Positions 1-64,000 of a stretch of DNA of 64,000 bases are shown piece by piece. Both the position numbers and the translations under genes were made by a program. Each line of letters begins with the position of its first letter. The stretch's first letter is position 1. The stretch is from an uncultured Acidimicrobiales bacterium (lineage in GTDB: Bacteria; Actinomycetota; Acidimicrobiia; Acidimicrobiales; SZUA-35). The notes beneath the pieces were generated by a model. It saw only the letters and a list, made by a program, of their open reading frames with translations, searched no databases and had not been told where the DNA came from. The stretch lies in the NCBI GenBank assembly GCA_937922805.1, contig CALAJV010000001.1, forward strand, positions 98,560-162,559, read 5' to 3'.

Positions 1-92
1 GACGACGGCTGCACCGCCGACTCTTCGAAAGGTTCGATGATAATCCGGCCGTTGGCTACTTCTTTTTTAATCGTTCGGTCTGACAGAATCAC
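1..92 (-). CDS. dcd: dCTP deaminase, N-terminal fragment (gene runs off the left edge)
   Basis: Manual minus-strand translation from GTG (complement of 90-92) gives VILSDRTIKKEVANGRIIIEPFEESAVQPS. This matches the conserved N-terminus of dCTP deaminases (xxLSDRxI...G.I.I.PF....VQPSS). It is absent from the ORF track because it is truncated. Confidence 0.5.
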   Translation of the reverse strand, partial: MILSDRTIKKEVANGRIIIEPFEESAVQPS

Positions 93-207
93 CTTTGAAA
101 CACTAGCGCACTCAGCTGCGAACCGGCCAGGATCAAAGCCTAAAGGCGCACTATCGGAGTTCAACGTTTACAAGACCTGCGAACCGGCTCAGCCAGCGCC
201 CGTCAAA

Positions 208-933
208 TTAGTAATCGTCGTACACGCCGCTGAGCGCATCTGTCATAGTGAAGCTAGCAGCGGCCAGATCTGTCGACACATAGTCAACGGTGAGAGTACC
301 AGCTACCCAAACGGCGCCCCACGTTTCGTCCATCGTAAGCCCATTGGCCTTATCTACGTTGACCAGGATCGTCTGGTAGGCGGGCGGTGCCGGAACGTGG
401 ATGCATGCCCCGAAGTAGGGAACGAGAAGAAACTCAGTGACAATATCTTCATCGCTGTTCAGTGGGGCAACGAATCCAGCCAGTTTCACTTTCGTCCCGT
501 CAAATTCACTGTTCATAGCGTCGCTGTTAGCTTCGTATTCGGCCTGCATCTCAGCGTAGATTGTTTCGGCTTCGGCGGAACCATCCTCGAGTGCAGCAAG
601 CCGATCCTGATAACGGGCAGTGATCTCATCGCTGGAATTATCGGCCGGTCGGAGATCTTCCCATGAGATCTCCTCGTAACCCTCGGTAGGACCGTTCGAT
701 GATTCGCTCTCGGTCTCCGATTTAGTAGTTGCTTCGGCCCACTCGTCAAGCGAAGCCCCGTACTCAACACCGTTTTGGTCACCGACTCCACTCAAAACTG
801 ACGCCGACTCCGCCGCCGTCTGGCGGTCCGGAGAACCACATGCTGACAGCGTCACCGAAACTATGGCTAGAACTGCGAGAATTCGGGCCCATCGTGGGGA
901 TCGAATCTGAGATCGGTCCGATTTGTTCTGCAT
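208..933 (-). CDS. DUF3299-like lipoprotein, last gene of the ABC operon (ZrgD-like)
   Basis: Lipoprotein signal (LAIVSVTLSAC-GS). The C-terminal motif LLVPYFGACIHVPAPP is typical of DUF3299 as I recall it. A 4-nt gap separates it from the upstream permease gene. Confidence 0.6.
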   Translation of the reverse strand: MQNKSDRSQIRSPRWARILAVLAIVSVTLSACGSPDRQTAAESASVLSGVGDQNGVEYGASLDEWAEATTKSETESESSNGPTEGYEEISWEDLRPADNSSDEITARYQDRLAALEDGSAEAETIYAEMQAEYEANSDAMNSEFDGTKVKLAGFVAPLNSDEDIVTEFLLVPYFGACIHVPAPPAYQTILVNVDKANGLTMDETWGAVWVAGTLTVDYVSTDLAAASFTMTDALSGVYDDY

Positions 934-937
934 GGAT

Positions 938-2194
938 CTATACCTTTACGTTAAGTCCGTCTTGTATCGATCGGCGGTAAGCGGCGAAACCTGGAATAAG
1001 CCCGACGCCTACTGCTCCAACAATAACTCCGGCCAGAATAAGATACTGGGTCGGATCGAGCCAGGACACAGCCAGATCGACACCAAACCGGCGAGCAACG
1101 ATCGGTCGTCCAACCACTAAAAGACCGTAGAGCATCCCGACGCCGAAGACGCAACCAGCCACCACGACGAGCAAAGTCTCCAGCACGATCAGCTGCACCA
1201 CATGGTGAGCCCGAGCACCGACGGCTCGAAGGACCGCAATTTCACGCCGACGTTCGTTCAAGGTGGAGAGGATCGTCGTCAACATGCCGAGGAGCCCGGC
1301 CGCGAGCACAAATCCGGATACGACGAAGAGCACCTGTTCGATAGCCGATATAGTCCGCCAGAATTCGGCCAGCGTAGACCCGGGGATGATAGCCGACAGC
1401 GGCTCGTCTTCGAATTCGTTGATTTGGCGTTGCATTCGAAACGTCTCGGCTCGACTATCCAAACCGACCATGAAGGCGGTGATCGACGTTGGGGTAAGGT
1501 CGAACTTTAAGACCTGTTCGGCGTTAAGCGTGACCGCCGAGCGGCTGCCGTCTTGCCAGTCGACGTGAATAGCTTCAATACCAGCCAGGCTGACGTGCAC
1601 AGTCCGATCAACCGGGGTGCCGGTCTTGTTGATGATCCCAACCACGGTGAAAGGTTTGTCGTCGTGGTCTGCGAAGTCGGCCGAGACGAGACCGTGTGAC
1701 AAGGTGATTTCGTCGCCAACTTCATAGTCGAGGGATCTGGCCACATCAGCCCCGAGCACCGCATCGTACACGTTCTCAAATTGTTGACCCCTTTCGATGG
1801 TCAACGACTTTTCATCGGCGTAACGATAGTGCTCAAAGTAATCCCCAGTAGTACCCATCACTCGAAAGCCGCGATGGGAATCACCAAGAGAAATCGGAAT
1901 GGTCCATGCCACCTCTTCCGAGGCGGCGATCTGCTCGTATGTTTCCCAGCTGACGTTGTTGGTGGCGTTGCCGATACGAAAGACGCTATACAGAAGCAGA
2001 TTTGTCGGACCGCTTCGAGCTCCGACGATGAGATCAGTTTGGGAGATCGTATTGAGGAAACTGGTTCGGGTTTCCTTGCGGATCTTGTCGACCCCAAGCA
2101 GCAGCGTCACACTGATAGCGATGGAAAAAACCGTCAGGGCGAGGCTGGTCTTGCGAAATCGGGCGCTTTTGAGAGCGATGCGCAGCAGAGTCAC
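938..2194 (-). CDS. ABC transporter permease, FtsX/MacB-like
   Basis: 418 aa with an N-terminal TM helix, a large extracytoplasmic domain and a C-terminal cluster of three TM helices (FtsX topology). It overlaps the ATPase gene by 4 nt. Confidence 0.8.
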   Translation of the reverse strand: MTLLRIALKSARFRKTSLALTVFSIAISVTLLLGVDKIRKETRTSFLNTISQTDLIVGARSGPTNLLLYSVFRIGNATNNVSWETYEQIAASEEVAWTIPISLGDSHRGFRVMGTTGDYFEHYRYADEKSLTIERGQQFENVYDAVLGADVARSLDYEVGDEITLSHGLVSADFADHDDKPFTVVGIINKTGTPVDRTVHVSLAGIEAIHVDWQDGSRSAVTLNAEQVLKFDLTPTSITAFMVGLDSRAETFRMQRQINEFEDEPLSAIIPGSTLAEFWRTISAIEQVLFVVSGFVLAAGLLGMLTTILSTLNERRREIAVLRAVGARAHHVVQLIVLETLLVVVAGCVFGVGMLYGLLVVGRPIVARRFGVDLAVSWLDPTQYLILAGVIVGAVGVGLIPGFAAYRRSIQDGLNVKV

Positions 2195-2904
2195 CGTTCG
2201 CCCCCTGGTATTGGCTGGCTCGGGTCGAGCTCAATGGAATGGGGGAAGCGGTTCGCCAACTGTTGATCGTGGCTGACGAATATCAGGGTGCAGCTATGGG
2301 CTTCGGCCTCGTGAAACAACAGATCGAGGAAGCGGTCACGGTTGTCGGCATCGAGCGCCGAGGTTGGCTCGTCAGCGAGAAGGATCTCCGGGCTGCCGAT
2401 CAATGCTCTGGCAACGGCGGCCCGCTGCTGCTGACCAACGCTCAACTCCACTACCGGCGACGAGTGCAGGTTGTCGCTGAGATTCAGCGCTCTCAGCAGG
2501 CTCCGGGCTGCGGACTCGGCACCACCGCTAGCAGCGGCTCGCTCGGCTTTCCTAGGGGAGAAGGCACACGACAAGGTTACGTTCTCCAAGGCCGTCAAAT
2601 AAGGAAGGAGGTTGAACTGTTGGAAAACGACGCCCATATGGTCGGCTCGGAACCGATCACGTCCACTTGACGAAAGCGACCCGAGATCGGTGCCCAACAG
2701 GCGGATCTCTCCACTCGTCGGGGTATTGATACCAGTTAGCAGGCTCAACAACGTGGTCTTACCGCTCCCGCTCGCCCCTCGGACGAACAAGTGCTCTCCA
2801 GCGTTGAGTGTCAGCTCGTCGATGGCGACGATGTCCGATGCCTGGCCTGGCCACCGAAACCTCACCCCATCGAGGGTGACGACGGAGCGATCGTTACTTG
2901 TCAC
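2191..2904 (-). CDS. ABC transporter ATP-binding protein
   Basis: Walker A GASGSGKTT, signature LSVGQQQR, Walker B LLADEPTSALD, H-loop VSHD. Confidence 0.9.
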   Translation of the reverse strand: MTSNDRSVVTLDGVRFRWPGQASDIVAIDELTLNAGEHLFVRGASGSGKTTLLSLLTGINTPTSGEIRLLGTDLGSLSSSGRDRFRADHMGVVFQQFNLLPYLTALENVTLSCAFSPRKAERAAASGGAESAARSLLRALNLSDNLHSSPVVELSVGQQQRAAVARALIGSPEILLADEPTSALDADNRDRFLDLLFHEAEAHSCTLIFVSHDQQLANRFPHSIELDPSQPIPGGER

Positions 2905-3681
2905 CTAACCGAGTTCAAGCACAGTCGATGATGGCGACAACTCAGCTGCGGACTGCCCGGAGGGAGAAGCCCATTGGGCGTCTACGTCTTCGAGATTTGA
3001 AAACTCCTCAAAAAATGCAGCAGTGTCTAACTGCCTGATTTCGTCGAGGTTCTCACATTCGAACCGCCACGAAGCTATCAACTCAGCATGACTCCCCTCG
3101 AACTCGACATCGGTGTCAACTCCACCGTCAAGATCACAGCCCGCCTCTTTGTTTATGACGAAGACGTCGGGCTTGGAGAGTGCCTTCGTGCGGTCGGCGA
3201 CCAAGGCCTTTTCGTCATCGGTCGAGGGCTCGTACTCGAACCCAAAAATGTTGTACGTGGGGCTAACAAGGTCAACGATCAACTCTCCCTCACCCCAGGC
3301 AACCGAAAGTTCTGCCACCCCGTGTTCGTGGGCCCCCAGACTGCCGCCTGACCCATCCGCATCATGATCATCGTCGTCACCATGGTCATCGTCATCACCA
3401 TGGTCGTCGTCATCACCATGGTCGTCGTAATCATGGTCGTCGTCATCATCGCCATGGTCGTCGTCGTGACCATCGTCGTCGTCATCACCATGGTCGTCAT
3501 CGTGATCGTCGTCCTGATCATCAGGTGCAGCGCTGCTAACGCTTGTGGTCACCTTCTCGGTTCCGCCATCGTCGTCCGCTCCCGGTCCGGTAACGGAATC
3601 GTCAGCGCCGCAGGCTGTTAGAACGAATGCAAGTACACCTACCGATATGCCCCATAGCAATGCTCCGGCATTATCTACCAT
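2905..3681 (-). CDS. His/Asp-rich metal-binding lipoprotein, DUF2796/ZrgA-like
   Basis: Lipobox LTAC-G. A tract of about 55 residues contains almost only D, H and G (HDDDHGDDDDD repeats). It is followed by HEHGVAEL...SPTYNIFGFEYEP, which resembles the DUF2796 core. Its stop codon abuts the ATPase start codon. Confidence 0.6.
   Translation of the reverse strand: MVDNAGALLWGISVGVLAFVLTACGADDSVTGPGADDDGGTEKVTTSVSSAAPDDQDDDHDDDHGDDDDDGHDDDHGDDDDDHDYDDHGDDDDHGDDDDHGDDDDHDADGSGGSLGAHEHGVAELSVAWGEGELIVDLVSPTYNIFGFEYEPSTDDEKALVADRTKALSKPDVFVINKEAGCDLDGGVDTDVEFEGSHAELIASWRFECENLDEIRQLDTAAFFEEFSNLEDVDAQWASPSGQSAAELSPSSTVLELG
3358..3522 (-). repeat. Imperfect tandem coding repeat (GAC/GAT/CAT/CAC/GGT-rich) encoding the His/Asp tract
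   Basis: Reiterated caccatggtcgtcgtcatc-like units visible on the + strand. Both strands stay open through the tract, giving the spurious ORFs 3279-3521 and 3364-3621. Confidence 0.8.
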
Positions 3682-3696
3682 TGTCCGACCAAATCA

Positions 3697-3719
3697 GTAA
3701 TGAGAATCATAATCACTAT
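3697..3719. promoter_or_regulatory. Zur-box-like palindrome upstream of the ABC operon
   Basis: The core TGAGAATCATAATCA (3701-3715) is an AT-rich imperfect palindrome (TGAGAAT-C-ATAATCA). It lies 20 nt upstream of the start of the His/Asp-rich lipoprotein gene and resembles actinobacterial Zur operators (TGAnAATnATTnTCA type). Confidence 0.4.
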
Positions 3720-3827
3720 GAGACTAGCCGCTACTAAGCCATATTTTGTTGATCCAACTGGGGGTTCCGCTTGTTAGCCCCGAAAAAGCCCTGGCAAATA
3801 TCAACCAGACGAGCGCCTTTCGCGTTG

Positions 3828-5432
3828 CTAGAGGTCAACGATTGTTGCCTTGTTGACCGCTTCGAGCCCTTCCAGGGCGGCAACTATTTCCGGGTCAGGA
3901 CGAACATCAAGGTTGATGAACGACAACGCTTCAGTTCGATTCTCGTTTCGACCCAAACGCCACTCGGCAATGTTTATGCCAAAATCGCCGAGAACAGTAC
4001 CGACAGTTCCGATTACACCCGGAACATCGTCGTTCATCATTAGAAGAACGGTTCCGGTTGGGTCAGCTTCAAACCGATAGCTTGACACTTGAACGATTCT
4101 CGGCTGATCATCAGAGAACACCGACCCCGAGATGGTTCGCTCCCCACCGTCCCAGCTCACCCGACAAGTAATCTGGTTCTGATAGTCAGCTTGGCCTAAT
4201 CCCACCGATCGAGAAACCTTAATCCCGCGCTCATTAGCGATCACCGGCGCGTTGACGAAGTTGATTGTTCCAGCCATCGTTGTTTCTACGACCCCTTTCA
4301 ACAGACCGGAGGCAACTGGCCGCATTAGCTCTTCAGCGTCAGAGGCGTAGAGCTCGAGTTCGACCGTGTGGATCGGACCATCCGCCATCGCAAACTGCAT
4401 CCGGCCGATTTTGGAGGCCAAGTTGATGAATGAACTAACCCGAGCAAAGTCCAGCCCTGGGGGAAAGGCTAGATTTACGCTGTTAGTAATTCGAGTTCCA
4501 CGAAGCGCATCCAACACCTGATCAGCAATCTCGATAGCGACACTTCGTTGAGCTTCAGCTGTTGAGGCTCCAAGGTGCGGCGTGTGAATCACCTTCGGGT
4601 TCCCAACCAAAGGGTGGTTAGCCTCTGGTGGCTCTTCAACGAAAACATCAATCGCGGCGGTACGAAGTGTGCCCGCCTCCAGCGCGGCTGCTACCGCATC
4701 GACATCAACCAGCCCGCCGCGAGCCACGTTAATTAGGGTTGCTCCCGGCTTCATGGTTGCCAACCGCTCGCTATTTATCAGGTTCTCGGTGTCAGCCGAA
4801 AGCGCGGTATGCAAAGTTACGAAGTCGGATGCAGCGAGAACCTCATCAAGGTCAGCCAGCTCTATATTTGCTTCCAAGCCAACTCGCTCGGCCACGTACG
4901 GGTCATAGGCCATAATCGACATCCCAAACGCCTGAGCTCGAACAGCTACCGCTCGGCCAACCCGCCCGAAGCCGATTACACCGAGCACTTTGCCGCTGAG
5001 TTCAATGCCGGTATACAGCGATCGATCCCACCTACCCTCTGCCATCGAGTTGTGAGCTGGAACGACATTACGAGCCGACGCCAATAGTAAGGTCATTGTC
5101 TGTTCGGCGGTAGCGATCGTGTTCCCCTCGGGGGTGTTCATCACGATGACACCCTTGCGGGTCGCGAGATCTACATCAACGTTGTCGGTGCCAACCCCGG
5201 CCCGGCCGACAACCCGCAGCTTAGAACCGGCTTCGAGCACCTTGGACGTAACTTGTGTGCCCGAGCGAATAACGAGAGCGTCATAGTCACCGATAATGGC
5301 TTCAAGTTCGTCTTCGGACAGTCCGGTATTGATATCGACAACGGCGTCCGGTGCCGCTTCCAGAACATCAAGGCCGTCTTGACCCAATTTGTCTGAAACT
5401 AGGATCTTGTAATTTGGTGTCGACATAGTCAT
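3828..5432 (-). CDS. serA: D-3-phosphoglycerate dehydrogenase (long form with C-terminal regulatory domains)
   Basis: 534 aa. It has the NAD-binding motif GVIGFGRVGRAVA, catalytic-domain motifs of D-2-hydroxyacid dehydrogenases (NVARGGLVD, HTPHLGAST), and a C-terminal ACT-like region. Confidence 0.9.
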   Translation of the reverse strand: MTMSTPNYKILVSDKLGQDGLDVLEAAPDAVVDINTGLSEDELEAIIGDYDALVIRSGTQVTSKVLEAGSKLRVVGRAGVGTDNVDVDLATRKGVIVMNTPEGNTIATAEQTMTLLLASARNVVPAHNSMAEGRWDRSLYTGIELSGKVLGVIGFGRVGRAVAVRAQAFGMSIMAYDPYVAERVGLEANIELADLDEVLAASDFVTLHTALSADTENLINSERLATMKPGATLINVARGGLVDVDAVAAALEAGTLRTAAIDVFVEEPPEANHPLVGNPKVIHTPHLGASTAEAQRSVAIEIADQVLDALRGTRITNSVNLAFPPGLDFARVSSFINLASKIGRMQFAMADGPIHTVELELYASDAEELMRPVASGLLKGVVETTMAGTINFVNAPVIANERGIKVSRSVGLGQADYQNQITCRVSWDGGERTISGSVFSDDQPRIVQVSSYRFEADPTGTVLLMMNDDVPGVIGTVGTVLGDFGINIAEWRLGRNENRTEALSFINLDVRPDPEIVAALEGLEAVNKATIVDL

Positions 5433-5541
5433 TTATCCTCAGTGTTATCTGGTAGGGCGTTCGGGGACGGACACATACCCGCTCCGATTTTGCTCGAGCC
5501 CTTTGCCGGGCTCAAGCTCGTTCTATTCTTCAACTATTGGT

Positions 5542-6375
5542 CTAGAAACGATCCGCAAGCGCAGAATCGTTGAAGACCAGGTGGCCTTGCTCGATTAGGT
5601 CAAGACAAGTTCGGGCCAAATCACGAAACGATTCATGTGAACTGATCCGGTCGGAGCCATCGGCAATCTCCACCATTCTGGCCCGCCCCAGTGCGAGCGC
5701 TAGGACCGGCGCTAACGACCGAGAAGTGACGACAACTTGAGCGTTGTCAACCACGGCATCTCGGGCCACGACCCCGGCAAAGGCAACAAATAGATCTACC
5801 GCTCCAGCAGCGGCCAGGTCGCTAACTCCATCACCGATTAGCAACTTGCGAGCTGAGCTATGTACCACTTCGGCGATCAAGTCATGCTTGCCGGTGCTAT
5901 TAGTAAGATGACCTCCGCTGTACGACGCATACCTTCCTTCGCTTTCAGCGGCCGACCACCATTCGCCATCCAGCGGGTCGTATTGCGTCGGCACCGCGTG
6001 GACTCTATTCGGGTCGACACCCAACCAGGCTGCGAATTCCGACACTGGCTCAAGCAGCCCGCCGCTAACAATCCAATTTTGATTACCTTCAGCCTTCAAC
6101 AAGGCAAGAACGTTCTTTGCGTCCGGGACAACCTCGGATTTGTATCGGAGTTTTAATCCTTGGATCTCCGCTTTGGTCGGATTGAGGAGCGCTAATCGCT
6201 CTCCGTAGACATCTTCTAGCGGGACTTGCCCATCCATGGCCTTATCGGTGAGCGCCGCAACAGAAGACTGCTGTTGGGGGTCGACAGCCAGTTCATCTAT
6301 TCCTTCAACTGCCGACAACGTCGAATCGCAGTCGAACAGAGTTATGGGGAATCGTCTCCACCGAGCGGTAGTCAC
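5542..6375 (-). CDS. HAD-IB hydrolase, phosphoserine phosphatase-like
   Basis: HAD motif I FDCDSTL, motif II SGG, motif IV GDGVSD. It lies immediately upstream of serA on the same strand. Confidence 0.6.
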   Translation of the reverse strand: MTTARWRRFPITLFDCDSTLSAVEGIDELAVDPQQQSSVAALTDKAMDGQVPLEDVYGERLALLNPTKAEIQGLKLRYKSEVVPDAKNVLALLKAEGNQNWIVSGGLLEPVSEFAAWLGVDPNRVHAVPTQYDPLDGEWWSAAESEGRYASYSGGHLTNSTGKHDLIAEVVHSSARKLLIGDGVSDLAAAGAVDLFVAFAGVVARDAVVDNAQVVVTSRSLAPVLALALGRARMVEIADGSDRISSHESFRDLARTCLDLIEQGHLVFNDSALADRF

Positions 6376-6472
6376 CGCTCATTAACGATACGTGCTTTCG
6401 GGCGCTACCGCATCGAGTTAACGCTGACTTAACCTAGATGTGCTCCCTTTCACACCTGCGGGAGCAAAACTG

Positions 6473-7288
6473 TTACATCAAGTTGATCCGCAATCCGCCA
6501 ATAGTCACTTGATGATCGTTCAGGTAGCACCCTCGAGACCGAGCGGCCGAAAGTACAGCGTCTCGATCGACGGTCGTGACGTCGATAGCGCCCAAACCCT
6601 CGCCCCTACCGTCTACTGCTGGCACAAACCGAATGATGGCGTTTTCAAACTCGATAGAAAAGCGACCAGATCCATCATCTTGCACCGGCAGTTCGGTCAT
6701 CGCTCCCCAACGGTCAGCCAGCCGGTTAGGCTCTGGCGTTTGTAGTTCGGCAGCGACAATGGCTGAGACCTGATCGGTCCGCACATAGGGTTTCCAGTTC
6801 TTCCCCGCCGGATACCACGGTCCACCGACTGCGTTCTCGCCATGACCGTCCGAGCCTTCCGGACCATCTCCGATGATCATTTGATCCATTTCGAGCAGCG
6901 CGCCTCCGGTATCGGCGGGGTGGAGTTGAACTCCATCGTGGCGAAATCCACTGCTGGCATCAAGATCGGTCAAATTGAACGCGATCCGTATTCCGAGCTC
7001 GTCGGCTCTTTCGCGGCGCCGAGCAATGTCGTCGACCTCGGTGATGACCATGTATCCGGTGTCGCCGTTGCGACGCTGACGGTAGCGATCGCCAGCCGTA
7101 CCCGGTTCTATTGGGGTAACTACTTCGAGAAACTGGGATCCGATAGGCCACAACAGATTCTTTAAGCCAAAGATTTTTACTCCTGGATCGGTGAAGCACG
7201 GTTCGAGCCCTAGAACTAGGCCGATGTCCAGCGACGTGGTTAGTAGGTCTTCGCAAACGAGAGCAATTTGTCTGAGCCGTATCCACAT
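6473..7288 (-). CDS. VOC/glyoxalase-like domain protein
   Basis: The N-terminus has a beta-alpha-beta-beta-beta type pattern (IRLRQIALVCEDL...FLEVVTP), as in glyoxalase-like domain proteins. No specific function can be assigned. Confidence 0.5.
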   Translation of the reverse strand: MWIRLRQIALVCEDLLTTSLDIGLVLGLEPCFTDPGVKIFGLKNLLWPIGSQFLEVVTPIEPGTAGDRYRQRRNGDTGYMVITEVDDIARRRERADELGIRIAFNLTDLDASSGFRHDGVQLHPADTGGALLEMDQMIIGDGPEGSDGHGENAVGGPWYPAGKNWKPYVRTDQVSAIVAAELQTPEPNRLADRWGAMTELPVQDDGSGRFSIEFENAIIRFVPAVDGRGEGLGAIDVTTVDRDAVLSAARSRGCYLNDHQVTIGGLRINLM

Positions 7289-7367
7289 AGCTCGATCTTA
7301 GGTCCCGCCAGGCAGACAGTGCTATTTGAATTGAGAGGGCACCAAGCACGCAGGGGCGGACCGATGG

Positions 7368-8864
7368 TTACCGTTCAAACTCCGGGATGCATAGCTCAGC
7401 GACAGCCCAAATAACGTTCTCACCTTGTTTGTGGGTGTAGAGGAGCCCAGTCCAGTCGACCCGATCAGCTTCGAAGAAAACTGTCCATCCCTGTGCCCCT
7501 TTATCGGGGGCGAAAGATTGACCGAATGGTTCGTTCGAAAGAACCGACGCCCAACCAACCCGAGCCGAGCCGAGGGTGTCTCCTGTTCTGAGCCCTACCG
7601 GTGAATACGATTGATCCGACGCAACCAATTTGATGAACGAAGGCGGTTGGTAGGCCATAGCGGCGCCAGCGTCACCTCGAGGATCGAACAACATGACAGC
7701 CTGCTTGCCCGAATCAGTGACCCAATGTTCACACCGATTAGGAGTGGTGGCTTCGGTTGCTCCCGGGACGTAGAAGTCGACAACCGGGCGGCCGCTGTCC
7801 ACTGCCTTGGTACTGAGCGAAATGGGCTTTGGCTGGACTGTCGTGGTGGCAGAATCAGCGCTCGTGGGCGGCCCGGGTTTGGCCAATTCGCTACTGCCGT
7901 CTTGGCTTATAGTGGTGCTCGATCGAATTGCTGATGCCGCGGGCTTCACTTTATTGCTTGGTGTGCTGGTCGGCGGTGCTGCAGATCCAACCGTTACGGT
8001 GGACAGCGTCGGCTCAGATGGGTCAACTGAAGTCGACGTTGGTTTGGTTTCGGGGGCGAACACCGACGGAGTTGAGGTTGATGATCGACCAATCCCCGCC
8101 TCAGCACTAGTGACAGCGTCGGCGACTCCGGTAGGAATTGCATCAGGGCCGGGGTTTGTCGAACCGACGGGTTGTTCACGCTCACCGATCGTCACTCCCG
8201 ATGTGGCGGTTGTTGATGTCGGGGTCGTTGTAGTCGACACATTGTCGGCAGGGTTGGTTTCGACCACATGAACACCGTTCGAGAACACCTGCCAAATTGC
8301 GATAGCAATCACACCCATCACAATCAACGCAACGGCGGTCGCCCGACGCAGGCGGCGAACAGCTCGATGTTGCAATTGTTCAACCGAGCCTTGACTCCGA
8401 CCTAGTTGATTGGCCGACTCCTGAATAGTCTGGTCACGAAAGAAGCGACTCTCGATTACTTCCCGTTGAGCCGGTGGCAGATCTTCAACCATCTCTTCCA
8501 GCCACAGCCGGTCGACAGTTTCATTAGTTGAGTCAGACGATACGCGACCATCGTCGGCGATATCTGCTGGAATGGGTGTCGACCGCCGAAACTCGCCGAT
8601 TGTATGATTAGCGGCAGCTCGATATAGGTAGCTTCGAAACGCAGGCTCGTTCCTTATCGGCGTTCGGTTGAACGCTCGGTAAGCATCGAAAAGAGCCAAG
8701 TGGGCGACGCCCTCTGGATCAGTCGCTCCTTTGGCTTTTGAGAACCGACGCAGCGGCTCCTTGTACCGATTGAACAAATACGAAAAGTCGTCGTCGTCCA
8801 GGTTGTCCGCGGTGCGCAACAGATCTTCGACTGTTTCCCCGGTCAGTTGATCTGCAATTTTCAT
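7368..8864 (-). CDS. ECF-type sigma-70 factor fused to a TM helix, a Ser/Thr/Pro-rich linker and an extracytoplasmic C-terminal domain
   Basis: Sigma region 2-like (HLALFDAYRAFNR...FRSYLYRAAANHTIGEFRR). Region 4 helix-turn-helix (LPPAQREVIESRFFRDQTIQESANQLGRSQGSVEQLQHRAVRRLRR). Then a TM helix AVALIVMGVIAIAIWQVF, about 190 aa of low-complexity STP-rich sequence, and about 130 aa of globular sequence. Confidence 0.75.
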   Translation of the reverse strand: MKIADQLTGETVEDLLRTADNLDDDDFSYLFNRYKEPLRRFSKAKGATDPEGVAHLALFDAYRAFNRTPIRNEPAFRSYLYRAAANHTIGEFRRSTPIPADIADDGRVSSDSTNETVDRLWLEEMVEDLPPAQREVIESRFFRDQTIQESANQLGRSQGSVEQLQHRAVRRLRRATAVALIVMGVIAIAIWQVFSNGVHVVETNPADNVSTTTTPTSTTATSGVTIGEREQPVGSTNPGPDAIPTGVADAVTSAEAGIGRSSTSTPSVFAPETKPTSTSVDPSEPTLSTVTVGSAAPPTSTPSNKVKPAASAIRSSTTISQDGSSELAKPGPPTSADSATTTVQPKPISLSTKAVDSGRPVVDFYVPGATEATTPNRCEHWVTDSGKQAVMLFDPRGDAGAAMAYQPPSFIKLVASDQSYSPVGLRTGDTLGSARVGWASVLSNEPFGQSFAPDKGAQGWTVFFEADRVDWTGLLYTHKQGENVIWAVAELCIPEFER

Positions 8865-8888
8865 CTATCCCCACCTCCCGCCCTATCG

Positions 8889-8917
8889 ATAATGGAGACC
8901 TCAAACCCACCCGTCAA
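8889..8917 (-). promoter_or_regulatory. Candidate sigma-70-type promoter of the sigma-factor gene
   Basis: The minus strand reads TTGACG-17 nt-CATTAT, followed by the GGGAGGTGGGG Shine-Dalgarno and the ATG at 8864. Confidence 0.3.
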
Positions 8918-9060
8918 GGCCCCGACGAAACTTTCTTGCAATCGCCCGTAAGAAATAGCGCCCCGATCGCGCTTTAACCTTCACAAGCCCAAGGGGTGAG
9001 CTTTGGCTACCCCAAATTCTGATCAGAGATGCATAGGCCTACGCGTCGGATCGCAGAACA

Positions 9061-10080
9061 CTAGCCAGCGACGAACCGGATAGCTCGAGATTTGATCAAG
9101 TCGGTTCTGCTACCTTGACCGATGGCCAAGCCTTCGTTGGTGGCGTAGATTAACGCCTCACCGTTTGCGGCCGCGTCGTAGACAATAATCGGTTCAAGAC
9201 CCAACGGGGTCGGCTCGCTCGCTAGTACTGTATCTATCGACCACCAACTGGACGGTACATCGTGGTTGCCGTGAGCGGCTGCCGGCAGACCGAAACTCAA
9301 GCCACCGGTGTCAACGTCTTCCTGGTCGATAACCGCCACTCGAACGCTGGTGCCATCCACCCCGGCTAGTAAGTGGTCAAGGTCATACGTAGCGTTACCA
9401 ACATCGAGTGTTGTCATCTCGCCATCTAACAACAGACCGATTGACCTACGAGCGTTGTTCTCGTCGATTGTCAAGTAGTAGACGGCATCATCAACTTGGA
9501 TTGGGTTAATGGCATCATCGACCAAGGGTTCGACCTCAGCTGTTTCGGCATCGACCCGAACCACTCGTACCGTTTCCTCAGCGTCTCGGCGGTCAATCTG
9601 AGTGGCTAGAACAGAATTACCGCCCGGCGACCAGGCCAAATCGGTTAGGTACCTGCCGGGAGCGACCGGTAGATGTTCGTCGAACTGGCCCGAGCTCACG
9701 TCGAGAGTCCAGATGCCGCTGCCCTCCAGAGCGAAATCAGGCGAGTACGATACCGCCAGGGTCTGCCGCTCATGATTCAACGCTATGCCATAGATAATGG
9801 CGTCGTCGGGCACGGTATATATGGTCTGGGTATCTCCGGTCACCGGATCGAACGAAAAGATTCGGTAGTTAGGTCGGGCGCGCTGCTCGACGGCATAGAT
9901 CACCTCGTGATCAGCATCGTCGATGACCTCTAAATCAAGCGAGAATCGGACTTCAGTAGTTGGAAGCACGTCTACTGAATCTCGGCCGGAAAATCCGATG
10001 GCCCAGACAGCAGTCGCCACTGTCATCACCACGATGACCTGAAGGGCAAGGACCGCTCGAGCTTTAGTCTCAGGTGCCAT
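9061..10080 (-). CDS. Membrane-anchored beta-propeller protein (TolB/PD40-like repeats)
   Basis: N-terminal TM anchor (LALQVIVVMTVATAVWAIGF). Recurring strand-rich repeats carry SPDF/SPGG motifs (YSPDFALEG, WSPGGNSVLA). Confidence 0.5.
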   Translation of the reverse strand: MAPETKARAVLALQVIVVMTVATAVWAIGFSGRDSVDVLPTTEVRFSLDLEVIDDADHEVIYAVEQRARPNYRIFSFDPVTGDTQTIYTVPDDAIIYGIALNHERQTLAVSYSPDFALEGSGIWTLDVSSGQFDEHLPVAPGRYLTDLAWSPGGNSVLATQIDRRDAEETVRVVRVDAETAEVEPLVDDAINPIQVDDAVYYLTIDENNARRSIGLLLDGEMTTLDVGNATYDLDHLLAGVDGTSVRVAVIDQEDVDTGGLSFGLPAAAHGNHDVPSSWWSIDTVLASEPTPLGLEPIIVYDAAANGEALIYATNEGLAIGQGSRTDLIKSRAIRFVAG

Positions 10081-10382
10081 CTCTACTCCTCACTGTTCAC
10101 TGTCTAAATAGAAACCTTGAAGGCACCGCTGGCGCCCAACCCCCAAGGGCGCTCATCTATGAACCCGGCTCGCACTACCATATATATGTGTTGTATCGAG
10201 CTCATGTTATGAGTGCGTTAGGTCTCCAAGCCTTTTAGTAGCCATTCCAACGCTGCGATAGGCAAACGTGCCGGGTATTTGCTCCTACAGCTTCGAGCTA
10301 GCAATCTCAGGCCCGAGGCGACCGGATTCGGCCTACAGTAGATCAAACGTGAAGGGCTGGAACGGGAAGGCGACTAGTACCT

Positions 10383-13082
10383 GTGGCTGGTATCGAACTC
10401 GGAATTGAAGGACTTGATGAATGTCGGGTCATTGGTGCCGGTGGATTCGCAACGGTGTACTCCGCTTTGGATGTTCGATTCGGGCGAACCGTGGCAGTCA
10501 AAGTTCTTGCCAACGTCGATGAAGACGGTCGACGACGCTTCGACCGTGAACAACTCTCGATGGGCAAGCTATCTGATCACCCCCACGTTGTTACGGCGTT
10601 TTCGTCCGGGTTTACCACCGGTGGACAGCCATACATAGTCATGGAACATCTGTCGGGCGGATCACTTGCCGACATCATTGATCGAGATCAGACAGTTCCG
10701 TGGGATCGGGCAGTCAGGTATGTCACCGCTATCGCAAAGGCGTTAGGTCATGCTCACAGTCAGGGAGTACTTCACCGCGATGTAAAGCCGGAGAACATCT
10801 TGCTAAGCCCAGAAGGAACGGCCAAGCTTGCCGACTTCGGAATTTCAACTGTCCGCGAGGGCGTCGCAACCCAAGCTGTCGGATTCTCATTAGCTCACGC
10901 CCCGCCAGAAACATTCCGAGACGGGCAAGACAATCGAGATGAGCGGTCCGACTTGTACTCGCTCGCATCATCGCTGCTAACAGTGGTTCGCGGCCAGGCT
11001 CCATACGAGAGCCCCGGCGGGAACTCTCAAATGGCCTACATGATGCGAATCACCGACCATCCGATTCCCCAGTTGGGCGATATTCGGTACGACAACTTTC
11101 TCGCTATCGCCATGGCTAAAGACCCAGCCGATCGGTTCCAGGATGCCGACGAGTTCATCGACGCGTTAGCGACCACGCTCCTATCGGTCGAAGATCAACC
11201 GCCACTAACGCCACCGGCCAGCAGAACCATTACTGACTCATCGTTGCCAACATCTCCCCCCGGCTCAGAACAAGTGTCAGAACAGCCGACCGAATCAGTT
11301 CAGTTCGATGAAGACACTAGAGCCGGCGATCGACTTATTGACCAGCCAACCACTGACGGGGATATCCCCCCTGCGACCGAAGGTGATTCTGGCGACGAGC
11401 CCGGACCACAAGACTCAACCGGCTCTCCGAACCTCGTCGAATCAGACAGCCAGCAACGAGACAACCCAGAACTAGACGACTCAGAATCAGACAACCCAGA
11501 ATCAGACAACCCAGAACTAGACAACCCAGAATCAGACGGCCAGAGCCAGGACGACGTTCGCTTATCAGACCAGTCCGCCAATGTGGCCGAATCGGAATCA
11601 GGAAGCCGAGAAGCACAAGCGTCGCAATCGGTTCAATCGATTGGCGCGGCGATGGCACAGCCATCATCAGCTACGGTTCCTCGACTGCCCGGCTCGGAGC
11701 CGGACAAATCGAACAACGTGCAAGTCGCCGAACTCGAAGCAACCCCCAAGAAGTTCAGAAGAAAAGAAGCGGGGCTATTCGAGTCGGCCGACACCATCAT
11801 CGCCGAGCGGGAACCGCCTACTGAATCCATCCAGAAAGAGCGCCAGAAAGGCATCATAGTTGCGGCCGTGATCGGCTTGATTGCTCTAGCTTTGTTCTTG
11901 GTATACCTGCTGAGACCATCTCCGCAAAATGTTGAAACGACCTCATCAAGAACTATTGCCATTCTGGAAACGGAGCAAGAGCCCGAGACAGAAGAAGCGG
12001 CAACTGCTGGTCGACTCAACGAGGCTGCCGGTGTCATAGCCGGACCTCATACCGATGCCGTTACCCAGCTGACCCGGCTGGGGCCAACCCAATTTATTTC
12101 GGTTAGCGACGACGGTACCGTTCTCGTTTGGGACGCATCAAACGAAAAGCTGGAGCCGACCGGGTTTACCGCTGGAGCTGACCTCACCATCACTCACTCG
12201 CTGCCCCTCAGCGATGGCCGAGTGGTATCGCGACGAAGTGACGATGCTGCCCTTATTTGGGATCCCGCCAATGTTGGCGACGAGCCGCTGACCCTCAAGG
12301 GCCGAGCCGGTGAAGGTGGGCTAGCCGAAACCGAGAGTGGACTAGTCGTCAGCGTTAACCCGAGCGGCAAAGCTCTAAGCGTCTGGGATTCAACCGACGT
12401 CGACAACGTTACCGTGATCGCCGGTGACGACTCAGTTGGACCGTTCGAACCAACCGTAAAAATGGCTGTCGAGGGAAATTCAGTCATAACCGCTAGTACA
12501 GATCACCAACTTACGTTGTGGACCATTGACGGTGAAACCGGCGGCGGAACGGTAGTTCCCGACGCGTTCGGCGGCTCCCATACCAGCACCATCAACGACC
12601 TCCTCGTACTGTCTGATGGTACGGTCGCTTCGGCCAGCGACGATGGGTCGATACTGTTGCAGCGGCCAGAAGACGATGGCGACGAAGTAATCATTTTCGA
12701 TGAACATCCGAAGGCAGTTCTCGACCTGGTTCAGTTCGAAGATGGCCGGATCGGATCTGGAGGAACCGCCGCCTCGGTTGTCTGGAACCCTGAAAATCCG
12801 AAGTGGGTCCAGGACCAAGAAAAGACCGGACTAATCTCTCGACTCGGGAGAACAACTGAGCAGGCGATCCTACCCGATCAACGCTTGGCCATAGCCAGCT
12901 TCAAAGAAGTTGTGGTGTGGGACCCGAACCTGCCAAGTTCAAGTCCGATCGCAACAAAGTCGTCGGGTTCAAAAACTCATGATGGCAACGTCACCGCCAT
13001 ACTTGCTCTCGATGATGGCCGTCTGGTTTCGGCCGATGACAAAGGCGCAGTGCTGGTCTGGGATCCAGACAACAACAGCTAG
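10383..13082 (+). CDS. Ser/Thr protein kinase with acidic repeat linker, TM helix and extracytoplasmic WD40-like beta-propeller
   Basis: Kinase motifs GAGGFATVY, VAVK, HRDVKPENIL, DFG and HAPPE. TM helix IIVAAVIGLIALALFLVYLL. C-terminal repeats DDGTVLVWD, DDAALIWDP, DDGSILL and DDKGAVLVWDP. Confidence 0.85.
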   Translation: MAGIELGIEGLDECRVIGAGGFATVYSALDVRFGRTVAVKVLANVDEDGRRRFDREQLSMGKLSDHPHVVTAFSSGFTTGGQPYIVMEHLSGGSLADIIDRDQTVPWDRAVRYVTAIAKALGHAHSQGVLHRDVKPENILLSPEGTAKLADFGISTVREGVATQAVGFSLAHAPPETFRDGQDNRDERSDLYSLASSLLTVVRGQAPYESPGGNSQMAYMMRITDHPIPQLGDIRYDNFLAIAMAKDPADRFQDADEFIDALATTLLSVEDQPPLTPPASRTITDSSLPTSPPGSEQVSEQPTESVQFDEDTRAGDRLIDQPTTDGDIPPATEGDSGDEPGPQDSTGSPNLVESDSQQRDNPELDDSESDNPESDNPELDNPESDGQSQDDVRLSDQSANVAESESGSREAQASQSVQSIGAAMAQPSSATVPRLPGSEPDKSNNVQVAELEATPKKFRRKEAGLFESADTIIAEREPPTESIQKERQKGIIVAAVIGLIALALFLVYLLRPSPQNVETTSSRTIAILETEQEPETEEAATAGRLNEAAGVIAGPHTDAVTQLTRLGPTQFISVSDDGTVLVWDASNEKLEPTGFTAGADLTITHSLPLSDGRVVSRRSDDAALIWDPANVGDEPLTLKGRAGEGGLAETESGLVVSVNPSGKALSVWDSTDVDNVTVIAGDDSVGPFEPTVKMAVEGNSVITASTDHQLTLWTIDGETGGGTVVPDAFGGSHTSTINDLLVLSDGTVASASDDGSILLQRPEDDGDEVIIFDEHPKAVLDLVQFEDGRIGSGGTAASVVWNPENPKWVQDQEKTGLISRLGRTTEQAILPDQRLAIASFKEVVVWDPNLPSSSPIATKSSGSKTHDGNVTAILALDDGRLVSADDKGAVLVWDPDNNS
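11460..11534 (+). repeat. Five tandem 15-nt units (gacaacccagaaYYa) encoding DNPE(L/S)
   Basis: Direct reading: gacaacccagaacta / gacgactcagaatca / gacaacccagaatca / gacaacccagaacta / gacaacccagaatca. Confidence 0.9.
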
Positions 13083-13259
13083 AGCGGGATCAGCTCGGTA
13101 GTTGAACCAGCCTGAAATCGCAGGATCGCCCCAGCAACAACTCTTCTAGATCCCTCATCAACCGACCTTTGTTTCCTATGCTGAGGCCCAGCTTCGAAAA
13201 ATGATCGGTGCCCAATCAGTGGTGCCTTTGAAGTTCGCCGCCGCAAGAGGAGACATTCG

Positions 13260-14729
13260 ATGGACGCTACCCGTCGCAAAATAGTGCTCGGCCTGGGGGC
13301 TACCTCTGTTGCCGCTGGCTTAGGCATCGGCGCGGTTACCAACTTCTCCGATGACAAGTCGGCCGGTAGGGAACATTTAGCTGTGAAGGGTCAGTCTCAA
13401 AACCGAACTACAACCAAACCGTCCGAACAGGTTTTGGGCGACCGCCCGAACATCATCGTGTTTATTAGCGACGATCAGGCGTACGACACCGTTGGCGGAC
13501 GCACCAATTTCTATGCCAGCCCAAACACCGACGAGCTTGCTGGCCACGGATACCTACTCGAACGAAGCTATGTAACAACCTCTATTTGCCCCGTCAGTCG
13601 AGCCAATATTCTCACCGGCCAGTTTGCGGAACGACATCAGCAACTTGGATGGCTACGACCGATCGCCGATGACAGTTTTTCGACCATCTATCCATTCGAG
13701 ATGCGACAAGCCGGTTATCAAGTCGGCTTCGTCGGGAAATGGGGCATCGCCAATCCGCTGCCAAGCGACCAGTTTGACTACCTCGATGGATTTGAAGATC
13801 AAGGCCAATACTTTGAAGACTCAAGCGACCGGACTCACCTAACGGGTGAGCTTACCGATAGCGCGTGCGCAGCAATCGATCAGTTCACCAAGTCGCCGAA
13901 GCCATACTTGCTCATTGTCTGTTACAAAGCACCTCACGGGCAACTAGATCTCCCGCTACACGAAGCAATTGATACCACCATCAACTACCCAGCTTTTGAT
14001 ATGTCCGCCGTATCGGAGTACCCGGCTTCGGTTCGAGGCTTTGATGAGTTACCAGATTTTCTCGAACAGTCAGTTCTTCGTTCCGGGTTCGAATCGTTCA
14101 TCGATCCGCTCGAGCGATATCAGCAATACCGAAAAGCCTACGCCGAGCTACTTTTCGGAGTCGACGTTTCGATCGGCGCCATCACCGATCACGCAACCAA
14201 TGCCACTGACTTGGATGAGCTAGAAATCCTGTCTTTGTCCGACAACGGCATGATGCTCGGAGAGCACGGAATATTCGGCAAGTGGTTGATGTACGAACAA
14301 AGCGTCGCTATCCCGTTCGTATGGAAACCGTCGATTTATAGCAGCCACTCCCCTGCTATCAACAAGAGCTTCTGTTTGACAATCGATGTGGCCCCGACTG
14401 TGTTGCGAGCTGGTCGGGTGGAAATCCCAAGCACATACCAAGGAACGCCACTTCAAGATCTGTCGGTCGAGGCGAGGCCTGAGTACTACTACTCGTACTA
14501 CGCAACGATGGGCGAGCAGTTGCCGGTTTGTCATGGCCTTCAAGACGAACGCTACAAATACATAGAGTTCGACCATCACGACTATCAGCAACTGTTCGAT
14601 ACAGTCACCGACCCGTCTGAGGTGAACAACCTCATCTCCGACCCAGCACTCAACTCTAGGATTAGAGACATGAAGGCCTCACTGGCCATTCATCGCGAAA
14701 ACGCTGGCCCGTACTTTGAGAAGGCGTAG
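13260..14729 (+). CDS. Cys-type sulfatase (arylsulfatase family) with Tat-like signal
   Basis: RRKIVLGLGATSVAAGLG signal, FISDDQ metal-site motif, and the CPVSRANILTGQ formylglycine motif (C-x-P-x-R). Confidence 0.85.
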   Translation: MDATRRKIVLGLGATSVAAGLGIGAVTNFSDDKSAGREHLAVKGQSQNRTTTKPSEQVLGDRPNIIVFISDDQAYDTVGGRTNFYASPNTDELAGHGYLLERSYVTTSICPVSRANILTGQFAERHQQLGWLRPIADDSFSTIYPFEMRQAGYQVGFVGKWGIANPLPSDQFDYLDGFEDQGQYFEDSSDRTHLTGELTDSACAAIDQFTKSPKPYLLIVCYKAPHGQLDLPLHEAIDTTINYPAFDMSAVSEYPASVRGFDELPDFLEQSVLRSGFESFIDPLERYQQYRKAYAELLFGVDVSIGAITDHATNATDLDELEILSLSDNGMMLGEHGIFGKWLMYEQSVAIPFVWKPSIYSSHSPAINKSFCLTIDVAPTVLRAGRVEIPSTYQGTPLQDLSVEARPEYYYSYYATMGEQLPVCHGLQDERYKYIEFDHHDYQQLFDTVTDPSEVNNLISDPALNSRIRDMKASLAIHRENAGPYFEKA

Positions 14730-14769
14730 CTAGCGCCTTCGATCCCACCCGTAGGACTAAAACGAAGAA

Positions 14770-14814
14770 ACCGGCGTTCCGCTCGCTCGGTGGGTGAGGG
14801 AGGGGAACGCCGGT
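14770..14814 (+). terminator. Perfect 11-bp inverted repeat downstream of the sulfatase gene (terminator or binding site)
   Basis: accggcgttcc (14770-14780) pairs with ggaacgccggt (14804-14814) across a 23-nt loop. The following sequence is AT-rich but has no clean T-run. Confidence 0.35.
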
Positions 14815-14896
14815 CAGTTATTAATATACAACGAGAACGTCTGAATTGTCGACCCCGAGACCACCTATTTCTGAATGAAATTCTCTCGTAACGTTC

Positions 14897-14931
14897 AAGG
14901 CGGTTCGTTTCTGACCAAAAACCGCCGTTTT
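14897..14931 (+). terminator. Rho-independent-terminator-like hairpin
   Basis: The stem ggcggtt...aaccgcc is followed by gtttt. It sits in non-coding DNA about 170 nt after the sulfatase stop. Confidence 0.3.
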
Positions 14932-15179
14932 CAGGCTCCGAATTGCGACTAGTTGTTCAAAATCGCCCTAAGAGTTTGCACTCTGGCCGGGCGAGAAGCT
15001 GCAGTAGGTCTGTCGACATAGTCCTAATGAACACGAGTAGGCGCTCGGAAACCGCATCAAAATTGCCTAGATGAACGTCGACCATATTGACGTGTCAAAA
15101 ATATGGTGCCGACAAACACTAATTCGGTGGGTGAACCGCATTTGCCGACACCAAGATCTTGTAGACGTAAGTAACCGCC

Positions 15180-15520
15180 TTGCTAACACCGCTTCCACCA
15201 TGGTGCCAGTTTTTGAGCCCTAATTCGTGGGGCCTTTGGCCCTTTCGACCAAGGTATCACGAGGTAGGACACCCATTGCAAAAAAAGTTGGAGGTTTTGC
15301 CTCGACCAACACAAGCAATGGACCTGAAAACGGCGGCGTGTACGAGGCCATATCGAACGGTTTGTCGAATGACGGGCAGCTCGAACGGTGTAAGGCCAGC
15401 TGCTTTAAGTTACAGGCCAGCCCACCACTGGCCTGCACTTCTTTAGTCGCTTGAGCCTCGATCTGCGGGGGACCGATTTTTGAAATTCCTACCGTGACCA
15501 AACCGAGCAAGCTGAGACTG
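15180..15520. other. Unassigned GC-rich structured segment inside a long intergenic region (candidate ncRNA or 5' leader)
   Basis: Hairpins at 15230-15242 (gggcc-ttt-ggccc) and 15413-15435 (caggccag-cccacca-ctggcctg). Long-range complementarity between 15253-15268 (ggtatcacgaggtagg) and 15488-15499 (cctaccgtgacc). Several reading frames on both strands are open here, yet none yields a protein-like translation. Confidence 0.25.
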
Positions 15521-15521
15521 C

Positions 15522-16982
15522 TTGAGTTTTGGCGTCGTTTTGTCGATATCAGGTCCAGTTCGTGATCGGCAATTGTTGGCGAGTAAAGGTTTAGGTCGTT
15601 TGTCCGCTTCCCAGAAAATTAGTTCGTCGGCAATTGTTCGGACCTGGTTGGCTGTTGTGCTCCTAGCCGGAGTCCTCGTTGTGTCGCTCGCCGCCTCGCC
15701 TTCACCGGTCGAGGCGTCAACCTCGACCGAGGACTGCCAAATCGAAACTCCGAGCAACGCATACGAAGCGCAAGTGTCAGTGTCGCCGCCCCACGCTCAG
15801 GTCTGGCGACTGTATCAAGCATTTTTTCTGCGTCAGCCAGAGCAATCTGGTTTCGACTATTGGCTTCAACAGCGAAGCGACGGTGCTGCACTCACTACCA
15901 TTGCCTATCAATTCGCGACTGGGCCGGAGTTCGTTGGCCGATACGGCAACCTGTCTGACGCCGACTACGTCGACCTTGTGTATGCCAATGTGCTTTGTCG
16001 ACCGCCGGAACAAGACGGCCGTCAGTACTGGATCTCGTTGTTAGCTTCGGGCGGGCTTAGTCGGTGGGAAATGATGGTCAACTTCGCTGAACTGCGCGAG
16101 TACCTCGGAAACACTTCGACCTGCCACAGCATCTATCCGGCTGAATCGGCCGCGACTGCCGGATGCCCTCAGAGCCGACAAGTTCCGCTGGGACAAGCGT
16201 CGCTGGCCGCAAACGGCTACCAAAGCTACACCACAAACGTCACCCGACAAGGCGGCTCCGTTGGATTCTTTAGCGGCGTGATCGTTGAAAATGACAGCGG
16301 CCTTTTCAAAACGGGTCCGGCCCGTTGCTCAGTGGCGTCGATTAATGGCAATTGGCTTGTGGCGTCGCAGAAGGATCGAGCTAACCCCGGAGTTCTCGGC
16401 ATCGGGGTCATTGACGGAGCTCACGTGAAAAACTCGTCAGACCGCGGTGACCGAGGCGTTTTCGGTCTACGGTTTGATTCGACCCCGTCGTCAGTTTCCG
16501 AGGTCTGGCCCGGCGACACCCTAAGCCCAGACGATCGACGACTCAATAGTATTATGTCGGCCAACGGAGTGACCTCGTTGGAGTCTTGGCATAGCGCGGC
16601 TGAAGAGTCGATCTACCTTTCACAACTGGCTCCCAATGAAATCGTGGACCCCTCGGAGTGGATCTGGGCCGCTGCCGGAATTCCTCTGATTCTGAGCGGT
16701 CAAATCAACGACAACTTTTACAACGACTACGTGAATGATCCATACACGTTCCAAACGTTGCGGCATTCATTCGTGATGTTTGATCAAGACAGCGATCGAT
16801 TGTTGTTCGGAGCCACTTCCAGTCTTGATGTTCTAGACCTTGTTAACTGGGCGCCCGTAAATGGCTACGAAGACCTAATTATCTTCGATGGTGGCGGTTC
16901 TACCGAGTTCAATGTCGGTGGTCAATCGGTCGTCGCCGGGACCCCTCGCGATATCCCGGTCTGGCTGGGCATCGGCTGTTGA
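15522..16982 (+). CDS. Secreted protein with DUF4214-like domain and phosphodiester glycosidase (NAGPA-like) domain
   Basis: Signal peptide VRTWLAVVLLAGVLVVSLAASPSPVEA. DUF4214-like LYQAFFLRQPEQSGFDYWLQQ...GPEF. C-terminal IIFDGGGSTEF is typical of phosphodiester glycosidases. The start is uncertain, and TTG at 15600 would give a better signal-peptide spacing. Confidence 0.7.
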   Translation: MSFGVVLSISGPVRDRQLLASKGLGRLSASQKISSSAIVRTWLAVVLLAGVLVVSLAASPSPVEASTSTEDCQIETPSNAYEAQVSVSPPHAQVWRLYQAFFLRQPEQSGFDYWLQQRSDGAALTTIAYQFATGPEFVGRYGNLSDADYVDLVYANVLCRPPEQDGRQYWISLLASGGLSRWEMMVNFAELREYLGNTSTCHSIYPAESAATAGCPQSRQVPLGQASLAANGYQSYTTNVTRQGGSVGFFSGVIVENDSGLFKTGPARCSVASINGNWLVASQKDRANPGVLGIGVIDGAHVKNSSDRGDRGVFGLRFDSTPSSVSEVWPGDTLSPDDRRLNSIMSANGVTSLESWHSAAEESIYLSQLAPNEIVDPSEWIWAAAGIPLILSGQINDNFYNDYVNDPYTFQTLRHSFVMFDQDSDRLLFGATSSLDVLDLVNWAPVNGYEDLIIFDGGGSTEFNVGGQSVVAGTPRDIPVWLGIGC

Positions 16983-17086
16983 CAGCTAAGCCCTGAGCGC
17001 CGCCGCTGGAGGAATCGGTAAAGGTAGTCAATGTTTGAACCGACTACCTGAGGAACAGTTTGTTCGCAGTATCGGGCGGGGGCCAG

Positions 17087-19168
17087 ATGGAAGATCACAG
17101 GGTACGATCGCGGCTCTTTTCAGGTGTAATCGCGTCGGTCTTCGTCGCAATTGTTGCGCTCACGGTCACGGTTACTGGCACCGGGCTCGAGACGTATACC
17201 TCCGCTAGCCAGCAAGTATCGAGTGTCGGCAGCACCGGGGATCGCGGCTCAGTAGCTGTGACTACGACGGACCAACAAGACCTTCTGACCGCATCACCAT
17301 CCGGTGACGACCACGCGGCTGATCTGCTCGGCGACTCAGCTCCGGTCGCGCTTGGATCACCCCCGGACGAGTTAGCCATGGTAGACGAAGCTGGTTTGTC
17401 GACCGACAGAAACCGAAGTTCAGCCGCTGGGGTTAGCGAAGATGCCGACAAGGCTGTTGCTGGCGCCAGTCGAGTTGGACTAACTAGGCAATCAACAGGG
17501 GTCGACAACACCGAACCCAAAAACGCAGGCAAGACATCCACCAACACCAGTGCGACCAACGCTCGAGGAACCGTGCCCTCTACTGAAAACGTTAGAACCC
17601 AACCGACCGCGTCCATCCCGACAACCACGAGGGCTGCTCGCACCGGAGGCGACCCAAAGATCACAGTTGGCCCAACCACAGTCTTTAGACCAGTGACCAC
17701 GGCGAGGCGGGTCTCGAACCCGACGACGAGAAAGGTTGGCACCTCCACTAGCGTTCCAGCTGCGGTCAAGCCAGTAGCCAAAAAGCCAACGGTAGTGAAG
17801 CCAAGCACCGCTTCTACCAGGCGCGGATCGACAGCTTCTACGACTCAGACCGCGACATCGATCGCCAAGGCCGGCACTCAGCCGACGTCAAGTCCAACAA
17901 CATCCAAACCAACAACTGCCACTCCCGCAACAACGAAACTCCCCGCCAAAGCACCAACAACCAAGGCACCAACAACCAAGGCGCCAACGACCGGTTCCTC
18001 GACCACCTCACCGGCAAACGCTGGCCTGGCAGCTAAGGCACTCTTTGTTGATGGGACGAACGGCTATGGAGGTAATCCGGGCACTGAGCAAGCTCCATTC
18101 AAGCGACCGATCGAAGCGCTAGTCAAAGCAGAACCGGGAACGACGATCTATTTGCGGGGCGGAACGTACTCCGACCAAACCCACGGCACTAACATCATTC
18201 GGAGAAGCGGCACTCCCGACAATTGGATTCGGATTACTCCCTACCCAGGGGAACGAGTTGAGTTAGTTGCCGGTGGCCAATGGGGAAATGGCTTTGAAGT
18301 CCAAGCTGCGTCCTACATCGAAATTTCAGGATTCGTGATCAGAGGTCGTAGCGACAGCATCCACGGCAGCGGCGTCTTCGGCAAAGATGGCGCTCACGAT
18401 GTTCGAGTTGCCAACAACTACATCGAAGGATTCGGCGGTGCTGGCATATCGTTCGTCAAGAGCTCACGAGTTCGCATCGAGGGTAACGAGGTTCGCAACA
18501 ACGCAATGCGTAGCCACTATCAGGGAAGCGGCATTTCGTTGTATCGATCCGAGGGTGCAGCTGGGGCCGGCATCTCTAATGTGATTAGGAACAACTACGT
18601 CGTTGGCAATCGCAACGAGGTTCGAGCTACCGACGGTCGGATCACGGACGGGAACTGCATCATCCTTGATGAGCTCGACCTCTCCGGTTACCAAGGTTCA
18701 ACGTTGATCGAAAACAACGTCTGTCTCGAAAATGGTGGTCGCGGTGTCCTCTTGTTCTGGTCGAGCAACGTTACCGCCAGAAACAACACCTTGATCGGAA
18801 ATGGTTGGAGTCCGGAGCTAAGCAGCGGCCGAGGGGAAATGGCAGCTGGTCATGGAACGAACATTGTGTTCAACAACAACCTCGTGTTCAACCGGTCAGG
18901 CGTTTCTTCCTTCGTACGAACCAACGCCCAAGCAACGTTCACCAACAACTATGTGATGTCCGGCCCGCCGCCAGATGCCGGCAATCACCTTTTGAACCCT
19001 GATCGACAATATTTCAACGGGGCTTCCGCCAGCGGTCCGGTTACCAATTTCAGGCCGACGTCATCAAGTGGCTTGGCCGGTACCGGACGGAGTGACCTGC
19101 AGTCGACCCACGATTTGTCCGGTCGCTCCCGATCCGCGCCAGGAACCGTTGGAGCTCTTGAACAGTAG
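17087..19168 (+). CDS. Secreted right-handed parallel beta-helix protein with long Thr/Pro/Lys-rich linker
   Basis: TM/signal helix. About 250 aa of low-complexity sequence, including KAPTT x3. Then repeated beta-helix turns (NNYIEGFGGAGISF, IEGNEVRNN, NNYVVGN, ENNVCLENGGRGV, ARNNTLIGNG). The ATG at 17087 is preferred over the track's TTG at 17060. Confidence 0.7.
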   Translation: MEDHRVRSRLFSGVIASVFVAIVALTVTVTGTGLETYTSASQQVSSVGSTGDRGSVAVTTTDQQDLLTASPSGDDHAADLLGDSAPVALGSPPDELAMVDEAGLSTDRNRSSAAGVSEDADKAVAGASRVGLTRQSTGVDNTEPKNAGKTSTNTSATNARGTVPSTENVRTQPTASIPTTTRAARTGGDPKITVGPTTVFRPVTTARRVSNPTTRKVGTSTSVPAAVKPVAKKPTVVKPSTASTRRGSTASTTQTATSIAKAGTQPTSSPTTSKPTTATPATTKLPAKAPTTKAPTTKAPTTGSSTTSPANAGLAAKALFVDGTNGYGGNPGTEQAPFKRPIEALVKAEPGTTIYLRGGTYSDQTHGTNIIRRSGTPDNWIRITPYPGERVELVAGGQWGNGFEVQAASYIEISGFVIRGRSDSIHGSGVFGKDGAHDVRVANNYIEGFGGAGISFVKSSRVRIEGNEVRNNAMRSHYQGSGISLYRSEGAAGAGISNVIRNNYVVGNRNEVRATDGRITDGNCIILDELDLSGYQGSTLIENNVCLENGGRGVLLFWSSNVTARNNTLIGNGWSPELSSGRGEMAAGHGTNIVFNNNLVFNRSGVSSFVRTNAQATFTNNYVMSGPPPDAGNHLLNPDRQYFNGASASGPVTNFRPTSSSGLAGTGRSDLQSTHDLSGRSRSAPGTVGALEQ
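17948..17992 (+). repeat. Three tandem 15-nt units encoding KAPTT
   Basis: aaagcaccaacaacc / aaggcaccaacaacc / aaggcgccaacgacc. Confidence 0.85.
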
Positions 19169-19282
19169 AGTTTTGGCCAAATAGCCAGCTACAAACCCAT
19201 TACGTTGCTTCAAATTTGCATTACCGGTGAACTTCTTAGATAAATAGTAAACACTTGAACTACTAAGAAGCGAGGCTGGGCG

Positions 19283-19915
19283 ATGGTGGCAACATGCAGG
19301 TTGGCAGCTCTTGTCGCGGTGGCGGTCGTGTTCGCCTCCGGGTGCGGGAGCGACGATGAACAGGTCTCTCCGACTACCAATCAGAAGGTCACGATCACCT
19401 CGACCAGCTTGGCGCCGATCACTGGCACCGCTCCGACTAACGGCGAGTTAAGCGCTGAGGATTTAGCAACCGACGCTGACGACCTCGACTTGGTTGGCAG
19501 CGGCACAGCCGATGAACCAAATGCCCCTTCCACGACCGAAGTTTTGGATGAGTTCGTAGCTTCTACCACGGCCAACCCGGTCAACGCCGAGAAAATCGAC
19601 CAAGTGGGAACTGAGATAGTCGAAGCATGGTGGTACCCATCAGGGCCGACCACCTATGCCGAGTTAGCTGACTCACTCGAAGACAAATCACTAATCAGCC
19701 AAGCGCTCGCCGACCAGTGGCGGACACAAGGCAACCAAACAATCATCCCAGCCCCCGCCGAAACAAAAATCATACGGATGTGGCCAGTCCGGGTAGCCGA
19801 AGACAACGCCACCTTTCAAATATCGGCAGTAGCCGAAGGCGAAACCGACGAGACCCTCACCTTTCTCGAGTTTGAACTCGACGAAGGACAGTGGAAGGCG
19901 GTCGGAATCGAATGA
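19283..19915 (+). CDS. Lipoprotein of unknown function
   Basis: Lipobox VVFASGC-GS with an acidic mature protein. Its stop overlaps the next start (ATGA). Confidence 0.55.
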   Translation: MVATCRLAALVAVAVVFASGCGSDDEQVSPTTNQKVTITSTSLAPITGTAPTNGELSAEDLATDADDLDLVGSGTADEPNAPSTTEVLDEFVASTTANPVNAEKIDQVGTEIVEAWWYPSGPTTYAELADSLEDKSLISQALADQWRTQGNQTIIPAPAETKIIRMWPVRVAEDNATFQISAVAEGETDETLTFLEFELDEGQWKAVGIE

Positions 19916-21093
19916 GCAAACACATATCCCGGACCGTCGTTGCCGTCTTGTTGGTGGCCGCTCTTCTATCAACTACCGGCAGTCAGGCCTCAGCCCACGA
20001 ACCAAGCTGCGGCGACCACCCAAACCAAAATAGGGGTTTGGTCGTATCTTCGAGACAGAGTTTAACCGGTGAGCAAGTTGGCAACGCTCGACTAATAATG
20101 GGGGTCGCTCAACAAAGGCGCCTACCTCGGATAGCAGCCGAAGTGGCGATCACGGCCGCACTGCAAGCCTCGTCGCTTAAGAACTCTCCTGGTAACAACC
20201 TAGGGCTGTTTCAGCAAACTCCTCGTTACTACCCTGGCGTGGCTATCTCCTCGCCTGGTGGAGCTACCAATGCCTTCTATGACCGGCTCATCACGGTCCC
20301 ACGATGGCGAACTACCCCAATCGCAACAACTGCCCGAACTGTGCAGGCTGCCAAGGCGACAAGAGCATTTACGAACGCCGCTCCTATCGCAACGGTGGTT
20401 GTTGACCGGTGGTGGGGCAATCCTGATAACCCAACCGAATGCCCTACCGGCGACCCGTCCACCAACGGCACCGACCAATCAAGCAGCGACACCAACCCTT
20501 CATCAGCAACGAGTGCGTCAGCACCAAGTTCGGCCGCAACGAGTTCGCCAGCAGCGAGTGGCTCAAACGGGGCAACCGGCCAATCGAACAGCCAAGCGAG
20601 TGGCAACAGGTCCAGTGCCTCACGTAACTCACCAACCACGACCCAGAGAAGTTCGGCCAAAAAATCGACAACAGTCCGAAAGATAACGCCGCCCCGGATC
20701 TCCACCGTCGCCGGGACGAATCGAGTCACGGTTCGCGGCATCGTCGTGAATCGAACGATTGGCAGCAACCTTCAACGCCTTCTGACCGCAGCAAGTGAAG
20801 ACGGCCTTACCCTTACCGGCTCTGGCTGGCGCGATCCTGCCCGCCAAATAGCACTTCGAAAACAGAACTGTGGCCGGAGTACGTTTGCCATCTATCAGAG
20901 GTCGCCCAGCCTTTGTAAGCCTCCGACTGCCCGACCAGGAACGTCGAACCATGAGAAGGGCCTTGCCGTCGATTTTCGAAATTGCAGCACCCGTTCGACC
21001 GCATGCTACAAGTGGCTGAAAGCCAACGCCAGCAAATACGGCCTCCGGAACTTGCCGTCGGAGCCGTGGCACTGGAGTGTCAACGGGCGTTAG
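19912..21093 (+). CDS. Secreted peptidase M15 (VanY / D-alanyl-D-alanine carboxypeptidase-like) with Ser-rich linker
   Basis: Signal peptide AVLLVAALLSTTGSQASA. C-terminal motifs GSGWRDPARQ, PGTSNHEKGLAVDF and EPWHW are typical of M15B/VanY zinc peptidases. The ATG at 19912 overlaps the upstream stop. Confidence 0.75.
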   Translation: MSKHISRTVVAVLLVAALLSTTGSQASAHEPSCGDHPNQNRGLVVSSRQSLTGEQVGNARLIMGVAQQRRLPRIAAEVAITAALQASSLKNSPGNNLGLFQQTPRYYPGVAISSPGGATNAFYDRLITVPRWRTTPIATTARTVQAAKATRAFTNAAPIATVVVDRWWGNPDNPTECPTGDPSTNGTDQSSSDTNPSSATSASAPSSAATSSPAASGSNGATGQSNSQASGNRSSASRNSPTTTQRSSAKKSTTVRKITPPRISTVAGTNRVTVRGIVVNRTIGSNLQRLLTAASEDGLTLTGSGWRDPARQIALRKQNCGRSTFAIYQRSPSLCKPPTARPGTSNHEKGLAVDFRNCSTRSTACYKWLKANASKYGLRNLPSEPWHWSVNGR

Positions 21094-24000
21094 CGGCCAG
21101 CGAAATTCACCTGGGGGCTTGGTGTCGATGGGGTAACGCCAAGGTCAATTATCGGAGCGTGGTATCCGGTTTGGGAGCGGTAGTACGGCCACTGACTAGC
21201 TAACAACTCCTCAAGCCCACCGGGTAACGCGCACCGACGAACCATCTCTACTATCTCGGCGCACGACCCAGATGAAATCGACGAACCATCAATAGTCGTG
21301 TAGTCGCGAGCCAACGCTTCGGCAACTACTAACCCAGGGATTCCTCGCCCAAGACCTTCCAAGATGGCCGAACTCGCAACCGACAGTGACACGAACATCA
21401 TGTTGGGAAGGGCTAACCGTAGCGGATGCTCAACTACTGTCTTCCACTCAACCGAGCCGTCAATGACTCGATCTAACCAAGCTTCGTTCTCACCGCTCAA
21501 CCCTTTGGGCTTAAAGTAGATTTCGATATTGCAGTCGTTTTTAAGCTGTTCTAGCCCATTGAAGAACTTGTTGTAAGCCACCTCATGTTGGGACTGGTGC
21601 ACAAAAGGCATCAACCCAAGAGTGTTCTTTCCGCCCAGAATGACTACAGACAAAGGCTCATTGGGGTCGATGAGTTGCATCGTCGGCGTGTCGAGCATGA
21701 GGTCGGGCCGATGGGCCACTTCCACATCCGGGAATCGAGCTTTCCACGTCTCGCAGCCAACTTGTGTAACAGCGTTAACCCGATCGAAGGTATCCCGATG
21801 CCGAGCTTGGACATCAACTGGATTGGCCGAGTGAGGCCACAACGTTACGTTGCCTCCTCGGGACGAAACTGCGGCCGCGAAAACCGTCGTCTCCATGTAC
21901 AAATTGTCAGCTACGTGCGCTTGTTTCACCTGGCGAAGGTCGACTTCAGCCACACAGAGTTCATACATCTCATTGAGGCTAGGCAGCAGCATCTCTCCCA
22001 ACCAGTCAAGCCAATCCCCCTCGATCGGTACTGTTAGTCCAAGTTGGGTCTGACTTGTCTCGTTGGCACCAACCAGGTCGGAGGATTCAAACCAAGCGAC
22101 CGTGTCGTAGTCATATTTGAATACTGGGAGCAGCGATCGCGGCGGCAGGAACGTCGCCGACAAGTCCAACGGTTCGAACGTAGTCCGATCGTAGGCAAGA
22201 CCTTGGATTACGTAGCCGCTGGCATACACCAACGGGTCGACCAGTTCATCAACCACAGTTTGAATCGAACGGATGCCGGCGGGCACGACGGCTACTTCAG
22301 TATTTTCTTTATCGACTTCTTTCGTTGTGCCCCGGCTACGCAGCAGCACCGGGCTCGGTCTTAGCACCAGTGAATTGAGTTCATTCCATTGATACGGATC
22401 TGATCGCTGATTCACAAAGCAACAAAAGAATACGTTCGCTCCCAGTCGGTAAAGCTCCCGATAGAGATAAAACTGTCCGATCTCTGTTGGCGTAAACGAA
22501 CTCATGTATTCAATCGGCTTGCCTGAAAGCTCAACAAAGACGGGGTCGGTTCCGGCCTCTTTCGCTATCGAAGCTGCCAGGCGACGGACCGGCTCGCGAA
22601 CACACAGCTCAGCGTAGATTAGTCGGAACACGGCTTCGGTCAGCATTGGGCCAGCTAGGTCGGTCTGGCTTTCGAACCGTGACCGGAACTCGTTGGCCAA
22701 CTCAAGTGCTTCTCGCTCTAGCGGCACCGAACCTTGAGGCATCTCAGGCCATAGTTCTGCTTCGCTTTGAAGTCGAATTCGTTCCTCGACCACGTTGGCT
22801 GAAAAGAAGCGACCACCTTTTACTAGGAGCTCAAGACTGGTCTCTTGGCAGACGTTGAATTGGCGGTACTCCATCGTCGGACGAACCCGACTAATCGGAG
22901 CAGCGGCGGCAAACGAAACTTCCATCGCTTGGATCTCATCACGAAGAGCTTGGTTGGCCATTGATTCTGGCAACGTCGACCAGACCGGGATGCCGCTGGG
23001 CTGTCCAACGATCGGTTTCGATGCTTCCAAAGTGAACAAAGCCAGCCGATATTTGAGTCGAGCGTGACGAGGGTAGACGGCAACACCTTGCCGAAGAATC
23101 GCTAGCGCTCGGCTACCAGAGCCAACGCGAATCAAAACGTCAGCAAGAGCCAAATAGAGCGTGGCAGAAGCCGATACCGCTCCTCCATTGCCAGCTACCC
23201 AACTGTCTGCGAACCGACGCCAATGACCTTCATGCCATTCCAAATCAGCGGCCTTCTCTGGCAACGTTACTAGTGGCAATAGTTGGTCGTTATCAAACTT
23301 CTCGGCGTTGCGTTCATCCTCGCTAGTTACGAGATCCTGCCATCGTTTCAACGCAGTTGGCCAGTCATTTTCAATCATGGCCTCTTGAGCCCACCGACTT
23401 AGCGAACCGGCACTTGATGGCCATTGCTCAACGGCAAGTCGACATATTTCCTTTGCTTTGTTGTACTTGCCGTCAGATCTATAGACATGAGCTAATCGAC
23501 CATAGACTCTTGGGTCAACGGCCGGATCTCGCTTGATCGCTGCCTCCAAATAGGAAGCCGCTTCCGAGTAATTCCGCACTTGCAACAAGACGTTTGCCAG
23601 CTCTATTAGCGCTAGGCCGTCATGTCGGAAGGCTTCGCTCGTTTGGTGTAGAACCTCAATCGCCTCGTCTCGGCTGCCTTCAGCTGCTAACCCCTGAGCG
23701 AACGCTACATACGAGTCAGCACCTACCGCGTGACCGTGACGCTCGATTACGGTCCGATACCGAGAAACAACGTCGGCGCTGTTCTTGGCCTTTTTCGCCA
23801 GCGCAGCCCATTCCAAATCAAGTTCTATTTGGTGGCCCAATGCAGTCCAGCCGGAGTAGATAGCCCGATCGGCTCCAATCAAGTTACCGGCCTTGAACCG
23901 GCAGATCGCCAGCTTGATATAGACGACTGAATCAAGCTCACCGTAGTGACCGATCAACCATTCAAATCGGCGGACAGCCTCGACCCACCGAGACGCCGAC

Positions 24001-24797
24001 ATCGCCACCTGGGCCCATTCGAAATCAAACCGCTCAGAACGACCGTGTTTCTCCCAACCCTCCATGATCGCAACATCAGCCGCGGCATAGTGACCAATGG
24101 CTTTGTTGGCAACAGCTAGCTTCAGGTAGATAACCGGAGGCGCGTCGTTGTGATTGGCTAGAACCCATTTGAGCCGCTCGATTGCCTCAGTCCACTGCTG
24201 AGCTTTGATGGCGATTTGAGCGTGTTCAATATCGAGTCGCTGCAACCTACCATGCACAGCCCAGCCTTCGGCGATGGCCTTGTCTGCCCCATCAAAATCC
24301 CCAAGGTCACTCTTGGCTATGGCAAGCTTGACATAGGCCACCGGGGGCAACTTTTCCGTGGTACTGGTGAGTTCTTCCAGCCGTGATGCAGCTGCGCCCC
24401 AATCTCGTTGCTTCATAGCGATATCGGCCCATTCCACCGCAATGATCGATGAATCCGGGAAACGGGCCCGACCAGCGAGAATCACTACCTCAGCACCATC
24501 AAGGTCGCCTTGTTCCCGGTGGGCTATCGACACCCACACATACAGCTGCGGAGTTACATCAACATGGTCGAGCAATGGCGTTAGCCGTTCCACCACTTCC
24601 GACCATTGCTGGTCACGAAACGCCGCCTCGGCCGCGGCGACATCCGAACCATTAGAGGTTGGACCTTGTTTTTGGCCATCGGCTCCCGGATCATCCTGAG
24701 CTTGGCTTCGCCGCCCGAACTTCCGGATCTTCATCACAGGCAAAGGCTTTCGTTCGACGCTTTTTTCTCGACCACTAAAACTTGATAAGACGGCCAC
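21090..24797 (-). CDS. 1235-aa protein with N-terminal TPR/Sel1-like tandem repeats and a C-terminal region resembling a GT-B-type (capsule-synthesis/KpsS-like) glycosyltransferase half
   Basis: There are at least four repeats of about 70 aa, with the pattern EWAxxAxxxxxWxEAxxRxxW...YxKLAxxxxxxGxxxxADxAIxxGWxxHGR. The C-terminus contains VVILGGKN...IYFKPKG...MFVSLSVASSAILEGLGRGIPGLV, a Rossmann-like pattern. The gene is transcribed divergently from pseB. Confidence 0.55.
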   Translation of the reverse strand: MAVLSSFSGREKSVERKPLPVMKIRKFGRRSQAQDDPGADGQKQGPTSNGSDVAAAEAAFRDQQWSEVVERLTPLLDHVDVTPQLYVWVSIAHREQGDLDGAEVVILAGRARFPDSSIIAVEWADIAMKQRDWGAAASRLEELTSTTEKLPPVAYVKLAIAKSDLGDFDGADKAIAEGWAVHGRLQRLDIEHAQIAIKAQQWTEAIERLKWVLANHNDAPPVIYLKLAVANKAIGHYAAADVAIMEGWEKHGRSERFDFEWAQVAMSASRWVEAVRRFEWLIGHYGELDSVVYIKLAICRFKAGNLIGADRAIYSGWTALGHQIELDLEWAALAKKAKNSADVVSRYRTVIERHGHAVGADSYVAFAQGLAAEGSRDEAIEVLHQTSEAFRHDGLALIELANVLLQVRNYSEAASYLEAAIKRDPAVDPRVYGRLAHVYRSDGKYNKAKEICRLAVEQWPSSAGSLSRWAQEAMIENDWPTALKRWQDLVTSEDERNAEKFDNDQLLPLVTLPEKAADLEWHEGHWRRFADSWVAGNGGAVSASATLYLALADVLIRVGSGSRALAILRQGVAVYPRHARLKYRLALFTLEASKPIVGQPSGIPVWSTLPESMANQALRDEIQAMEVSFAAAAPISRVRPTMEYRQFNVCQETSLELLVKGGRFFSANVVEERIRLQSEAELWPEMPQGSVPLEREALELANEFRSRFESQTDLAGPMLTEAVFRLIYAELCVREPVRRLAASIAKEAGTDPVFVELSGKPIEYMSSFTPTEIGQFYLYRELYRLGANVFFCCFVNQRSDPYQWNELNSLVLRPSPVLLRSRGTTKEVDKENTEVAVVPAGIRSIQTVVDELVDPLVYASGYVIQGLAYDRTTFEPLDLSATFLPPRSLLPVFKYDYDTVAWFESSDLVGANETSQTQLGLTVPIEGDWLDWLGEMLLPSLNEMYELCVAEVDLRQVKQAHVADNLYMETTVFAAAVSSRGGNVTLWPHSANPVDVQARHRDTFDRVNAVTQVGCETWKARFPDVEVAHRPDLMLDTPTMQLIDPNEPLSVVILGGKNTLGLMPFVHQSQHEVAYNKFFNGLEQLKNDCNIEIYFKPKGLSGENEAWLDRVIDGSVEWKTVVEHPLRLALPNMMFVSLSVASSAILEGLGRGIPGLVVAEALARDYTTIDGSSISSGSCAEIVEMVRRCALPGGLEELLASQWPYYRSQTGYHAPIIDLGVTPSTPSPQVNFAGR

Positions 24798-24877
24798 GTT
24801 ACCAGTCTCTTGCTGAGTTATGGTTACATTTCAGTGCATCAATAGACGCATGTTCGCCGCCGCTTGGAGATATCGCT

Positions 24878-25882
24878 TTGTTCGATAACAAGACCATTCT
24901 AGTTACCGGTGGTACCGGTTCATTTGGAAGACAATTCACCGAAACCATATTGAATCGGTACTCACCAGCCAAGATCATCATCTACAGCAGAGACGAACTA
25001 AAGCAGTTTGAGATGCAGTCGACCGAGCCGTTTGCCTCTAATAAGGGGGTTTTGCGGTGGTTTATCGGCGACGTGAGGGATGAACCCCGATTGCGGATGG
25101 CGATGGAAGGGGTCGACTACGTTGTCCACGCCGCTGCCCTCAAACAGGTACCAGCCGTCGAATACAACCCGTTTGAGGCAGTCAAGACCAATATAATTGG
25201 CGCAGAAAACATTATTAATGCTTGTATGAGCAGCAACGTGCATCGCGTTATAGCGTTAAGCACAGATAAGGCCGCTGCACCAATAAATCTTTATGGTGCA
25301 ACAAAGTTGGCGTCGGACAAGTTGTTCATCGCCGCCAACAATCACCGCGGGTCACGCGACATTCGCTTTTCAACCGTTCGGTACGGCAACGTGATGGGCA
25401 GTCGAGGCTCGGTCATCCCCTTCTTCCAGAAGAAGGCCACGTCCGGAGTTATTCCGGTAACCGATGAACGAATGACGCGCTTCAACATCACGCTCCAACA
25501 AGGGGTCGATTTCGTAATCTCATGCTTCGATCGAATGTGGGGCGGTGAAACGTTCGTGCCGAAGATTCCTTCTTATCGAATCCTCGACGTCGCCGAAGCC
25601 GTCGACCCAAACGCCGCGGTCAAAACTGTGGGTATACGCCCCGGCGAAAAACTACACGAAGAGATGATTACTCGAACCGATTCACTCATGACAGTCGAGT
25701 TCGACGACTACTTCGTGATCCTTCCATCATCGGAACAATGGAACGTCGATGACTTCCGCCGAGATAGCGGGTCGAGCAAAGGCCGCTCGGTCAAAGACGG
25801 TTTCAACTACAGCAGCGACAAAAACCCTGACTTCTTGACCGTTGAAGACATTCGCGCCCTGATCGAATCGGAACTGCGGTAA
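24878..25882 (+). CDS. pseB: UDP-N-acetylglucosamine 4,6-dehydratase (inverting)
   Basis: FDNKTILVTGGTGSFG, IIIYSRDELKQ, FIGDVRD, HAAALKQVP, ALSTDKAAAPINLYGATKL, VRYGNVMGSRGSV. The track ORF starts at 24782, which would overlap the divergent gene. The in-frame TTG at 24878 gives the canonical N-terminus. Confidence 0.85.
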   Translation: MFDNKTILVTGGTGSFGRQFTETILNRYSPAKIIIYSRDELKQFEMQSTEPFASNKGVLRWFIGDVRDEPRLRMAMEGVDYVVHAAALKQVPAVEYNPFEAVKTNIIGAENIINACMSSNVHRVIALSTDKAAAPINLYGATKLASDKLFIAANNHRGSRDIRFSTVRYGNVMGSRGSVIPFFQKKATSGVIPVTDERMTRFNITLQQGVDFVISCFDRMWGGETFVPKIPSYRILDVAEAVDPNAAVKTVGIRPGEKLHEEMITRTDSLMTVEFDDYFVILPSSEQWNVDDFRRDSGSSKGRSVKDGFNYSSDKNPDFLTVEDIRALIESELR

Positions 25883-27036
25883 TGTCCTACGTTCCGTATG
25901 GACGTCAAGTAATTGACGAAGATGACATAGCCGCTGTTGCTGATGTACTGCGGGGCGATTGGCTTACTACCGGACCAATGGTCGACGCTTTCGAAGCCGC
26001 CTTCTCATCGTTCGTAGATGCCGACTACGGCGTGGCAGTAAGTAACGGCACCGCAGCGCTACATCTGGCGATGTTGGCGGCAAACGTGGGTCCGGGGGAC
26101 GAAGTCATCGTTGCCGCGCTGACGTTTGCTGCGAGCGCCAATTGCGCTAGGTACGTTGGCGCCGATGTCGTCTTTGCTGATGTGGACGAAAAGACCTTGA
26201 CTATCGACACCGATCACGTTGCGTCGCTGATAACCGAACGAACAAAGGCAATCGTTGCTGTTGACTACGCCGGAATCCCTTGTGATTTGGATGAGCTTCT
26301 GGCTCTAGCGAGCGTTCACGATTTGGTCCTCATCGAGGATGCTTGCCACGCTCCAGGCGCTCAGTACAAAGGCCGCCCGGTCGGATCCATCGCTCACATG
26401 TCAACGTTCAGCTTTCACCCGGTCAAACACCTGACCACCGGTGAGGGCGGCATGGTTACGACCAATGACCCAGAGCTGGCGAATCGGGTTCGCAAGCTTC
26501 GAAGCCATGGAATCAGTACCGACTTCCGGGAGCGAGTTGAACAAGGAACTTGGGCCTATGACATGGTCGAGCTCGGATTCAACTACCGACTACCTGACTT
26601 GAACTGCGCTCTTGGACTATCCCAGCTTGAGAAGATGACCGGCTGGATTGATCGGCGGCAGCAGTTGGTCGCTAACTACAATCTGGCATTCGAAAAATTG
26701 GATCACGTTCGCACCCCAAGCCATCCCGACGACCGGGTCAGCACCTGGCACCTATACCCGTTTCGATTTACCGGCGAAGACGCCAACACGCTCCGGTCCG
26801 AAATGTTCGATCGGCTGCGAGCCGAAGGCATCGGGGTCAATGTTCACTACCTCCCGGTGTACTGGCACAGCTACTACCAAGGGTTGGGTTACAAACGAGG
26901 GCTTTGCCCCAAGGCCGAAGCGGCGTACGGCGGATTGCTTTCACTGCCAATGTGGCCTGGGCTTTCCGATCAATCCCAGAACCGCGTTATCGAGACTCTG
27001 ATCTCGAACTGTGAGGATCTCTTTGCTCTCCGATGA
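25882..27036 (+). CDS. pseC: UDP-4-amino-4,6-dideoxy-N-acetyl-beta-L-altrosamine transaminase (DegT family)
   Basis: The N-terminal PYGRQVIDEDDI...GDWLTTGPMV is characteristic of PseC. The FSFHPVKHLTTGEGG segment holds the PLP lysine. Its ATG overlaps the pseB stop by 1 nt. Confidence 0.85.
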   Translation: MSYVPYGRQVIDEDDIAAVADVLRGDWLTTGPMVDAFEAAFSSFVDADYGVAVSNGTAALHLAMLAANVGPGDEVIVAALTFAASANCARYVGADVVFADVDEKTLTIDTDHVASLITERTKAIVAVDYAGIPCDLDELLALASVHDLVLIEDACHAPGAQYKGRPVGSIAHMSTFSFHPVKHLTTGEGGMVTTNDPELANRVRKLRSHGISTDFRERVEQGTWAYDMVELGFNYRLPDLNCALGLSQLEKMTGWIDRRQQLVANYNLAFEKLDHVRTPSHPDDRVSTWHLYPFRFTGEDANTLRSEMFDRLRAEGIGVNVHYLPVYWHSYYQGLGYKRGLCPKAEAAYGGLLSLPMWPGLSDQSQNRVIETLISNCEDLFALR

Positions 27037-27742
27037 GTTATCCCCGACCGTAGCGATTGTTCCGGCCCGGGCTGGAAGTAAACGGATTCCAGGCAAGAAC
27101 ATCAAGCCGTTCTTGGGCACACCGTTGATCTCTCGAACAATCGAGACGCTTCGCAAGTCTCAAATCTTCGACCGCATCGTCGTATCTACCGACGGGGTAG
27201 ATATTGCCGAGATAGCGACCGCAGCCGGCGCCGATGTACCGTTCGTCCGGCCAGCAGATCTGTCTGACGACTACGCCACAACCGACGCAGTGATTCGCCA
27301 CGCAATCCAGCAGGTGGAAGCCGAAGGAACGACGCTTGGATTTGTATGTGTTGCGTACCCCGGTGCCATCTTGTCGACTGCCGACGATTTTCGTCGCTCC
27401 TATGAACTTATCCGTGGCGACGAATACGATTTCGTTTTTACCGCAACCAGCTTTCCATACCCAATTCAACGGGCGCTAAAGCGGCATAGTGACGGTTCTT
27501 GTGAGATGTTTGAACCGGCCGAGCTGCTAACTAGATCACAAGATCTAGAAGAGGCGTTTCATGACGCCGGACAGTTCTACTGGGGTCGAAGAGACGCGTG
27601 GGCATCGGGCAAAGCCGTATTCACGAGCCGGTCGCTGATGTATGAACTTCCCCGCCATCGGGTTCAAGACATTGACACCCCACAAGACTGGGAGCGGGCT
27701 GAGCTTCTCTATCGACTGCTGGAGTTATCTGATGTCAACTGA
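27011..27742 (+). CDS. pseF: Pseudaminic acid cytidylyltransferase (CMP-sugar synthetase family)
   Basis: VAIVPARAGSKRIPGKNIKPFLGTPLI and IVVSTD motifs. It overlaps the end of pseC. The exact start is uncertain (GTG 27011 or TTG 27023). Confidence 0.8.
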   Translation: MRISLLSDELSPTVAIVPARAGSKRIPGKNIKPFLGTPLISRTIETLRKSQIFDRIVVSTDGVDIAEIATAAGADVPFVRPADLSDDYATTDAVIRHAIQQVEAEGTTLGFVCVAYPGAILSTADDFRRSYELIRGDEYDFVFTATSFPYPIQRALKRHSDGSCEMFEPAELLTRSQDLEEAFHDAGQFYWGRRDAWASGKAVFTSRSLMYELPRHRVQDIDTPQDWERAELLYRLLELSDVN

Positions 27743-28910
27743 GCTGTTCTCTTTAACTGGCACAACGGTTGTTCCTCTACCTGGCGCGTTCTTGGCTCCG
27801 GTGCTACCGAGCGATGCGACGCTTCTCATTCGGTCCGACGCTTCTCACCACATCGGTGCCGGGCACATCATGCGGTGTGTTGCCCTTGCTCAGGAATGGG
27901 CGTTTCGAGGCGGCACCGTACTGGTTGCCTCGAACGAACTAACAGAGTCGACCCAGTCCAAGTTGGATGCCAACAACATCGTGTCGATACATGTAGGGCC
28001 CAGCGGACAAGACTTCCGAGAACTAGCCGACGAAATCGGTCCGACCTGGATCGTGCTCGACGTTGGCGTAGCGGTACATGAACACTTAGCCGCCATTGGC
28101 GATGCCTACGATGTCTTGGCCATCGATGACCTTGGCGGCCGGTTTGCGACTAGCCCTACGCTCGTACTCAATCAGAATGCTCACGGGCCATCAACCCCCT
28201 ACGCTGGCATCCAGCCAAACAAGTTGTTGCGGGGCCTTGAGTACATTTTGCTTCGAGACGAGTTTTTGGATGAACAGCCTTCGGTTTGCGGCACCGAACC
28301 AACTGTTCTCGTTGCCATGGGTGGAACCGACCCGTTGCAACTACTCCCCGATCTAATCGACTCCCTCGCTTCCAGCTCAAAAGCAAAGATCTTGGCTGTT
28401 GCCAGCTCCCACCACCCCCAGCTCAATCGACTGGAAGAACTCAACCAGGGCCACCAACGAGTTGAGCTTCACCTCGATGTTTCAAACATGGCCCAGCTTA
28501 TGAAGCAGTGCGACCTAGCTCTGACCTCGGGTGGGACGACCGTTTGGGAACTGGCTTATCTCGGCATACCTTCTGTCGTGGGAGCGGTAGCCGAGGTTGA
28601 AGATCGCCTTTTAGACGGCTTGAATCGGATCGATTTGTTCGAAACGATTGGACCGCTCGAAAACAAGACTGCTGAAGCCATCGCCGAGATCGTATTGCAA
28701 GTTGAGCAGGATCAAGAGTGGCTCAAAGCCACACGGACAAAAGCCCAAGAGATAGTGGATGGACACGGGCGACTCCGCGTTCTAGATCGGATGACATCTG
28801 CATCTCGCCTGGCCGACCTTCCTATCGACTCTTCCATCAACGACCGACCAAACGGTCCAGATGTTGAGGCCCAATCGGCGATGAACAACACCGCCGTTAC
28901 CAGCTCCTAG
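27732..28910 (+). CDS. pseG: UDP-2,4-diacetamido-2,4,6-trideoxy-beta-L-altropyranose hydrolase
   Basis: LLIRSDASHHIGAGHIMRCVALAQEW is the PseG N-terminal signature. C-terminal SGGTTVWELAYLGIP fits a GT-B/MurG-like fold. The ATG at 27732 overlaps the pseF stop (ATGTCAACTGA), and the track's upstream extension to 27642 is unlikely. Confidence 0.75.
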   Translation: MSTELFSLTGTTVVPLPGAFLAPVLPSDATLLIRSDASHHIGAGHIMRCVALAQEWAFRGGTVLVASNELTESTQSKLDANNIVSIHVGPSGQDFRELADEIGPTWIVLDVGVAVHEHLAAIGDAYDVLAIDDLGGRFATSPTLVLNQNAHGPSTPYAGIQPNKLLRGLEYILLRDEFLDEQPSVCGTEPTVLVAMGGTDPLQLLPDLIDSLASSSKAKILAVASSHHPQLNRLEELNQGHQRVELHLDVSNMAQLMKQCDLALTSGGTTVWELAYLGIPSVVGAVAEVEDRLLDGLNRIDLFETIGPLENKTAEAIAEIVLQVEQDQEWLKATRTKAQEIVDGHGRLRVLDRMTSASRLADLPIDSSINDRPNGPDVEAQSAMNNTAVTSS

Positions 28911-28992
28911 GCCGCCGGCGGCCTACTAGCTACTTCTGTTACTTACCTACTCGTCATATTTCTAGTTCAAGAGCAAAATTGATCGGAGCACA

Positions 28993-29943
28993 ATGGTTAA
29001 CAAACCAAGAGCCTTGGTTACCGGCGCGGCCGGTGTGATCGGGCGTCAGCTGACCAAGCGTCTACTGAACGACGGCCACGAGGTGATGGCCATCGACCGC
29101 AAGGTCATGCCAGATTTGGATTGGGGCAAACTTGAGTTCATTCAAGGCGACCTGTCCGAAATGGACCTGTCTGAGGCAGAGAAGTTTCAGCCCGAGGCCG
29201 TGTTCCACTTGGCTGCATCGTTCGAACGATCCGAGGAGTCGGCCGAGTACTGGGATATCGGCTGGCGCGACGACGTTGTTTCGTCTCACCGGGTTATCGA
29301 TTCTCTGGCTCGATCAGCTCATACCAGAACTTTTGTCTTTGCTTCCAGCTATTTAACCTACGAACCATCCCTGTACCTGTTCGATGCCCCCAACGACAGT
29401 CCGGCGTCGCTGAACGAAATCGACCGGGTAAGCCCTCGCAATCTTTGTGGAGCAGGCAAGTACTACACCGAACAAGAGCTGGCCTACGTTACCAACACCA
29501 CTCGACCCGACCTTCGGGTCGTCAACGCCCGCATCTACCGGGTATACGGCAAAGGGTCCCGCGACGTTATTTCCCGATGGATCGAAGCAGGACTGGCCGG
29601 AGAAACGATCGAGGTTTACAACAAGTCCAACCGATTCGACTACGTCTTCGCTGACGACGTCGCTGAGTCACTTCATCGCCTCCAGCAACAGAGCGAAGCA
29701 AGCGGTGTGTACAACATTGGTACCGGGTCGACCTCTTCTATCTCTGAGGTGGTCGAAGCGCTGAAACAAGCCGAAGTGCTGTCCCCGTCCCAAATTGTCG
29801 AGCAAGGGGAATCAGCACCGTTCGAAGCAAGCAAAGCTGACGTACGTAGGCTTCGCGAAGATATCGGCTGGACGCCTCCTACTACGCCGCTAGAGGGCAT
29901 CCGCCAAATCTCAGCGGCGTTGCAAGGAGCGGACCTTGTCTAA
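28993..29943 (+). CDS. NAD-dependent epimerase/dehydratase family protein (extended SDR)
   Basis: N-terminal Rossmann motif LVTGAAGVIGRQL. About 316 aa, typical of sugar-nucleotide epimerases and reductases. Confidence 0.75.
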   Translation: MVNKPRALVTGAAGVIGRQLTKRLLNDGHEVMAIDRKVMPDLDWGKLEFIQGDLSEMDLSEAEKFQPEAVFHLAASFERSEESAEYWDIGWRDDVVSSHRVIDSLARSAHTRTFVFASSYLTYEPSLYLFDAPNDSPASLNEIDRVSPRNLCGAGKYYTEQELAYVTNTTRPDLRVVNARIYRVYGKGSRDVISRWIEAGLAGETIEVYNKSNRFDYVFADDVAESLHRLQQQSEASGVYNIGTGSTSSISEVVEALKQAEVLSPSQIVEQGESAPFEASKADVRRLREDIGWTPPTTPLEGIRQISAALQGADLV

Positions 29944-30901
29944 GACCCGCTCTAATGAACAATCGCCAAGCCCAACCAGCTCTGGAGTCGAGGAGTCAGT
30001 TGTGATCAGTGAAACGGCGGAGGTAGTAGTCGACCCCGAGTGGGGCTACATTCGCCTGAACCCAATTCCGGCCGAGGACGATCTCGCCGCCTTCTACCAG
30101 AGTTCCTACTACGACTCGTTAAGGCAGGGCAACCGAGCCCCGGATCTGAGTCGGATGCAACAGGGTGGTCCAGAAGCCGAGCGAGAACGAGCGTGGATTT
30201 GCGAAACGGTGCATCACGACATCATCGAATGGGCGGTGACCTATCACGGGGAGACTGGCTGTGTCCTGGAAGTAGGATCGGGCGGAGGCGAACTTCTTGA
30301 TTCGTTCGCGGCCCAAGGGTGGACCGCCAAAGGCTTAGAGCCTGCGGCTCAGGCCGCCGAGAACTGCCGGGCTCGAGGGTTGGATGTTCAAGCGCTAACG
30401 CTTGAACAATATCTGACTCAGATCTCCCCAAATGACGTGGACATTGATGTCGTGGTTCTTCGACTAGTTCTTGAACACGTGCGGAACCCAATCGAGCTGT
30501 TGCAAAACTGTCACCAGGCACTTAGGACCGGGGGCCTGCTGATAGTTGAGGTACCGAACGACTTTAACGGGTTCCAAAAAGCAGCCCAGGCCAAACTCGA
30601 TCTCGATCAATGGTGGGTGGCGAGTCCGGACCATGTCAACTATTTCGACTTTGACTCTCTGTCCAACATCTTGGAGCGAATCAGTTTCGACATCGTCGAC
30701 CGGACGACCAGTTTCCCAATGGAGCTATTTCTTCTCATGGGTGACAACTACGTCGGAGACTCCGACGTAGGATCGGCCTGCCACGAACGCAGGCGAAGTC
30801 TTGAGCTAAACATGCCTCATCGAGTTCGACAAGAGTTCTACCGGGCACTAGCGGGAGCAGGGATGGGACGGACCTGCCGGATCGCCGCGGTGGCGAAATG
30901 A
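29936..30901 (+). CDS. Class I SAM-dependent methyltransferase
   Basis: SAM-binding motif VLEVGSGGGELLD and post-I acidic residue pattern. It overlaps both neighbouring genes. Confidence 0.75.
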   Translation: MSKTRSNEQSPSPTSSGVEESVVISETAEVVVDPEWGYIRLNPIPAEDDLAAFYQSSYYDSLRQGNRAPDLSRMQQGGPEAERERAWICETVHHDIIEWAVTYHGETGCVLEVGSGGGELLDSFAAQGWTAKGLEPAAQAAENCRARGLDVQALTLEQYLTQISPNDVDIDVVVLRLVLEHVRNPIELLQNCHQALRTGGLLIVEVPNDFNGFQKAAQAKLDLDQWWVASPDHVNYFDFDSLSNILERISFDIVDRTTSFPMELFLLMGDNYVGDSDVGSACHERRRSLELNMPHRVRQEFYRALAGAGMGRTCRIAAVAK

Positions 30902-31857
30902 ACGTTCTTATTACCAGTGCGTCCAGAAAGGTCTCGCTTGTCGATTCTTTTTCGGAAGCGTTGGGCGGCAGGGGAAACGTTATTGCCGCTGACATCACCC
31001 AGTGGGCCGCAGCAATGCATGTTGCTGACCAATCGGTGATCGTGCCTAGGAGCGACTCCGGCGACTTTGTAAAAGCGATTCTCGAAATCTGCGAGGAACT
31101 GAACGTTGGTCTGGTAATCCCAACTCGGGACGAAGAGCTGCCGATCCTGGCCAAGGCCATCGACGATTTCACTGCGATAGGCACCCGAGTTCACGTTTCG
31201 TCACCGCAATCGATAGCTTCGTGCTTGGACAAACGAGCCTTTCACCAATTCTGCCTGGAGCATGGCTTTGCTATCCCCACCGTCGTAGCCGACCCAGGAG
31301 CGACTAATGCTCCCCTATTTGTTCGACCCCGATTCGGCAAAGGCAACACCGGAACCTACGCGGTTCAAACCCCAAGCGAATTAGCACAACTTCAACAACA
31401 GTGGCCGACGATTGCCGACGCAGTAGTTGTAAACCATCTAATGGACGCGCCAGAATTCACCATTGATGTGTTCTTGGCTTTGGACGGCGTAGCCACGTCG
31501 GCTGTGCCCCGAGAGCGGATGCAAGTAGTGGCGGGTGAGAGCTACGTTGGGCGGACGGTTAACGATCCCGAGCTCGCAGCCGAATCGATCCGGCTGTGCC
31601 AAATGATGGGTTTGACCGGCCACAACACGGTCCAGGCTTTCCGAACTCCAAACGGTTTCGAGTTCATCGAGGTAAATCCCCGGTTCGGTGGCGGAGCCGC
31701 CCTGAGCATGGCGGCCGGAGCCCCAAGCCCTCGCTGGCTGATTCAAGAAACCGCTGGCATACCGTTTGATCCGGCGCCCGGGTCGTTCCAGCCTGAGCTT
31801 GTCATGTTGCGTTACACCCGAGATGTTTGGATATCTGAGTCGGAGCTGGCCCAATGA
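30898..31857 (+). CDS. ATP-grasp domain protein
   Basis: Pre-ATP-grasp N-terminus (MNVLITSASRKVSLV...GLVIPTRDEEL). Central DKRAFHQFCLEHGFAIP...FVRPRFGKG. C-terminal FIEVNPRFGGG is typical of ATP-grasp ligases. ATGA overlaps on both sides. Confidence 0.7.
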   Translation: MNVLITSASRKVSLVDSFSEALGGRGNVIAADITQWAAAMHVADQSVIVPRSDSGDFVKAILEICEELNVGLVIPTRDEELPILAKAIDDFTAIGTRVHVSSPQSIASCLDKRAFHQFCLEHGFAIPTVVADPGATNAPLFVRPRFGKGNTGTYAVQTPSELAQLQQQWPTIADAVVVNHLMDAPEFTIDVFLALDGVATSAVPRERMQVVAGESYVGRTVNDPELAAESIRLCQMMGLTGHNTVQAFRTPNGFEFIEVNPRFGGGAALSMAAGAPSPRWLIQETAGIPFDPAPGSFQPELVMLRYTRDVWISESELAQ

Positions 31858-32666
31858 CCGCTACCAGCCAAAGCAACCCAATTCCTCGGTCAACCGATCG
31901 AGTTGGAACCAAGCAGGGATCTATTCACGACCGCGACCTTTATCGCCGCCGAACCGGCGATCGGCCAGTTGTTGAATCAGTCATCTTTGACCTCGACGAC
32001 ACCTTATATAACGAAATGACATTCGTTATAGGCGCCTTCACCGAGGTAGCAGTCTTCCTTGCTCAGCGAACCGGACTTGAAGCCAAGACACTTCTTGATC
32101 ATCTGCTGATGATCGAGCGGCGAGACGGTCGAGGTCAAGTATTCGAAACACTGCTGGCCAGCTACTCGCTCAACCCGAAATGGGCCAAAGCGATGCTAGC
32201 GACCTACCGTTCAGCCGTCCCACCACTGTCGTTTTTTGCCGACACGACTGCTCTTTTGACGTCGTTGTCAGCCGCCGGCATTCCGACCGCGGTTGTTACC
32301 GACGGATACGGCCTCGTACAGGCAAACAAAGCGGCCGGTCTTCATCTCGACACGCACGTTGATGCCATTGTTTATACCGACAGCCTGGGTCACGGTGGGG
32401 CCAAGCCAGGAACCGCCGGTTTCGAAACTGCATTAGCCATGATCGGCAGCGAGGAATCAACCTCTGCATATGTCGGCAACGACGTGACGAAAGACTTCAT
32501 AGGGCCACGACAACTTGGGATGCAGTCGGTCTTGATCAACCGCAAAACAATCGGCCGGGTCGAAGACCAACCAGCCTTTGCCCACCCAGACCACATCGTG
32601 CCCACGTTGTCTGATCTTCCCCGCGTTCTGAAATTCAAATCACCGCTCGATAGGAGAACAGCATGA
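31854..32666 (+). CDS. HAD-superfamily hydrolase
   Basis: Motif I VIFDLDDTLY, motif II VVTDG and a motif IV-like YVGNDVTKD. ATGA overlaps on both sides. Confidence 0.7.
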   Translation: MTATSQSNPIPRSTDRVGTKQGSIHDRDLYRRRTGDRPVVESVIFDLDDTLYNEMTFVIGAFTEVAVFLAQRTGLEAKTLLDHLLMIERRDGRGQVFETLLASYSLNPKWAKAMLATYRSAVPPLSFFADTTALLTSLSAAGIPTAVVTDGYGLVQANKAAGLHLDTHVDAIVYTDSLGHGGAKPGTAGFETALAMIGSEESTSAYVGNDVTKDFIGPRQLGMQSVLINRKTIGRVEDQPAFAHPDHIVPTLSDLPRVLKFKSPLDRRTA

Positions 32667-33721
32667 AAATCAACCAGCGAATCATCGACATTGATGAACC
32701 GATGTACATTATTGCCGAACTGTCGGCGAACCACGGTCAGGACCTCGACGTCGCCCTCGAAATGATCGAGGCCGCTGCTGCTTGCGGCGCCGACGCGGTC
32801 AAGCTCCAAACCTACACCCCAGACACCATCACGCTGGACGTCGCCGATGGCCCATTTTTGATTGAAGAAGGTTCGTTGTGGGCCGGACGATCGCTCCATG
32901 ACCTCTATCAAGATGCCTACACACCGTGGGACTGGTTTCCGACCTTGGCCGATGCCGCCAGCAAAGCTGGAGTGGACATTTTCTCAAGCCCGTTCGACCT
33001 AACCGCTGTTGCCTTCCTAGAAGGCCAAGACGTTCCAGCGTTCAAGATTGCGTCGTTTGAACTCGTCGATCACGCGCTTATTCGAGCAGTGGCCAACACC
33101 GGAAAGCCGATGATCATGTCAACCGGCATGGCTACGCTCTCTGAGATCGCCGAGGCGGTACAGGTTGCACGCGCTGCTGGCTGTAGCGATCTTGCCCTTT
33201 TGCGGTGCAACTCGGGCTATCCGACTCCGTTAACCGAAATGGATTTGCGAACGATCCCGAGCATGATATCGACCTTTGATTGCCCGATCGGTTTGTCCGA
33301 TCACACCGACGGCATTGAAGCGGCCATCGTCGGTCGAACTCTGGGCGCTTGCATTCTCGAAAAACACTTTGTCCTCGATCGGTCATCTGGCGCTCTCGAT
33401 GCAGAATTCTCCCTCGAACCAGATGAATTCGCGGCCATGGTTACCGGTATTCGACGAACCGAGGAGATGCTCGGCGCCGTTCGGTATGGGCCGACGGCTC
33501 GCGAGAAACATTCGCATGTCCACCGACGTTCACTTTTCGTGGCCGAAGATGTGCGCAAGGGTGAGACCTTCACCGATGCCAACGTTCGTTCGGTCCGTCC
33601 TGGTCAGGGTTTGGCGCCCAAGTTTCTGCCGATCGTCCTCGGATCCACGGCAACTCGGGATCTGAAGAAGGGCACGCCGGTTTCGTGGGAAGCCTTGTCG
33701 GGGGAACCGCTAACTTCATAA
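32663..33721 (+). CDS. pseI: Pseudaminic acid synthase
   Basis: IIAELSANHGQDL, GADAVKLQTY, FSSPFD, PAFKIASFE, GKPMIMSTGMATLSEI and LLRCNSGYPTP, plus a C-terminal SAF-like domain. Confidence 0.85.
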   Translation: MKINQRIIDIDEPMYIIAELSANHGQDLDVALEMIEAAAACGADAVKLQTYTPDTITLDVADGPFLIEEGSLWAGRSLHDLYQDAYTPWDWFPTLADAASKAGVDIFSSPFDLTAVAFLEGQDVPAFKIASFELVDHALIRAVANTGKPMIMSTGMATLSEIAEAVQVARAAGCSDLALLRCNSGYPTPLTEMDLRTIPSMISTFDCPIGLSDHTDGIEAAIVGRTLGACILEKHFVLDRSSGALDAEFSLEPDEFAAMVTGIRRTEEMLGAVRYGPTAREKHSHVHRRSLFVAEDVRKGETFTDANVRSVRPGQGLAPKFLPIVLGSTATRDLKKGTPVSWEALSGEPLTS

Positions 33722-33886
33722 CGCCGCTCGGTGTTAAACAACCGAGCTGGGAAAACCGTCCTACTTTCGAATAGCCTTACGCCGTAGGATTGGGAATCGA
33801 CCTCAGCTACACTGGACTTGGGTCGGATCACTGGTCAGGCCTGTACGCAAGCAAAAATGCGATTGCTAGGTGGGATTAGCAGCGTT

Positions 33887-35074
33887 ATGTCAACAGACAG
33901 ATTTTCAATCTTTTTCGGTTGCGCAGTAGATCAAGTTCGGCGACCGTTTCACAATCGAAAACCGACGCAATCTATACTGTCGTTGGTTCTGATCGCCGCG
34001 TTCGGACTCGTTCTTGGTGCGTGTGCAGGCCCATTGTTTTCCGGTGGCGATGGGGTTCAGGATAATTTGGAACCACCAACGAGATCCGTGGTTACCGGAC
34101 CCATTGCCAGCCAAAGCGATGTCCCCACCCCAATCTCAGCGTTTTCTACCTCCGCCATCCGCAACACATCTACTGAAGTCACAGATAGGAGCGGGACGTT
34201 TCACCGGGCTGGGATACAGCACCAACAGAACCAGGAATGGGAACAAGCAATTCGTAGCTATACCAAAGCAATAAACGAGAACCCGGCCCACCCTGACGCC
34301 TATTTCAATCGCGGCTCGGCCAACCAGGTGCTCGGCAGACATGGCGCTGCTATTACCGACTTCAGCGCCCATATTCGGCTCAACCCCACCGACCCAAGAG
34401 CATTCAACAACCGGGGACTGTCCAACCAAGCTCGTGCTAGCTACACCGATGCGCTTCAAGACTTCAACCAAGCTTTGCGACTCGATCCAACGCTGGCAGC
34501 GGCCTACGCCAACCGGAGCCAATCACTGTTCTGGCTCGATGAATTCGAAATGGCACGCATCGATCTTGAACTGGCGATCAGTTCTGGCGCCGACCATCCA
34601 GACATTTACTTCAACCTCGGCTTACTCCACTATTCGATGGGCCAACCCGACGAGGCACTATCTAGCTACGGTCGAGCGTTATCTCTTGCTCCTGACGCTC
34701 CGTGGATTTTCCACGAACGAGGCCTGATCTATTTCGAGATGGGAGATCTTCCAAAGGCGCAGTTAGACCTTGAAGCAGCCATCTCGCTCGACCCCAAAAA
34801 TCCCAAGCCTCACTATGATCTTGGCCTACTCCAGCATCATCAGGGACAAACCAAGCCGGCGATTGGCAAATATACGGTGGCGCTCCAACTTGATCCATAT
34901 CATTGGGACGCTCGACAGAACCGGGCAGTCGCCTACGCTGCGACTAAACAGAACCAGCGAGCAATCCAAGATCTTGACCGGCTTCTGGGCAACTCTGAGT
35001 TGTCCGATTCTGCCCGAGCCGAGATCGACCAGTGGATCGCTACCCTCGAGGCTGGTCAAAATCCATTCTCGTAA
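33887..35074 (+). CDS. TPR-repeat lipoprotein
   Basis: Lipobox GLVLGAC-AG. Eight or more canonical 34-aa TPR units (AxxxYxxAIxxNPxxxxAYxNRG pattern). The ATG at 33887 is preferred, while the track ORF begins at 33818. Confidence 0.7.
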   Translation: MSTDRFSIFFGCAVDQVRRPFHNRKPTQSILSLVLIAAFGLVLGACAGPLFSGGDGVQDNLEPPTRSVVTGPIASQSDVPTPISAFSTSAIRNTSTEVTDRSGTFHRAGIQHQQNQEWEQAIRSYTKAINENPAHPDAYFNRGSANQVLGRHGAAITDFSAHIRLNPTDPRAFNNRGLSNQARASYTDALQDFNQALRLDPTLAAAYANRSQSLFWLDEFEMARIDLELAISSGADHPDIYFNLGLLHYSMGQPDEALSSYGRALSLAPDAPWIFHERGLIYFEMGDLPKAQLDLEAAISLDPKNPKPHYDLGLLQHHQGQTKPAIGKYTVALQLDPYHWDARQNRAVAYAATKQNQRAIQDLDRLLGNSELSDSARAEIDQWIATLEAGQNPFS

Positions 35075-35152
35075 CTAGCCAAATCCATACGCAAAAAGTA
35101 AACCTGTCCACCCAGCTTGGGTTGTAGCCAAGAGTGGTATTAGGTTGAGGAG

Positions 35153-36268
35153 ATGATTCTTGACTCCTTAGATGTCAGCCAAGACGCGTTTGAGACCGGA
35201 ACCGGTTGGGAGATCAAACCTGAAGGAGCGTGCAAGGGCGACGTTTGTATTCCGCTACCCTCGCCGCCCGAAGCGGGCCGAGTTGACGTTGAATCGATCG
35301 CCGACCAAATGGGCCTTCCACTAGTGGGCGACCCAGAGCGTTCTGTTTGGGCCCTTGGTCCCGAGTCAGTCGGCGCCCGAACTTTGTTGAGCGCACAGGC
35401 CCCAGAGCTACGGTTGCCCGATCTAAACGGCAACCAATTCACTCTTTCGTCTTTACGAGGATCCAAGGTGGTAATGGTGGCATGGAGCCCCTATTGAGGA
35501 TGCTCTGCTGATCTGCCCGTGTGGCAGGCCTTTCGCGAAGACGTCGCCGACCAAGGCGTCGAGATAGTAACCGTGGCATTAGAAACGACTGGGGCAGAGG
35601 CGTGCCGGCAATTCATTGAAGCCGCCAATCCCGCTCACCCATCGCTGATCGACCAGTATCATAAATCGGCCGAACTGTTCGGCTTCGTCAATATCCCGAA
35701 TGCAGTCTGGATCGATGAAGACGGCATGATCGTTCGACCGTCGGAGCCTGCTCCCGCTCCACCGTCAATGAAAGCGGACCGACCGAACATTTTCGCCGAC
35801 CTTGTTCCGCCCCAGCGCCTGCTCGACATCATGGGCGAGGCCGTCAAAATTCGATCCAACCCGGCGGCCTACGAAGCGGCGTTACGGGATTGGTTCACCA
35901 ACGGTAGTCAAAGCCAATTCGCCATGACCCCGGATGAGGTAGTCAATCGATCGCAGCCTCGCAGCGCTGACGAAGCACGGGGCCAGGCCAACTTCGAACT
36001 TGCGGCCCATTTCGAAGCGAACGGCGATCACGATGCCGCCATTCCCTACTATCGAGAAGCGCATCGGCTGACCCCTGAAAACTTCAGCTATCGACGTCAG
36101 GCGTGGTCGCTAGAACCCAACGAACTTGATGGTCCAGTGGCCAGATTTTGGCAGGGTCCAGCCGTTGGAGCAGAAGACGCCTGGCCCTACGAAGGTGACT
36201 GGCTAAGCGACGTTAAAGCCATGGGGGCCGAAAACTACTATCCAGAGTTCAAGGCCGAACAGGCCTAG
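35153..36268 (+). CDS. Thioredoxin-fold (ResA/redoxin-like) protein with in-frame UGA at the redox motif, a candidate selenoprotein (alternatively a split or pseudogenised gene)
   Basis: ORFs 35153-35497 and 35519-36268 share one frame and are separated only by TGA at 35495-35497. Read through, the sequence is KVVMVAWSPY-[TGA]-GCSADLPVWQAF...VEIVTVAL...IPNAVWIDEDGMIVR, a complete redoxin fold with the stop at the position of the nucleophilic Cys. Confidence 0.55.
35512..35528 (+). other. Hairpin downstream of the in-frame UGA (bacterial SECIS-like)
   Basis: tctgcc-cgtgt-ggcagg forms a 6-bp stem (including one G-U pair) with a 5-nt loop containing GU. It starts 14 nt after the TGA. Confidence 0.4.
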
Positions 36269-36273
36269 ACCGC

Positions 36274-37296
36274 TTAGAGCCGCTCCATGATCATTAGCGA
36301 TGCCGACGATTTGAGCACGGTGTTGGCTGACTTGTAAACTGTTCGATAACCGGCAGCGGCAAACTCAGATTCGATGAAGGCCGTCGTGACCGGTTCGTTG
36401 ACGCCACCGCTGCCAGGGTCGTCGGGATCCAACACCCGTTTTCCTTCGGTGGTGTTAAGCGACAAAACGTATCGGCATTGGTTGGCAGCCACCATCGAAA
36501 TGTAGTTAGCAACTACGTGCGGTTCCATTTCTTGAAACGAGTAGCTGTTCACAAACAAGTCGAACGGTCCTTTGACGTCTGGGAACTCCCACGACGGAAT
36601 CGATTTCGCTCGATCATCCCCGGGAAACACGTTCGAAAGGTAGTAGTCAGCCACCACCGTCAACGGAGGAATGTCGACGTCCAGATACTGCGCTTCAGGA
36701 TCGGACTTAAGCATGATCTCACCCAGTACACCGAACCCGCCGCCGATCTCAAGAACGGTTTTTGGTGGCGCTTCGACGTGATTTGAGAGCGCTGCTAGAC
36801 AAAGCAGATAGTTAAGCAGCGGCCGGCCGAAGACGGGGCCCCCTTGACCAAGCAGACTGTAGGCCTGCGGCATTTGTCCGATACGACTTTCGCCGAAGTT
36901 GAACTCCATCGGCCAACGATCCTGATTCCAAATAGCCTGAGCCATATCAAAGTCACGCTCGGCGTCAATTCGTCCATTCATCAACGTGTTAAAGCGGCCG
37001 GTATTTCGATGTCGTTTGTCGACCAGCTCGTTGATCTTGCTCACCACCTCATCGATCTCAGTTTGGCGCAGTCCGTATCCATAGATCGGGTAGAAGAAGC
37101 TATGAGCGCTAGTCCAAGACTTGAACTTCTCAACTCCACCCCCGTACTTGTACCAGTCTGACAGGAGAGTTCGAACGCCCAAATTCCAAAAGTTCGTTGG
37201 CAGGAACAGTGGGTCTTGCCCGGGCATAGCGGCCAAGACGGCGGCAAGTTTCGCGTCATAGTGGTCTTGGTTTAGATCAAGCGATATGGCACTCAT
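36274..37296 (-). CDS. SAM-dependent methyltransferase (putative sugar O-methyltransferase type)
   Basis: VLEIGGGFGVLGEIML SAM-binding motif in the middle of a 340-aa protein. This architecture matches what I recall for putative sugar O-methyltransferases. Confidence 0.65.
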   Translation of the reverse strand: MSAISLDLNQDHYDAKLAAVLAAMPGQDPLFLPTNFWNLGVRTLLSDWYKYGGGVEKFKSWTSAHSFFYPIYGYGLRQTEIDEVVSKINELVDKRHRNTGRFNTLMNGRIDAERDFDMAQAIWNQDRWPMEFNFGESRIGQMPQAYSLLGQGGPVFGRPLLNYLLCLAALSNHVEAPPKTVLEIGGGFGVLGEIMLKSDPEAQYLDVDIPPLTVVADYYLSNVFPGDDRAKSIPSWEFPDVKGPFDLFVNSYSFQEMEPHVVANYISMVAANQCRYVLSLNTTEGKRVLDPDDPGSGGVNEPVTTAFIESEFAAAGYRTVYKSANTVLKSSASLMIMERL

Positions 37297-37677
37297 AGGA
37301 GCAGCCTTTCCTTATTCTTGCGCTGAATAGTCATGCTCCGACATCGTCGATGATGCGGGTTGACCTAGCGGCGGCAGGGTCACAGCGATCCATAACGGTA
37401 CTCCATCTCGAAGACGGGTCGTGAGATTTCGGATGAAGTTGACCGCGCCGCCCGTGGACGTAAACGCTGGCCTTGGGCCCAATTGCCCAACTCGGAGCGT
37501 GCTACGCCGTAAGAACTAATTAGGGCATCAAATTATTACGGTCAGGCGCACCAGTTGATGCCGTTTCGTAACTAGGCCGACGCTTACGCCGTGATAACTT
37601 ATGGAACAATAGTTCCCACGAACCACTTGTTGATGCTGAGGGCATCTGCTCCATCATTGGATTCTGAGGGGAGAACC

Positions 37678-37824
37678 ATGAACAGCACAGCGGATAGACC
37701 AACCATCGGAGAGGCAACGATCCGACTGGACGCAATTGATGTGCGGCGGAATCGGCGAGATCACGCACTACGTCTGATGCAGCGACGGATTGAGAAGTCA
37801 ACCCGAATCGGGCCAGCGTTCTAG
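37678..37824 (+). CDS. Small basic protein (48 aa), hypothetical
   Basis: ATG preceded by GAGGGGAG at optimal spacing. The product is MNSTADRPTIGEATIRLDAIDVRRNRRDHALRLMQRRIEKSTRIGPAF. A strong terminator follows 40 nt later. Confidence 0.3.
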   Translation: MNSTADRPTIGEATIRLDAIDVRRNRRDHALRLMQRRIEKSTRIGPAF

Positions 37825-37863
37825 CAAGATTACGATCTCGACAATGTAGAAAGAGTAAGCCAG

Positions 37864-37902
37864 TGGCCACGTCTAATCGGCGTGGCCATTTGCTTTCTCT
37901 TT
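37864..37902 (+). terminator. Rho-independent terminator
   Basis: tggccacg (37864-37871) pairs with cgtggcca (37881-37888), followed by tttgctttctcttt. Confidence 0.5.
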
Positions 37903-37957
37903 AGCCAGCTCGACACTGGCAACCTGCCAAAAGTGGACCACCGCGCTACCAGATTCG

Positions 37958-38758
37958 CTATGCCAGCGCCTTTAGAATGGCCTTTGTCAGTTTGCTTGGT
38001 CGTTCAAGTGGGAGCATATGGCCAGCGTCAGGGATGACTATTTCGCGCGCAGCCGGCAGCAAGGATCGCCACTCGTTTCGGTAGACCTCAGGATAGAGGC
38101 GGTCTGAAGCCCCCCATATAAGGGCAGTTCGAGCTGCCACCCGGTAAAGCCGTTGGGCTAATCTTCGGTTTGGAATGGGGAACAGAATCTTGCCTGCCGT
38201 TCCCATTTGCCGGGCTCGGTTGACCATGAATTCAGCCAACGCTTCGTTGTCGTTGAAATTCCGACCGGCGGTAAGCAACTGCTCGCCGAGCTCCTGATCG
38301 TGAAATAGTGACGTTGCTAGCTCGTAGGGCAACATAGCGAAGATGTCAGGGACCGGGCACTGATCGACCCAAAGTCCGGCTGGAGCGATCAAGACAAGCT
38401 CGGACAGATCCTTTGGTGCGGTGGCGGCCATCTCGGCCGCGATCATCCCGCCCATTGAATGACCAACGATGATTGGTTTTGTCAAGCCCATCGCGTCGAC
38501 CAGATCCCAGCCATGCAGGGTGAAGTCCAGCATTGTCTCGATGCGGGTTTCGGTTTCGTCCGGACCGAAGCCAGGCCAGACAGGAGCATGCACGGTGAAG
38601 TGCTTAGCCAACTTCTGTAACAAGCGATCGGTTGACTGAACTCCAAACGCACTATGCAAGTACACCAGGGCCGGGCCGGTACCTCCGGTTAGCACCTCAC
38701 CGGTGATGCCGTTTCTGGTCTCAAGCCTCTTGACGTTGAGCTCACTCATTGATGTCAA
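37958..38758 (-). CDS. Alpha/beta hydrolase
   Basis: Nucleophile elbow GHSMGG, oxyanion-region LVYLHSAFG and C-terminal His (GHMLPLE). Confidence 0.8.
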   Translation of the reverse strand: MTSMSELNVKRLETRNGITGEVLTGGTGPALVYLHSAFGVQSTDRLLQKLAKHFTVHAPVWPGFGPDETETRIETMLDFTLHGWDLVDAMGLTKPIIVGHSMGGMIAAEMAATAPKDLSELVLIAPAGLWVDQCPVPDIFAMLPYELATSLFHDQELGEQLLTAGRNFNDNEALAEFMVNRARQMGTAGKILFPIPNRRLAQRLYRVAARTALIWGASDRLYPEVYRNEWRSLLPAAREIVIPDAGHMLPLERPSKLTKAILKALA

Positions 38759-40037
38759 GTCCGGTACCTGATGATGGTCGTGGATCTTCGGCTGGTAGCC
38801 GGGCTGCCGCTATAGAATCGGCGTGACGAACTCGGTTCGACTGAGGACGTGGCCACCATCGAGGGTCGTCTTCTAGTTCCGGCCACATATCTTTCAGTTG
38901 AGGCATTACTTTTTCGCCGAACAGTTGCGTTGAGTATCGGACTTTCCAATCGGGCATGTCGCCCATATGCATCAAGCAAAACACAGTTCCGACCCGGAGT
39001 GTCTTGATCATGTGTTCCATCTGTTCCCGAACCGTGTCTGGGCTACCAGCGATCACGTAGCCCCGTTCGACCAAGTCGGCCCACGTAAGGTTTTGGAAGA
39101 TCTCTTGGTTTTCTTTTCTTAATTGATCGAGCTTTCCCGCCTTTATCGTTTTGAGTGTTCGATACCCTGGCGGGTCGCTAAAGCCAGGATGAACGTGCAG
39201 GCAACGGTTGAAGAAATACAAGATGTGTTCGGCGTACAGTTCTTCGGCTTCAGCGTCAGAATCAGCGACACAAATGATCTGTGCAAACGCGGCCCGACCG
39301 GGAGATTCGTCTTTGTCTAACTCACTCACTCGGTCCCAGTAGCGTTCGAGCAATGCGTGGCCAGCTTTGTAGCCGTTGAAGCTGAGATAGGAGTAGTTGT
39401 AGTCGTTTTCGAGGCAGAAGTCCCATGTTTCAATGGACCCGCCACCTGGGATGTAGACCGGCGGTCTCGGCTTCTGGATCGGCTTGGGCCAGCAATTCAC
39501 ATACCGAAGTTGGTTGTACTTGCCGTCAAACGCAAACGGTTCATCTTCAGTCCAGGCCCGAACGATCAATTCATGGGCTTCTGCGTATTTGTCTCGGGTT
39601 AGTGCTGGAATTTGGCCGTAACAGAAGTTCGTGTCCATTGGAGTGCCGACTGGGAACCCAGCTACCAGTCGACCACCCGAGATGCAGTCCAACATTGCAA
39701 ACTCTTCAGCTACGCGGATAGGTGGATTATAGAGAGCAATTGAGTTGCCAATAACGCAAAGGGCGGCGTCAGAAGTTCGACGAGCCAAACCAGCGGCAAT
39801 GATGTTTGGACTAGGCATGATGCCGTAGCCATTCTGATGATGCTCGTTGACGCCGATACCGTCGAATCCAACTTCTTCGGCGTACTCCAACTGGTCCATG
39901 TAGGTGTGGTACACCTCGTTGGCACGCTCCGGGTCGAAAAGTTTGGAATCGATGTCGACCCAGACCGACCGGTTTGTCTCCCTGAAATCATCGGGAAGAT
40001 CAGGCCAAGGCATGAGATTGAACCAACAGAATTTCAT
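38742..40037 (-). CDS. LLM-class flavin-dependent oxidoreductase (luciferase-like monooxygenase)
   Basis: 431 aa. The N-terminus (MKFCWFNLMPWP...) and the TIM-barrel-like pattern (VNEHHQNGYG, GRLVAGFPVG) are typical of this class. It overlaps the hydrolase gene by 17 nt. Confidence 0.7.
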   Translation of the reverse strand: MKFCWFNLMPWPDLPDDFRETNRSVWVDIDSKLFDPERANEVYHTYMDQLEYAEEVGFDGIGVNEHHQNGYGIMPSPNIIAAGLARRTSDAALCVIGNSIALYNPPIRVAEEFAMLDCISGGRLVAGFPVGTPMDTNFCYGQIPALTRDKYAEAHELIVRAWTEDEPFAFDGKYNQLRYVNCWPKPIQKPRPPVYIPGGGSIETWDFCLENDYNYSYLSFNGYKAGHALLERYWDRVSELDKDESPGRAAFAQIICVADSDAEAEELYAEHILYFFNRCLHVHPGFSDPPGYRTLKTIKAGKLDQLRKENQEIFQNLTWADLVERGYVIAGSPDTVREQMEHMIKTLRVGTVFCLMHMGDMPDWKVRYSTQLFGEKVMPQLKDMWPELEDDPRWWPRPQSNRVRHADSIAAARLPAEDPRPSSGTGLDINE

Positions 40038-40131
40038 AGACGTGATCTCCCGGGCGTTTCCTAACCCAAGAGTACATTGGCGTCGCTGCGCTACGAAATC
40101 GGCACCCGTCTAGTTACGCGGTGGCAACGAC

Positions 40132-40965
40132 TTATTGCGGCGCTGCTGGAAGCAATCGACCAGTGACGGCGTGGGCATCGATTCGCTTGGCCACGAATCC
40201 CGAGCTCAATGCAGCTTCGACGAAGACCTTCAAATAGTCAATCCCGGCCTGGTCCCGACCCTTCGGCGTGCCGACCGCCTGTTGAACTGTTGCGAACCGG
40301 CCGTCGAGGAGCCGAGAACCGGGAACCTCCTCGGCGTCTTTCAGTAGACCGGGTCGGAGGCCAGCTAGCACGTCTAGTTTCTGAGCCTTGAATTCAGCCA
40401 GCGACTCGGAGGCACTCGCGGTGTGGATGATCTCCGCTTCAGAGATATTGCGATCTAGCCAAAGGGTGTATGCCGCTCTAGCCTTGGTCACGATCTTTAC
40501 ACCCGCTTGGTCGACCTGATCAATAGCGGTGATGGTGGAGCCCGGCTGCACCAAATAGCCGCCTTCGATTTCACAATACGGCGGCGTGAACCAGATGTGT
40601 TCGGCTCGGACTGGATCAGCGCCGATGTTGCCGATGTCCCAACTATCAGTTTGTGCTCCATCGGCCAGCTGACCTGGGCTTGGGTAGGTGATCAGTTCCA
40701 GACCTACACCAAGCGCCTCGGCGATAGCGGCGGCCATATCGGGCGAAACGCCGATGGGGTTCCCGTTGGCCGCCTTATTGGTAACAAGCAAAAAGTTGCT
40801 GAGGTTTATGGCGGCTCGAAGAATACCGGTGGGAGCGAGCGCTGCAACGGCCGCTGATGAAGGTGAAGGCAAAGTGTCGATTCTTCGACTGTACCAACTC
40901 GTTCCCGACGAGCAGCCCGGCGTTTCTGCCGCATCCGCCAGACCACACTCGTGGTGCTGATTCAC
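40132..40965 (-). CDS. Solute-binding protein, family 3 (polar amino acid type)
   Basis: LRAAINLSNFLLV...GVSPDMAAAIAEALGV...WDIGNIGADPVRAEHIWFTPPY pattern. The N-terminal region is atypical, so the true start may be internal. No permease or ATPase is adjacent. Confidence 0.6.
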   Translation of the reverse strand: MNQHHECGLADAAETPGCSSGTSWYSRRIDTLPSPSSAAVAALAPTGILRAAINLSNFLLVTNKAANGNPIGVSPDMAAAIAEALGVGLELITYPSPGQLADGAQTDSWDIGNIGADPVRAEHIWFTPPYCEIEGGYLVQPGSTITAIDQVDQAGVKIVTKARAAYTLWLDRNISEAEIIHTASASESLAEFKAQKLDVLAGLRPGLLKDAEEVPGSRLLDGRFATVQQAVGTPKGRDQAGIDYLKVFVEAALSSGFVAKRIDAHAVTGRLLPAAPQ

Positions 40966-41064
40966 CGGTGAGGTCGGGAACTGGACAACAGCTACACGTT
41001 GGTTGAGCCAACTTAGCTACCAACCTCGTCGTGTTAGTACTATCCATAACTAGTCGCGAACCGT

Positions 41065-41580
41065 TTGGAGCTAGCTGTGCCTCTTCACCATGTTGCTTAT
41101 GCCACCAAAGACGTGGAAGCTACTACGCATTTCTATGAGAACCTCATGGGGTTTCCACTGGTTCACACCGAGATACAGGCCATGGGCGACAGCTGGGTCC
41201 GCCATGTGTTCTACGACATCGGACCGAATGAAACCGGTGATGCAGAGTCGATAGCGTTCTTCGAATTCAATCAAATTGGAGAGCAGCCTGAATGGACGAC
41301 TGATGTTTCCGACGGTGTTGGCTTACCGTTTTGGGTGAATCACTGCGCCTTCCGAGCGACAGAAGAAAAACAGCAAGAGGTGCGGGCCCGGATGGAAGCC
41401 GAAGGAATCGAACCGGTCATGGAGCAGGATCACGGCTGGTGCCATTCGGTCTACTACATGGACCCGAACAACATAATGGTTGAACTCTGTCGTGACAGCC
41501 CAGGATTCACTCCCGACCCGATCGAAGCAAAACGGTTACTAACTGTCGACCCAACCGACAATGACTCACCAGACAACTAG
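41065..41580 (+). CDS. VOC family protein (glyoxalase/dioxygenase fold)
   Basis: LHHVAYATKDVEATTHFYENLMGFPLV and HCAFRATEE metal-ligand-like positions. Confidence 0.7.
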   Translation: MELAVPLHHVAYATKDVEATTHFYENLMGFPLVHTEIQAMGDSWVRHVFYDIGPNETGDAESIAFFEFNQIGEQPEWTTDVSDGVGLPFWVNHCAFRATEEKQQEVRARMEAEGIEPVMEQDHGWCHSVYYMDPNNIMVELCRDSPGFTPDPIEAKRLLTVDPTDNDSPDN

Positions 41581-41595
41581 AAAGCGCAGGTAGCG

Positions 41596-42240
41596 ATGCC
41601 CCGATTGCGGCAAGTACCAAAAGCCGATGCTCATAAGTTCGGTCAAGCGATGTACACGTTGTTGTTCGGAGAGCGAGACCCGGTTGAGCAGCCGGGAACA
41701 GCCAGTGGGACTCCCGGGAATTGGTGGACCGTGTTCGCTTTAGTCCCTGATGCGTTCGATCACACCACCAGCGGTTTCCAGTTTTACCGTTCCCCCGATC
41801 GGATACTTGATCCTAAGCTTCGGGAGCTAGGCCAAACGAGAGCGGGATGGACTACCGGCAGCCAGTTCGTCTTCAGTCAACACAGTAAAGCCTGTCGTGA
41901 CATCGGTTTCACCGACGAACAAGTTGCAGCAATACCTTCCTGGTCGGTAGCTAACTGTTGGACTCCGGTGGAGCGAGCGGTATTGGCCTACACCGACTGT
42001 CTTACTCTGCAACACGGTCGCGTTCCAGAAGCACTTTTTGATGAGCTGAAACGACACTTATCAGACGAAGAAATACTGGAATTCACCTACATCACTTGCA
42101 CCTACGCCATGCACGCCACGATGTCCAAGGCCTTGCGGCTTGAATACGATGATGTTGACGATCCGGTAGTCGAAATGCCTGATTTAGCAGGCAACTTCGC
42201 TGGCCTTGACGTGATGTCGGTAGTCGACGAAACCGAATAG
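41596..42240 (+). CDS. Carboxymuconolactone decarboxylase (AhpD-like) family protein
   Basis: All-helical, 214 aa, with the C-terminal half pattern LRELGQTRAGWTTGSQFVFSQH...ERAVLAYTDCL as in the CMD family. Confidence 0.5.
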   Translation: MPRLRQVPKADAHKFGQAMYTLLFGERDPVEQPGTASGTPGNWWTVFALVPDAFDHTTSGFQFYRSPDRILDPKLRELGQTRAGWTTGSQFVFSQHSKACRDIGFTDEQVAAIPSWSVANCWTPVERAVLAYTDCLTLQHGRVPEALFDELKRHLSDEEILEFTYITCTYAMHATMSKALRLEYDDVDDPVVEMPDLAGNFAGLDVMSVVDETE

Positions 42241-42251
42241 CTCAGCCCCTA

Positions 42252-43547
42252 CTAGGGATCGACATCCTCGCTAGCTCGAATATCTTCGAACCGATCAACC
42301 CGCCTAAGCGTTGGGAAAACCAGCGCTCCAATGCCGACCACAGCCAACGTTCCAATGCCGCCCCCAACCACCGCCCACAGGATTCCGAATGCGGCCGCGG
42401 CCAAGCCTGATTCCAGTGCTCCTAACTCATTCGAACCGCCAATAAAGATATTCTCGACCGCGAGAATTCTGCCCCGCATTGCTTCAGGGGTGGCGAGTGG
42501 AACAATGGTGGCGCGAATAAATACGCTCACCGCATCGGCCGCGCTCAAGGCCAGGATGGCAACAAAGGCAACGATGTAAGAGCGGGTGAGCCCCAGCACG
42601 ATCGTGGCCGATCCGAAGACCGTGATCGCTACGAACAATATGGCGCCAACGTGGCGTCGAATAGGTCTTATGGCAAGGAGAGAAGCAGTTATTAGCGCTC
42701 CGACCCCGATGGCCGAATAGAGAAAACCGACTGCGTCTTCGCTGACACCAAGTCGTTTCTCTCCTATTGCTGGCAACAACGCCACAGCTCCTCCGAACAA
42801 AACAGCGAACAAGTCCAACGTGATAGCGCCGAAGACGACCGGCGATTGGCGGATAAATCGTAAGCCATCGATTGCGTCACGGATTGCTTGGGCCGGACCG
42901 GTGTCGGTTGTTAGCTGACGAACCCTGGAGGCAGGCACGAACGATAGGCAGACGACGGTGCCAGCAAATCCGGCGAGGACAACGGCGAATGGCAGCCAAC
43001 GGTTAACCACAAAAAGCAACCCGGCAATGATTGGGCCGATGATATTGGCTGATTGAAAGGCGACGGATCGAAGAGCGACGATACGTTCGACCTTGTCAAT
43101 CGGAGCCAGATCAATGGGCAAGGCCCGACTAGCTGGAGCGACGAAGGACCGAGCAGAACCAAACACCAGAACTAGGCCCAGGATTGGGCCGATCGATGAG
43201 ATATCAGATCGGGCAAATAGTAGAAACCCAACTGAGGCCGCGGCCTCAACGATCACGCCACAAGCGAAAACGAACCTTCGATCGTACCGATCAGCGAACG
43301 AACCGCTGAACGGAGCCAGCAAAAACAAGGGAGCGAATTCGGCCAACCCAAGCAGGCCAAGATGTAGCTCCTCGCCCGTAATGTCATAGACCAACAAGCT
43401 AAGGGCAACCACCTGAGCACTTGTCGCCAGCCGGTTGGTGAACAACGCAGCGATTAGAATCCATACACCCTTAGGGATGGACGTCAACGAAGAACTAGCA
43501 TCTCCGCTGTTCGCGTCAAAGCTGTCGACGTTCTCCGATTGGGCCAT
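42252..43547 (-). CDS. MFS transporter
   Basis: About 12 hydrophobic segments. Loop 2-3 motif GSFADRYDRRFV. Confidence 0.8.
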   Translation of the reverse strand: MAQSENVDSFDANSGDASSSLTSIPKGVWILIAALFTNRLATSAQVVALSLLVYDITGEELHLGLLGLAEFAPLFLLAPFSGSFADRYDRRFVFACGVIVEAAASVGFLLFARSDISSIGPILGLVLVFGSARSFVAPASRALPIDLAPIDKVERIVALRSVAFQSANIIGPIIAGLLFVVNRWLPFAVVLAGFAGTVVCLSFVPASRVRQLTTDTGPAQAIRDAIDGLRFIRQSPVVFGAITLDLFAVLFGGAVALLPAIGEKRLGVSEDAVGFLYSAIGVGALITASLLAIRPIRRHVGAILFVAITVFGSATIVLGLTRSYIVAFVAILALSAADAVSVFIRATIVPLATPEAMRGRILAVENIFIGGSNELGALESGLAAAAFGILWAVVGGGIGTLAVVGIGALVFPTLRRVDRFEDIRASEDVDP

Positions 43548-43665
43548 AGTTGTGGCAACACCCTACCGCGGTCAGTCTTTCAGGTGTTTATCCTGAAAGC
43601 CGTCGACACCCTTTGTGGATGTCTTGGTTGCGAGAAGACCGAATGAAGGCCCGGTCGACCTAGTC

Positions 43666-45105
43666 CTATCCAACCAGAATGGCCTCAAGTTCGGACCGAC
43701 TTGGACCTGGAGGTGGTTCAAGGGTACGAGCCAAGGATCGAACCTTGTTATCCAATCCTTCCTCAACCAAAACCTGTTCCTTGGTTTTATGTAGAGTGAA
43801 GATGTCCATGTAACCACGCAGCACCTCCGGGTCGGCCATCAAAGCCGCCGGCATCAGTTCGTAGGTTGCCTCGACCGAATCGGCTGCTACATCGTGGCTG
43901 TGGCCTGCGATCTGAGCGTTGATCTGATCGAGACGGTACTTATCAGTGTTAACCGTGTCGTCGTACCATGGCCTTACTTGCTCGTCAGTTCGTTGCCACC
44001 AGGTTCGGGCAAAAGCCACCGGGTCTTCGATCGACTGTTCCCGTAGGTGGTCGCGTAGCGCTATCGAATGGACCAACCCCATAGATGCCCCACGGCCGAC
44101 CGAGGGATTGGTGCTGGCCCAAGAGTCTCCGACCGCCACTAACCCAGTCGCCACTGGTTCACCGTCGACAGTAAAGTTACGAATCCGGTCCTGCAGACCA
44201 GCCATGACCGTAACCTCGTCATCGAAGGGTTCGCCGTCGTGCCAGTGGGCAACGAGCGGGTACGACCGCCAGAGTTTTTCGAACAGTTCAGGATCTTTGG
44301 CTCGGCGCATAACTTTGTCGCCGGAAGCAGCAATAATCCCGCAGAACCAGGTGCCGTGGTCAGCCGGAAGCGTTAACGTGCTGACCGTTTCGTAGTGTTG
44401 TAAGCCGCCACCTATAGCGGCGGGCAGCGTTCCGTCGGGCGATGAGAACGTCCGACCGAAATATACGAAACCCGAATCATCTTCAACGGTAGTTGGTTCG
44501 GTTCCACCGGCTGCTACGAGCAGCCGAGGCAGGCTCGAGGCCCGACCTGACGCATCGATTACCAGGTCGGCGAACAGCTCTTCACCCTGGTCGGTACGAA
44601 CACCGCACACGTTAATCGGGTCGTTAGTAAGACGTTCGGCATCGGAAGTAAGAAGTTCGCTAACTACGGTTCCTCGTCGGATGGTCACCCCAGACAGTGT
44701 TTCCACGAAGTTGGCGATGGCTGCCTCGATCATTGGGCGGCGTCCGGTTAAGGACGTAAATCGCTCATCACCGGGTCGGCGACCACCAGTAACCGACTCC
44801 GGAATCGGTTCGAAAAAATCGATTTTGTTGGCTCCCGCCGCTTCCAGCGCTACCGCTAGCTCAGGAAGTTCTTTTTGCAGCTCATGATAGAACCGAGGCA
44901 AAAACAGATGTCCGAGCCGGAATTGACGAACCCCAGTTCGTTCCCAATCAGTGAACGCTTCGGATGCCACTTCGTCGGCATCAGCGTCTCCGGGCGGTCT
45001 CGCTGGGTCGCGCTCGAGCACGGTAACTTGATGGTTATCACCACTCAGCAGCGCAGCTGACAACATCCCGCAGATTCCGCCACCAATGATCACAAAGGAA
45101 CTCAT
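43666..45105 (-). CDS. FAD-dependent oxidoreductase
   Basis: N-terminal dinucleotide-binding motif FVIIGGGICGMLSAALL...VTVLER. The ATG at 45105 is preferred, while the track ORF extends to a GTG at 45132. Confidence 0.7.
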   Translation of the reverse strand: MSSFVIIGGGICGMLSAALLSGDNHQVTVLERDPARPPGDADADEVASEAFTDWERTGVRQFRLGHLFLPRFYHELQKELPELAVALEAAGANKIDFFEPIPESVTGGRRPGDERFTSLTGRRPMIEAAIANFVETLSGVTIRRGTVVSELLTSDAERLTNDPINVCGVRTDQGEELFADLVIDASGRASSLPRLLVAAGGTEPTTVEDDSGFVYFGRTFSSPDGTLPAAIGGGLQHYETVSTLTLPADHGTWFCGIIAASGDKVMRRAKDPELFEKLWRSYPLVAHWHDGEPFDDEVTVMAGLQDRIRNFTVDGEPVATGLVAVGDSWASTNPSVGRGASMGLVHSIALRDHLREQSIEDPVAFARTWWQRTDEQVRPWYDDTVNTDKYRLDQINAQIAGHSHDVAADSVEATYELMPAALMADPEVLRGYMDIFTLHKTKEQVLVEEGLDNKVRSLARTLEPPPGPSRSELEAILVG

Positions 45106-45162
45106 GTCCCAACTCTTACATATCTCTATCACGGTGAGAGAACCGAAGGGACCTAATGAGAC

Positions 45163-46755
45163 TTATGGCAACGGTGGCAGCGAATCTCCATAGATCCAGT
45201 CATCAAAAAAGTCTCCGAGTTCCTGCTTGCTTACTTCTTCGCTAACGGCAACGAAGTCTGCCGTTGAAGCGGTCTTACCACCAAATCGATCGATGTAGGT
45301 TCTGAGGATCTCGAAGAAGGCGTCATCTCCGACGGTGAGGCGCAAGGCGTGGAGCGCTAGTCCACCTCTAAAGTACACAGCTGGCGAGAACAAGTTCGAC
45401 GGCGGAGGGCTTCCAGGTGGATCCCCAACAAATTCGGAAGGCAGAAACGAATGGAGCAGCGACATCTCGTCGTTGATGTTATAGCCAGGGGTCGAAGCCT
45501 CAGCCCACAGAAATTCGCTGTACGTGGCGAATCCTTCGTTCAGCCAAATATCTTCCCAATCACCGACGCTGACATGGTTACCGAACCATTGATGCGCGAG
45601 CTCATGAGCGACAATATTTTCAGTTTGAAGCGTGCCTACTAGATCGGACCCAAAAATCGAAAGCGTCTGCGTTTCTAGAGCGAAGCCCAGGGGCTGATTC
45701 ACAACCACTGCCCCGTACTCATCAAACGGATACGGACCGAACAATTCAGCAAACTCTTCGACCATCTGCCCGGCGTTGCTCATCGTCAGTTCTGTTTCTT
45801 CTGCGATACCAACTTCACTAACGTTGCGGATCGTCACTGTCTTGCCTGGGCCGCCGGCAACCTCCGATTCGGGCAAGAATTCAAGCTTTCCGATCACTAC
45901 GATCGTCAAATAGGAGGCCTGCTCATTATCGGCTTCGAAAATCCATTGATGGGGTTCACCGGTCGAAGTGGTCGGGAGTTCAGAACGTCGTTCGCCGTTA
46001 GCCGCCACTTGCAAATCATCGGGAACCGTTACTGCAATCTGGTATGTAGCTTTGTCGAGCGGGTGGTCGTTCACCGGAAACCAGCCAGAGGCTCCGAACG
46101 GCTCACCAGCAACAAACACGATCTCCCCATCGTCGATCCAACCATCGTTCGGTGACCCGGCAATACCGGCAACCGGCGCCGGCGTCCCTTCATAGTGGAC
46201 GGTTACCTTCACCTGTTCGGAAGCAGCCAACGGTTCCTCAGCCCAGATCGTAAGCTCTTGGGCATCCCGCGCAAATCCGGCGAGCTCATCGTCGATCTCA
46301 ACCATGGTCACGGTCAACCCAGAAAGGTCAAGGTTAAAACTGGCCAACTCCTCAGACGGTGTCAGGTCTAAGGTGGCTACCGCTTCAATGCCGCGGGTAT
46401 CCGGGTCGAAAACAATATCTAAGTCATAGTGGCTGATGTCGTATCCACCATTGCCAAGATTTGGGTAGTACGAATCACCGACTCCGTCGGCGCCTACCGC
46501 ACCGGACGACGGAGGCTCGAAACCGGCGCTGCCAGCAGTATCGGATGATCTATCCCTCTCGCGTAGCCCCTCGGGCGCATCACTCGGATCCGAACGATCG
46601 CTTGGTTGACTCGACGTTGTCGTCTCAGTCGATTCAACGGTCGAGTTTGGATTGGCTTTCTGCGAGCCAAGAGTTGCACTTTCTCCGCAACTAGCCGCGA
46701 CCAAGAGCAGGCAACAGGCAACTAGCCCCCATTTCGGTTTCAACCCACTGGTCAT
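45163..46755 (-). CDS. M1-family zinc metallopeptidase (aminopeptidase N-like) lipoprotein
   Basis: HELAHQWFGN...WLNEGFATY (HExxH-18-E), exopeptidase-motif-like GFALETQ and lipobox LVAASC-GE. Confidence 0.85.
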   Translation of the reverse strand: MTSGLKPKWGLVACCLLLVAASCGESATLGSQKANPNSTVESTETTTSSQPSDRSDPSDAPEGLRERDRSSDTAGSAGFEPPSSGAVGADGVGDSYYPNLGNGGYDISHYDLDIVFDPDTRGIEAVATLDLTPSEELASFNLDLSGLTVTMVEIDDELAGFARDAQELTIWAEEPLAASEQVKVTVHYEGTPAPVAGIAGSPNDGWIDDGEIVFVAGEPFGASGWFPVNDHPLDKATYQIAVTVPDDLQVAANGERRSELPTTSTGEPHQWIFEADNEQASYLTIVVIGKLEFLPESEVAGGPGKTVTIRNVSEVGIAEETELTMSNAGQMVEEFAELFGPYPFDEYGAVVVNQPLGFALETQTLSIFGSDLVGTLQTENIVAHELAHQWFGNHVSVGDWEDIWLNEGFATYSEFLWAEASTPGYNINDEMSLLHSFLPSEFVGDPPGSPPPSNLFSPAVYFRGGLALHALRLTVGDDAFFEILRTYIDRFGGKTASTADFVAVSEEVSKQELGDFFDDWIYGDSLPPLP

Positions 46756-46814
46756 TTCACGAGCGTAGTGGACTCAGGGTTCGGGAGCATCCCACCTACG
46801 ACTTAGCGCCAACG

Positions 46815-48182
46815 TCACTCTCCGCCAGCCACCAGCTTGCTGATGTTCAAGATAGCTTTCCCACCCGAAGTCAGAATCGGCGAATCAATTTGGCGAAATT
46901 CGAAATCGATGTCGGTATTCGACAAATCGAACTGGGATGGCAACTCGCTAGGCTGACACGTTCTCTCGTCCCCGGTCACGTATAGGGTTGCTTTACCTGC
47001 CTCATCCTGGGCGATTTGAAGGAATCGGGCCTGATTGAAGACCTTATGATGACGGCCAAAAATGAGGCCAGTAAGCGCAATTCGCTTGCCACCTTTGTCA
47101 ACGATGTAGTCACCTTCTCGACCTGCTTCGACCCGGAACTGCTCAAGTATTCCATCCGTTAAGGTGACCGGTGAGATCTCATCGCCGCAGTCATACCTGA
47201 CGAAGGGCGAAGCCATGTTGTAGTACGAGGTGGCCACCAGCTTTGAGGTTCCGTCATCGCCACTGGCGATACTCTCCGCGAACCCGTAGCTGAGAAACGG
47301 GTTGTACACAAACTTGTCCGACTTCTCCCAGGCCAGAACCGCTCGCTCGGTGTGCCCGTACCAAGAAACCGAGTCGGCTGAAAAGACCGACTCGATTTTG
47401 TCTCTATAGACCGGAGCCGGGTACTCCGAGTTAAGCATGGTGCCCCGAACCGTATTGGCCAATGCAGCCTGCAACTCAGGGGCGTCGCTCTGGCAATAAC
47501 AAGCGAAATCGTAGATCGCGCTCGGATAGCCCTGGATGAACTCGATCTTCGTCGTGGTTAGAACCTCAGTTAACGCTTCGGCCACCCGAGCGTTTGGCTC
47601 ATAGATATTGACAAAAAAGTTGTGCCGAAGGGCGTCGTACTGGACTGGCGTTCGGCCGACGTTGCGGCCGCTAAAGGTTAGCTTTATCGAACTTTGCCGG
47701 TAGCCAAGCTTGTTCCATATGGCATGGAGGTGAGCCCACTCGTGACCGACCGAGCTTGGAGTCACGTAGAACGCCAGCGGCGATCCGGACGAGCCGCCAG
47801 TATTCTCCAGGTACCTACCAGACGCTGGCGCCGACCTTCGCTCTAGTTCGTATTCCCGAAGCATGTCTTTGGTGACAATCGGGATTTGGTCAAGGTCATC
47901 GAACTCTCGAAGGCTCTCGACCTCAAACCCTTCGGCGCGATAGAGGTCGGTGTAAAAATCAACGTTTTGAGCAGCGAACGCGGCCACAGCTCGAACCCGC
48001 TCGAACACGAAGGCTCGTTTCTGTTCGACGTCCATCGAATCGACTGCCGCTATCTCGGTAGTTCGGGCTCGGTAGACACCGCTAGTGACCGGTCGCATCC
48101 CATAAGGAATCGACGCCAGCGCTTTCCCAGCTGAAGGGGGCAGGTTCTCTACCCATCTTTTGATCTTCGGAATCAGAGCCAT
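46815..48182 (-). CDS. Adenylate-forming enzyme, phenylacetate-CoA ligase/CapK-like family
   Basis: ENTGGSSGSPLAFY phosphate-binding loop and overall length (about 455 aa) as in PaaK/CapK/F390-synthetase-like proteins. Confidence 0.65.
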   Translation of the reverse strand: MALIPKIKRWVENLPPSAGKALASIPYGMRPVTSGVYRARTTEIAAVDSMDVEQKRAFVFERVRAVAAFAAQNVDFYTDLYRAEGFEVESLREFDDLDQIPIVTKDMLREYELERRSAPASGRYLENTGGSSGSPLAFYVTPSSVGHEWAHLHAIWNKLGYRQSSIKLTFSGRNVGRTPVQYDALRHNFFVNIYEPNARVAEALTEVLTTTKIEFIQGYPSAIYDFACYCQSDAPELQAALANTVRGTMLNSEYPAPVYRDKIESVFSADSVSWYGHTERAVLAWEKSDKFVYNPFLSYGFAESIASGDDGTSKLVATSYYNMASPFVRYDCGDEISPVTLTDGILEQFRVEAGREGDYIVDKGGKRIALTGLIFGRHHKVFNQARFLQIAQDEAGKATLYVTGDERTCQPSELPSQFDLSNTDIDFEFRQIDSPILTSGGKAILNISKLVAGGE

Positions 48183-48344
48183 GAGATCAGCACGGTCAGA
48201 CTTTTTTCAGCCAGGCTCGGGTCACGAGGAAGAGATACCACGTTGGTAACTGTATTGCTGCTGGTTAACGGCAACTACTGTGACAGCAATTACTTCATTG
48301 CAATTTTTCGGCCTCTATGACTGGCACCTTCGCCTACCAACCTG

Positions 48345-50045
48345 TTGGTAGGCAGGTATTTAGTAGAGCCTGTTCGAGGACCCTCAAAAGATTCTTCGGC
48401 TCGCGCTACTACACTCTCGCCTGTGGCGGATACCACTCAAGCATCTCCTTCTGAATCGAAACCACCACCGGGTCCCGACCCGGTGAAACCGCTGCCAGAA
48501 AAGCCGTGGTGGCACCGCCATCTCTCATCCGAGGAGCGGCGACGGATCATGTCCGATTTGGCCATGACGAAAACCGAGCACTGGGCTTTCCGGTTCACGG
48601 TCATGTTGTCGCTGTCGGTTGTCGTTGCGGTGATGGGCTTGGCTTTGAACTCGGCCGCAGTTGTGATTGGAGCCATGCTGCTCGCTCCGCTCATGCAACC
48701 AGTTTTAGCCTCTGGTGCCACGCTGGCTATGGCTCTGTTCAGTCGATCGGTATTGTCGCTAGGTCGAGTGTTGCTGGCCACTGTTTGGTGTATTGCTATC
48801 TCGTACGTATTGTGGAAGTTGTTACCGGAGCAACCTTTGACGCCCGAAATTCTGGCGAGAACCAATCCAGACATTAAGGATCTTGTCGTCGCGTTGGCCG
48901 CTGGCACAGCCGGAGCGTTCGCCTCAGTCCGAGAAGACGCATCGTCGTCGCTGCCGGGCGTTGCAGTGGCCGTTGCCTTGGTCCCACCGCTAGCGACCGT
49001 GGGCATCGCGTTGGCCAATGGCGACACCGACCGTTCCCTAGGCGCCCTCTTGCTTTACACGACGAACCTGGCAGCAATTATTTTCGCTAGCATTTTGGTG
49101 TTCATCGCCACTGGTTTTGTGCCTCCCAGACGGCTTGCCAGTAATCTCAGTCGCCTCATCATCGCTTCGGTGGTTTTAGGAATTGTCGTCTCGATAATTG
49201 CAGTGCCTCTTTACAACGCTTCGGTTAGCACCAGAGAGGCCAACGACAACAGGAACTGGGTTGAGGAAGCAGTCGACATTTGGCTTGAAGACGGAGCGAA
49301 GCTTCCGAACGACTTTGAAAAAACAGTGGCTTTCGTTGATGATGACGAGAGTCAGGTCATGACGATCAAAATCGGACTCCGCAGCTTCGAACAACCACCA
49401 GACCGGACCGGCCTCATAAACCGGATCGAGCAAGAGTTCCCCAACCACAACGTTCTGGTCGAGTGGATCAAGATTGAACAGGCAACGACTACAACCACAT
49501 CTACGATTCCGCCCGACGAGAAGCGACGATTAGAACTACAAGGGCAAGCCGCCGAAATTGTCCGCCAATGGCTGCAAGATAGTGGGCTTCGGTTCCAACT
49601 AGACGAAGAAAGCGGCGTTCTTCTCGATGGCTCGATCCTCAATATCGATGCCGCTGGCAACGGTGATCCTCCGTCAATCGATGAGCTGAGCAATCGGCTC
49701 AGCGAGCAGTTCGAGATCGCGGTGACGCCAAGCTTGACCTGGACCGAACGCGAAGTTATAAATCTCGGCGATAACGAGCCGACTCCGTTGGAACAGAAGC
49801 AAGCACAGATGCAGCTCGTTATCGACGACTGGGCCAGCAGACGACGAGTGCAACTTCAGTCCTTCACCTTCGACGGTGAACGAATTGAGATTGACGTAGC
49901 CGGTGATACTCAGCCGACGTTCACCCAACTCGAACCTACGCTGCGCGAGATCGCCGAGAGTGATGTACCGGTTCGGATCTACTTCACCCAACGACAACTA
50001 GTCACCACCACGTTGCCGCCAGAAATTCCGCTCAGCGATCCATAG
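48345..50045 (+). CDS. DUF389-family membrane protein with long soluble C-terminal extension
   Basis: Multi-TM core with the GAMLLAPLMQP motif, followed by about 270 aa of hydrophilic sequence. The start codon is uncertain. Confidence 0.6.
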   Translation: MVGRYLVEPVRGPSKDSSARATTLSPVADTTQASPSESKPPPGPDPVKPLPEKPWWHRHLSSEERRRIMSDLAMTKTEHWAFRFTVMLSLSVVVAVMGLALNSAAVVIGAMLLAPLMQPVLASGATLAMALFSRSVLSLGRVLLATVWCIAISYVLWKLLPEQPLTPEILARTNPDIKDLVVALAAGTAGAFASVREDASSSLPGVAVAVALVPPLATVGIALANGDTDRSLGALLLYTTNLAAIIFASILVFIATGFVPPRRLASNLSRLIIASVVLGIVVSIIAVPLYNASVSTREANDNRNWVEEAVDIWLEDGAKLPNDFEKTVAFVDDDESQVMTIKIGLRSFEQPPDRTGLINRIEQEFPNHNVLVEWIKIEQATTTTTSTIPPDEKRRLELQGQAAEIVRQWLQDSGLRFQLDEESGVLLDGSILNIDAAGNGDPPSIDELSNRLSEQFEIAVTPSLTWTEREVINLGDNEPTPLEQKQAQMQLVIDDWASRRRVQLQSFTFDGERIEIDVAGDTQPTFTQLEPTLREIAESDVPVRIYFTQRQLVTTTLPPEIPLSDP

Positions 50046-50323
50046 GGCCGCCGGCCGAAGAGCTCCGACAGTCAGCAGATTGTCGTTCTATCTGAAGGAG
50101 TCCGAGCACTAACTTTCCAGCCGTGCTCGCAATTGGGCGGCGAAAGCGGTAACTGGGTAGCCTCCCCGACCATCTGAGTTACCCGACGGTTACGCCATAC
50201 TGTTTGCCGTCAGGGCATTGGTACAAGCCCGAGCCCATCTCAACGCAAGCCAAAGGCATCATCACTAGATTTTCCGGTGGTGTAATTTTGACAACCGAAT
50301 ATTACCGGCCCTACATTTCGGTG

Positions 50324-51997
50324 ATGCGACGCTCGTTACTTGCCCCGCCGCTCACCTCGTCGGTTGATGTTCACTCCGAACTATTCATCAAGAACCGCGA
50401 AGATCTGACTGAACAGCTCGATATTCATAACCAACTATTGGACCGAGCCGCCCAAGGGGGCGGCCAAACTGCGATCGAACGCCACCGCTCCCGCGGGAAA
50501 CTTCCCATTCGGGAACGAATCGCCCACGTCCTCGATCCCGACACCCCGTTTCTAGAAATCAGCCCACTCGCTGGCTACGGGACCGAGTATGCGTTGGGCG
50601 GCGGCATGGTGGCCGGAGTAGGAATAATTGCCGGCACCGAATGCGTAGTAATGGGCAATGACCCAACAGTGATGGCCGGAGCGTTAACCCCGTACGCATC
50701 GAAAAAGTGGATGCGTGCTCTGGAGATATCCCGCGATAATCGAATTCCCTATGTCAGTTTCGTCGAATCTGCTGGCGGCGACCTTCGGGTCGGCCCAGGC
50801 GATGCCCCCGAGGCTGACGATGACCCGCTGAACGCCAGCGGCGACGCCGTCAACCCTCTGCATTTTGCCGAAACCGGACGGTTCTTTTATGAGATGATCG
50901 AACTGTCGAAAATGCGGATACCAACCGTGTGCGTAGTTTTCGGTTCGTCTACTGCTGGCGGCGCTTACCAACCCGGGTTGTCCGACTACAACATTTTCAT
51001 CAAGGAACAATCGTATGCGTTCTTGGCCGGACCGCCGCTGGTAAAGATGGCCACCGGCGAGATCGCCGATTCGGAAACTATCGGCGGTGCTCAAAAACAC
51101 GCTGAGGTCTCCGGGTTAGCCGAGTACCTGGCCGAAGATGAGATGGACGCCATTCGGATGTGTCGAGAGGTGGTCTCCCATTTGAACTGGCGCAAGCCCG
51201 ATCGGCAACTACTCGAAGATACCGAAGAACCGATTCACGACCCAGACGAGTTGCTCGGCCTGGTGAGTCGAGACTTGAAGGCACCGGTTGATGTTCGAGA
51301 CGTGATCGGCCGAATTGCAGACGGCTCTCGGTTCGAGGAGTTCAAAGCCCGGTACGGGACATCCATGGTCTGTGGCTGGACGTCAATTCATGGGTTCCCT
51401 GTCGGTGTCATCGGCAACAACGGAGTCATATACCCGGACTCAGCCCAAAAAGCAGCTCATTTCATTCAGCTCTGCAATCAAATTGATGTCCCGTTGGTTT
51501 TTCTGCAGAACATTACCGGCTTCATGGTCGGCAAAGACTACGAATCGGACGGCATCATCAAAAAAGGGTCACAGATGATTAACGCCGTTACCAATTCCAC
51601 TGTTCCCCACTTAACAATTATCATCGGCTCCTCCTACGGCGCCGGGACATACGGCATGTCGGGGCGAGCGTTTGGCAACCGTTTTACCTTCATATGGCCG
51701 ACAGCCAAGATCGCAGTGATGGGCCCGAAACAAATTGCTGGGGTGATGTCAGAAGTTCGCCGAGGGCAAGCGAAACGCCGCGGAATCGAGTTCGACGAAG
51801 AAGAAGACGCCAAAATGGTGGCCATGGTTGAAGCGGTTCACGAAAAGGGATCGCTAGCGCTTAATGCGACCGGTGCTATCAGCGACGATGGGATCATCGA
51901 CCCTCGAGACACTCGAACAGTCTTAGGTATGTGCTTGAGTGTGGTGGGCAATCGAGAAGTGCAGGGCACTTCCGAGTTTGGAGTGTTCCGACTGTGA
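50324..51997 (+). CDS. Acyl-CoA carboxylase carboxyltransferase (beta) subunit, methylcrotonyl/geranyl-CoA carboxylase type
   Basis: Two carboxyltransferase halves (GKLPIRERI...GVGIIAG; GFPVGVIGNNG...AHFIQLCNQIDVPLVFLQNITGFMVG). The ATG at 50324 is preferred over the track's upstream TTG. Confidence 0.85.
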   Translation: MRRSLLAPPLTSSVDVHSELFIKNREDLTEQLDIHNQLLDRAAQGGGQTAIERHRSRGKLPIRERIAHVLDPDTPFLEISPLAGYGTEYALGGGMVAGVGIIAGTECVVMGNDPTVMAGALTPYASKKWMRALEISRDNRIPYVSFVESAGGDLRVGPGDAPEADDDPLNASGDAVNPLHFAETGRFFYEMIELSKMRIPTVCVVFGSSTAGGAYQPGLSDYNIFIKEQSYAFLAGPPLVKMATGEIADSETIGGAQKHAEVSGLAEYLAEDEMDAIRMCREVVSHLNWRKPDRQLLEDTEEPIHDPDELLGLVSRDLKAPVDVRDVIGRIADGSRFEEFKARYGTSMVCGWTSIHGFPVGVIGNNGVIYPDSAQKAAHFIQLCNQIDVPLVFLQNITGFMVGKDYESDGIIKKGSQMINAVTNSTVPHLTIIIGSSYGAGTYGMSGRAFGNRFTFIWPTAKIAVMGPKQIAGVMSEVRRGQAKRRGIEFDEEEDAKMVAMVEAVHEKGSLALNATGAISDDGIIDPRDTRTVLGMCLSVVGNREVQGTSEFGVFRL

Positions 51998-54054
51998 ATC
52001 CCCTAACCGCTAGCAACTCGACTGTGAGCGATTTGACGAGCACTACCCCAATTCGATCGGTACTAGTTGCCAATAGGGGTGAGATTGCGCGTCGAATTTT
52101 TGCTACCGCTCGATCGATGGGTCTGGCCACCGTTGCTGTTTATACCAGCCAAGATGCTGATGCTCCGTTCGTTACCGAAGCAGACAAAGCAATTCGCCTA
52201 CCAGAGGGTTACCTCGACATCGACCGGATCGTTGCCGCCGGCCTAACATCGGGAGCCGACGCCATTCACCCCGGCTACGGGTTCCTTAGTGAAAACTCCA
52301 AGTTTGCTCGCGCCGTAATCGGTGCTGGTATCACCTGGGTTGGACCGAGCCCCCATGTGATCGAAACCATGGGGGACAAAATTGCGGCTAAGGCTGAGGC
52401 CGCTTCGGCTGGAGTTCCTATCTTGCCATCGTCGAACATCCTCGATCAGTACAACGAGGTTGGGTTTCCGCTTCTCGTTAAAGCGTCAGCCGGTGGTGGC
52501 GGCAAGGGGATGAAGCTGGTGACGGCTCAGAACGAGCTAGCTGAAGCAATCTCATCAGCCCAGCGAGAGGCGGCATCGGCATTCGGGGACGATCGGGTGT
52601 TCCTCGAGCGCTACATTCCCCAGGCTCGCCATGTGGAGATCCAGATTCTTGGCGATTCCCACGGCAACATCATTCACCTGGGAGAACGAGAATGTTCTAT
52701 TCAACGCCGCCATCAAAAAATTATTGAAGAAGCCCCGTCCCCCCGGCTAGAGAACGAAACTCGTCAGGCCATGGCCGAAGCCGCCTTACGTTTGGGTCGA
52801 GCAATCGGCTACCAATCCGCCGGAACGGTCGAATTTCTGGTTGACGACGCCACTGGTGACTATTTCTTTCTGGAGACCAACACGCGGCTTCAGGTGGAAC
52901 ATCCAGTAACCGAGGAAGTAACCGGGCTCGACCTGGTACGCCAACAACTTCTGGTCGCTCAGGGACAACGCCTTGCACGTACCCAAGAACAGGTAGTCGC
53001 CACTGGCCATGCCATCGAAGCCCGCATCTACGCCGAAGATCCAGCCAACAATTTTCTGCCTGCTGCCGGCGCCATCGAAACATGGATTGAGCCGACCTCG
53101 GAAGGGGTTCGGTGGGACTCCGGAGTCGTTTCGGGCCAGAGGGTCAGCGTTGACTACGACCCCATGTTGGCCAAAGTCATCAGCCACGGACCAACCAGGC
53201 CGGAAGCAGCCGGACTATTAGCTCGAGCCCTTGAACAGCTTCACCTCGGAGGACTAACTACCAATCGCGACTACCTAGTTGCTGTCCTTCGAAGTCCACA
53301 ATTTCTCGCCGGAGACACGACGACCGACTTCGTCGACCGGGTCCAAGTCGATACGACCCCGACCTCCACCGCCATCGAGCTGGCTGCGATGGCGGCCATG
53401 CTGTGGTCACAATGCCGGAATCGACACGCCGACACTGTTTGGGGGTTTGCCCCTTCTAACTGGCGCAACGGCGGCCTAGGTCCTAGCGAAATTTCGTTTC
53501 GTCACGGTGACCATGAGCCGCTCACGGTGCGGTACCGAGCTGAACGAAACGGACAGTTCACCGCAACGATTGGCGATGTTGATCGGACACTCGAACTAGT
53601 CGACGCCAACACCAACTATCAGCGAGGTCAGAAACGAGGAGACAGGCCAGACGCTGACTTTGTCGAGTTCTTAGTCGACGGAGAGCGACAGCGGCACCTA
53701 GTTACAGAGAGTTCGACCGCTATTCACGTGCAGGTTGATGCCACCACGGTGTCGCTAAAGAAAATTCCAAGATTTACGGTGCCAGGGTCAGAACTTCCCG
53801 CCGGCGGGCTAGTTGCACCCATGCCCGGCGTGGTTACCGACATTCGATGTACGGTCGGCGATGATGTGGTCGCTGGTCAAGTGCTAGTGGTTCTCGAAGC
53901 GATGAAAATGGAACATCATGTCAAAGCACCGACTGGTGGAACGGTGACTGCGGTGCCGATCACCGTAGGGGCCCAGCTCGACTCTGGAGTGCCTCTGGTA
54001 ATCATCGAACGTTCCGACGAACCCGAAGGGAACGACGAAGACCATGATGGCTAA
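51994..54054 (+). CDS. Acyl-CoA carboxylase alpha subunit (biotin carboxylase + biotinyl carrier domain)
   Basis: IRSVLVANRGEIARRI, ATP-grasp GGGGKGM and the EAMKMEH biotinylation motif. GTG at 51994 overlaps the upstream TGA (GTGA). Confidence 0.85.
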   Translation: MNPLTASNSTVSDLTSTTPIRSVLVANRGEIARRIFATARSMGLATVAVYTSQDADAPFVTEADKAIRLPEGYLDIDRIVAAGLTSGADAIHPGYGFLSENSKFARAVIGAGITWVGPSPHVIETMGDKIAAKAEAASAGVPILPSSNILDQYNEVGFPLLVKASAGGGGKGMKLVTAQNELAEAISSAQREAASAFGDDRVFLERYIPQARHVEIQILGDSHGNIIHLGERECSIQRRHQKIIEEAPSPRLENETRQAMAEAALRLGRAIGYQSAGTVEFLVDDATGDYFFLETNTRLQVEHPVTEEVTGLDLVRQQLLVAQGQRLARTQEQVVATGHAIEARIYAEDPANNFLPAAGAIETWIEPTSEGVRWDSGVVSGQRVSVDYDPMLAKVISHGPTRPEAAGLLARALEQLHLGGLTTNRDYLVAVLRSPQFLAGDTTTDFVDRVQVDTTPTSTAIELAAMAAMLWSQCRNRHADTVWGFAPSNWRNGGLGPSEISFRHGDHEPLTVRYRAERNGQFTATIGDVDRTLELVDANTNYQRGQKRGDRPDADFVEFLVDGERQRHLVTESSTAIHVQVDATTVSLKKIPRFTVPGSELPAGGLVAPMPGVVTDIRCTVGDDVVAGQVLVVLEAMKMEHHVKAPTGGTVTAVPITVGAQLDSGVPLVIIERSDEPEGNDEDHDG

Positions 54055-55849
54055 GTCGACGACTAACGAAGATGGAGCTTCGGAGCCGATCAAGATAGCT
54101 AACTGCTCCGGCTATTACGGCGATCAGATTGATGCCGCTCGTCAGATGGTCGACGGAGGACCAATTGATGCGTTAACCGGCGATTGGCTAGCTGAGCTAA
54201 CGATGTTGATCCTCGCTCGAACCAGAGCCAAACACCCAGGAGGCGGTTACGCCCGAACCTTTGTTACCCAGATGGAACAGGTCATGGGCAGTTGCCTCGA
54301 CAAAGGCATCAAGGTTGTCTCGAACGCCGGAGGGCTCGATCCCAGCCATTGCGCCGAAGCGGTTTACGAAGTGGGCGAAAAACTGGGGCTCAGCCCCACC
54401 GTCGCCTACGTCGACGGCGACAACCTACTCGAACGGCTCGACGAGCTAAAGCAATCCGGCCACCCGGTTCTCGATTTCGGAACCGGTCGACCTGTCTCCG
54501 ATCAAGACTACATATCAGCCAACGCCTATCTCGGTTGTTGGGGGATCGTCGAAGCGCTCGAGCAAGGAGCCGACATCGTCGTCACCGGTCGGACTACCGA
54601 CGCTGCCATCGTTTGTGGACCAGCCGCTTGGCATCATGGGTGGTCACAGACCGATTGGGACAAAATGGCTGGAGCGGTCGCGGCCGGACACATCATCGAA
54701 TGTGGAACTCAGGCGACCGGCGGCAACTACTCGTTCTTCACCGAGCTAGACGGAATGGACCACACCGCTTTTCCTATAGCCGAAATAGCGGCGGACGGCT
54801 CTAGCATTATCACCAAACATCCTGGCACCGGAGGAGCCGTAACCGTTGGCACGGTCACTTCGCAGCTGCTGTACGAGATCGGCTCCCCCTCCTACCTCGG
54901 CCCCGACGTAACCGCCCGATTCGACAGTCTTTCGTTGGAGCAACTCCAACCGAACCGGGTTCAGGTCAGCGAGGTTCGAGGTGAGCCGCCACCCACGACC
55001 TTGAAAGTGTCAATGAACAGCTGGGGTGGCTACCGGACCGACTTCCGACTTGCGCTCACTGGGCTAGACATCGACGCCAAGGCGAACTTGTTAGAACAAA
55101 TCTTATGGCGATCAACGCCCCATTCTCCCGACGATTTTGACTCGGTCACCGTTACCACGGTCCCAACCACCAAGATCGATCCAGCCAGCAACGCTGAGGC
55201 GGTCTCGACCTGGCATGTGACCATCAAAGATCGAGACGAAAATAAAGCTAAGTCGGTGGCGTCAGCATTACCCAACATGGGCTTGGCCTCAATTCCTGGC
55301 TTCTTCGGACTACCCGGTACTGCAGTAGCGCAACCATTTGGAGTGCATACCGCCGGCTTGATCGACGCCAACGTAGTACCACAGAACGTGGTTGTACTCG
55401 ACGGCGCCCGAACTGTTGTTGACTCGGCCATTGAGGCCTCAGGAGCCGTAGCCGAGCCGCCACTCGGAGCTGACCAGCTGCCATCACCCCCACCGACAGA
55501 CATGACCAAGTCGGCACCATTAGGACTTCTGGTAGGCGCCCGGTCGGGAGACAAAGGTGGCGACGCCAACCTCGGACTCTTCACCCGTTCGGCTGACGCC
55601 TATGCCTGGCTCTTTCATGAACTGACCGTCACCCGGCTACAAGAGCTTCTGCCCGAAGCCGCCGACCTTCCGATCGAACGGTACGAACTTCCCAAGATCT
55701 GGTCGCTCAATTTTGTGATCCGAGGACTTCTGCAAGAAGGGGTTGCGTCGTCGACTCGCCTGGATGGACAGGCCAAAAGCCTGGGCGAATGGATACGGGC
55801 CCGCCATGTTGAAATCCCGGTGTCCCTCCTCGACTACGAACAGCGATAA
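54044..55849 (+). CDS. AtuA-like (DUF1446) acyclic-terpene-utilisation family protein
   Basis: The N-terminal IKIANCSGYYGD...DALTGDWLAELTM is typical of DUF1446/AtuA. It follows the carboxylase genes as in atu clusters. Confidence 0.65.
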   Translation: MMAKSTTNEDGASEPIKIANCSGYYGDQIDAARQMVDGGPIDALTGDWLAELTMLILARTRAKHPGGGYARTFVTQMEQVMGSCLDKGIKVVSNAGGLDPSHCAEAVYEVGEKLGLSPTVAYVDGDNLLERLDELKQSGHPVLDFGTGRPVSDQDYISANAYLGCWGIVEALEQGADIVVTGRTTDAAIVCGPAAWHHGWSQTDWDKMAGAVAAGHIIECGTQATGGNYSFFTELDGMDHTAFPIAEIAADGSSIITKHPGTGGAVTVGTVTSQLLYEIGSPSYLGPDVTARFDSLSLEQLQPNRVQVSEVRGEPPPTTLKVSMNSWGGYRTDFRLALTGLDIDAKANLLEQILWRSTPHSPDDFDSVTVTTVPTTKIDPASNAEAVSTWHVTIKDRDENKAKSVASALPNMGLASIPGFFGLPGTAVAQPFGVHTAGLIDANVVPQNVVVLDGARTVVDSAIEASGAVAEPPLGADQLPSPPPTDMTKSAPLGLLVGARSGDKGGDANLGLFTRSADAYAWLFHELTVTRLQELLPEAADLPIERYELPKIWSLNFVIRGLLQEGVASSTRLDGQAKSLGEWIRARHVEIPVSLLDYEQR

Positions 55850-56538
55850 TGACAACCAAAACGACGGAGCAATCCGACACAAAACCGGCCGAACGGCTTC
55901 GGGGGCTCATAAACCGTACCGTTCGAACAGTCCCCATCCCTCCACCGGTCTTGTCGAACGACGAGGAAGCTCAATTGTCAGACCGGCAACGTGAGCTACT
56001 TGAACAGCTCGGCACCATCTTTCAAGCCGGGTTCGCCGACTTGACCATGGCTGATTTGGCAGACCAGCTCAACTGTTCGCTACGCACGCTCTATTTGCTG
56101 GCCAGCAGCCGCAACCAACTGGTAACGATGGTTATCGACCGGACTTTGCGCGACCATGGTCGGGCCGCTCAAAACGCTATGGCCTCCGCCGGATCCGTTG
56201 TCGAAGCGCTTGAGAAATTCCTAATCGCTGCCAACGACGCAGTGAGCGAAGTGAACCCGAACTTCGCCACCGACATGTCTGAGATCCCCGAAGGCGCCGC
56301 CCTCAACGAAGCGCACAGTTCATATCTGATTGCAGTTACCAAAGCACTACTTACCCTCGCGATCAAGCGGGGCGAGCTCGCTCCGGTAGACACCGCGGCG
56401 TTAGCTCGCATGCTTGGTGGACTAGGCCGAGACTTCGCCCGGCCAGAGGTACTACCAACTCTGGACAACAGCCCAGCCCAGTCGGCCAATGCAATGGTTA
56501 CGCTCGTGGTCAACGCCGCTAAACTTACCAGCCTCTAG
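55849..56538 (+). CDS. TetR/AcrR-family transcriptional regulator
   Basis: N-terminal helix-turn-helix FADLTMADLADQLNCSLRTLYLLASSRNQL and a helical C-terminal domain. The start overlaps the upstream stop (TAATG). Confidence 0.7.
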   Translation: MTTKTTEQSDTKPAERLRGLINRTVRTVPIPPPVLSNDEEAQLSDRQRELLEQLGTIFQAGFADLTMADLADQLNCSLRTLYLLASSRNQLVTMVIDRTLRDHGRAAQNAMASAGSVVEALEKFLIAANDAVSEVNPNFATDMSEIPEGAALNEAHSSYLIAVTKALLTLAIKRGELAPVDTAALARMLGGLGRDFARPEVLPTLDNSPAQSANAMVTLVVNAAKLTSL

Positions 56539-56571
56539 CAGCTCAGGCCGAGGGAGCGAACGGCAGCGGCG

Positions 56572-57378
56572 CTACTCGGAATCGTCGACCCGAACAAACT
56601 CACCGCCGTCGACCACGATCGTTTGACCCGTCATCCATGAGGCGTCGGCGGCAAGAAACAAAGCGGCCCGACCAATGTCTTCGGGTTCGCCCAGGCGTTT
56701 TGTCGGCATCATTTCGGCCACCTCCTTGCCTCGCTCACCTTCCCACAGCACCCGAGCAAAATCGGTTCGGATCAGACCGGGGGCGATGCAGTTGACGGTC
56801 GCTTGGGGTCCAAGTTCAGCGCCAAGTTGCTTAGTCATATGGATAAGTGTGGATTTGAACATGCAGTAGACACCGATATGACGACTGGTTTTGAGACCAC
56901 CGACCGAAGCAATGTTGATAACCCGCCCGCCGTTATCTTTCATCCACTTGTTCCAGGCCAGCTGTGTCCACAGCAAAGGCCCGCGCACATTCACCTCATA
57001 GGTTTTGTCGAGCATGCTCGCTTCAACATCGATCGTGCGACCATTGTGAGGGTTAGTGGCAGCGTTATTGACCAAGATGTCGAGGGATCCGAACCGCTCG
57101 ATCGTTTCGTCCATCACCCGCTCGCCTTGCTCCGGGTCTCCAACATGGCTAACTCGCCAGTCGACCTGACCAGCCAAACCTTGGAGGTCGGCAACGGCCT
57201 GTTCACACTTATCTGCCTTACGAGAAGTAATCATCACGTTGCAGCCAGCTCTAAGAAATACTGTGGCAATTCCCTTCCCAATCCCGGCAGAACCACCGGT
57301 AATCAAAGCAGTCTTGCCCTCAAGTTTCTGATTTAGATTCTCAACTACCGGTTCTACATGGCCCGCTGCGTCTGACAT
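56572..57378 (-). CDS. SDR-family oxidoreductase
   Basis: TGGSAGIGKG cofactor motif, NNAA, and the catalytic Y-x-x-x-K (YCMFKS). Confidence 0.85.
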   Translation of the reverse strand: MSDAAGHVEPVVENLNQKLEGKTALITGGSAGIGKGIATVFLRAGCNVMITSRKADKCEQAVADLQGLAGQVDWRVSHVGDPEQGERVMDETIERFGSLDILVNNAATNPHNGRTIDVEASMLDKTYEVNVRGPLLWTQLAWNKWMKDNGGRVINIASVGGLKTSRHIGVYCMFKSTLIHMTKQLGAELGPQATVNCIAPGLIRTDFARVLWEGERGKEVAEMMPTKRLGEPEDIGRAALFLAADASWMTGQTIVVDGGEFVRVDDSE

Positions 57379-57492
57379 TTTCTGCTATCCCCTTTTCGAT
57401 CGTTTGGTCGTTACAGAGCACCACAAGCACGGGAGTCAGTGCAAGCTCAGGCCAAGATCGACCGAAACTAGTGCCGGTGATACGATTGCCAG

Positions 57493-58983
57493 ATGGTCCT
57501 TGGCAAAGTGTTCGGTCGACGGAACCGCTCGTCCCGAACTTCTCGGGTCATTTCCGATCCTATTGTCACCGCGCTTGAAGCAGCCCTCGCACCCGACCGA
57601 GTCCACCTCGACGGAGCGAACCGGTCGTTAATGAGCCATGATGCTTCGGTCTTCGACGGCGGTGGAGCTGGCCCGGTTTGCTACCCGGTCACCACCGAAG
57701 AAGTGGTGGCGATCATGAACATTGCGACCGAATACGATCGAGCCGTCGTTCCCCGGGGGGCAGGAACCGGATTGGCTGGTGGCGCGATACCGATGGGGGC
57801 ACCAATCGTGGTGGCCCTAACCAAAATGAATGACATCATCGAAGTCGACAGTGAAAATCGGGTGGCCTGGGTTGGGCCCGGTGTAATCAACCTCGACCTT
57901 ACCCGTCATCTACAGCCATTCGGTTACCACTTTGCTCCCGACCCTTCTTCTCAACAGGTCTGCACTATTGGCGGTAACGTCGCAAACAATTCAGGGGGAC
58001 CCCACTGCTTGGCTTACGGGGTTACCAACGCTCACGTCGTGGCGATAGAAGCGGTAGTCCCGTCTGGTGATGTAGTGATGCTGGGTGGACTCGATGCTGA
58101 ACCCATTGGCTACGATTTACGAGGAGCCTTTATCGGCAGCGAAGGCACGCTTGGCATCGCCACCAAAGTTGCGGTGACGATCACAAAAAACGCCCCTGCG
58201 GTTCGAACACTGTTGTTGTCGTTCGACTCGGTGAGCGATGCCGCAAATACCGTCAGCGGCGTTATTGCCGCCGGTGTGGTTCCAGCGGCCATGGAAGTAA
58301 TGGACCAGAAAATCACACAGGCGGTTGAAAATTTCGTCGGCGCTGGTTACCCAACTGATGCAGCTGCTGTTCTGTTAGCCGAAGTCGACGGTTTGGAATC
58401 CGGTATTGATATCGACGCTGAGAAGATTGCTGACGTCGGCCGACAGAACGGGGCCACTGAGGTTCGCCTGGCTCAATCTGACCAAGAACGGGCTCTACTT
58501 TGGAAAGGCCGCAAAACGGCGTTCGGAGCCATCGCCCAAATCGCTCCCGACTACTACCTTCACGACACCGTGGTACCGCGATCGAAACTGGCTGAGGTAC
58601 TGAACGACGTCTACGCCATCGCCGACCGCCACGATCTGTTGGTGATGAACGTGTTTCATGCCGGCGATGGGAACCTACACCCACTTTTGATTTTCGATGC
58701 TCGCCATGAAGGGGTGATGGATCGGGTCCATGCCGCTGGAGCGGAAATAATTGAAGCGTCACTGGCGGCCGGGGGTGTTTTATCCGGCGAGCATGGTATT
58801 GGGGTAGAGAAGCAAAAGTTTATGGACAAGATGTTCAGCACCGCCGATCTCGACCACCAAAATCGCCTCCGGCGTTCGTTCGATCCCACCTGTCGAGCAA
58901 ACCCTGGCAAGGTTTTACCTTCTGGCCACAGCTGCGCTGACATTCAGCAACTCAAGACCATCCCAGTTGGAGTTTGGGGCTGA
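57493..58983 (+). CDS. glcD: FAD-linked oxidase, glycolate oxidase subunit GlcD-like
   Basis: FAD-binding PCMH domain (VVPRGAGTGLAGGA) and C-terminal GEHGIGVEK. Followed by glcE- and glcF-like genes. Confidence 0.8.
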   Translation: MVLGKVFGRRNRSSRTSRVISDPIVTALEAALAPDRVHLDGANRSLMSHDASVFDGGGAGPVCYPVTTEEVVAIMNIATEYDRAVVPRGAGTGLAGGAIPMGAPIVVALTKMNDIIEVDSENRVAWVGPGVINLDLTRHLQPFGYHFAPDPSSQQVCTIGGNVANNSGGPHCLAYGVTNAHVVAIEAVVPSGDVVMLGGLDAEPIGYDLRGAFIGSEGTLGIATKVAVTITKNAPAVRTLLLSFDSVSDAANTVSGVIAAGVVPAAMEVMDQKITQAVENFVGAGYPTDAAAVLLAEVDGLESGIDIDAEKIADVGRQNGATEVRLAQSDQERALLWKGRKTAFGAIAQIAPDYYLHDTVVPRSKLAEVLNDVYAIADRHDLLVMNVFHAGDGNLHPLLIFDARHEGVMDRVHAAGAEIIEASLAAGGVLSGEHGIGVEKQKFMDKMFSTADLDHQNRLRRSFDPTCRANPGKVLPSGHSCADIQQLKTIPVGVWG

Positions 58984-59939
58984 TGGCAGGGGCAAACATC
59001 GATTCAAGACTGGCAGGAATTGCGGAATCCTTCGGGCCAGAAACTGCTGCGTTCGCTGCTGAAGTTACCACCGATGATGCCGTTTCGATAGCAGGAAGAA
59101 AGACCCGATGGGAACTTGGTGGCCCGTTAGCCGAAGGGACAACAACTGTTGCCGCTCCTGCTGGCATCGTTGACTATGTCCCGAACGAGATGATAGCGAC
59201 CGTTCGAGCCGGGACACTAGTAGCCGATCTCAACCAGGAGCTGGCCAATGCCGGACAGCGGAGCGCGTTGGTTGATCGGGGTGGCACGGTCGGCGGCGCG
59301 ATTGCGGTTGGAGAAGACGACCCGTTGGTGCTTGGTGTCGGACGAATCAGAGCTTCGGTGCTCCAAGTACGATACGTGTCGGCCGAGGGCGACGTTATCA
59401 CCGGAGGCGGACCAACGGTTAAGAACGTCACCGGGTTTGATCTGCCAAGGTTGTTTGTTGGTTCGCTTGGAACGCTGGGATCAATCGTCGAGGTAATCGT
59501 ACGCACGAACCCGATCCCTGCTGTGAGCCGATGGTTGATCAGCGACGACGTCGACCCGTTCGCAGTTCGTGACGCTGTTCTTCGTCCGAGCGCCGTGTTT
59601 TGGAACGGTTCGAAAACGTGGGTATTGCTCGAGGGCCATCAGGTCGACGTTGAAGCTGAAGCGTTCAAACTGGACCAAATCGGTTCGTTCAGTGATGCCG
59701 ATGGCGCGCCGACATTTCCTCCTCACCGATGGTCATTCGCTCCAGCTGATCTTAAAGCGCTTCCGACTCAGGATCTCGGCCCATACGTAGCATCTGTGGG
59801 TGTTGGCACTGTCTTCGCCGACAATCAACAACCGAGACGAACCATCGATGCTGGATCACAGACCATCGCAGCCAGACTCAAGGCCGAGTTCGACCCAAAA
59901 GGTCGCTTAAACCCCGGCCGCAACCCCAACAATCGGTGA
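58983..59939 (+). CDS. glcE: Glycolate oxidase FAD-binding subunit GlcE-like
   Basis: Shorter FAD-binding-domain protein (VKNVTGFDLPRLFVGSLGTLG). The ATG overlaps the glcD stop (TGATG). Confidence 0.7.
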   Translation: MAGANIDSRLAGIAESFGPETAAFAAEVTTDDAVSIAGRKTRWELGGPLAEGTTTVAAPAGIVDYVPNEMIATVRAGTLVADLNQELANAGQRSALVDRGGTVGGAIAVGEDDPLVLGVGRIRASVLQVRYVSAEGDVITGGGPTVKNVTGFDLPRLFVGSLGTLGSIVEVIVRTNPIPAVSRWLISDDVDPFAVRDAVLRPSAVFWNGSKTWVLLEGHQVDVEAEAFKLDQIGSFSDADGAPTFPPHRWSFAPADLKALPTQDLGPYVASVGVGTVFADNQQPRRTIDAGSQTIAARLKAEFDPKGRLNPGRNPNNR

Positions 59940-60004
59940 GAACAATGCCCAGCAACCATGCTGCCCAACTCCTGACTCGCCGCCCGACGCTGAGCCCAAG
60001 CAAC

Positions 60005-60040
60005 CCAATGGGTTGCCGCAGTCCAATGGGTTGCCGCAGC
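60005..60040 (+). repeat. Tandem duplication of an 18-nt unit in the glcE-glcF spacer
   Basis: ccaatgggttgccgcagt / ccaatgggttgccgcagc. The first copy forms a palindrome with the preceding gcaaccc (gcaaccc-aat-gggttgc, 60000-60016). Confidence 0.85.
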
Positions 60041-60096
60041 TTCGCAAAACCTATTGGTCGGCCCAACGTGAAACTGGAGGAGCTTGAAAGGTTCCC

Positions 60097-61242
60097 ATGG
60101 ACCTAAAACTCGATGAGGAAGATCTGAATACCTGCGTGCAGTGTGGACTCTGCCTGCCTGCCTGCCCGACGTTTCGAGTAACCGGAGAAGAATCAAAATC
60201 GCCTCGGGGCCGAATAGCGTTGATGCGAGAGGTTCACATCAACAACGCCCCAGTCACCGACGAAGTTATCGAGTCGTTTGAAACCTGCGTGCAGTGTCGG
60301 GGTTGCGAACCGGCGTGCCCATCGAGCGTTCCATACGGTCACCTAATGGAGCAAGCTCGAGAGTCGCTGGCTGATGCCGGCAAGATAACGCCGTTGTGGC
60401 AGCGGCTAGCATTTAAACCGCTAGCAAAGCCTGGTTTACTTCAAACTGGTTCGACGGCCTTGGCGGTAGCTCAACGGTTGAAGCTGGTACCGAAACGGCT
60501 TGGCTTAGCCCAGTCGCTCCCACTCAAACAAGAGCCGCTTGTCGCCTCGGGCGATGATGTTTATCTCTTCACTGGCTGTGTAATGGATGCTTGGCAGCGC
60601 GACGTTCATCGAGCGGGCCAGCGGGTGATCGAAGCGGCTGGGTTCGGAGTAACGCCCACGAACGAGCTCGCTCCTTGTTGTGGCGCTCTCCAGGCTCACG
60701 CCGGCCTCACCAAAGATACTCGCAGATTCGCGGCCAACATGATTGCTGCGTTCGACGACCGTCCTATTTTGGTTGATTCGGCTGGGTGCGGTGCCGCAAT
60801 GAAAGACTACGGACACTTGTTAGGCACCCCGGAGGCTGAAGCTTTATCGGCTCGGGTGTTCGATATCCAAGAGTGGTTAGCTCAACACGTGGACAAATTG
60901 CCGGCCGCTGAACCGATCGACGCAAGAGTTGCGATTCAAGACCCTTGCCATCTGCGCCATGTGCAGCGAGTACACGAAGCAACTAGAACGGTGCTCAGTC
61001 CGTTCGTTCGTGAAATTGTCGAACTTGATGATGACGGACTTTGTTGTGGTGCCGGCGGAGCCTATTCGGTAATGGAACCGGAACTGGCGGGCCAAATTCG
61101 AGAACGCAAGCTCAAAACAATCGACCGGGCCAGACCCGACCTTGTGGCCTCCGCCAATCCAGGGTGCTCGATGCATCTAGCTTCGGCTGGGGTGCCGACG
61201 GTGCATCCAATGGAGTTAGTAAATCGAGCGCTCAGTCGCTAG
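60097..61242 (+). CDS. glcF: Glycolate oxidase iron-sulfur subunit GlcF-like
   Basis: Two ferredoxin-type clusters (CVQCGLCLPACP, CVQCRGCEPACP) followed by two CCG-type Cys-rich domains. Confidence 0.8.
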   Translation: MDLKLDEEDLNTCVQCGLCLPACPTFRVTGEESKSPRGRIALMREVHINNAPVTDEVIESFETCVQCRGCEPACPSSVPYGHLMEQARESLADAGKITPLWQRLAFKPLAKPGLLQTGSTALAVAQRLKLVPKRLGLAQSLPLKQEPLVASGDDVYLFTGCVMDAWQRDVHRAGQRVIEAAGFGVTPTNELAPCCGALQAHAGLTKDTRRFAANMIAAFDDRPILVDSAGCGAAMKDYGHLLGTPEAEALSARVFDIQEWLAQHVDKLPAAEPIDARVAIQDPCHLRHVQRVHEATRTVLSPFVREIVELDDDGLCCGAGGAYSVMEPELAGQIRERKLKTIDRARPDLVASANPGCSMHLASAGVPTVHPMELVNRALSR

Positions 61243-61495
61243 GACATACTGGTTCATGCATCGACAGTTATGGCGTTCTTGATCGACGATCCGCTTGAGC
61301 GTGGCCCAAGCTCTGATGCAGGCGCTCATATTGCGAGTACCGCTGCGAAGAATATGAGACTTAGCGAGGTAAGGACTCTCCAGTTCATGCCCCTAAATCT
61401 AGTAACGAAGACGTCTGTCGCATATAGGGGGGCAACCCCACACGACCATCGACACTGAACACGTTTCCTAGGTGCGGTTACCCAACAAAAGGCCG

Positions 61496-63364
61496 CTACC
61501 AGCCGATTCGCTGGTCAGATTTACCTTTATCCATCTCGGCCCGAGCCTGGGTCACAGTTTCCAACGACGAAACCTCCGGAACGCCTACTTCCCAGAAACT
61601 TCCACCCTCGGTCCAGGTGTATGGATCAACCTTCATGGCGATGACGTAGGTCTTGTCGCTTGCTCTGGCTCGACTAACTGCGGAGCCGAGTTCATCGATT
61701 GACGAAACTGTTTCGGATCCGCACCCCATAGCGGCAGCGTGAGCGGCAAAGTCGACCTCGGTTACATCTCCGCTCAAACGGCAATCAGCCAACAAGTTGT
61801 TGAATGGCTTGCCCCCTTGACCGGTTTGGAGCCGATTGATGACGGCGAAACCTCCGTTGTCGCAAACAATCACGATCATCTTGTGCCCAGACAAAACTGA
61901 GCTGTAAAGATCTGAGTTCATCATCAGGTATGAACCGTCCCCGACGAAGACAAACACGTCACCTTCTCGTTCTGCGCCCCCGCCCGGGCCGTAGGCCATG
62001 GCGGCACCCCACCCTCCTGCTGTTTCGTAACCCATACAGGAGTATCCGTATTCACAGTCGAAGGTGGAAATTCCTTTTGCCCACCATCCGTTATTAACTT
62101 CGCCGGGGAATCCACCGGCGGCAGCCAAACAAACATCGCCTGGTCCAGCTTGATCGTTCACCGCTCGCACCACTTGGGCGTAGCTGACCACCTCGCTCGA
62201 CGCAGCACCGATTTGATCGAGGTAGTCTCGAAATCCTGCCTTTTCGGACGCCGCTTGATCCCACCACGATTCAGGGGCAGACCATCCGTCCAACATTCCC
62301 ATCATTTCACGTAACGTTTCTCGGGCGTCGCCGACCACTGGCAACGACTGATGTTTGATGGCGTCAAATCGAGTGGCGTTGATGCCAACGATTATCGTGT
62401 CTTGGTTTTTGAAGATAGTCCAGGAGCCAGTAGTGAAATCCTGGAGGCGACAACCGATCGCTAACACCACATCAGACTCTGCCGCCAAATTGTTGGCGGC
62501 CTCGCTTCCGGTCACTCCGATTGGACCAACATACGCTTCGTCGTCGCCCAGGAGGCTAGATTTCCCCGCCACAGTTTCGACTACTGGAATCCGATGAGTC
62601 GACGCGAACTCGAGCAGAGTTGCTTCCGCCGCCGAATAGTGAACACCGCCTCCGGCAATAATTAACGGTTTACGAGCTTGCTTTAATGCTCCGACTGCGG
62701 CGACTATTTCGCTCCTATCGGGCCGAGGTCGAGGCACCTCGTGTCGGGTGGGAGCGAAGAACTGCTCCGGATAGTTGAACGCCATGGCTTGCACATCTTG
62801 AGGCAGGCCGATAAACGCTGGGCCTCGAGTTGCCGGGTCAAGCATTGTCGTTAACGCAGCAGGCAGCGACTGAACAATTTGAGCGGGATGAGTGATTCGG
62901 TCCCAAAACTTGGTGACTGGCTTAAACGCATCATTCACCGTTGCTGACGGCTCGCCGAAGTTCTCAACTTGTTGCAGGACCGGATCAGGGATTCGCGACA
63001 CGAACGTGTCGCCGCCAAACAAAAGTAGAGGCAGCCGATTGGCAGACGCGACTGCGGCCGCAGTGACCATGTTGGTTGCTCCCGGGCCGACTGACGACGT
63101 AGCAGCCATGATTTGTCGGGCCTTGACCGCCTTGTTGTAGGCCACAGCAGCGAGCGCCATGCCTTGTTCGTTTTGACCCCGCCAGGTCGGGAACTGATCT
63201 TTAACTTCTTCCAACGCATGACCAAGGCAGGTAACGTTGCCGTGGCCAAAGATGCCGTAGATGCCGGGGAACAGAGGGGCTTCTGTTCCTTCATCTAGTG
63301 TGGTGGTTTGAGCCATCATCCATCGAACAATGGCTTGAGCGGTCGTTAATCGAATCGTCTGCAT
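61496..63364 (-). CDS. iolD: Thiamine-diphosphate enzyme, 3D-(3,5/4)-trihydroxycyclohexane-1,2-dione acylhydrolase (IolD)-like
   Basis: N-terminal IRLTTAQAIVRWM, ThDP motif GDGSYLMMNSDL, 622 aa. It is adjacent to an IolG-like dehydrogenase gene. Confidence 0.7.
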   Translation of the reverse strand: MQTIRLTTAQAIVRWMMAQTTTLDEGTEAPLFPGIYGIFGHGNVTCLGHALEEVKDQFPTWRGQNEQGMALAAVAYNKAVKARQIMAATSSVGPGATNMVTAAAVASANRLPLLLFGGDTFVSRIPDPVLQQVENFGEPSATVNDAFKPVTKFWDRITHPAQIVQSLPAALTTMLDPATRGPAFIGLPQDVQAMAFNYPEQFFAPTRHEVPRPRPDRSEIVAAVGALKQARKPLIIAGGGVHYSAAEATLLEFASTHRIPVVETVAGKSSLLGDDEAYVGPIGVTGSEAANNLAAESDVVLAIGCRLQDFTTGSWTIFKNQDTIIVGINATRFDAIKHQSLPVVGDARETLREMMGMLDGWSAPESWWDQAASEKAGFRDYLDQIGAASSEVVSYAQVVRAVNDQAGPGDVCLAAAGGFPGEVNNGWWAKGISTFDCEYGYSCMGYETAGGWGAAMAYGPGGGAEREGDVFVFVGDGSYLMMNSDLYSSVLSGHKMIVIVCDNGGFAVINRLQTGQGGKPFNNLLADCRLSGDVTEVDFAAHAAAMGCGSETVSSIDELGSAVSRARASDKTYVIAMKVDPYTWTEGGSFWEVGVPEVSSLETVTQARAEMDKGKSDQRIGW

Positions 63365-63392
63365 GGTGGACTTTCTCTTGTTCTGGACGTAT

Positions 63393-64000
63393 CTAGTTGT
63401 CGAACTCGCTGATCTTCACCGGGCGCTGCTCAGTAACCGACCGTAGGGCTGCTTTGCCAATTACGAGCGGAGCCCGTCCGTCGGTTCCGGTAACAAGGGT
63501 TGGAGTTCCGTTTGATACTGCGGCCACGAACGCTTCCCATTGAGCAACATAGGAAGGGATATAGCGGTCAAGAAAGAAGTGAGGAACCGTCGCTGAGGCG
63601 CCTCCGGCAGCAGTTCGGGTCACTGCGTAATGGTCGGCGTGATTCTCAGAGGCGGAAACTCCAAGCGATCCGAACGCTTCGACTCGCTGATCGTATCCGT
63701 AGGCCGCTTGACGGCAGTTACTGATCGTGGTCTGGGTGCCATCGGCGTGAACCAATAGGACCGTGATGGTGTCGTAATCACCGGCGGCGCCGATTGCGGG
63801 ATCGACAGTTACTGCTCCTCGGGCATATACCTCTTCGACTTCTGAGCCGGCCACAAAACGGGCCATATCGAAGTCGTGGATAGTCATGTCGTTGAAGATC
63901 CCGCCACTAACCTCGATGTAGGAAATCGGTGGTGGAGCTGGGTCACGGCTAATTATGCTTATTTGTCGTAGGTCGCCGATCGTGCCCTCAACCACAGCCT
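63393..64000 (-). CDS. iolG: Gfo/Idh/MocA-family dehydrogenase (inositol 2-dehydrogenase-like), C-terminal part; the gene continues beyond the window
   Basis: The C-terminal alpha/beta domain of the family (ISRDPAPPPISYIEVSGGIFNDMTIHDFDMARF). The reading frame stays open to the window edge. Confidence 0.6.
   Translation of the reverse strand, partial: AVVEGTIGDLRQISIISRDPAPPPISYIEVSGGIFNDMTIHDFDMARFVAGSEVEEVYARGAVTVDPAIGAAGDYDTITVLLVHADGTQTTISNCRQAAYGYDQRVEAFGSLGVSASENHADHYAVTRTAAGGASATVPHFFLDRYIPSYVAQWEAFVAAVSNGTPTLVTGTDGRAPLVIGKAALRSVTEQRPVKISEFDN

Follow-up and report, generated by a model that had tools for sequence, protein, structure and literature searches.

A pseudaminic acid-type operon with a predicted ATP-grasp ligase and a HAD-family phosphatase in the place of pseH

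Nine co-directional and mostly overlapping ORFs fill positions 24782-33721 of the window, i.e. the whole 64-kb stretch of DNA analysed, in the order pseB-pseC-pseF-pseG-SDR-MT-AGR-HAD-pseI, where the SDR is a Tyr-less protein and AGR is the ATP-grasp ligase (Table 1). The first-pass annotation had described a translationally coupled nine-gene operon, and re-reading the junctions bears this out, with TAATG at pseB/pseC, ATGA at MT/AGR, AGR/HAD and HAD/pseI, an 8-nt overlap at SDR/MT and a single gap between pseG and SDR. The overlap of pseC and pseF is 14 nt if translation starts at TTG 27023, which has GAGGA upstream, or 26 nt from GTG 27011; an ATGA at 27033, near this junction, is out of frame. 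The pseF/pseG overlap is 11 nt, counted from ATG 27732. For pseB, TTG 24878 is a likelier start than TTG 24782, since the protein family model aligns only from residue 34 onwards and this codon is preceded by GGAG. The 82-nt gap may separate two coupled blocks; a consensus scan of 28911-28992 found neither a promoter nor a terminator signal stronger than expected by chance. A hairpin is found 3' of the pseI stop codon. The host is a marine bacterium.

Table 1. Genes and other features at the pseudaminic acid-type locus, with positions in the window
Feature	Positions	Strand	Families and remarks
1235-residue protein, divergently transcribed	21090..24797	-	TPR repeats; GT-B-like C-terminal half
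pseB, UDP-GlcNAc 4,6-dehydratase (inverting)	24782..25882	+	TIGR03589, PF02719
pseC, aminotransferase giving UDP-4-amino-4,6-dideoxy-beta-L-AltNAc	25882..27036	+	TIGR03588, PF01041
pseF, CMP-pseudaminic acid synthetase	27011..27742	+	TIGR03584; likely start TTG 27023
pseG, UDP-sugar hydrolase	27732..28910	+	TIGR03590; low-complexity C-terminal tail
Sole intergenic gap of the cluster	28911..28992	.	82 nt, pseG/SDR; contains palindrome GGCCGCCGGCGGCC
SDR, extended-SDR protein, nucleotide-sugar epimerase-like	28993..29943	+	PF01370; without catalytic Tyr
MT, SAM-dependent methyltransferase, class I	29936..30901	+	PF13489 at residues 97-254
AGR, ATP-grasp carboxylate-amine ligase (predicted)	30898..31857	+	PF21360, PF15632, PF02655
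HAD, HAD-family phosphatase	31854..32666	+	PF13419, PF00702
pseI, pseudaminic acid synthase	32663..33721	+	TIGR03586, PF03102, SAF domain

Five of the six canonical Pse enzymes pass the curated NCBIfam equivalog cut-offs, as expected from the clear signatures noted in the first-pass annotation, and PseH is the exception. The margin is wide for PseB (518.3 bits vs. a cut-off of 407.75), PseC (465 vs. 423.5), PseF (290.4 vs. 205.7) and PseI (471.2 vs. 340.25; the single match in the genome) and slight for PseG, where residues 60-318 of a long ORF score 159.6 bits vs. 153.55. The last 105 residues of PseG match no Pfam family at E <= 10, in keeping with the earlier statement that it carries no fused acetyltransferase domain. 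The operon was also said to lack a GNAT, and a Pfam scan of its nine products indeed found no GNAT family match, while a local PseH/GNAT profile run over all reading frames of the 64-kb window detected none at E <= 0.01. A search of the whole genome (94.12% complete, about 6% being unassembled) for PseH-type GNATs, as the first-pass annotation had suggested, gave a best TIGR03585 match of 19.6 bits (E 0.002) vs. a cut-off of 93.1; this is a stringent threshold, and many probable PseH genes located next to PseI reach just 45-92 bits. Canonical loci have PseH directly upstream of PseI (G363, G416; at least 12 genomes of the class sample). The canonical CMP-Pse5Ac7Ac pathway of Campylobacter jejuni and Helicobacter pylori shares PseB, C, F, G and I with the operon, and the order pseB-C-F-G-slot-I is alike, but the slot between pseG and pseI holds pseH there and SDR-MT-AGR-HAD here.

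AGR is proposed as the stand-in for PseH. Its AF2 model (pLDDT 92.8) gave Foldseek matches to ATP-grasp enzymes throughout, and the closest solved relative is PDB 2pn1 (profile E 8.6e-64 over the full length; Foldseek E 6.6e-29, TM 0.82), an uncharacterised structural-genomics entry from Exiguobacterium sp. 255-15 deposited as 'carbamoylphosphate synthase large subunit (split gene in MJ)', a title that names no function. Residues I257, E258, N260, P261 and R262 of AGR are invariant across 28 sequences, and they include an E-x-N that we take to be the metal site of the ATP-grasp fold. The HAD phosphatase, predicted to be the partner of AGR, retains the sequence motifs DLDDT, AKP and GNDVTKD intact, corresponding to motif I (DxDxT), the Lys of motif III and the acidic residues of motif IV.

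The two remaining genes of the slot appear to be accessory. The best PDB match of the SDR is MoeE5 (6kv9, E 3.3e-24), and alignment with MoeE5 and UDP-glucose 4-epimerases places a Cys in the Tyr position of YxxxK, with the Lys kept and the GxxGxxG motif present. The Tyr position is C, T or V in all 14 of the 14 family members taken from AGR loci, and a role in tailoring or substrate binding is a candidate function. The methyltransferase has an N-terminal extension of about 95 residues and probably methylates the new side chain.

Natural fusions involving AGR bring together the same set of functions. According to precomputed Pfam labels, 64 of 75 long AGR homologues are AGR-HAD fusions, the others including one MT-AGR and four SDR-AGR proteins and five with an N-terminal extension of ~330 residues before AGR; domain order was scanned in 8 of the 75. 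The fused domains resemble the window proteins: 40% identity to the HAD phosphatase (E 3e-46) in P0123 (AGR-HAD), 46% to the methyltransferase (E 2e-78) in P0121 (MT-AGR) and 38% to the SDR (E 2e-61) in P0191 (SDR-AGR), while the extension of P0180 is PseG-like and matches the window PseG with E 2e-19 over 342 residues. The PseG-AGR fusion would place AGR beside the PseG step, where PseH acts, and the frequency of fusion to the HAD family suggests that a phosphate ester is made or carried in the ligase step.

A survey of the 80 best AGR loci out of 593 relatives revealed HAD directly after AGR in 33 and PseI (>= 45% identity) within 6 kb of AGR in 29, and 25 loci have the complete trio with HAD adjacent and PseI near. 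L012, L016, L007 and G665 have no HAD gene adjacent to AGR, a point against the reading preferred below. Phyla with trio loci include Nitrospirota, Chloroflexota, Acidobacteriota, Verrucomicrobiota and Pseudomonadota, and the trio also occurs in archaea, among methanogens of the Methanobacteriaceae. The methyltransferase gene is present in 14 of the 25 trio loci, and in the isolate Chitinilyticum piscinae 4Y14 the locus reads pseB-C-F-G-MT-AGR-HAD-pseI with no further genes. Five of the 25 lack both SDR and MT and contain PseB, C, G, AGR, HAD and I alone, which argues that AGR and HAD are the core and that the acid must be a common metabolite. None of the 37 genomes carrying AGR loci has a PseH over the TIGR03585 cut-off, and the ten best weak PseH matches in them all lie outside the AGR loci. 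In the class sample, PseI exceeds its cut-off in 36 of 400 genomes; in 17 of these 36 a PseH-like GNAT (E <= 1e-8) is encoded no more than 3.5 kb from PseI, an ATP-grasp gene adjoins PseI in three (G027, G026 and G665, the last with a distant ATP-grasp), and no genome belongs to both groups. AGR-type and PseH-type loci are interleaved in the PseI tree, with 11 changes, at least four of them forced by supported branches, so that the two modules must have replaced each other more than once on a single pathway.

The first-pass annotation had left two alternatives, that pseH lies elsewhere or that the 4-amino group is acylated differently, and the comparative data favour the second, short of proof. 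The explanation we prefer, and consider fairly probable, is that AGR acylates the 4-amino group (the future N7) with an acid other than acetate, probably a phosphorylated hydroxy acid, e.g. phosphoglycerate, and that HAD strips the phosphate. The nine genes would then lead to a CMP-activated pseudaminic acid-type sugar by a route without PseH. PseB and PseC would convert UDP-GlcNAc to UDP-4-amino-4,6-dideoxy-beta-L-AltNAc, and AGR would acylate its free 4-amino group, N7 of the nine-carbon sugar, using ATP and a carboxylic acid instead of acetyl-CoA. Central metabolism would most likely provide the acid in the form of a phosphorylated hydroxy acid; 3- or 2-phosphoglycerate is the first guess, with phosphoglycolate, phospholactate and phosphoserine as alternatives. 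Removal of the phosphate by HAD would leave, e.g., an N-glyceroyl group, a side chain of the type that MT would probably methylate, with the Tyr-less SDR in an accessory role, after which PseG would remove UDP, PseI would condense the hexose with PEP and PseF would add CMP. The sugar made by this operon variant would probably carry a different side chain. Gene content, the lack of PseH here and in genomes with the module, the conservation of the module and the gene fusions are observed; that AGR acts on the 4-amino group, which acid it takes, in what order the steps run and what MT and SDR do is our inference.

A different reading, which we regard as rather unlikely, is that an unlinked acetyltransferase, either a GNAT divergent from TIGR03585 or a left-handed beta-helix enzyme of the PglD/NeuD type, supplies the PseH function, so that Pse5Ac7Ac would be made first and SDR-MT-AGR-HAD would be an add-on for another position or for the finished or CMP-linked sugar. 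In favour of this, the genome is 94% complete and encodes two TIGR03570-type (NeuD/PglD-type) enzymes (160.8 and 149.2 bits) and, elsewhere, eight Acetyltransf_3 GNATs; but one of the PglD-like genes belongs to its own bacillosamine-type cassette with a dehydratase, an aminotransferase and a phosphoglycosyltransferase, the other is surrounded by unrelated polysaccharide genes, and the PseH model reaches no more than the 19.6 bits given above. Relatives offer arguments in both directions. A GNAT is found alongside AGR-HAD in L025 and L032 (two of the 25 trio loci), in L021 and in G087, which is from the same phylum as the window, an Acetyltransf_6 gene adjoins PseI in L024, and there are two natural GNAT-AGR-HAD fusions (GNATs were sought by a Pfam scan of all unexplained ORFs in six loci and by the local profile in the others); since GNATs co-occur with AGR-HAD in those relatives, AGR need not replace PseH there. 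In G027 and G004, GNATs at unlinked sites reach 63-65 bits with the PseH model. Against this stand the 37 AGR-locus genomes without a PseH over the cut-off, the class sample, in which a PseH-like GNAT and an ATP-grasp gene never occur together beside PseI, the exact filling of the pseH slot by AGR-HAD, and the five loci reduced to PseB, C, G, AGR, HAD and I.

Decidedly less probable is that AGR, while standing in for PseH, has a PurT- or PurK-like activity on a small acid such as formate, acetate or bicarbonate, yielding e.g. Pse5Ac7Fo or a Pse5Ac7Ac made without acetyl-CoA, with HAD serving another task such as nucleotide or sugar phosphate hydrolysis. After 2pn1, AGR comes closest in sequence to carbamoyl-phosphate synthetase (E 7e-24) and in fold to biotin carboxylases, PurK and PurT (E about 1e-18, TM 0.70-0.75), all of which use bicarbonate or formate and to that extent count against a phospho-acid; pyrimidine nucleotidases are among the weak profile matches of HAD, and 7-N-formyl Pse occurs in nature. 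Yet rank among ATP-grasp folds does not fix the substrate, the fusion of 64 of 75 long homologues to HAD points to a phosphate ester, and a formyl or acetyl group would offer no evident site to the methyltransferase of 14 of the 25 trio loci. Very improbable, finally, is that the 4-amino group stays free through PseG and PseI, AGR-HAD acting only afterwards to acylate N7 of Pse5Ac7N, be it free or CMP-linked, or leaving some of it as amine: the AGR-HAD genes do lie after pseG and just before pseI, and CMP-linked nonulosonic acids with a free amine are reported from other organisms in an excerpt of bioRxiv 10.64898/2026.04.20.719630, but the PseG-AGR and SDR-AGR fusions, with an SDR of nucleotide-sugar type, better fit the UDP-sugar stage.

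Ligation of a phospho-acid to the 4-amino sugar followed by dephosphorylation, the preferred reading, has partial counterparts in known systems. The ligase Cj1438C of C. jejuni has an ATP-grasp fold. In capsule assembly it couples a phosphorylated partner, whose phosphate is then taken off by the phosphatase Cj1435, called a HAD phosphatase in the title of a reference cited there (PMC12409886, in part). By that description, the two-step logic of ATP-dependent amide ligation and dedicated dephosphorylation is similar, but there the carboxylate comes from the sugar and the amine from the phosphorylated partner, whereas in the window operon the sugar would give the amine. In Neisseria meningitidis PglB2, according to excerpts of PMC11130364 and PMC6959607, an ATP-grasp domain stands in for the acetyltransferase domain, with a 4-glyceramido sugar as the outcome. 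The resemblance, as the literature describes it, is functional, an ATP-grasp enzyme taking the place of the acetyltransferase that caps UDP-4-amino-4,6-dideoxy-HexNAc; PglB2 differs in that it belongs to a bacillosamine-type pathway and in that its ligase is fused to a phosphoglycosyltransferase, and 'ORF8' is described there as co-inserted. The sfmABCDE flagellin-modification operon of Shewanella oneidensis MR-1 belongs to a genetically studied system of nonulosonate type that has PseB and PseC but no clear PseH (PMC3765264, excerpts). It unites genes for an SDR, a PseI-like enzyme, an ATP-grasp 'carboxylate-amine ligase' and a SAM methyltransferase, but differs in having a TPP enzyme and no HAD, and the system is without clear PseG, PseI or PseF orthologues; its ATP-grasp protein is annotated there as another Pfam family, ATP-grasp_4, and a section heading gives SO_3261-3264 alone, not the ligase gene, as needed for normal motility. 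N7-glyceroyl Pse is present in Tannerella forsythia, where its genetic basis is not known according to an excerpt of PMC5378307.

The PseH-less ATP-grasp variant is widespread and unstudied, and a literature search found no paper describing a PseH-less ATP-grasp/HAD pseudaminic acid pathway. It is possible, and we suggest it tentatively, that AGR and HAD are the core of a widespread PseH-independent Pse branch of bacteria and archaea, in which a phospho-acid, phosphoglycerate or one like it, is first coupled to the 4-amino sugar and its phosphate then removed. If true, this would fill a gap in the genetics and enzymology of N-glyceroyl and O-methylglyceroyl nonulosonic acids, whose side chains would be varied by the use of different phosphatases and of accessory enzymes (MT, Tyr-less SDR, GNAT).

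The 1235-residue protein encoded divergently from the operon matches TPR families at residues 126-590, and its C-terminal half has no Pfam match. TPR repeats followed by a GT-B domain would recall protein glycosyltransferases of the OGT or FlmG type. An AF2 model of the C-terminal 596 residues (pLDDT 85.3) gave Foldseek matches to GT-B glycosyltransferases, among them bacterial O-GlcNAc transferases, HMW1C, GtfA and SdgB, with E 3e-7 to 3e-5 and a TM of only 0.26-0.34. The protein is a candidate transferase for the sugar, tied to the operon by its position.

The pseudaminic-acid (Pse) operon is real: nine ORFs fill it, and PseB, PseC, PseF, PseG and PseI, which the first-pass annotation had recognized by their signatures, each score above the cut-off of the curated NCBIfam model, PseG marginally. 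Between pseG and pseI lie, in this order, an extended SDR, a SAM methyltransferase (MT), an ATP-grasp ligase (AGR) and a HAD phosphatase (HAD). The junctions were also read correctly from the sequence (TAATG, an 8-nt overlap, ATGA three times and a single 82-nt gap). The pseC/pseF overlap is 14 nt if TTG 27023 is the start and 26 nt if it is GTG 27011, pseF and pseG overlap by 11 nt (start ATG 27732), and the more likely start of pseB is TTG 24878 rather than 24782; GGAG or AGGAG Shine-Dalgarno-like motifs precede most of the chosen starts. The GC palindrome within the 82-nt gap suggests that two coupled blocks, pseBCFG and SDR-MT-AGR-HAD-pseI, may make up the operon. A promoter and terminator consensus scan of 24300-34200 returned fewer sites than shuffled sequence and is hence uninformative.

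Features of the operon and its surroundings, with two loci from other contigs and the natural AGR fusion proteins that carry homologues of the operon's genes
Feature	Coordinates (strand)	Description	AGR fusion protein, match to the window's gene
Pse operon	24782-33721 (+)	nine ORFs	
PseB		NCBIfam 518.3 bits, cut-off 407.75	
PseC		NCBIfam 465 bits, cut-off 423.5	
PseF		NCBIfam 290.4 bits, cut-off 205.7	
PseG		NCBIfam 159.6 bits, cut-off 153.55 (marginal pass)	P0180, 22% identity over 342 residues, E 2e-19
SDR		extended SDR, PF01370	P0191, 38% identity, E 2e-61
MT		class I SAM methyltransferase, PF13489	P0121, 46% identity, E 2e-78
AGR		ATP-grasp, PF21360 + PF15632 + PF02655	
HAD		HAD hydrolase, PF13419	P0123, 40% identity, E 3e-46
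PseI		NCBIfam 471.2 bits, cut-off 340.25	
Only intergenic gap	28911-28992	GC palindrome GGCCGCCGGCGGCC, no T tract	
Inverted repeat	33722-33760	after pseI stop codon, no T tract	
Divergent 1235-residue gene	21090-24797 (-)	opposite pseB; TPR repeats	
418-residue TPR protein	33818-35074 (+)	96 nt and a hairpin after pseI	
Two adjacent ORFs	35153-36268 (+)	NF041054 'ResA-like WAxxUGC motif-containing protein', 151 and 306.8 bits	
NanM homologue	36274-37296 (-)	TIGR04371 'putative sugar O-methyltransferase NanM', 148 bits, cut-off 44; 2.5 kb downstream of pseI	
L110 (window's genome, contig 3)	5025-9515	bacillosamine-type cassette: PglF-like dehydratase, DegT aminotransferase, Bac_transf phosphoglycosyltransferase, hexapeptide transferase	
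L128 (genome G665)	3499-7133	methyltransferase, ~800-nt gap, distant ATP-grasp directly upstream of PseI	

Compared with the canonical Pse pathway, the window has five of the six defining enzymes and fails on PseH, the GNAT N-acetyltransferase. The nine products give zero GNAT-family matches in Pfam, and the C-terminal 105 residues of PseG match no Pfam family even at E ≤ 10, in agreement with the earlier reading that the operon holds no GNAT and that PseG carries no fused acetyltransferase. A local profile built from nine PseH-like or related GNATs found nothing at E ≤ 0.01 in all frames of the 64-kb window. The genome-wide search for a PseH-type GNAT proposed at that stage covered the whole assembly (4,506,398 bases, 39 contigs, 94.12% complete), where the best TIGR03585 match reaches 19.6 bits (E 0.002; cut-off 93.1). 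The reading that the pseH function is encoded elsewhere in the genome is not the one we favour; it stays alive because the genome has other acetyltransferases, namely two of NeuD/PglD type (160.8 and 149.2 bits) and eight Acetyltransf_3 GNATs. One NeuD/PglD-type enzyme belongs to a separate bacillosamine-type cassette (L110), the second sits amid GT2, methyltransferase/deacetylase and sulfotransferase genes, and none of the eight GNATs lies on the window's stretch.

PseB and PseC would leave a single free nucleophile, the 4-amino group. Since PseH is absent and an ATP-dependent carboxylate-amine ligase occupies its slot, AGR is the natural candidate for capping this amine, and we predict with moderate confidence that it does so in PseH's stead.

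Judged from homology, the AGR family is large, with 1,422 near-full-length homologues at E ≤ 0.001 and 2,569, 9,189 and 19,183 cluster representatives at E ≤ 1e-30, 1e-10 and 1e-3, respectively, among 1.84 billion. A scan of one genome per species returned 593 relatives, of which the best 80 loci were examined by tblastn with the window's own proteins as queries. In 33 of these 80 best loci the gene directly after AGR encodes a HAD homologue, in 29 a PseI (≥ 45% identity) is encoded within 6 kb, and both hold in 25, here called trio loci. The latter come from Nitrospirota, Chloroflexota, Acidobacteriota, Verrucomicrobiota, Elusimicrobiota, Omnitrophota, Thermodesulfobacteriota, Pseudomonadota (Phenylobacterium, Chitinilyticum and Stellaceae) and Methanobacteriaceae archaea. 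Eight coupled genes, in the order pseB-C-F-G-MT-AGR-HAD-pseI, make up the locus of the isolate Chitinilyticum piscinae 4Y14; in a Methanobacteriaceae genome the order is pseB-C-F-G-SDR-AGR-HAD-pseI. MT is found in 14 and SDR in 10 of the 25 trio loci, both together, as in the window, in four, and neither in five; with MT and SDR thus variable, AGR and HAD are the core of the module. The lower-identity relatives in the rest of the best 80 are mostly from Planctomycetota and often lie beside DegT-type aminotransferases, without HAD or PseI, which fits a family acting on amino sugars in general.

PseH exceeds the TIGR03585 cut-off in none of the 37 genomes with AGR loci. Weak GNAT matches (E ≤ 0.001; best 64.9 bits) occur in 28 of them, and none of the ten best falls within an AGR locus or has a pse gene nearby. 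Because the TIGR03585 cut-off is strict, position was also used. In a Gammaproteobacteria-level sample of 400 scored genomes, centred on the Chitinilyticum genome, 36 have PseI above cut-off. A TIGR03585-like GNAT (E ≤ 1e-8) lies within 3.5 kb of PseI in 17 of the 36, mostly directly upstream (eight above cut-off), and an ATP-grasp gene lies beside PseI in three (G027, G026 and G665), a count biased by G027 being the chosen sample centre. No genome of the 36 has both a PseH-like GNAT and an ATP-grasp beside PseI, and the other 16 were assigned to neither set. The ATP-grasp of G665 is a distant one, 24% identical to AGR, in a locus (L128) without HAD and without PseH. In the window's own phylum, 11 of 401 genomes have PseI above cut-off, the window's genome counted; among the other ten plus three borderline genomes, PseH exceeds its cut-off in two, both times directly upstream of PseI, and one genome (G087) has AGR 3.7 kb from PseI. 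PseH and the ATP-grasp module do not co-occur in these samples, in which related genomes do not count as independent.

In a quick maximum-likelihood tree of 61 PseI sequences, AGR-type and PseH-type loci are interleaved, with 11 label changes, of which at least four are forced by supported branches. Chitinilyticum PseI pairs as sister with the PseI of a PseH-type genome (SH-aLRT 94), and G665 PseI nests within PseH-type sequences. This quick tree argues for modules that were repeatedly swapped for each other on a shared pathway; its interleaving argues against a separate AGR-type lineage, and PseI phylogeny was rejected as a marker of one.

Gene fusions bear on how the enzymes work together. 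Among 75 AGR homologues longer than 560 residues, sorted by precomputed Pfam labels and with domain order scanned directly for eight, 64 are AGR-HAD fusions (two of them also with an N-terminal GNAT), five have an N-terminal extension of ~330 residues before AGR, four are SDR-AGR fusions, one is an MT-AGR fusion and one adds a FemAB-like domain. The fused partners are homologous to the window's own genes, so that PseG, SDR, MT, AGR and HAD would share one pathway. The fusions argue that AGR and HAD function together, and that with PseG apparently places AGR next to the PseG step, PseH's point of action.

The predicted AGR model (pLDDT 92.8) has as its closest solved relative the structural-genomics entry 2pn1 (profile E 8.6e-64, Foldseek E 6.6e-29), followed by carbamoyl-phosphate synthetase, biotin carboxylases, PurK and PurT, while PylC and D-Ala-D-Ala ligases are more distant. 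HAD keeps its phosphatase motifs (DLDDT, AKP and GNDVTKD) and has no close characterized relative (best PDB match, E 1.1e-8). The SDR is nearest to the UDP-GlcA 4-epimerase-like MoeE5 (E 3.3e-24) and has Cys at the catalytic Tyr position of YxxxK. This position is C, T or V in all 14 family members (the window's and 13 homologues from loci L007-L032), within a subfamily motif PRN[LVIM][CTV]GxxK[YLF]Y, in which K-[YLF]-Y directly follows the replaced Tyr. This Tyr-less subfamily adjoins, or is fused with, an ATP-grasp ligase.

The tight coupling of AGR to a phosphatase suggests that the acid is phosphorylated before ligation: it would arrive as a phospho-acid, AGR would ligate it, HAD would dephosphorylate the product and MT could then O- or N-methylate the side chain. 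Against a phospho-acid, the folds nearest AGR use bicarbonate or formate. The five loci without anything beyond the core enzymes indicate that the acid is to be sought among common metabolites. Phosphoglycerate, which would give an N-glyceroyl group, is a first guess held with low confidence; phosphoglycolate, phospholactate and phosphoserine would be alternatives. Neisseria PglB2 has an ATP-grasp domain where an acetyltransferase domain would otherwise be, and its product is a 4-glyceramido sugar (PMC11130364, PMC6959607); the proposed scheme would work in a similar way, with a ligase in the place of an acetyltransferase. Its ligation followed by dephosphorylation would also resemble C. jejuni Cj1438C, which ligates a phosphorylated partner from which the phosphatase Cj1435 then strips the phosphate (PMC12409886). 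Tannerella forsythia makes Pse5Am7Gra, the genetic basis of which is given as unknown (PMC5378307), and the Shewanella oneidensis sfm operon combines a PseI-like enzyme, SDR, MT and ATP-grasp with no clear PseH (PMC3765264). Our literature searches yielded no paper on an ATP-grasp/phosphatase pair replacing PseH in pseudaminic acid synthesis, a result on which subscription papers may bear.

Some loci complicate this scheme. A GNAT lies beside AGR-HAD in two of the 25 trio loci (L025 and L032) and in L021; L024 has an Acetyltransf_6 gene beside PseI, G087 a GNAT-like ORF ~4 kb from PseI, and there are the two GNAT-AGR-HAD fusions. In such cases AGR may supplement acetylation and not replace it; alternatively, the GNAT may have the new side chain as its substrate. 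Unexplained ORFs received a full Pfam scan in six related loci and the local PseH/GNAT profile in the others, where GNAT families unlike that profile may be missed. HAD is not adjacent to AGR in L012, L016, L007 and G665.

Pseudaminic acids are found on flagella, pili, S-layers and polysaccharides, and it is the N-acyl groups that determine how phages, antibodies and hosts recognize them; at N7, many groups other than acetyl are known from chemistry. The T. forsythia authors describe the genetic basis of N-glyceroyl as a major challenge (PMC5378307). If the ligase-phosphatase pair stands in for PseH, this question becomes directly testable, predictions from genomes in which such loci count as incomplete Pse pathways would be corrected, and an acetyl-CoA-independent enzyme for making Pse analogues would be at hand. 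Experiments are feasible because the AGR family occurs in harmless cultured isolates, including C. piscinae 4Y14 and Phenylobacterium sp. LjRoot97.

The divergent gene opposite pseB belongs to a small family of 15 proteins. By fold, its C-terminal half (model pLDDT 85.3) best matches GT-B glycosyltransferases, TPR-linked protein O-GlcNAc transferases among them, at low TM scores of 0.26-0.34; the protein is a candidate for transferring the modified sugar. This half has no tblastn match in the 80 AGR loci, which places the gene outside the conserved module. The 94%-complete genome gave no Flagellin_N match, so a flagellin glycan is unlikely here and flagellin was rejected as the sugar's target; another protein, or a polysaccharide, probably carries the sugar. 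Downstream of pseI, the NanM homologue may also modify the sugar. The NF041054 matches of the two adjacent ORFs cover the first 115 and the last 230 model positions, a pattern consistent with a single selenoprotein gene that an in-frame TGA divides into two ORFs. The window's stretch is present in three marine-metagenome runs of one study, one of which may be the source of this DNA.

What the first reader, a model, noticed from the sequence alone, without database searches (positions are those of the whole stretch)
28993..32666. Four-gene tailoring block (SDR epimerase/dehydratase, SAM methyltransferase, ATP-grasp ligase, HAD hydrolase) inserted between pseG and pseI
The block is embedded in the operon by overlapping start and stop codons, so it is co-translated with the core pathway. 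An ATP-grasp ligase could attach an amino acid or carboxylic acid to a free amino group, which would replace the missing PseH acetylation. The methyltransferase and the HAD phosphatase could further modify the acyl group or the sugar. Pse derivatives with non-acetyl N-acyl groups are known in other bacteria. This particular enzyme combination suggests a derivative I cannot assign.
Basis: inference. Interest (0 to 1): 0.6.

Follow-up and report, generated by a model that had tools for sequence, protein, structure and literature searches.

The report
PseH-free pseudaminic acid operon, ATP-grasp acylation
A sugar-making operon for the sialic-acid-like sugar pseudaminic acid has lost the usual acetyl-adding enzyme. 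In its place it carries a widely conserved ATP-driven ligase/phosphatase pair that most likely attaches a glycerate-type group, giving a testable gene candidate for a sugar decoration whose genes were unknown.

Summary
At 28993-32666 four ORFs sit between PseG and PseI of a pseB-C-F-G…I operon: an SDR-like protein, a class I SAM methyltransferase, an ATP-grasp ligase and a HAD-IA hydrolase. No GNAT/PseH is found anywhere in the 64-kb window.

This is not a private insertion. The order PseG-SDR-(MT)-ATPgrasp-HAD-PseI recurs in dozens of loci from Chloroflexota, Nitrospirota, Acidobacteriota, Myxococcota, Bacteroidota, Omnitrophota and Methanobacteriaceae.

- **Core:** the ATP-grasp/HAD pair is the core. 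Natural fusions exist (AG-HAD, phosphoglycosyltransferase-AG-HAD, SDR-AG, PseI-AG).
- **Position:** in non-Pse loci the pair sits where the N-acetyltransferase of 4-amino-4,6-dideoxy-HexNAc pathways normally sits.
- **Precedent:** Neisseria PglB2 has the same architecture (phosphoglycosyltransferase/ATP-grasp) and puts a glyceramido group in place of acetamido. GATDH-making N. oralis also has a HAD gene in its pgl locus.
- **Accessory genes:** the MT and the SDR are optional. The SDR lacks the catalytic Tyr (C/T/V) in all orthologues, so its role is unresolved.

Best reading: a PseH-independent route to an N7-acyl pseudaminic acid, most likely N7-glyceroyl and here probably methylated. The acyl identity is inferred, not shown. 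This is a new variant of a known kind, of moderate to good interest.

The parts
24782..25882 (+). pseB (UDP-GlcNAc 4,6-dehydratase, inverting); start codon uncertain, since the family match begins at aa 34
   Evidence: TIGR03589 518 bits, cutoff 407.75
25882..27036 (+). pseC (aminotransferase that creates the free 4-amino group)
   Evidence: TIGR03588 465 bits, cutoff 423.5; TAATG overlap with pseB
27011..27742 (+). pseF (CMP-pseudaminic acid synthetase)
   Evidence: TIGR03584 290 bits, cutoff 205.7
27732..28910 (+). pseG (UDP-sugar hydrolase); the ORF is open from 27642, the likely ATG is at 27732
   Evidence: TIGR03590 159.6 bits, cutoff 153.55; start candidates
28908..28925 (+). GC-rich hairpin (7-bp stem, 4-nt loop) overlapping the pseG stop codon, inside the 82-nt pseG-SDR gap; no T-run; function unknown
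   Evidence: fold; whole-gap z-score not significant; no promoter or terminator call there
28993..29943 (+). Atypical extended SDR (GalE/MoeE5-like fold). GxxGxxG is present and K156 is invariant, but the catalytic Tyr is replaced by C152. It is an accessory partner of PseG and the ATP-grasp.
   Evidence: PF01370 7e-35; PDB alignments to MoeE5 and GalE place C152 at the Tyr position; orthologues have C23/T17/V5 there; natural SDR-AG fusion P0449 is 43% identical and keeps PRNLCGAAK
30002..30901 (+). Class I SAM-dependent methyltransferase. An alternative TTG start at 29936 would overlap the SDR stop. Optional member of the cassette.
   Evidence: Methyltransf_23 2e-24; present in 24 of 51 loci; start analysis
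30898..31857 (+). ATP-grasp carboxylate-amine ligase (PRK12767 'carbamoyl phosphate synthase-like' family); proposed N-acylase of the PseC product
   Evidence: Pfam/NCBIfam; PDB 2pn1 1e-32; AF2 pLDDT 89.8, with fold neighbours biotin carboxylase, PurK, PurT and PylC; E258/N260/R262 and other motifs invariant; synteny and fusions
31854..32666 (+). HAD-IA phosphatase, obligate partner of the ATP-grasp; DxDxT motif FDLDDTLY at aa 45-52
   Evidence: HAD_2 4.5e-15; 30% identity and E 4e-20 to the HAD domain of the triple fusion P0203; AG-HAD fusions P0358, P0368, P0456
32663..33721 (+). pseI (pseudaminic acid synthase), translationally coupled to the HAD gene (ATGA)
   Evidence: TIGR03586 471 bits, cutoff 340.25; PseI-AG fusion P0488 exists elsewhere
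33724..33750 (+). Hairpin just after the pseI stop; possible operon end
   Evidence: fold, z = -1.7; not called as a terminator

Best explanation
The nine genes pseB-pseC-pseF-pseG / SDR-MT-ATPgrasp-HAD-pseI encode a PseH-independent route to a CMP-activated pseudaminic acid that carries a non-acetyl group on N7.

**Proposed steps**
1. PseB and PseC make UDP-4-amino-4,6-dideoxy-β-L-AltNAc. These family assignments pass curated cutoffs.
2. The ATP-grasp enzyme activates a small carboxylic acid as an acyl phosphate and transfers it to the 4-amino group, in place of the acetyl-CoA-dependent PseH. This is inferred from context, fusions and the PglB2 precedent.
3. The acid is most likely 3-phosphoglycerate. 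Alternatively it is glycerate released from phosphoglycerate by the HAD. Either way, the HAD phosphatase step leaves an N-glyceroyl (glyceramido) group. This step is inferred.
4. PseG, PseI and PseF then hydrolyse the UDP, condense with PEP and add CMP. The product is Pse5Ac7Gra (calculated C14H24N2O10, 380.14 Da).
5. The methyltransferase, present in about half of related loci, probably O-methylates the glyceroyl group or a sugar hydroxyl (+14.02 Da). This is a weak inference.
6. The Tyr-less SDR works with the ATP-grasp and PseG in an unresolved role: either redox or epimerisation on the acyl side chain, or handling of the UDP-sugar.
For: **Pathway frame**
- PseB, C, F, G and I all pass curated cutoffs.
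- There is no GNAT in the window.

**Conserved synteny**
- Identical or near-identical gene orders without room for PseH occur in Chloroflexus sp. MS-G (L015), Methanobacteriaceae (L010, L018, L027), a deltaproteobacterium (L034), Polyangiaceae (L013), Bacteroidaceae (L030) and many Nitrospirota and Chloroflexia MAGs.
- Only about 6 of 150 unassigned ORFs within 8 kb of the AG gene, across 51 loci, have a GNAT domain.

**Coupling by fusion**
- AG-HAD fusions: P0358, P0368, P0456.
- Bac_transf-AG-HAD fusion: P0203, encoded next to a DegT aminotransferase.
- Dozens of Bac_transf-AG fusions.
- Glycos_transf_4-AG, SDR-AG (P0449) and bona fide PseI-AG (P0488, TIGR03586 423 bits) fusions.

**Slot replacement**
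- Priestia plasmid L085 reads dehydratase-aminotransferase-PGT-AG-HAD, with no acetyltransferase.
- Segatella L086 and Ensifer L082 are similar.

**Orthology of the pair**
- Window AG versus P0203: 29% identity, E 5e-41.
- Window HAD versus P0203: 30% identity, E 4e-20.
- 48 of the 76 positions that are at least 90% conserved in Pse-linked AGs are identical in PGT-linked AGs.

**Literature**
- Neisseria PglB2 (ATP-grasp/phosphoglycosyltransferase) makes 4-glyceramido-2-acetamido-trideoxyhexose where PglB (acetyltransferase/PGT) makes diNAcBac (PMC11130364, PMC6959607).
- GATDH-producing N. oralis has a HAD hydrolase and a formyltransferase gene in its pgl locus (PMC6959607). This matches the formyltransferase-AG-HAD order in Ensifer.

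**Chemistry**
- Fold neighbours include PurT, an ATP-grasp that joins a small acid (formate) to a sugar-phosphate-borne amine.
- N7-glyceroyl Pse exists in nature, and its genes are unknown (PMC5378307, PMC6388019).
Against: - There is no biochemical evidence for any step.
- I could not obtain a PglB2 sequence. That its ATP-grasp domain belongs to this same subfamily rests on shared architecture and the Pfam-type description only.
- Pse-linked and PGT-linked AGs are only about 30% identical and differ at conserved charged positions (R77I, E79T, K148S). The acid could therefore differ.
- A PseH-like GNAT sits inside two related operons (L064, L060; weak TIGR03585 hits of 32-35 bits against a cutoff of 93). 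One AG-GNAT fusion exists (P0363). Replacement of PseH is therefore not universal.
- PseH could be encoded elsewhere in this genome.
- The model gives the SDR no necessary role.
- Several of the single-copy fusions sit on short metagenomic contigs and could be assembly or frameshift artefacts.
Confidence: 0.5

Rival explanations
1. Same mechanism, different acyl group. The ATP-grasp N-acylates the 4-amino group with another acid, such as O-phosphoserine (giving N-seryl after HAD action), phosphoglycolate or glycolate, lactate, formate or an amino acid. The MT (N- or O-methyl) and, where present, a GNAT then cap that acyl group.
For: - Pse-linked AGs form their own subfamily with charged-residue switches relative to PGT-linked AGs.
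- The AG-GNAT fusion P0363 and GNATs in L064/L060 would fit acetylation of an amino-acyl side chain.
- A distant AG in E. coli plasmid pLAU-OXA3 sits with DegT, a GNAT and a PLP enzyme but no HAD. This shows the wider clade uses other acids.
- HAD domains give weak hits to phosphoglycolate phosphatase models.
- C. botulinum Leg5GluNMe7Ac shows that amino-acyl plus N-methyl NulOs exist (PMC13317340).
Against: - The only genetically defined product of a PGT-ATP-grasp protein is glyceramido (PMC11130364).
- The strict AG-HAD pairing, with no extra acid-supplying enzyme, fits a central phosphorylated metabolite such as 3-phosphoglycerate.
Confidence: 0.27
2. The cassette does not replace PseH. PseH is encoded elsewhere, and AG-HAD modify another position. 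One option is amidation of the C1 carboxylate with an amino-alcohol phosphate that the HAD then dephosphorylates, like the C. jejuni capsule amidoligase/HAD system (recalled from memory). Other options are action on N5 or a hydroxyl, at the Pse or CMP-Pse stage.
For: - GNATs co-occur with the cassette in a few loci, and there is one AG-GNAT fusion.
- The PseI-AG fusion would also suit a late-acting enzyme.
- Roseibium has AG-HAD beside an EPS locus with no visible amino-sugar genes.
- Only 64 kb of this genome is visible.
Against: - PseH-less compact operons recur in 51 loci from many phyla, with only about 6 GNAT ORFs among 150 neighbours.
- AG is fused to or adjacent to phosphoglycosyltransferases and DegT aminotransferases, exactly where PglD/PglB-type acetyltransferases sit.
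- No amine-supplying PLP enzyme is present in the block.
- I know of no C1-amidated Pse.
Confidence: 0.15
3. The four genes are unrelated passengers that make a separate metabolite and merely sit between pseG and pseI.
For: - The names given by sources are generic ('carbamoyl-phosphate synthase large subunit', 'ATP-grasp domain-containing protein').
- An 82-nt gap with a hairpin separates pseG from the block.
Against: - Synteny with PseG and PseI is conserved across bacterial phyla and archaea.
- ATGA coupling runs through to pseI.
- PseI-AG, SDR-AG and AG-HAD fusions exist.
Confidence: 0.03

Closest known systems
Neisseria PglB2 (phosphoglycosyltransferase/ATP-grasp) with its associated ORF, which makes GATDH (4-glyceramido-2-acetamido-2,4,6-trideoxyhexose) instead of diNAcBac
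   Same: - An ATP-grasp domain replaces an acetyltransferase on the 4-amino group of a UDP-4-amino-4,6-dideoxy-HexNAc.
- Homologues of the window's ATP-grasp occur in exactly this fused architecture (Bac_transf + PylC-like_N/ATP-grasp), once also with the HAD.
- A HAD hydrolase gene lies in the pgl locus of GATDH-making N. oralis (PMC6959607).
   Different: - Here the enzyme is free-standing and feeds PseG/PseI/PseF to make a nine-carbon nonulosonate, not an Und-PP-linked hexose.
- The sugar is L-altro-configured rather than D-gluco.
- An atypical SDR and an MT are added.
- Sequence relatedness to PglB2 itself was not tested.
- PglB2 has not itself been biochemically dissected, according to the reviews read.
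Canonical CMP-pseudaminic acid pathway (PseB, C, H, G, I, F of Campylobacter/Helicobacter; also T. forsythia)
   Same: Five of the six enzymes are present and pass curated family cutoffs. The operon logic is the same.
   Different: - PseH (a GNAT) is absent.
- Four extra genes lie between pseG and pseI.
- The predicted product is not Pse5Ac7Ac.
Naturally occurring N-glyceroyl pseudaminic acids: Pse5Am7Gra of Tannerella forsythia, a 7-N-glyceroyl Pse in Vibrio vulnificus LPS, and 2,3-di-O-methylglyceroyl Pse of C. jejuni 11168
   Same: These have the chemistry predicted here (a glyceroyl group on a Pse nitrogen, optionally O-methylated). Their genetic basis is stated to be unknown (PMC5378307, PMC6388019).
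   Different: - T. forsythia has an active PseH and makes Pse5Ac7Ac in vitro.
- No AG/HAD link to these organisms could be shown. A search with a Bacteroidaceae AG returned no Tannerella-named hit (inconclusive).
PurT (formate-dependent GAR transformylase) and PylC
   Same: ATP-grasp enzymes that join a small carboxylate to an amine through an acyl phosphate. They are among the nearest characterised fold neighbours.
   Different: 14-21% identity, unrelated pathways, and no HAD partner.
Shewanella oneidensis sfmABCDE flagellin-modification operon (PseI-like SfmA, methyltransferase SfmD, ATP-grasp_4 protein SfmE)
   Same: A NeuB-like synthase, an MT and an ATP-grasp ligase cooperate in making a modified nonulosonate (PMC3765264).
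   Different: - The ATP-grasp family differs (ATP-grasp_4, 412 aa).
- There is no HAD.
- TPP and ACP-reductase enzymes are present.
- PseG, PseH and PseF orthologues are lacking there.
PDB 2pn1 (Exiguobacterium 'carbamoylphosphate synthase large subunit, split gene in MJ')
   Same: Closest solved relative of the ATP-grasp (E 1e-32; TM-score 0.82).
   Different: A structural-genomics entry with no assigned function.

Membership tests
CMP-pseudaminic acid biosynthesis locus | PseB, PseC, PseG, PseI and PseF are present | tested here: met
   TIGR03589, TIGR03588, TIGR03590, TIGR03586 and TIGR03584 are all above their curated cutoffs
CMP-pseudaminic acid biosynthesis locus | PseH (GNAT N-acetyltransferase, TIGR03585) is present | tested here: not met
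   No GNAT in the 51 ORFs scanned or in the six-frame phmmer search. This covers the window only.
PglB2-type glyceramido-forming module | A catalytically intact ATP-grasp domain | tested here: met
   Pfam ATP-grasp_3/ATPgrasp_Ter; E258-x-N260, R262 and the G264-G265 loop invariant; confident AF2 model with ATP-grasp fold
PglB2-type glyceramido-forming module | Same family as ATP-grasp domains fused C-terminally to a Bac_transf phosphoglycosyltransferase | tested here: met
   Dozens of fusions of 520-575 aa carry the same Pfam set; window AG versus P0203 gives E 5e-41; 48 of 76 conserved positions are shared
PglB2-type glyceramido-forming module | Direct sequence relatedness to Neisseria PglB2 itself | not testable with these tools
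Architecture known from the literature only (PMC11130364).
PglB2-type glyceramido-forming module | Takes the place of the N-acetyltransferase in a 4-amino-4,6-dideoxy-HexNAc pathway | tested here: met
   PseH-less operons; Priestia L085 and Logan L087 contexts
PglB2-type glyceramido-forming module | The product carries an N-glyceroyl group | not testable with these tools
   Needs MS/NMR or an enzyme assay
Extended SDR nucleotide-sugar epimerase/dehydratase (GalE-like) | Rossmann GxxGxxG motif and overall fold | tested here: met
   TGAAGVIG motif; PF01370 covers the full length; aligns end to end with MoeE5 and GalE
Extended SDR nucleotide-sugar epimerase/dehydratase (GalE-like) | Catalytic Ser-Tyr-Lys triad (YxxxK) | tested here: not met
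   The Tyr position is C152 (C, T or V in all 45 orthologues). K156 and S118/S119 are kept. Not filed as a canonical epimerase/dehydratase.
HAD-IA phosphatase | Motif I DxDxT, plus motifs II-IV | tested here: met
   FDLDDTLY, TDG, KP and GND..KDF are conserved in orthologues and in the P0203 alignment
HAD-IA phosphatase | Identity of the phosphorylated substrate | not testable with these tools
   Only sub-threshold hits to TIGR02253, RuBP 5-phosphatase and phosphoglycolate phosphatase models
Class I SAM-dependent methyltransferase | Motif I (E/DxGxGxG) and the Methyltransf fold | tested here: met
   LEVGSGGG motif; Methyltransf_23/11/12 hits. The acceptor atom is unknown.

The most novel reading that the evidence does not exclude
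A CoA-independent way of N-acylating nucleotide sugars, widespread in bacteria and methanogenic archaea. An ATP-grasp/HAD pair takes a glycolytic intermediate (3-phosphoglycerate) directly, through a 1,3-bisphosphoglycerate-like acyl phosphate, onto the 4-amino group. This defines a PseH-independent pseudaminic acid pathway. In that pathway a Tyr-less SDR performs a so far undescribed reaction on the acyl chain or the sugar, yielding a nonulosonate not yet in the structural catalogue.
Probability: 0.3. Interest if true: 0.7.

Novelty: new variant of a known kind. Interest (0 to 1): 0.58.

Why it matters
Nonulosonic acids decorate flagella, S-layers, capsules and LPS. Their N-acyl groups govern immune recognition, phage susceptibility and surface charge.

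- **An open question becomes testable.** Which enzymes install non-acetyl groups is largely unknown. Two T. forsythia papers call the genetic basis of the N-glyceroyl group on Pse 'a major challenge'. This locus and its many relatives provide a concrete, portable two-gene candidate (ATP-grasp + HAD) and a complete nine-gene operon that can be expressed and assayed.
- **Annotation consequences.** The cassette is currently annotated as 'carbamoyl-phosphate synthase large subunit'. As a result, genome-based predictions of Pse structures silently assume Pse5Ac7Ac for Chloroflexota, Nitrospirota (including magnetotactic bacteria), Acidobacteriota and Methanobacteriaceae (including gut Methanobrevibacter).
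- **A further use.** If the chemistry is confirmed, it also offers a CoA-free enzymatic route to N-acyl variants of rare sugars.

Tried and rejected
1. **Retrieving Neisseria PglB2.** I tried to test homology directly. A concatenated PGT+AG query returned many fusions but none named Neisseria. Chamot-Rooke 2007 and Viburiene 2013 are not held.
2. **Linking the cassette to Tannerella forsythia (Pse5Am7Gra).** A search with the Bacteroidaceae AG listed no Tannerella hit. The supplements are not held. The papers only say that six ORFs inside the pse locus are 'hypothetical'. The result is inconclusive.
3. **Sinorhizobium pSymB hits.** These 71 records were suspected to be rkp-3 Pse genes. They are distant (about 26% identity, partial) and were dropped.
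4. **Structure of the SDR.** The single-sequence AF2 model was useless (pLDDT 33.6), so no fold search was made.
5. **C-terminal 636 aa of the upstream 1235-aa TPR protein.** No Pfam or PDB sequence match.
6. **Promoter/terminator scan of 24.3-35.3 kb.** Fewer hits than in shuffles, so it says nothing about sub-operons.
7. **Literature searches.** Combining pseudaminic, legionaminic or nonulosonic acid with ATP-grasp found no paper describing this cassette.
8. **Hidden PseH in the long PseG ORF.** Rejected: the extra residues are an upstream open frame and a low-complexity tail, with no GNAT signal.
9. **HAD as a nonulosonate-9-phosphate phosphatase** (as in Neu5Ac and KDN pathways). Rejected because Pse is 9-deoxy (established chemistry).

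Full report
**1. What is in the sequence**

Between 24.8 and 33.7 kb on the + strand lie nine tightly packed genes.

NCBIfam equivalog models, all above their curated cutoffs, identify five of them:
- PseB, 24782-25882, 518 bits.
- PseC, 25882-27036, 465 bits.
- PseF, 27011-27742, 290 bits.
- PseG, ORF 27642-28910 with a likely start at 27732; 159.6 bits against a cutoff of 153.55.
- PseI, 32663-33721, 471 bits.

- 28993-29943: NAD-dependent epimerase/dehydratase family.
- 29936-30901: Methyltransf_23.
- 30898-31857: PylC-like_N + ATP-grasp.
- 31854-32666: HAD_2.

The junctions were read directly. MT/ATP-grasp, ATP-grasp/HAD and HAD/PseI each share ATGA. PseB/PseC share TAATG. The SDR/MT overlap exists only if the TTG at 29936 is the start. 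A GTG at 30002 is the better candidate: it has a GAGGAG motif upstream, a gene caller on an identical metagenomic contig chose it, and it marks the point where orthologue conservation begins. It leaves a 58-nt spacer. An 82-nt gap separates pseG from the SDR gene and holds a 7-bp GC hairpin over the pseG stop codon. A consensus scan found no excess of promoters or terminators. GC content is uniform across the block and its flanks.

No GNAT domain is present in any of the 51 large ORFs of the window. None appears in any six-frame ORF of at least 60 aa when probed with five GNAT sequences. The gene content (Ser/Thr kinase-WD40, sulfatase, DUF1565, many TPR proteins) suggests a planctomycete. That is an inference only.

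**2. The block is a conserved module, not an insertion**

The ATP-grasp protein (AG) has more than 1400 relatives in the word-indexed search. At 50% clustering it has 445 representatives at E ≤ 1e-30. A scan of one genome per species returned 80 loci. I mapped the window's proteins onto them with tblastn.

- Chloroflexus sp. MS-G (L015) has exactly the window's order: PseB-C-F-G-SDR-MT-AG-HAD-PseI.
- Methanobacteriaceae (L010, L018, L027), Polyangiaceae (L013), Bacteroidaceae (L030) and many Nitrospirota have the same order without the MT.
- Acidobacteriota have it rearranged on two strands.
- Pseudomonas, Hoeflea, Nitratireductor and Denitrobaculum have a more distant version (32-36% identity).

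Among 51 loci with enough flank, PseI is within 4.5 kb of AG in 43, HAD in 41, the SDR in 33 and the MT in 24. AG-HAD is therefore the core, and the SDR and MT are independent accessories.

In the compact operons the intergenic space leaves no room for PseH. Of 150 unassigned ORFs of 110-300 aa within 8 kb of AG in 51 loci, only about six carry a GNAT domain. I tracked down four of them. Two are RimI-like. Two (L064, L060) give weak, sub-threshold PseH matches and lie inside the operon.

**3. Evidence on what AG-HAD do**

*Fusions*
- AG-HAD: P0358 (50% identical to the window AG), P0368, P0456.
- Bac_transf phosphoglycosyltransferase-AG: dozens, 520-575 aa.
- Bac_transf-AG-HAD triple fusion: P0203, encoded immediately after a DegT aminotransferase.
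- Glycos_transf_4-AG.
- SDR-AG: P0449, whose SDR half is 43% identical to the window SDR and also lacks the Tyr.
- PseI-AG: P0488, with the PseI half at 423 bits.
- AG-GNAT: P0363.

The window AG and HAD both align over their full length to P0203 (E 5e-41 and 4e-20). Several of the singleton fusions lie on short contigs and could be artefacts. The AG-HAD and PGT-AG fusions are recurrent.

*Context outside Pse loci*
- A Priestia plasmid reads dehydratase-aminotransferase-PGT-AG-HAD.
- A Segatella replicon reads PGT-AG-GT-GT-HAD-aminotransferase.
- Ensifer reads formyltransferase-like-AG-HAD-PglF-like dehydratase.

In such loci the slot next to the PGT and the aminotransferase is normally held by the PglD/PglB-type N-acetyltransferase (established knowledge of bacillosamine pathways).

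*Literature*

In Neisseria, PglB is an acetyltransferase/phosphoglycosyltransferase that makes diNAcBac. The allelic PglB2 is an 'ATP grasp/phosphoglycosyltransferase' that makes 4-glyceramido-2-acetamido-2,4,6-trideoxyhexose (PMC11130364; PMC6959607, citing Chamot-Rooke 2007). N. oralis makes GATDH glycans and has a HAD hydrolase and a formyltransferase gene in its pgl locus (PMC6959607). That mirrors the Ensifer order.

*Structure*

The AG model is confident (pLDDT 89.8). After the uncharacterised 2pn1, its nearest solved folds are biotin carboxylase, PurK, PurT and PylC. All are enzymes that phosphorylate a small carboxylate, and in PurT and PylC the activated carboxylate is passed to an amine.

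**4. Most likely mechanism**

The family assignments of the five Pse enzymes, the absence of PseH nearby, and the genetic coupling of AG with HAD, the SDR, PseI, PGTs and aminotransferases are shown.

The rest is inferred:
1. AG uses ATP to acylate the 4-amino group of the PseC product.
2. The acid is a phosphorylated C3 hydroxy-acid. The best guess is 3-phosphoglycerate, or glycerate freed from it.
3. The HAD removes the phosphate, leaving a glyceramido group that becomes N7 of pseudaminic acid.
4. The MT adds a methyl group, with the target atom unknown. The 2,3-di-O-methylglyceroyl Pse of C. jejuni, cited in PMC5378307, shows that such chemistry occurs in nature.

The predicted free-sugar masses are my own calculation: 380.14 Da (Pse5Ac7Gra) and 394.16 Da when mono-methylated. 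They are consistent with the 379.15 Da reported for Pse5Am7Gra in PMC5378307.

I put about 0.6-0.65 on 'AG-HAD is the N-acylation module that stands in for PseH' and about 0.35-0.4 on 'the acyl group is glyceroyl'.

**5. The SDR**

HMMER alignments to MoeE5 and two GalE structures put C152 at the position of the catalytic Tyr, while K156 is kept. Across 45 orthologues that position is C (23), T (17) or V (5), and never Tyr. A set of other residues is invariant: HLAAxFERS, FASSYLxY, R149-N150, R180, R183, D191, R195-W196.

It therefore fails the defining test for a canonical GalE-type epimerase/dehydratase. Because the Rossmann motif is intact, it may still bind NAD(P) and a nucleotide sugar. 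It is always next to PseG when present, and once it is fused to AG. Its reaction is unresolved, and the model above does not need it. This is the least explained part of the block.

**6. Rivals**

- **(i) Same ligation, different acid** (phosphoserine, phosphoglycolate, an amino acid). This is favoured by subfamily-specific charged-residue switches between Pse-linked and PGT-linked AGs (R77I, E79T, K148S), by the AG-GNAT fusion, and by a distant E. coli plasmid locus with AG + GNAT + a PLP enzyme and no HAD.
- **(ii) AG-HAD act elsewhere on the sugar, with PseH encoded at a distance.** This is favoured by the few GNAT-containing loci. It is disfavoured by the phylum-wide PseH-less operons and by the PGT and aminotransferase contexts.
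- **(iii) Unrelated passengers.** This is effectively excluded by the synteny and the fusions.

**7. Comparison with the known, and novelty**

The locus works like the Neisseria PglB-to-PglB2 switch transplanted into the pseudaminic acid pathway. It fails one defining feature of the canonical Pse locus, because PseH is absent.

I found no paper that connects an ATP-grasp/HAD pair with Pse, Leg or other nonulosonate N-acylation. Reviews state that NulO-modifying enzymes are scarcely known and that the genes for the N-glyceroyl group on Pse are unidentified (PMC5378307, PMC6388019). Public annotations call the enzyme 'carbamoyl-phosphate synthase large subunit' or 'ATP-grasp domain-containing protein'.

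I rate it a new variant of a known kind.

**8. Verdict**

- The finding is a good, directly testable candidate for a long-missing class of nonulosonate-tailoring enzymes.
- The chemistry remains inferential, and the SDR is unexplained.

Noticed in passing
window 21090-24797 (- strand): A 1235-aa protein is divergently transcribed from pseB. It has TPR repeats at about aa 337-586 and a C-terminal 636 aa with no Pfam or PDB sequence match. Its TPR-plus-unknown-domain build recalls FlmG-type flagellin Pse transferases (a lead from the abstract of bioRxiv 10.1101/2022.03.25.485807). It could be the glycosyltransferase that uses the operon's product.
   Followed up: partly
window 33818-35074 (+); L066 140-955: A TPR-repeat protein lies directly downstream of pseI. 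A 28%-identical relative also lies next to PseI in a Thalassobaculum MAG.
   Followed up: no
window 35153-35497 and 35519-36268 (+): Two adjacent ORFs carry the N-terminal and C-terminal halves of a weak AhpC/TSA (thioredoxin-like) match, and the second also has a TPR. This may be a frameshifted or split gene.
   Followed up: no
window 28908-28925 and 33724-33750: A perfect 7-bp GC hairpin overlaps the pseG stop codon inside the 82-nt gap before the SDR gene. A second hairpin follows the pseI stop. Neither has a T-run, and their significance is unknown.
   Followed up: partly
L002, L005, L017, L019, L053, L068 (Chloroflexia MAGs), about 2-8 kb downstream of PseI: A second, divergently oriented set lies there: a PseC-like aminotransferase, another SDR (26% identical to the window SDR) and a PseB-like dehydratase (about 40%). 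This suggests different early steps feeding the same cassette.
   Followed up: no
L024, L027, L036, L054: Two to four NeuB/PseI paralogues lie within 20 kb, which suggests several nonulosonate pathways side by side.
   Followed up: no
L030 (Bacteroidaceae) versus P0288 (Methanobrevibacter sp.): The ATP-grasp of a gut Bacteroidaceae pse locus is 61% identical to one from Methanobrevibacter. That is closer than to most bacterial relatives and may reflect inter-domain transfer in the gut.
   Followed up: no
L090 (ENA contig) 624-2150; P0363: An ATP-grasp-GNAT fusion protein is followed by the Tyr-less SDR and preceded by PseF. It shows that ligase and acetyltransferase can act in one pathway. The GNAT half does not score as PseH.
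   Followed up: partly
L088 (E. coli plasmid pLAU-OXA3, NZ_CP045280.1): A plasmid-borne O-antigen-like cluster contains RmlA/B, a flippase, a DegT aminotransferase, a GNAT, a PLP enzyme, a distant ATP-grasp (27% identical) and a GT. It is probably an amino-acyl amino-sugar pathway on an IncR plasmid.
   Followed up: no
window 50204-55849 and 57493-61242: One cluster holds a carboxyltransferase, a biotin carboxylase and AtuA (acyclic-terpene/leucine-type carboxylase). Another is a GlcDEF-like set of FAD oxidase and Fe-S genes. Both are unrelated to the finding.
   Followed up: no

Follow-up and report, generated by a model that had tools for sequence, protein, structure and literature searches.

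Selenocysteine (Sec)-containing proteins with a UGC motif have been listed as a Prx/TlpA-like family in selenoproteome surveys (PMC2398784, PMC13188914), and MDE0950781.1 has been given as an example accession of the UGC-containing TlpA-like family (PMC13188914). NCBIfam holds an equivalog model, NF041054 ('WAxxUGC_long'), for proteins named "ResA-like WAxxUGC motif-containing protein". A literature search for the term 'WAxxUGC' found no paper using it. For the RNA element that directs Sec insertion in bacteria, the bSECIS consensus model (Zhang and Gladyshev; summary in PMC13188914) describes a loop of 3–9 nt with G within the first two positions followed by G or U, an upper stem of 4–16 bp, a spacing of 16–37 nt from the UGA, and an MFE of −7.5 kcal/mol or lower. 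The locus described here very probably encodes, in a single gene, a three-domain thiol/selenol oxidoreductase of the cytoplasm that belongs to the 'WAxxUGC' family and whose nucleophile would be Sec inserted at an in-frame UGA by means of a downstream hairpin.

Family assignment

The read-through protein, searched with C written at the UGA position, matched the NF041054 profile with 500.1 bits (E 3.6e-150; cut-off 300), and its residues 1–367 were aligned on profile positions 1–353 of 354. The curated WAxxUGC family named in the initial annotation does exist. The motif of the present protein, W-S-P-Y-[UGA]-G-C, retains the exact U-G-C while Ala is replaced by Ser, and it was counted as a WAxxUGC motif; the W-S variant was frequent among the nearest Acidimicrobiales relatives. 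Database relatives named after the family included an Acidimicrobiia MAG protein and a protein of Frankia sp. QA3.

Gene layout and reading frame

The window, meaning the whole 64-kb stretch of DNA that was analysed, contained two open reading frames at 35,153–35,497 and 35,519–36,268 on the forward strand, on which all features described below are located. Analysis of frame and translation bore out the initial annotation in that both lie in the same frame with TGA at 35,495–35,497 as the sole separator. The first starts with ATG and ends at this TGA after 114 codons, and beyond it the frame has no further stop until TAG at 36,266–36,268. The complete selenoprotein gene spans 35,153–36,268 and consists of 371 codons including the Sec-UGA, followed by the TAG, which gives a read-through product of 371 residues. 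The residues around the site are KVVMVAW-S-P-Y-[TGA]-G-C-SADLPVWQ. The in-frame UGA (35,495–35,497) corresponds to Sec115 at the position of the catalytic nucleophile, and the TGC codon at 35,501–35,503 corresponds to Cys117, the partner Cys of the U-G-C redox motif. The two adjacent frames are one gene for a thioredoxin-fold redox protein with Sec as the predicted catalytic residue.

TGA terminated 14 of the window's 46 long ORFs; it has not been reassigned there and otherwise serves as an ordinary stop, as had been remarked earlier. A search for other selenoprotein genes among the 34 same-frame TGA-split ORF pairs of the window revealed none with a redox-motif context. Public records (Logan/ENA/NCBI) with identical DNA call the gene as ORFs of 114 aa and 249 aa.

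Sec/Cys column among homologues

The initial annotation had proposed asking whether Cys or Sec occupies this column in homologues, and both were found. Every one of the 161 related loci (163 gene copies) in which the column was readable had an in-frame TGA there. This set was composed of 80 species-level genome loci with 82 gene copies between them, the window, and 80 metagenome loci. The metagenome scan was seeded with Cys forms, yet it returned Sec forms only (80/80). TGC or TGT was found at the column in 10 true Cys-form homologous genes, which made up the whole Cys-form DNA control and came from the loci of 9 database proteins, the Frankia locus holding two. The possibility that a database 'C' represents a rewritten U could be rejected, since each of the 10 Cys-form genes checked had TGC or TGT in its DNA. 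Among the best 120 database homologues, 71 were fragments beginning just past the TGA column, while 48 of the 49 full-length proteins carried W-A-x-x-C-G-C.

Conservation of the protein was strong on both sides of the TGA, with a mean column identity of 74% downstream. The G-C following the UGA (alignment columns 10–11) was invariant, and Cys117 was found in 79/79 Sec forms and 22/22 Cys forms. An in-frame UGA aligned with Cys of homologues, flanked on both sides by conserved coding sequence, is expected of a bacterial selenoprotein gene, and both features are seen here. It is these comparative data, and not the folding energy of the hairpin region, that place the UGA beyond chance.

The same data bear on a possible sequencing error, strain-specific nonsense mutation, or pseudogene, in which case the two ORFs would be left over from a broken Cys gene. 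Public gene callers do give two genes, and Cys-containing homologues do exist. Against this, the TGA recurs at one column in independent loci that come from different species and samples, an intact frame runs through a protein conserved on both sides, and the identical sequence is present in independent assemblies. Error or nonsense mutation is refuted by the sharing of the TGA between genome and metagenome loci, and the probability left to this explanation as a whole is negligible.

Predicted SECIS hairpin

A hairpin, UCUGCC-CGUGU-GGCAGG, was located at 35,512–35,528, with the 5' arm at 35,512–35,517, the loop at 35,518–35,522, and the 3' arm at 35,523–35,528. It begins 14 nt after the UGA, forms a 6-bp stem present in both the MFE and centroid folds, and codes for (D)-L-P-V-W-Q-(A). 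The bacterial SECIS geometry first attributed to it agrees with the published bSECIS model (loop CGUGU of 5 nt, stem of 6 bp, UGA-to-loop spacing of 20 nt, and a borderline MFE of −7.5/−7.6 kcal/mol) and is further backed by covariation and by suppressed synonymous variation. Comparison with shuffled sequences gave a z of +0.5 for the 61–111 nt region and −2.4 for the 17-mer, values which are not exceptional when taken alone, and the folding energy of 48–111 nt around the site was no better than that of shuffles. A search of Rfam revealed no SECIS match, either in the whole window at the gathering threshold or in a permissive scan of 35,440–35,620; three weak hits (snoRNA, lncRNA, narK) were dismissed as chance.

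RNAalifold analysis of 150 distinct sequences revealed the 6-bp hairpin as the only consensus structure. The extended lower stem of the window's MFE fold was rejected, as RNAalifold showed no conserved pairs beyond the 6-bp stem. Across the 150 sequences, pairing was maintained in 98.9% of 900 cells, compared to 22–68% in slid-register controls. Double changes were observed at 3 pairs, and one sequence carried a G-C to C-G swap. None of 500 shuffles reached the observed number of paired cells, the number of cells changed on both sides, or the covariation score. Pairs 21-37 and 22-36 alternated among C-G, U-A, and U-G; the outermost pair, 21-37, was unpaired in 9/150 sequences and pair 22-36 in none. 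The hairpin, which shares its coding sequence with D-L-P-V-W-Q, was nearly invariant in its nucleotides among actinobacterial as well as other lineages.

Synonymous variation dropped sharply right at the hairpin, where third-base entropy was 0.00 bits at Leu+6, 0.74 at Pro+7, and 0.11 at Val+8, compared to approximately 1.3–2.0 bits elsewhere. In the 79-sequence set, Leu+6 was YTG in 79/79, Pro+7 was never CCG or CCT, and Val+8 was GTG in 64/65. Among Cys forms with the same peptide, Pro was encoded by CCG in 3/7, against 1/141 Sec forms (p = 2.6e-4), and codon +8 was other than GTG or GGG in 3/7, against 4/150 Sec forms (p = 1.8e-3). The constraints on the loop are relaxed in Cys forms sharing the peptide. 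Conservation of the stem alone is no proof of RNA function, because the conserved amino acids L-P-x-W-Q fix 4 of the 6 stem pairs and 4 of the 7 Cys forms with this peptide still form all six. The comparative data present, with unusual clarity, a minimal bacterial SECIS whose sequence overlaps that of a conserved peptide.

The hairpin could alternatively serve coupling or reinitiation in a true split gene, with a 114-aa protein ending at the TGA and a 249-aa protein starting from GTG at 35,519. This GTG occupies codon +8 in 128/150 sequences and is the start chosen by gene callers, but in 20/150 sequences codon +8 is GGG or GGT, neither of which is able to start translation. Protein-level conservation extends through the seven codons that separate TGA from GTG, including the invariant G-C, and these codons are therefore translated. 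A split would moreover cut the thioredoxin fold within its active site, and the full-length Cys homologues are single polypeptides. Two separate proteins are accordingly considered highly improbable, and a single polypeptide read through the UGA is retained.

Domain architecture of the read-through protein

The thioredoxin-fold (TlpA/ResA-like) domain with U115-G-C117 occupies 35,393–35,743 (residues 81–197), as determined from Pfam, PDB-chain matches, and Foldseek. The Pfam matches to AhpC-TSA (E 3.4e-12; 46.8 bits against a cut-off of 26) and Redoxin (E 4.6e-11) cover residues 81–196. Since they run across the TGA at residue 115, neither ORF half is a whole domain, and the earlier proposal that the halves read through to one thioredoxin-fold protein holds. 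Sequence matches to ResA, TlpA, and thioredoxin-family chains were obtained with E values of 1e-9 to 1e-5. Foldseek analysis of the domain retrieved ResA and DsbE with target-normalised TM values of 0.70–0.76 and an rmsd of about 2 Å over about 116 residues.

The initial annotation had placed the UGA at the W-C-x-x-C site of ResA/redoxin proteins. Its position could be confirmed, as solved thioredoxin-family proteins such as PDB 3kcm have the first Cys of CxxC aligned with the UGA, whereas the motif itself differs, U-G-C being one residue shorter than C-x-x-C. HMMER aligned U-G-C to C-P-P-C only with a one-residue gap, so that the protein has the fold and lacks the C-x-x-C. Scores against the curated models were below their cut-offs for ResA (56.4 vs 170), StoA (38.9 vs 210), TlpA (29.2 vs 230), and DsbE (22.3 vs 123). 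The peroxiredoxin motif P-x-x-x-T-x-x-C(U) was tried and is absent, since the sequence reads M108...S112-P-Y-U115 and lacks Pro at −7. Most relatives carry Ala at position −3 (W-A-S-W-C).

The extensions reported on both sides of this domain are real and measure about 80 aa and about 170 aa. The N-terminal domain (35,153–35,392; residues 1–80), recognized from conservation and the homologue model, carries a Cys27-x4-Cys32 pair; C27 was found in 78/79 and C32 in 77/79 Sec forms, and both were found in 22/22 Cys forms. It is small and beta-rich with a pLDDT of about 90 in the homologue model, and Foldseek found no solved structural counterpart. The C-terminal helical domain (35,744–36,265; residues 198–371) has helices at 220–355 in the homologue model and many invariant residues (RQAWSLE, RFWQGP, WPY, NYY). 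It includes a TPR-like repeat at approximately residues 277–315 (35,981–36,097), where Pfam TPR matches were sub-threshold (residues 276–315) and consensus TPR proteins matched residues 277–313.

A simple hydropathy test, used in place of a dedicated predictor, revealed no signal peptide or membrane segment (maximum 19-residue hydropathy 1.02) and so no sign of the extracytoplasmic location typical of ResA/TlpA/DsbE proteins. The N-terminal 30 residues are acidic, with a net charge of −5.

Sec machinery and gene neighborhood

Genes for selA, selB, and selD were searched by Pfam on 20 large ORFs of the window and in the Pfam table for 26–47 kb, and none was found. A tblastn search with the E. 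coli proteins over 1.5 Mb of related loci likewise found nothing. The 64-kb window contained no tRNA genes, and the few tRNAs flanking related loci L001–L060 did not include tRNA-Sec. The window's neighbor genes were not found beside the gene at other loci. A conserved neighborhood was rejected as a functional clue, as no neighbor family recurred in more than 8/79 loci.

In some systems, a hairpin located downstream can promote read-through. Together with the lack of Sec machinery in the window and in the 1.5 Mb of related loci, this would be compatible with a UGA read through without selenium, either by near-cognate insertion of Trp, Cys, or Arg helped by the hairpin or by reassignment of the stop. 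Reassignment is opposed by the ordinary use of TGA as a stop in the window. Further, the UGA column is the column of the catalytic Cys, Sec/Cys exchange is a hallmark of selenoproteins, and the hairpin fits the SelB-type bSECIS model in its loop G followed by U/G and in its spacing. The family is also curated as a selenoprotein and listed in the surveys cited above, and Actinomarinales, the sister order in the class Acidimicrobiia, has complete Sec machinery with all four genes (preprint 10.64898/2026.04.03.716425). Selenium-free read-through is therefore judged very unlikely, and insertion of Sec remains the preferred reading.

Proposed mechanism and significance

The central claim of the initial annotation, that the UGA is recoded to Sec where a ResA/redoxin-like protein has its catalytic residue, is supported by the NF041054 match, the Sec/Cys column, and the bSECIS hairpin. 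By the established bacterial mechanism, the hairpin at 35,512–35,528 would recruit SelB-GTP with Sec-tRNA(Sec) at the UGA; Sec would be inserted in place of termination, and the ribosome would go on to the TAG at 36,266–36,268. Sec115 is predicted to lie where the first helix of the TlpA/ResA-like fold begins, the usual place of the nucleophilic Cys of CxxC. Sec115 and Cys117 may then cycle between the selenol/thiol and selenenylsulfide states while a disulfide or peroxide substrate is reduced. Electron relay and partner binding are the probable roles of the Cys27/Cys32 pair and the TPR-like C-terminal domain. Literature searches found no biochemical characterisation, selenium labelling, or proteomics for any family member.

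A more far-reaching suggestion, which we regard as rather unlikely, is that the family is not a ResA-like disulfide reductase but an uncharacterised, self-contained cytoplasmic redox enzyme, in which a U-G-C (CxC-type) selenenylsulfide center is served by the Cys-x4-Cys and TPR-like partner-binding domains. If this were true, the 17-nt hairpin would rank among the smallest natural SECIS elements of bacteria.

The main value of the locus is in annotation: once the Sec codon is recognized, two hypothetical proteins become one redox enzyme of 371 residues, and this Acidimicrobiales organism would count as a Sec user. The data set of 150 distinct Sec-form and 10 Cys-form sites could guide SECIS models for Actinomycetota.

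Comparison with known systems

Both the present hairpin and the E. coli fdhF-type bSECIS are coding-region stem-loops just 3' of the UGA, and both have a small apical loop whose first positions hold G followed by U (or G). The present hairpin is much shorter than the fdhF SECIS element of roughly 40 nt, and no conserved lower stem or bulged U could be detected in it.

Compared with ResA, TlpA, DsbE (CcmG), and StoA, the active site is found at the same beta1-alpha1 junction following a conserved Trp. Besides the shorter motif, the present protein differs from these in having extra N- and C-terminal domains and in its gene showing no linkage to cytochrome c maturation genes.

The gene probably belongs to the published UGC-containing Prx/TlpA-like family, judging from its motif and domain. 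The two share the Sec motif UGC, the best Pfam domain PF00578, and a TlpA-like thioredoxin fold, and Cys homologues are far more numerous than Sec forms. The published family is reported to be commoner in non-marine samples (PMC13188914), in line with the numerous freshwater and soil loci of the present set; the papers on it describe the motif without the long N- and C-terminal domains. With a real Sec recoding site in a family already curated and published, the finding is correct but ordinary. The closest agreement is with NF041054, to which the protein corresponds over the whole profile in its three-domain architecture and U-G-C center, the Ser after Trp in place of Ala being the only difference.

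Reading frame of the split gene

The first ORF (35153–35497) had 114 codons, from an ATG start to the TGA at 35495–35497, beyond which the frame remained open until the TAG at 36266–36268. The second ORF (35519–36268) was called from the GTG at 35519. The initial annotation had described two ORFs in one frame separated by a TGA, neither of them a complete domain, and both statements were borne out. The read-through product was 371 residues long, with the UGA as residue 115 in the context KVVMVAW-S-P-Y-[UGA]-G-C-SADLPVWQAF. The AhpC-TSA and Redoxin (Pfam) matches covered residues 81–196 across the UGA, so that either half alone represents an incomplete domain. TGA terminated 14 of the 46 long ORFs of the window and is thus a normal stop there, as had also been noted; no other TGA-split candidate was found in the window. 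Selenocysteine (Sec) recoding at the UGA very probably explains the split gene. This interpretation, proposed in the initial annotation, was supported by a match to the curated family NF041054.1, a conserved TGA/Cys column and a covarying hairpin.

Sec and Cys at the active-site column

Homologues were searched among 5.8 billion proteins and classified from the best 120 matches. Fragments accounted for 71 of these (238–277 aa, 60–96% identity), all starting at (M/V)WQxFR directly past the UGA column, which identifies them as split gene calls. The other 49 were full-length (315–378 aa, 45–57% identity), and 48 of them carried W-A-x-x-C-G-C. Among 80 species-level genome loci, nearly all from Acidimicrobiales, Acidimicrobiia or Ilumatobacteraceae MAGs, every readable locus had an in-frame TGA at exactly the same column, amounting to 82 gene copies including that of the window. 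Two of these loci contained two tandem paralogues each (L059:6827 and 7917; L073:3733 and 4819), with UGA in both. When metagenomes were scanned with Cys forms as seeds, 80 loci were recovered, and all 80 had TGA, including soil-type W-A-S-W-[UGA]-G-C forms. As this Cys-seeded scan returned only TGA, the database "C" came into doubt and the DNA of the Cys forms was checked. Ten genes were read, at the loci of nine full-length proteins from the database (two paralogues at the Frankia locus); all had TGC or TGT, and a disguised Sec could be rejected. Both states at the column are therefore real and form a classic Sec/Cys signature. The single TGA column shared across genome and metagenome loci excluded a sequencing error, a nonsense mutation or a pseudogene.

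In Frankia sp. QA3, the two Cys-form paralogues (L165:10352 and 12931) lay on either side of a 485-aa gene for which no Pfam family was found. The gene also occurred in MAGs labelled Bifidobacterium breve, Pseudomonadales, Gammaproteobacteria and Deltaproteobacteria (L041, L045, L049, L053, L076), in copies that Ilumatobacteraceae or Acidimicrobiales MAGs also carry in near-identical form; mislabelling or misbinning is probably responsible rather than lateral transfer.

Hairpin downstream of the UGA

The hairpin UCUGCC/CGUGU/GGCAGG (35512–35528), placed 14 nt past the UGA in the initial annotation, appeared in both the minimum-free-energy (MFE) and the centroid fold, whether 61 or 111 nt were folded. 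Its SECIS-like geometry was confirmed against the consensus bacterial SECIS model of a 2026 review (PMC13188914), with every feature inside the published range: an apical loop of 5 nt, CGUGU (model 3–9 nt), an upper stem of 6 bp (4–16 bp), a UGA-to-loop spacing of 20 nt (16–37 nt) and a borderline MFE of -7.5 to -7.6 kcal/mol (≤ -7.5 kcal/mol). No matching Rfam model was found for the hairpin.

RNAalifold analysis of 150 distinct Sec-form sites predicted this 6-bp helix as the sole structure. Standard pairs made up 98.9% of the 900 pair cells, compared to 22–68% when the 3' arm was slid by 1–3 columns. Two-sided changes occurred at three pairs (27 cells in total), and none of 500 shuffles matched the observed number of paired cells, number of cells with two-sided change or covariation score. 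The fifth pair, joining base 1 of the Leu codon and base 3 of the Gln codon, was C-G in 120, U-A in 17 and U-G in 13 of the 150 sites and unpaired in none; the sixth, joining base 3 of the Asp codon and base 1 of the next codon, was C-G in 125, U-A in 9, U-G in 7 and unpaired in 9. In one metagenome locus (L118, 428–490), G-C was replaced by C-G via Leu CTC and a Gln-to-Ala (GCG) change, which is a compensatory change involving amino-acid replacement.

Third-base entropy in a 79-gene codon alignment was approximately 1.3–2.0 bits at conserved four- and six-fold codons over the whole gene and collapsed at the hairpin codons. Counted from the UGA, it was 0.00 bits at Leu +6 (CTG 66, TTG 13), 0.74 bits at Pro +7 (CCC 61, CCA 16, with CCG and CCT absent) and 0.11 bits at Val +8 (GTG 64, GTT 1). 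Conservation of the L-P-x-W-Q peptide alone dictates four of the six stem pairs, and all six pairs were kept in four of the seven Cys forms sharing this peptide. However, loop constraints were significantly relaxed in these Cys forms relative to Sec forms: Pro CCG occurred in 3/7 against 1/141 (p = 2.6e-4), a codon +8 other than GTG or GGG in 3/7 against 4/150 (p = 1.8e-3), and Leu CTT was seen in one Cys form. In remoter Cys forms (D-L-P-L, D-L-R-L) the stem was wholly broken. From these sequence comparisons it was concluded that the hairpin is a putative functional RNA element specific to Sec forms, the stem of which appears to make use of an already conserved peptide.

Two Cys forms, P0002 (L164:539) and P0004 (L172:632), were approximately 80% identical to Sec forms and kept the inner five hairpin pairs, with Pro CCG in the loop and the sixth pair broken; they resemble genes that have recently replaced Sec by Cys and in which a "fossil" SECIS is now decaying. 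The Tyr codon before the UGA (35492–35494; columns 1–3 of the Sec-form nucleotide alignment A3) was TAT in 73 of 79 Acidimicrobiales-type genes; other conserved Tyr columns of these genes were 75–92% TAC, and the metagenome set had TAC 43, TAT 14 and TGG 9 before the UGA. The TAT bias may reflect an influence, specific to this lineage, of the base preceding the UGA.

Sec machinery and gene neighbourhood

No tRNA gene was found in the window, and none of its larger ORFs resembled SelA, SelB or SelD. A tblastn search with the E. coli proteins gave no match in the window or in any of the related loci analysed (1.5 Mb in total). Evidence in favour of a Sec pathway is indirect: according to a 2026 preprint (10.64898/2026.04.03.716425), Actinomarinales, the sister order in the class Acidimicrobiia, have selA, selB, selC and selD in 84 of 84 complete genomes. 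A 99-nt "tRNA-Pro(cgg)" called by ARAGORN at L019:10190–10288 (minus strand) was almost certainly a false positive given its length and its position within the selenoprotein coding region, on the opposite strand.

No conserved neighbour of the selenoprotein gene was found across related loci. Upstream, on the same strand, lay a gene cluster for the biosynthesis of nonulosonic (sialic-like) acid and sugar nucleotides (24782–33721; including Polysacc_synt_2, DegT aminotransferase, CTP_transf_3, epimerase, methyltransferase, ATP-grasp protein, HAD hydrolase and NeuB), followed by a TPR protein gene (33818–35074) directly preceding the selenoprotein gene; neither was kept beside it at other loci. 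The window also contained a carboxymuconolactone decarboxylase (CMD/AhpD-like) gene (41596–42240, 214 aa), the ORF of which is not interrupted by any in-frame TGA. Sec-containing members of that family are known elsewhere (PMC13188914).

Protein architecture and relation to known families

HMMER aligned W-S-P-Y-U-G-.-C of the window protein on W-A-T-W-C-P-P-C of the thioredoxin-family PDB 3kcm. This places Sec115 at the nucleophilic first-Cys position, in agreement with the catalytic position in a redoxin fold suggested earlier; U-G-C has one residue fewer than CxxC. For the Cys homologue P0002, which shares 57% identity with the window protein, an AlphaFold2 model (mean pLDDT 89.4, pTM 0.88) comprised a small beta-rich N-terminal domain, a central thioredoxin fold with the active site where helix 116–133 begins, and a helical C-terminal domain. 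Solved structures were matched by the central domain alone, namely ResA, DsbE, TlpA and StoA (target-normalised TM 0.70–0.76, rmsd about 2 Å over about 116 residues). Cys117 was invariant, and Cys27 and Cys32 of the N-terminal domain were conserved whether the active-site column held Sec or Cys. Cys151 (35603–35605, E-A-C-R) was shared by 63 of the 79 Sec forms and was not in the conserved column set of Cys forms; it could be an additional resolving or relay residue specific to Sec forms. As no hydrophobic segment was found and the N-terminus is acidic, the protein is probably cytoplasmic, unlike ResA and TlpA.

The hairpin would direct SelB-dependent Sec insertion at the UGA, and a Sec115/Cys117 selenenylsulfide cycle may then reduce a disulfide or peroxide substrate, with possible relay and partner-binding roles for the flanking domains.

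With Cys in place of the UGA residue, the protein matched the NCBIfam equivalog model NF041054.1 "WAxxUGC_long" ("ResA-like WAxxUGC motif-containing protein") at 500.1 bits (curated cut-off 300), over residues 1–367 and profile positions 1–353 of 354. The curated WAxxUGC family mentioned in the initial annotation is thus real and includes the window gene; scores against the ResA, StoA, TlpA and DsbE models were far under their cut-offs. The GOS selenoproteome paper (PMC2398784) lists a "Prx-like (UGC-containing)" entry (pfam00578, motif UGC) that comprises 46 sequences with Sec and 855 homologues with Cys and is commoner in non-marine samples. A UGC-containing TlpA-like selenoprotein family is likewise listed in PMC13188914. 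By motif and domain, we infer that these published entries probably represent the same family. The selenoprotein family to which the window gene belongs was already known, and its occurrence in an uncultured Acidimicrobiales genome is not a new phenomenon.
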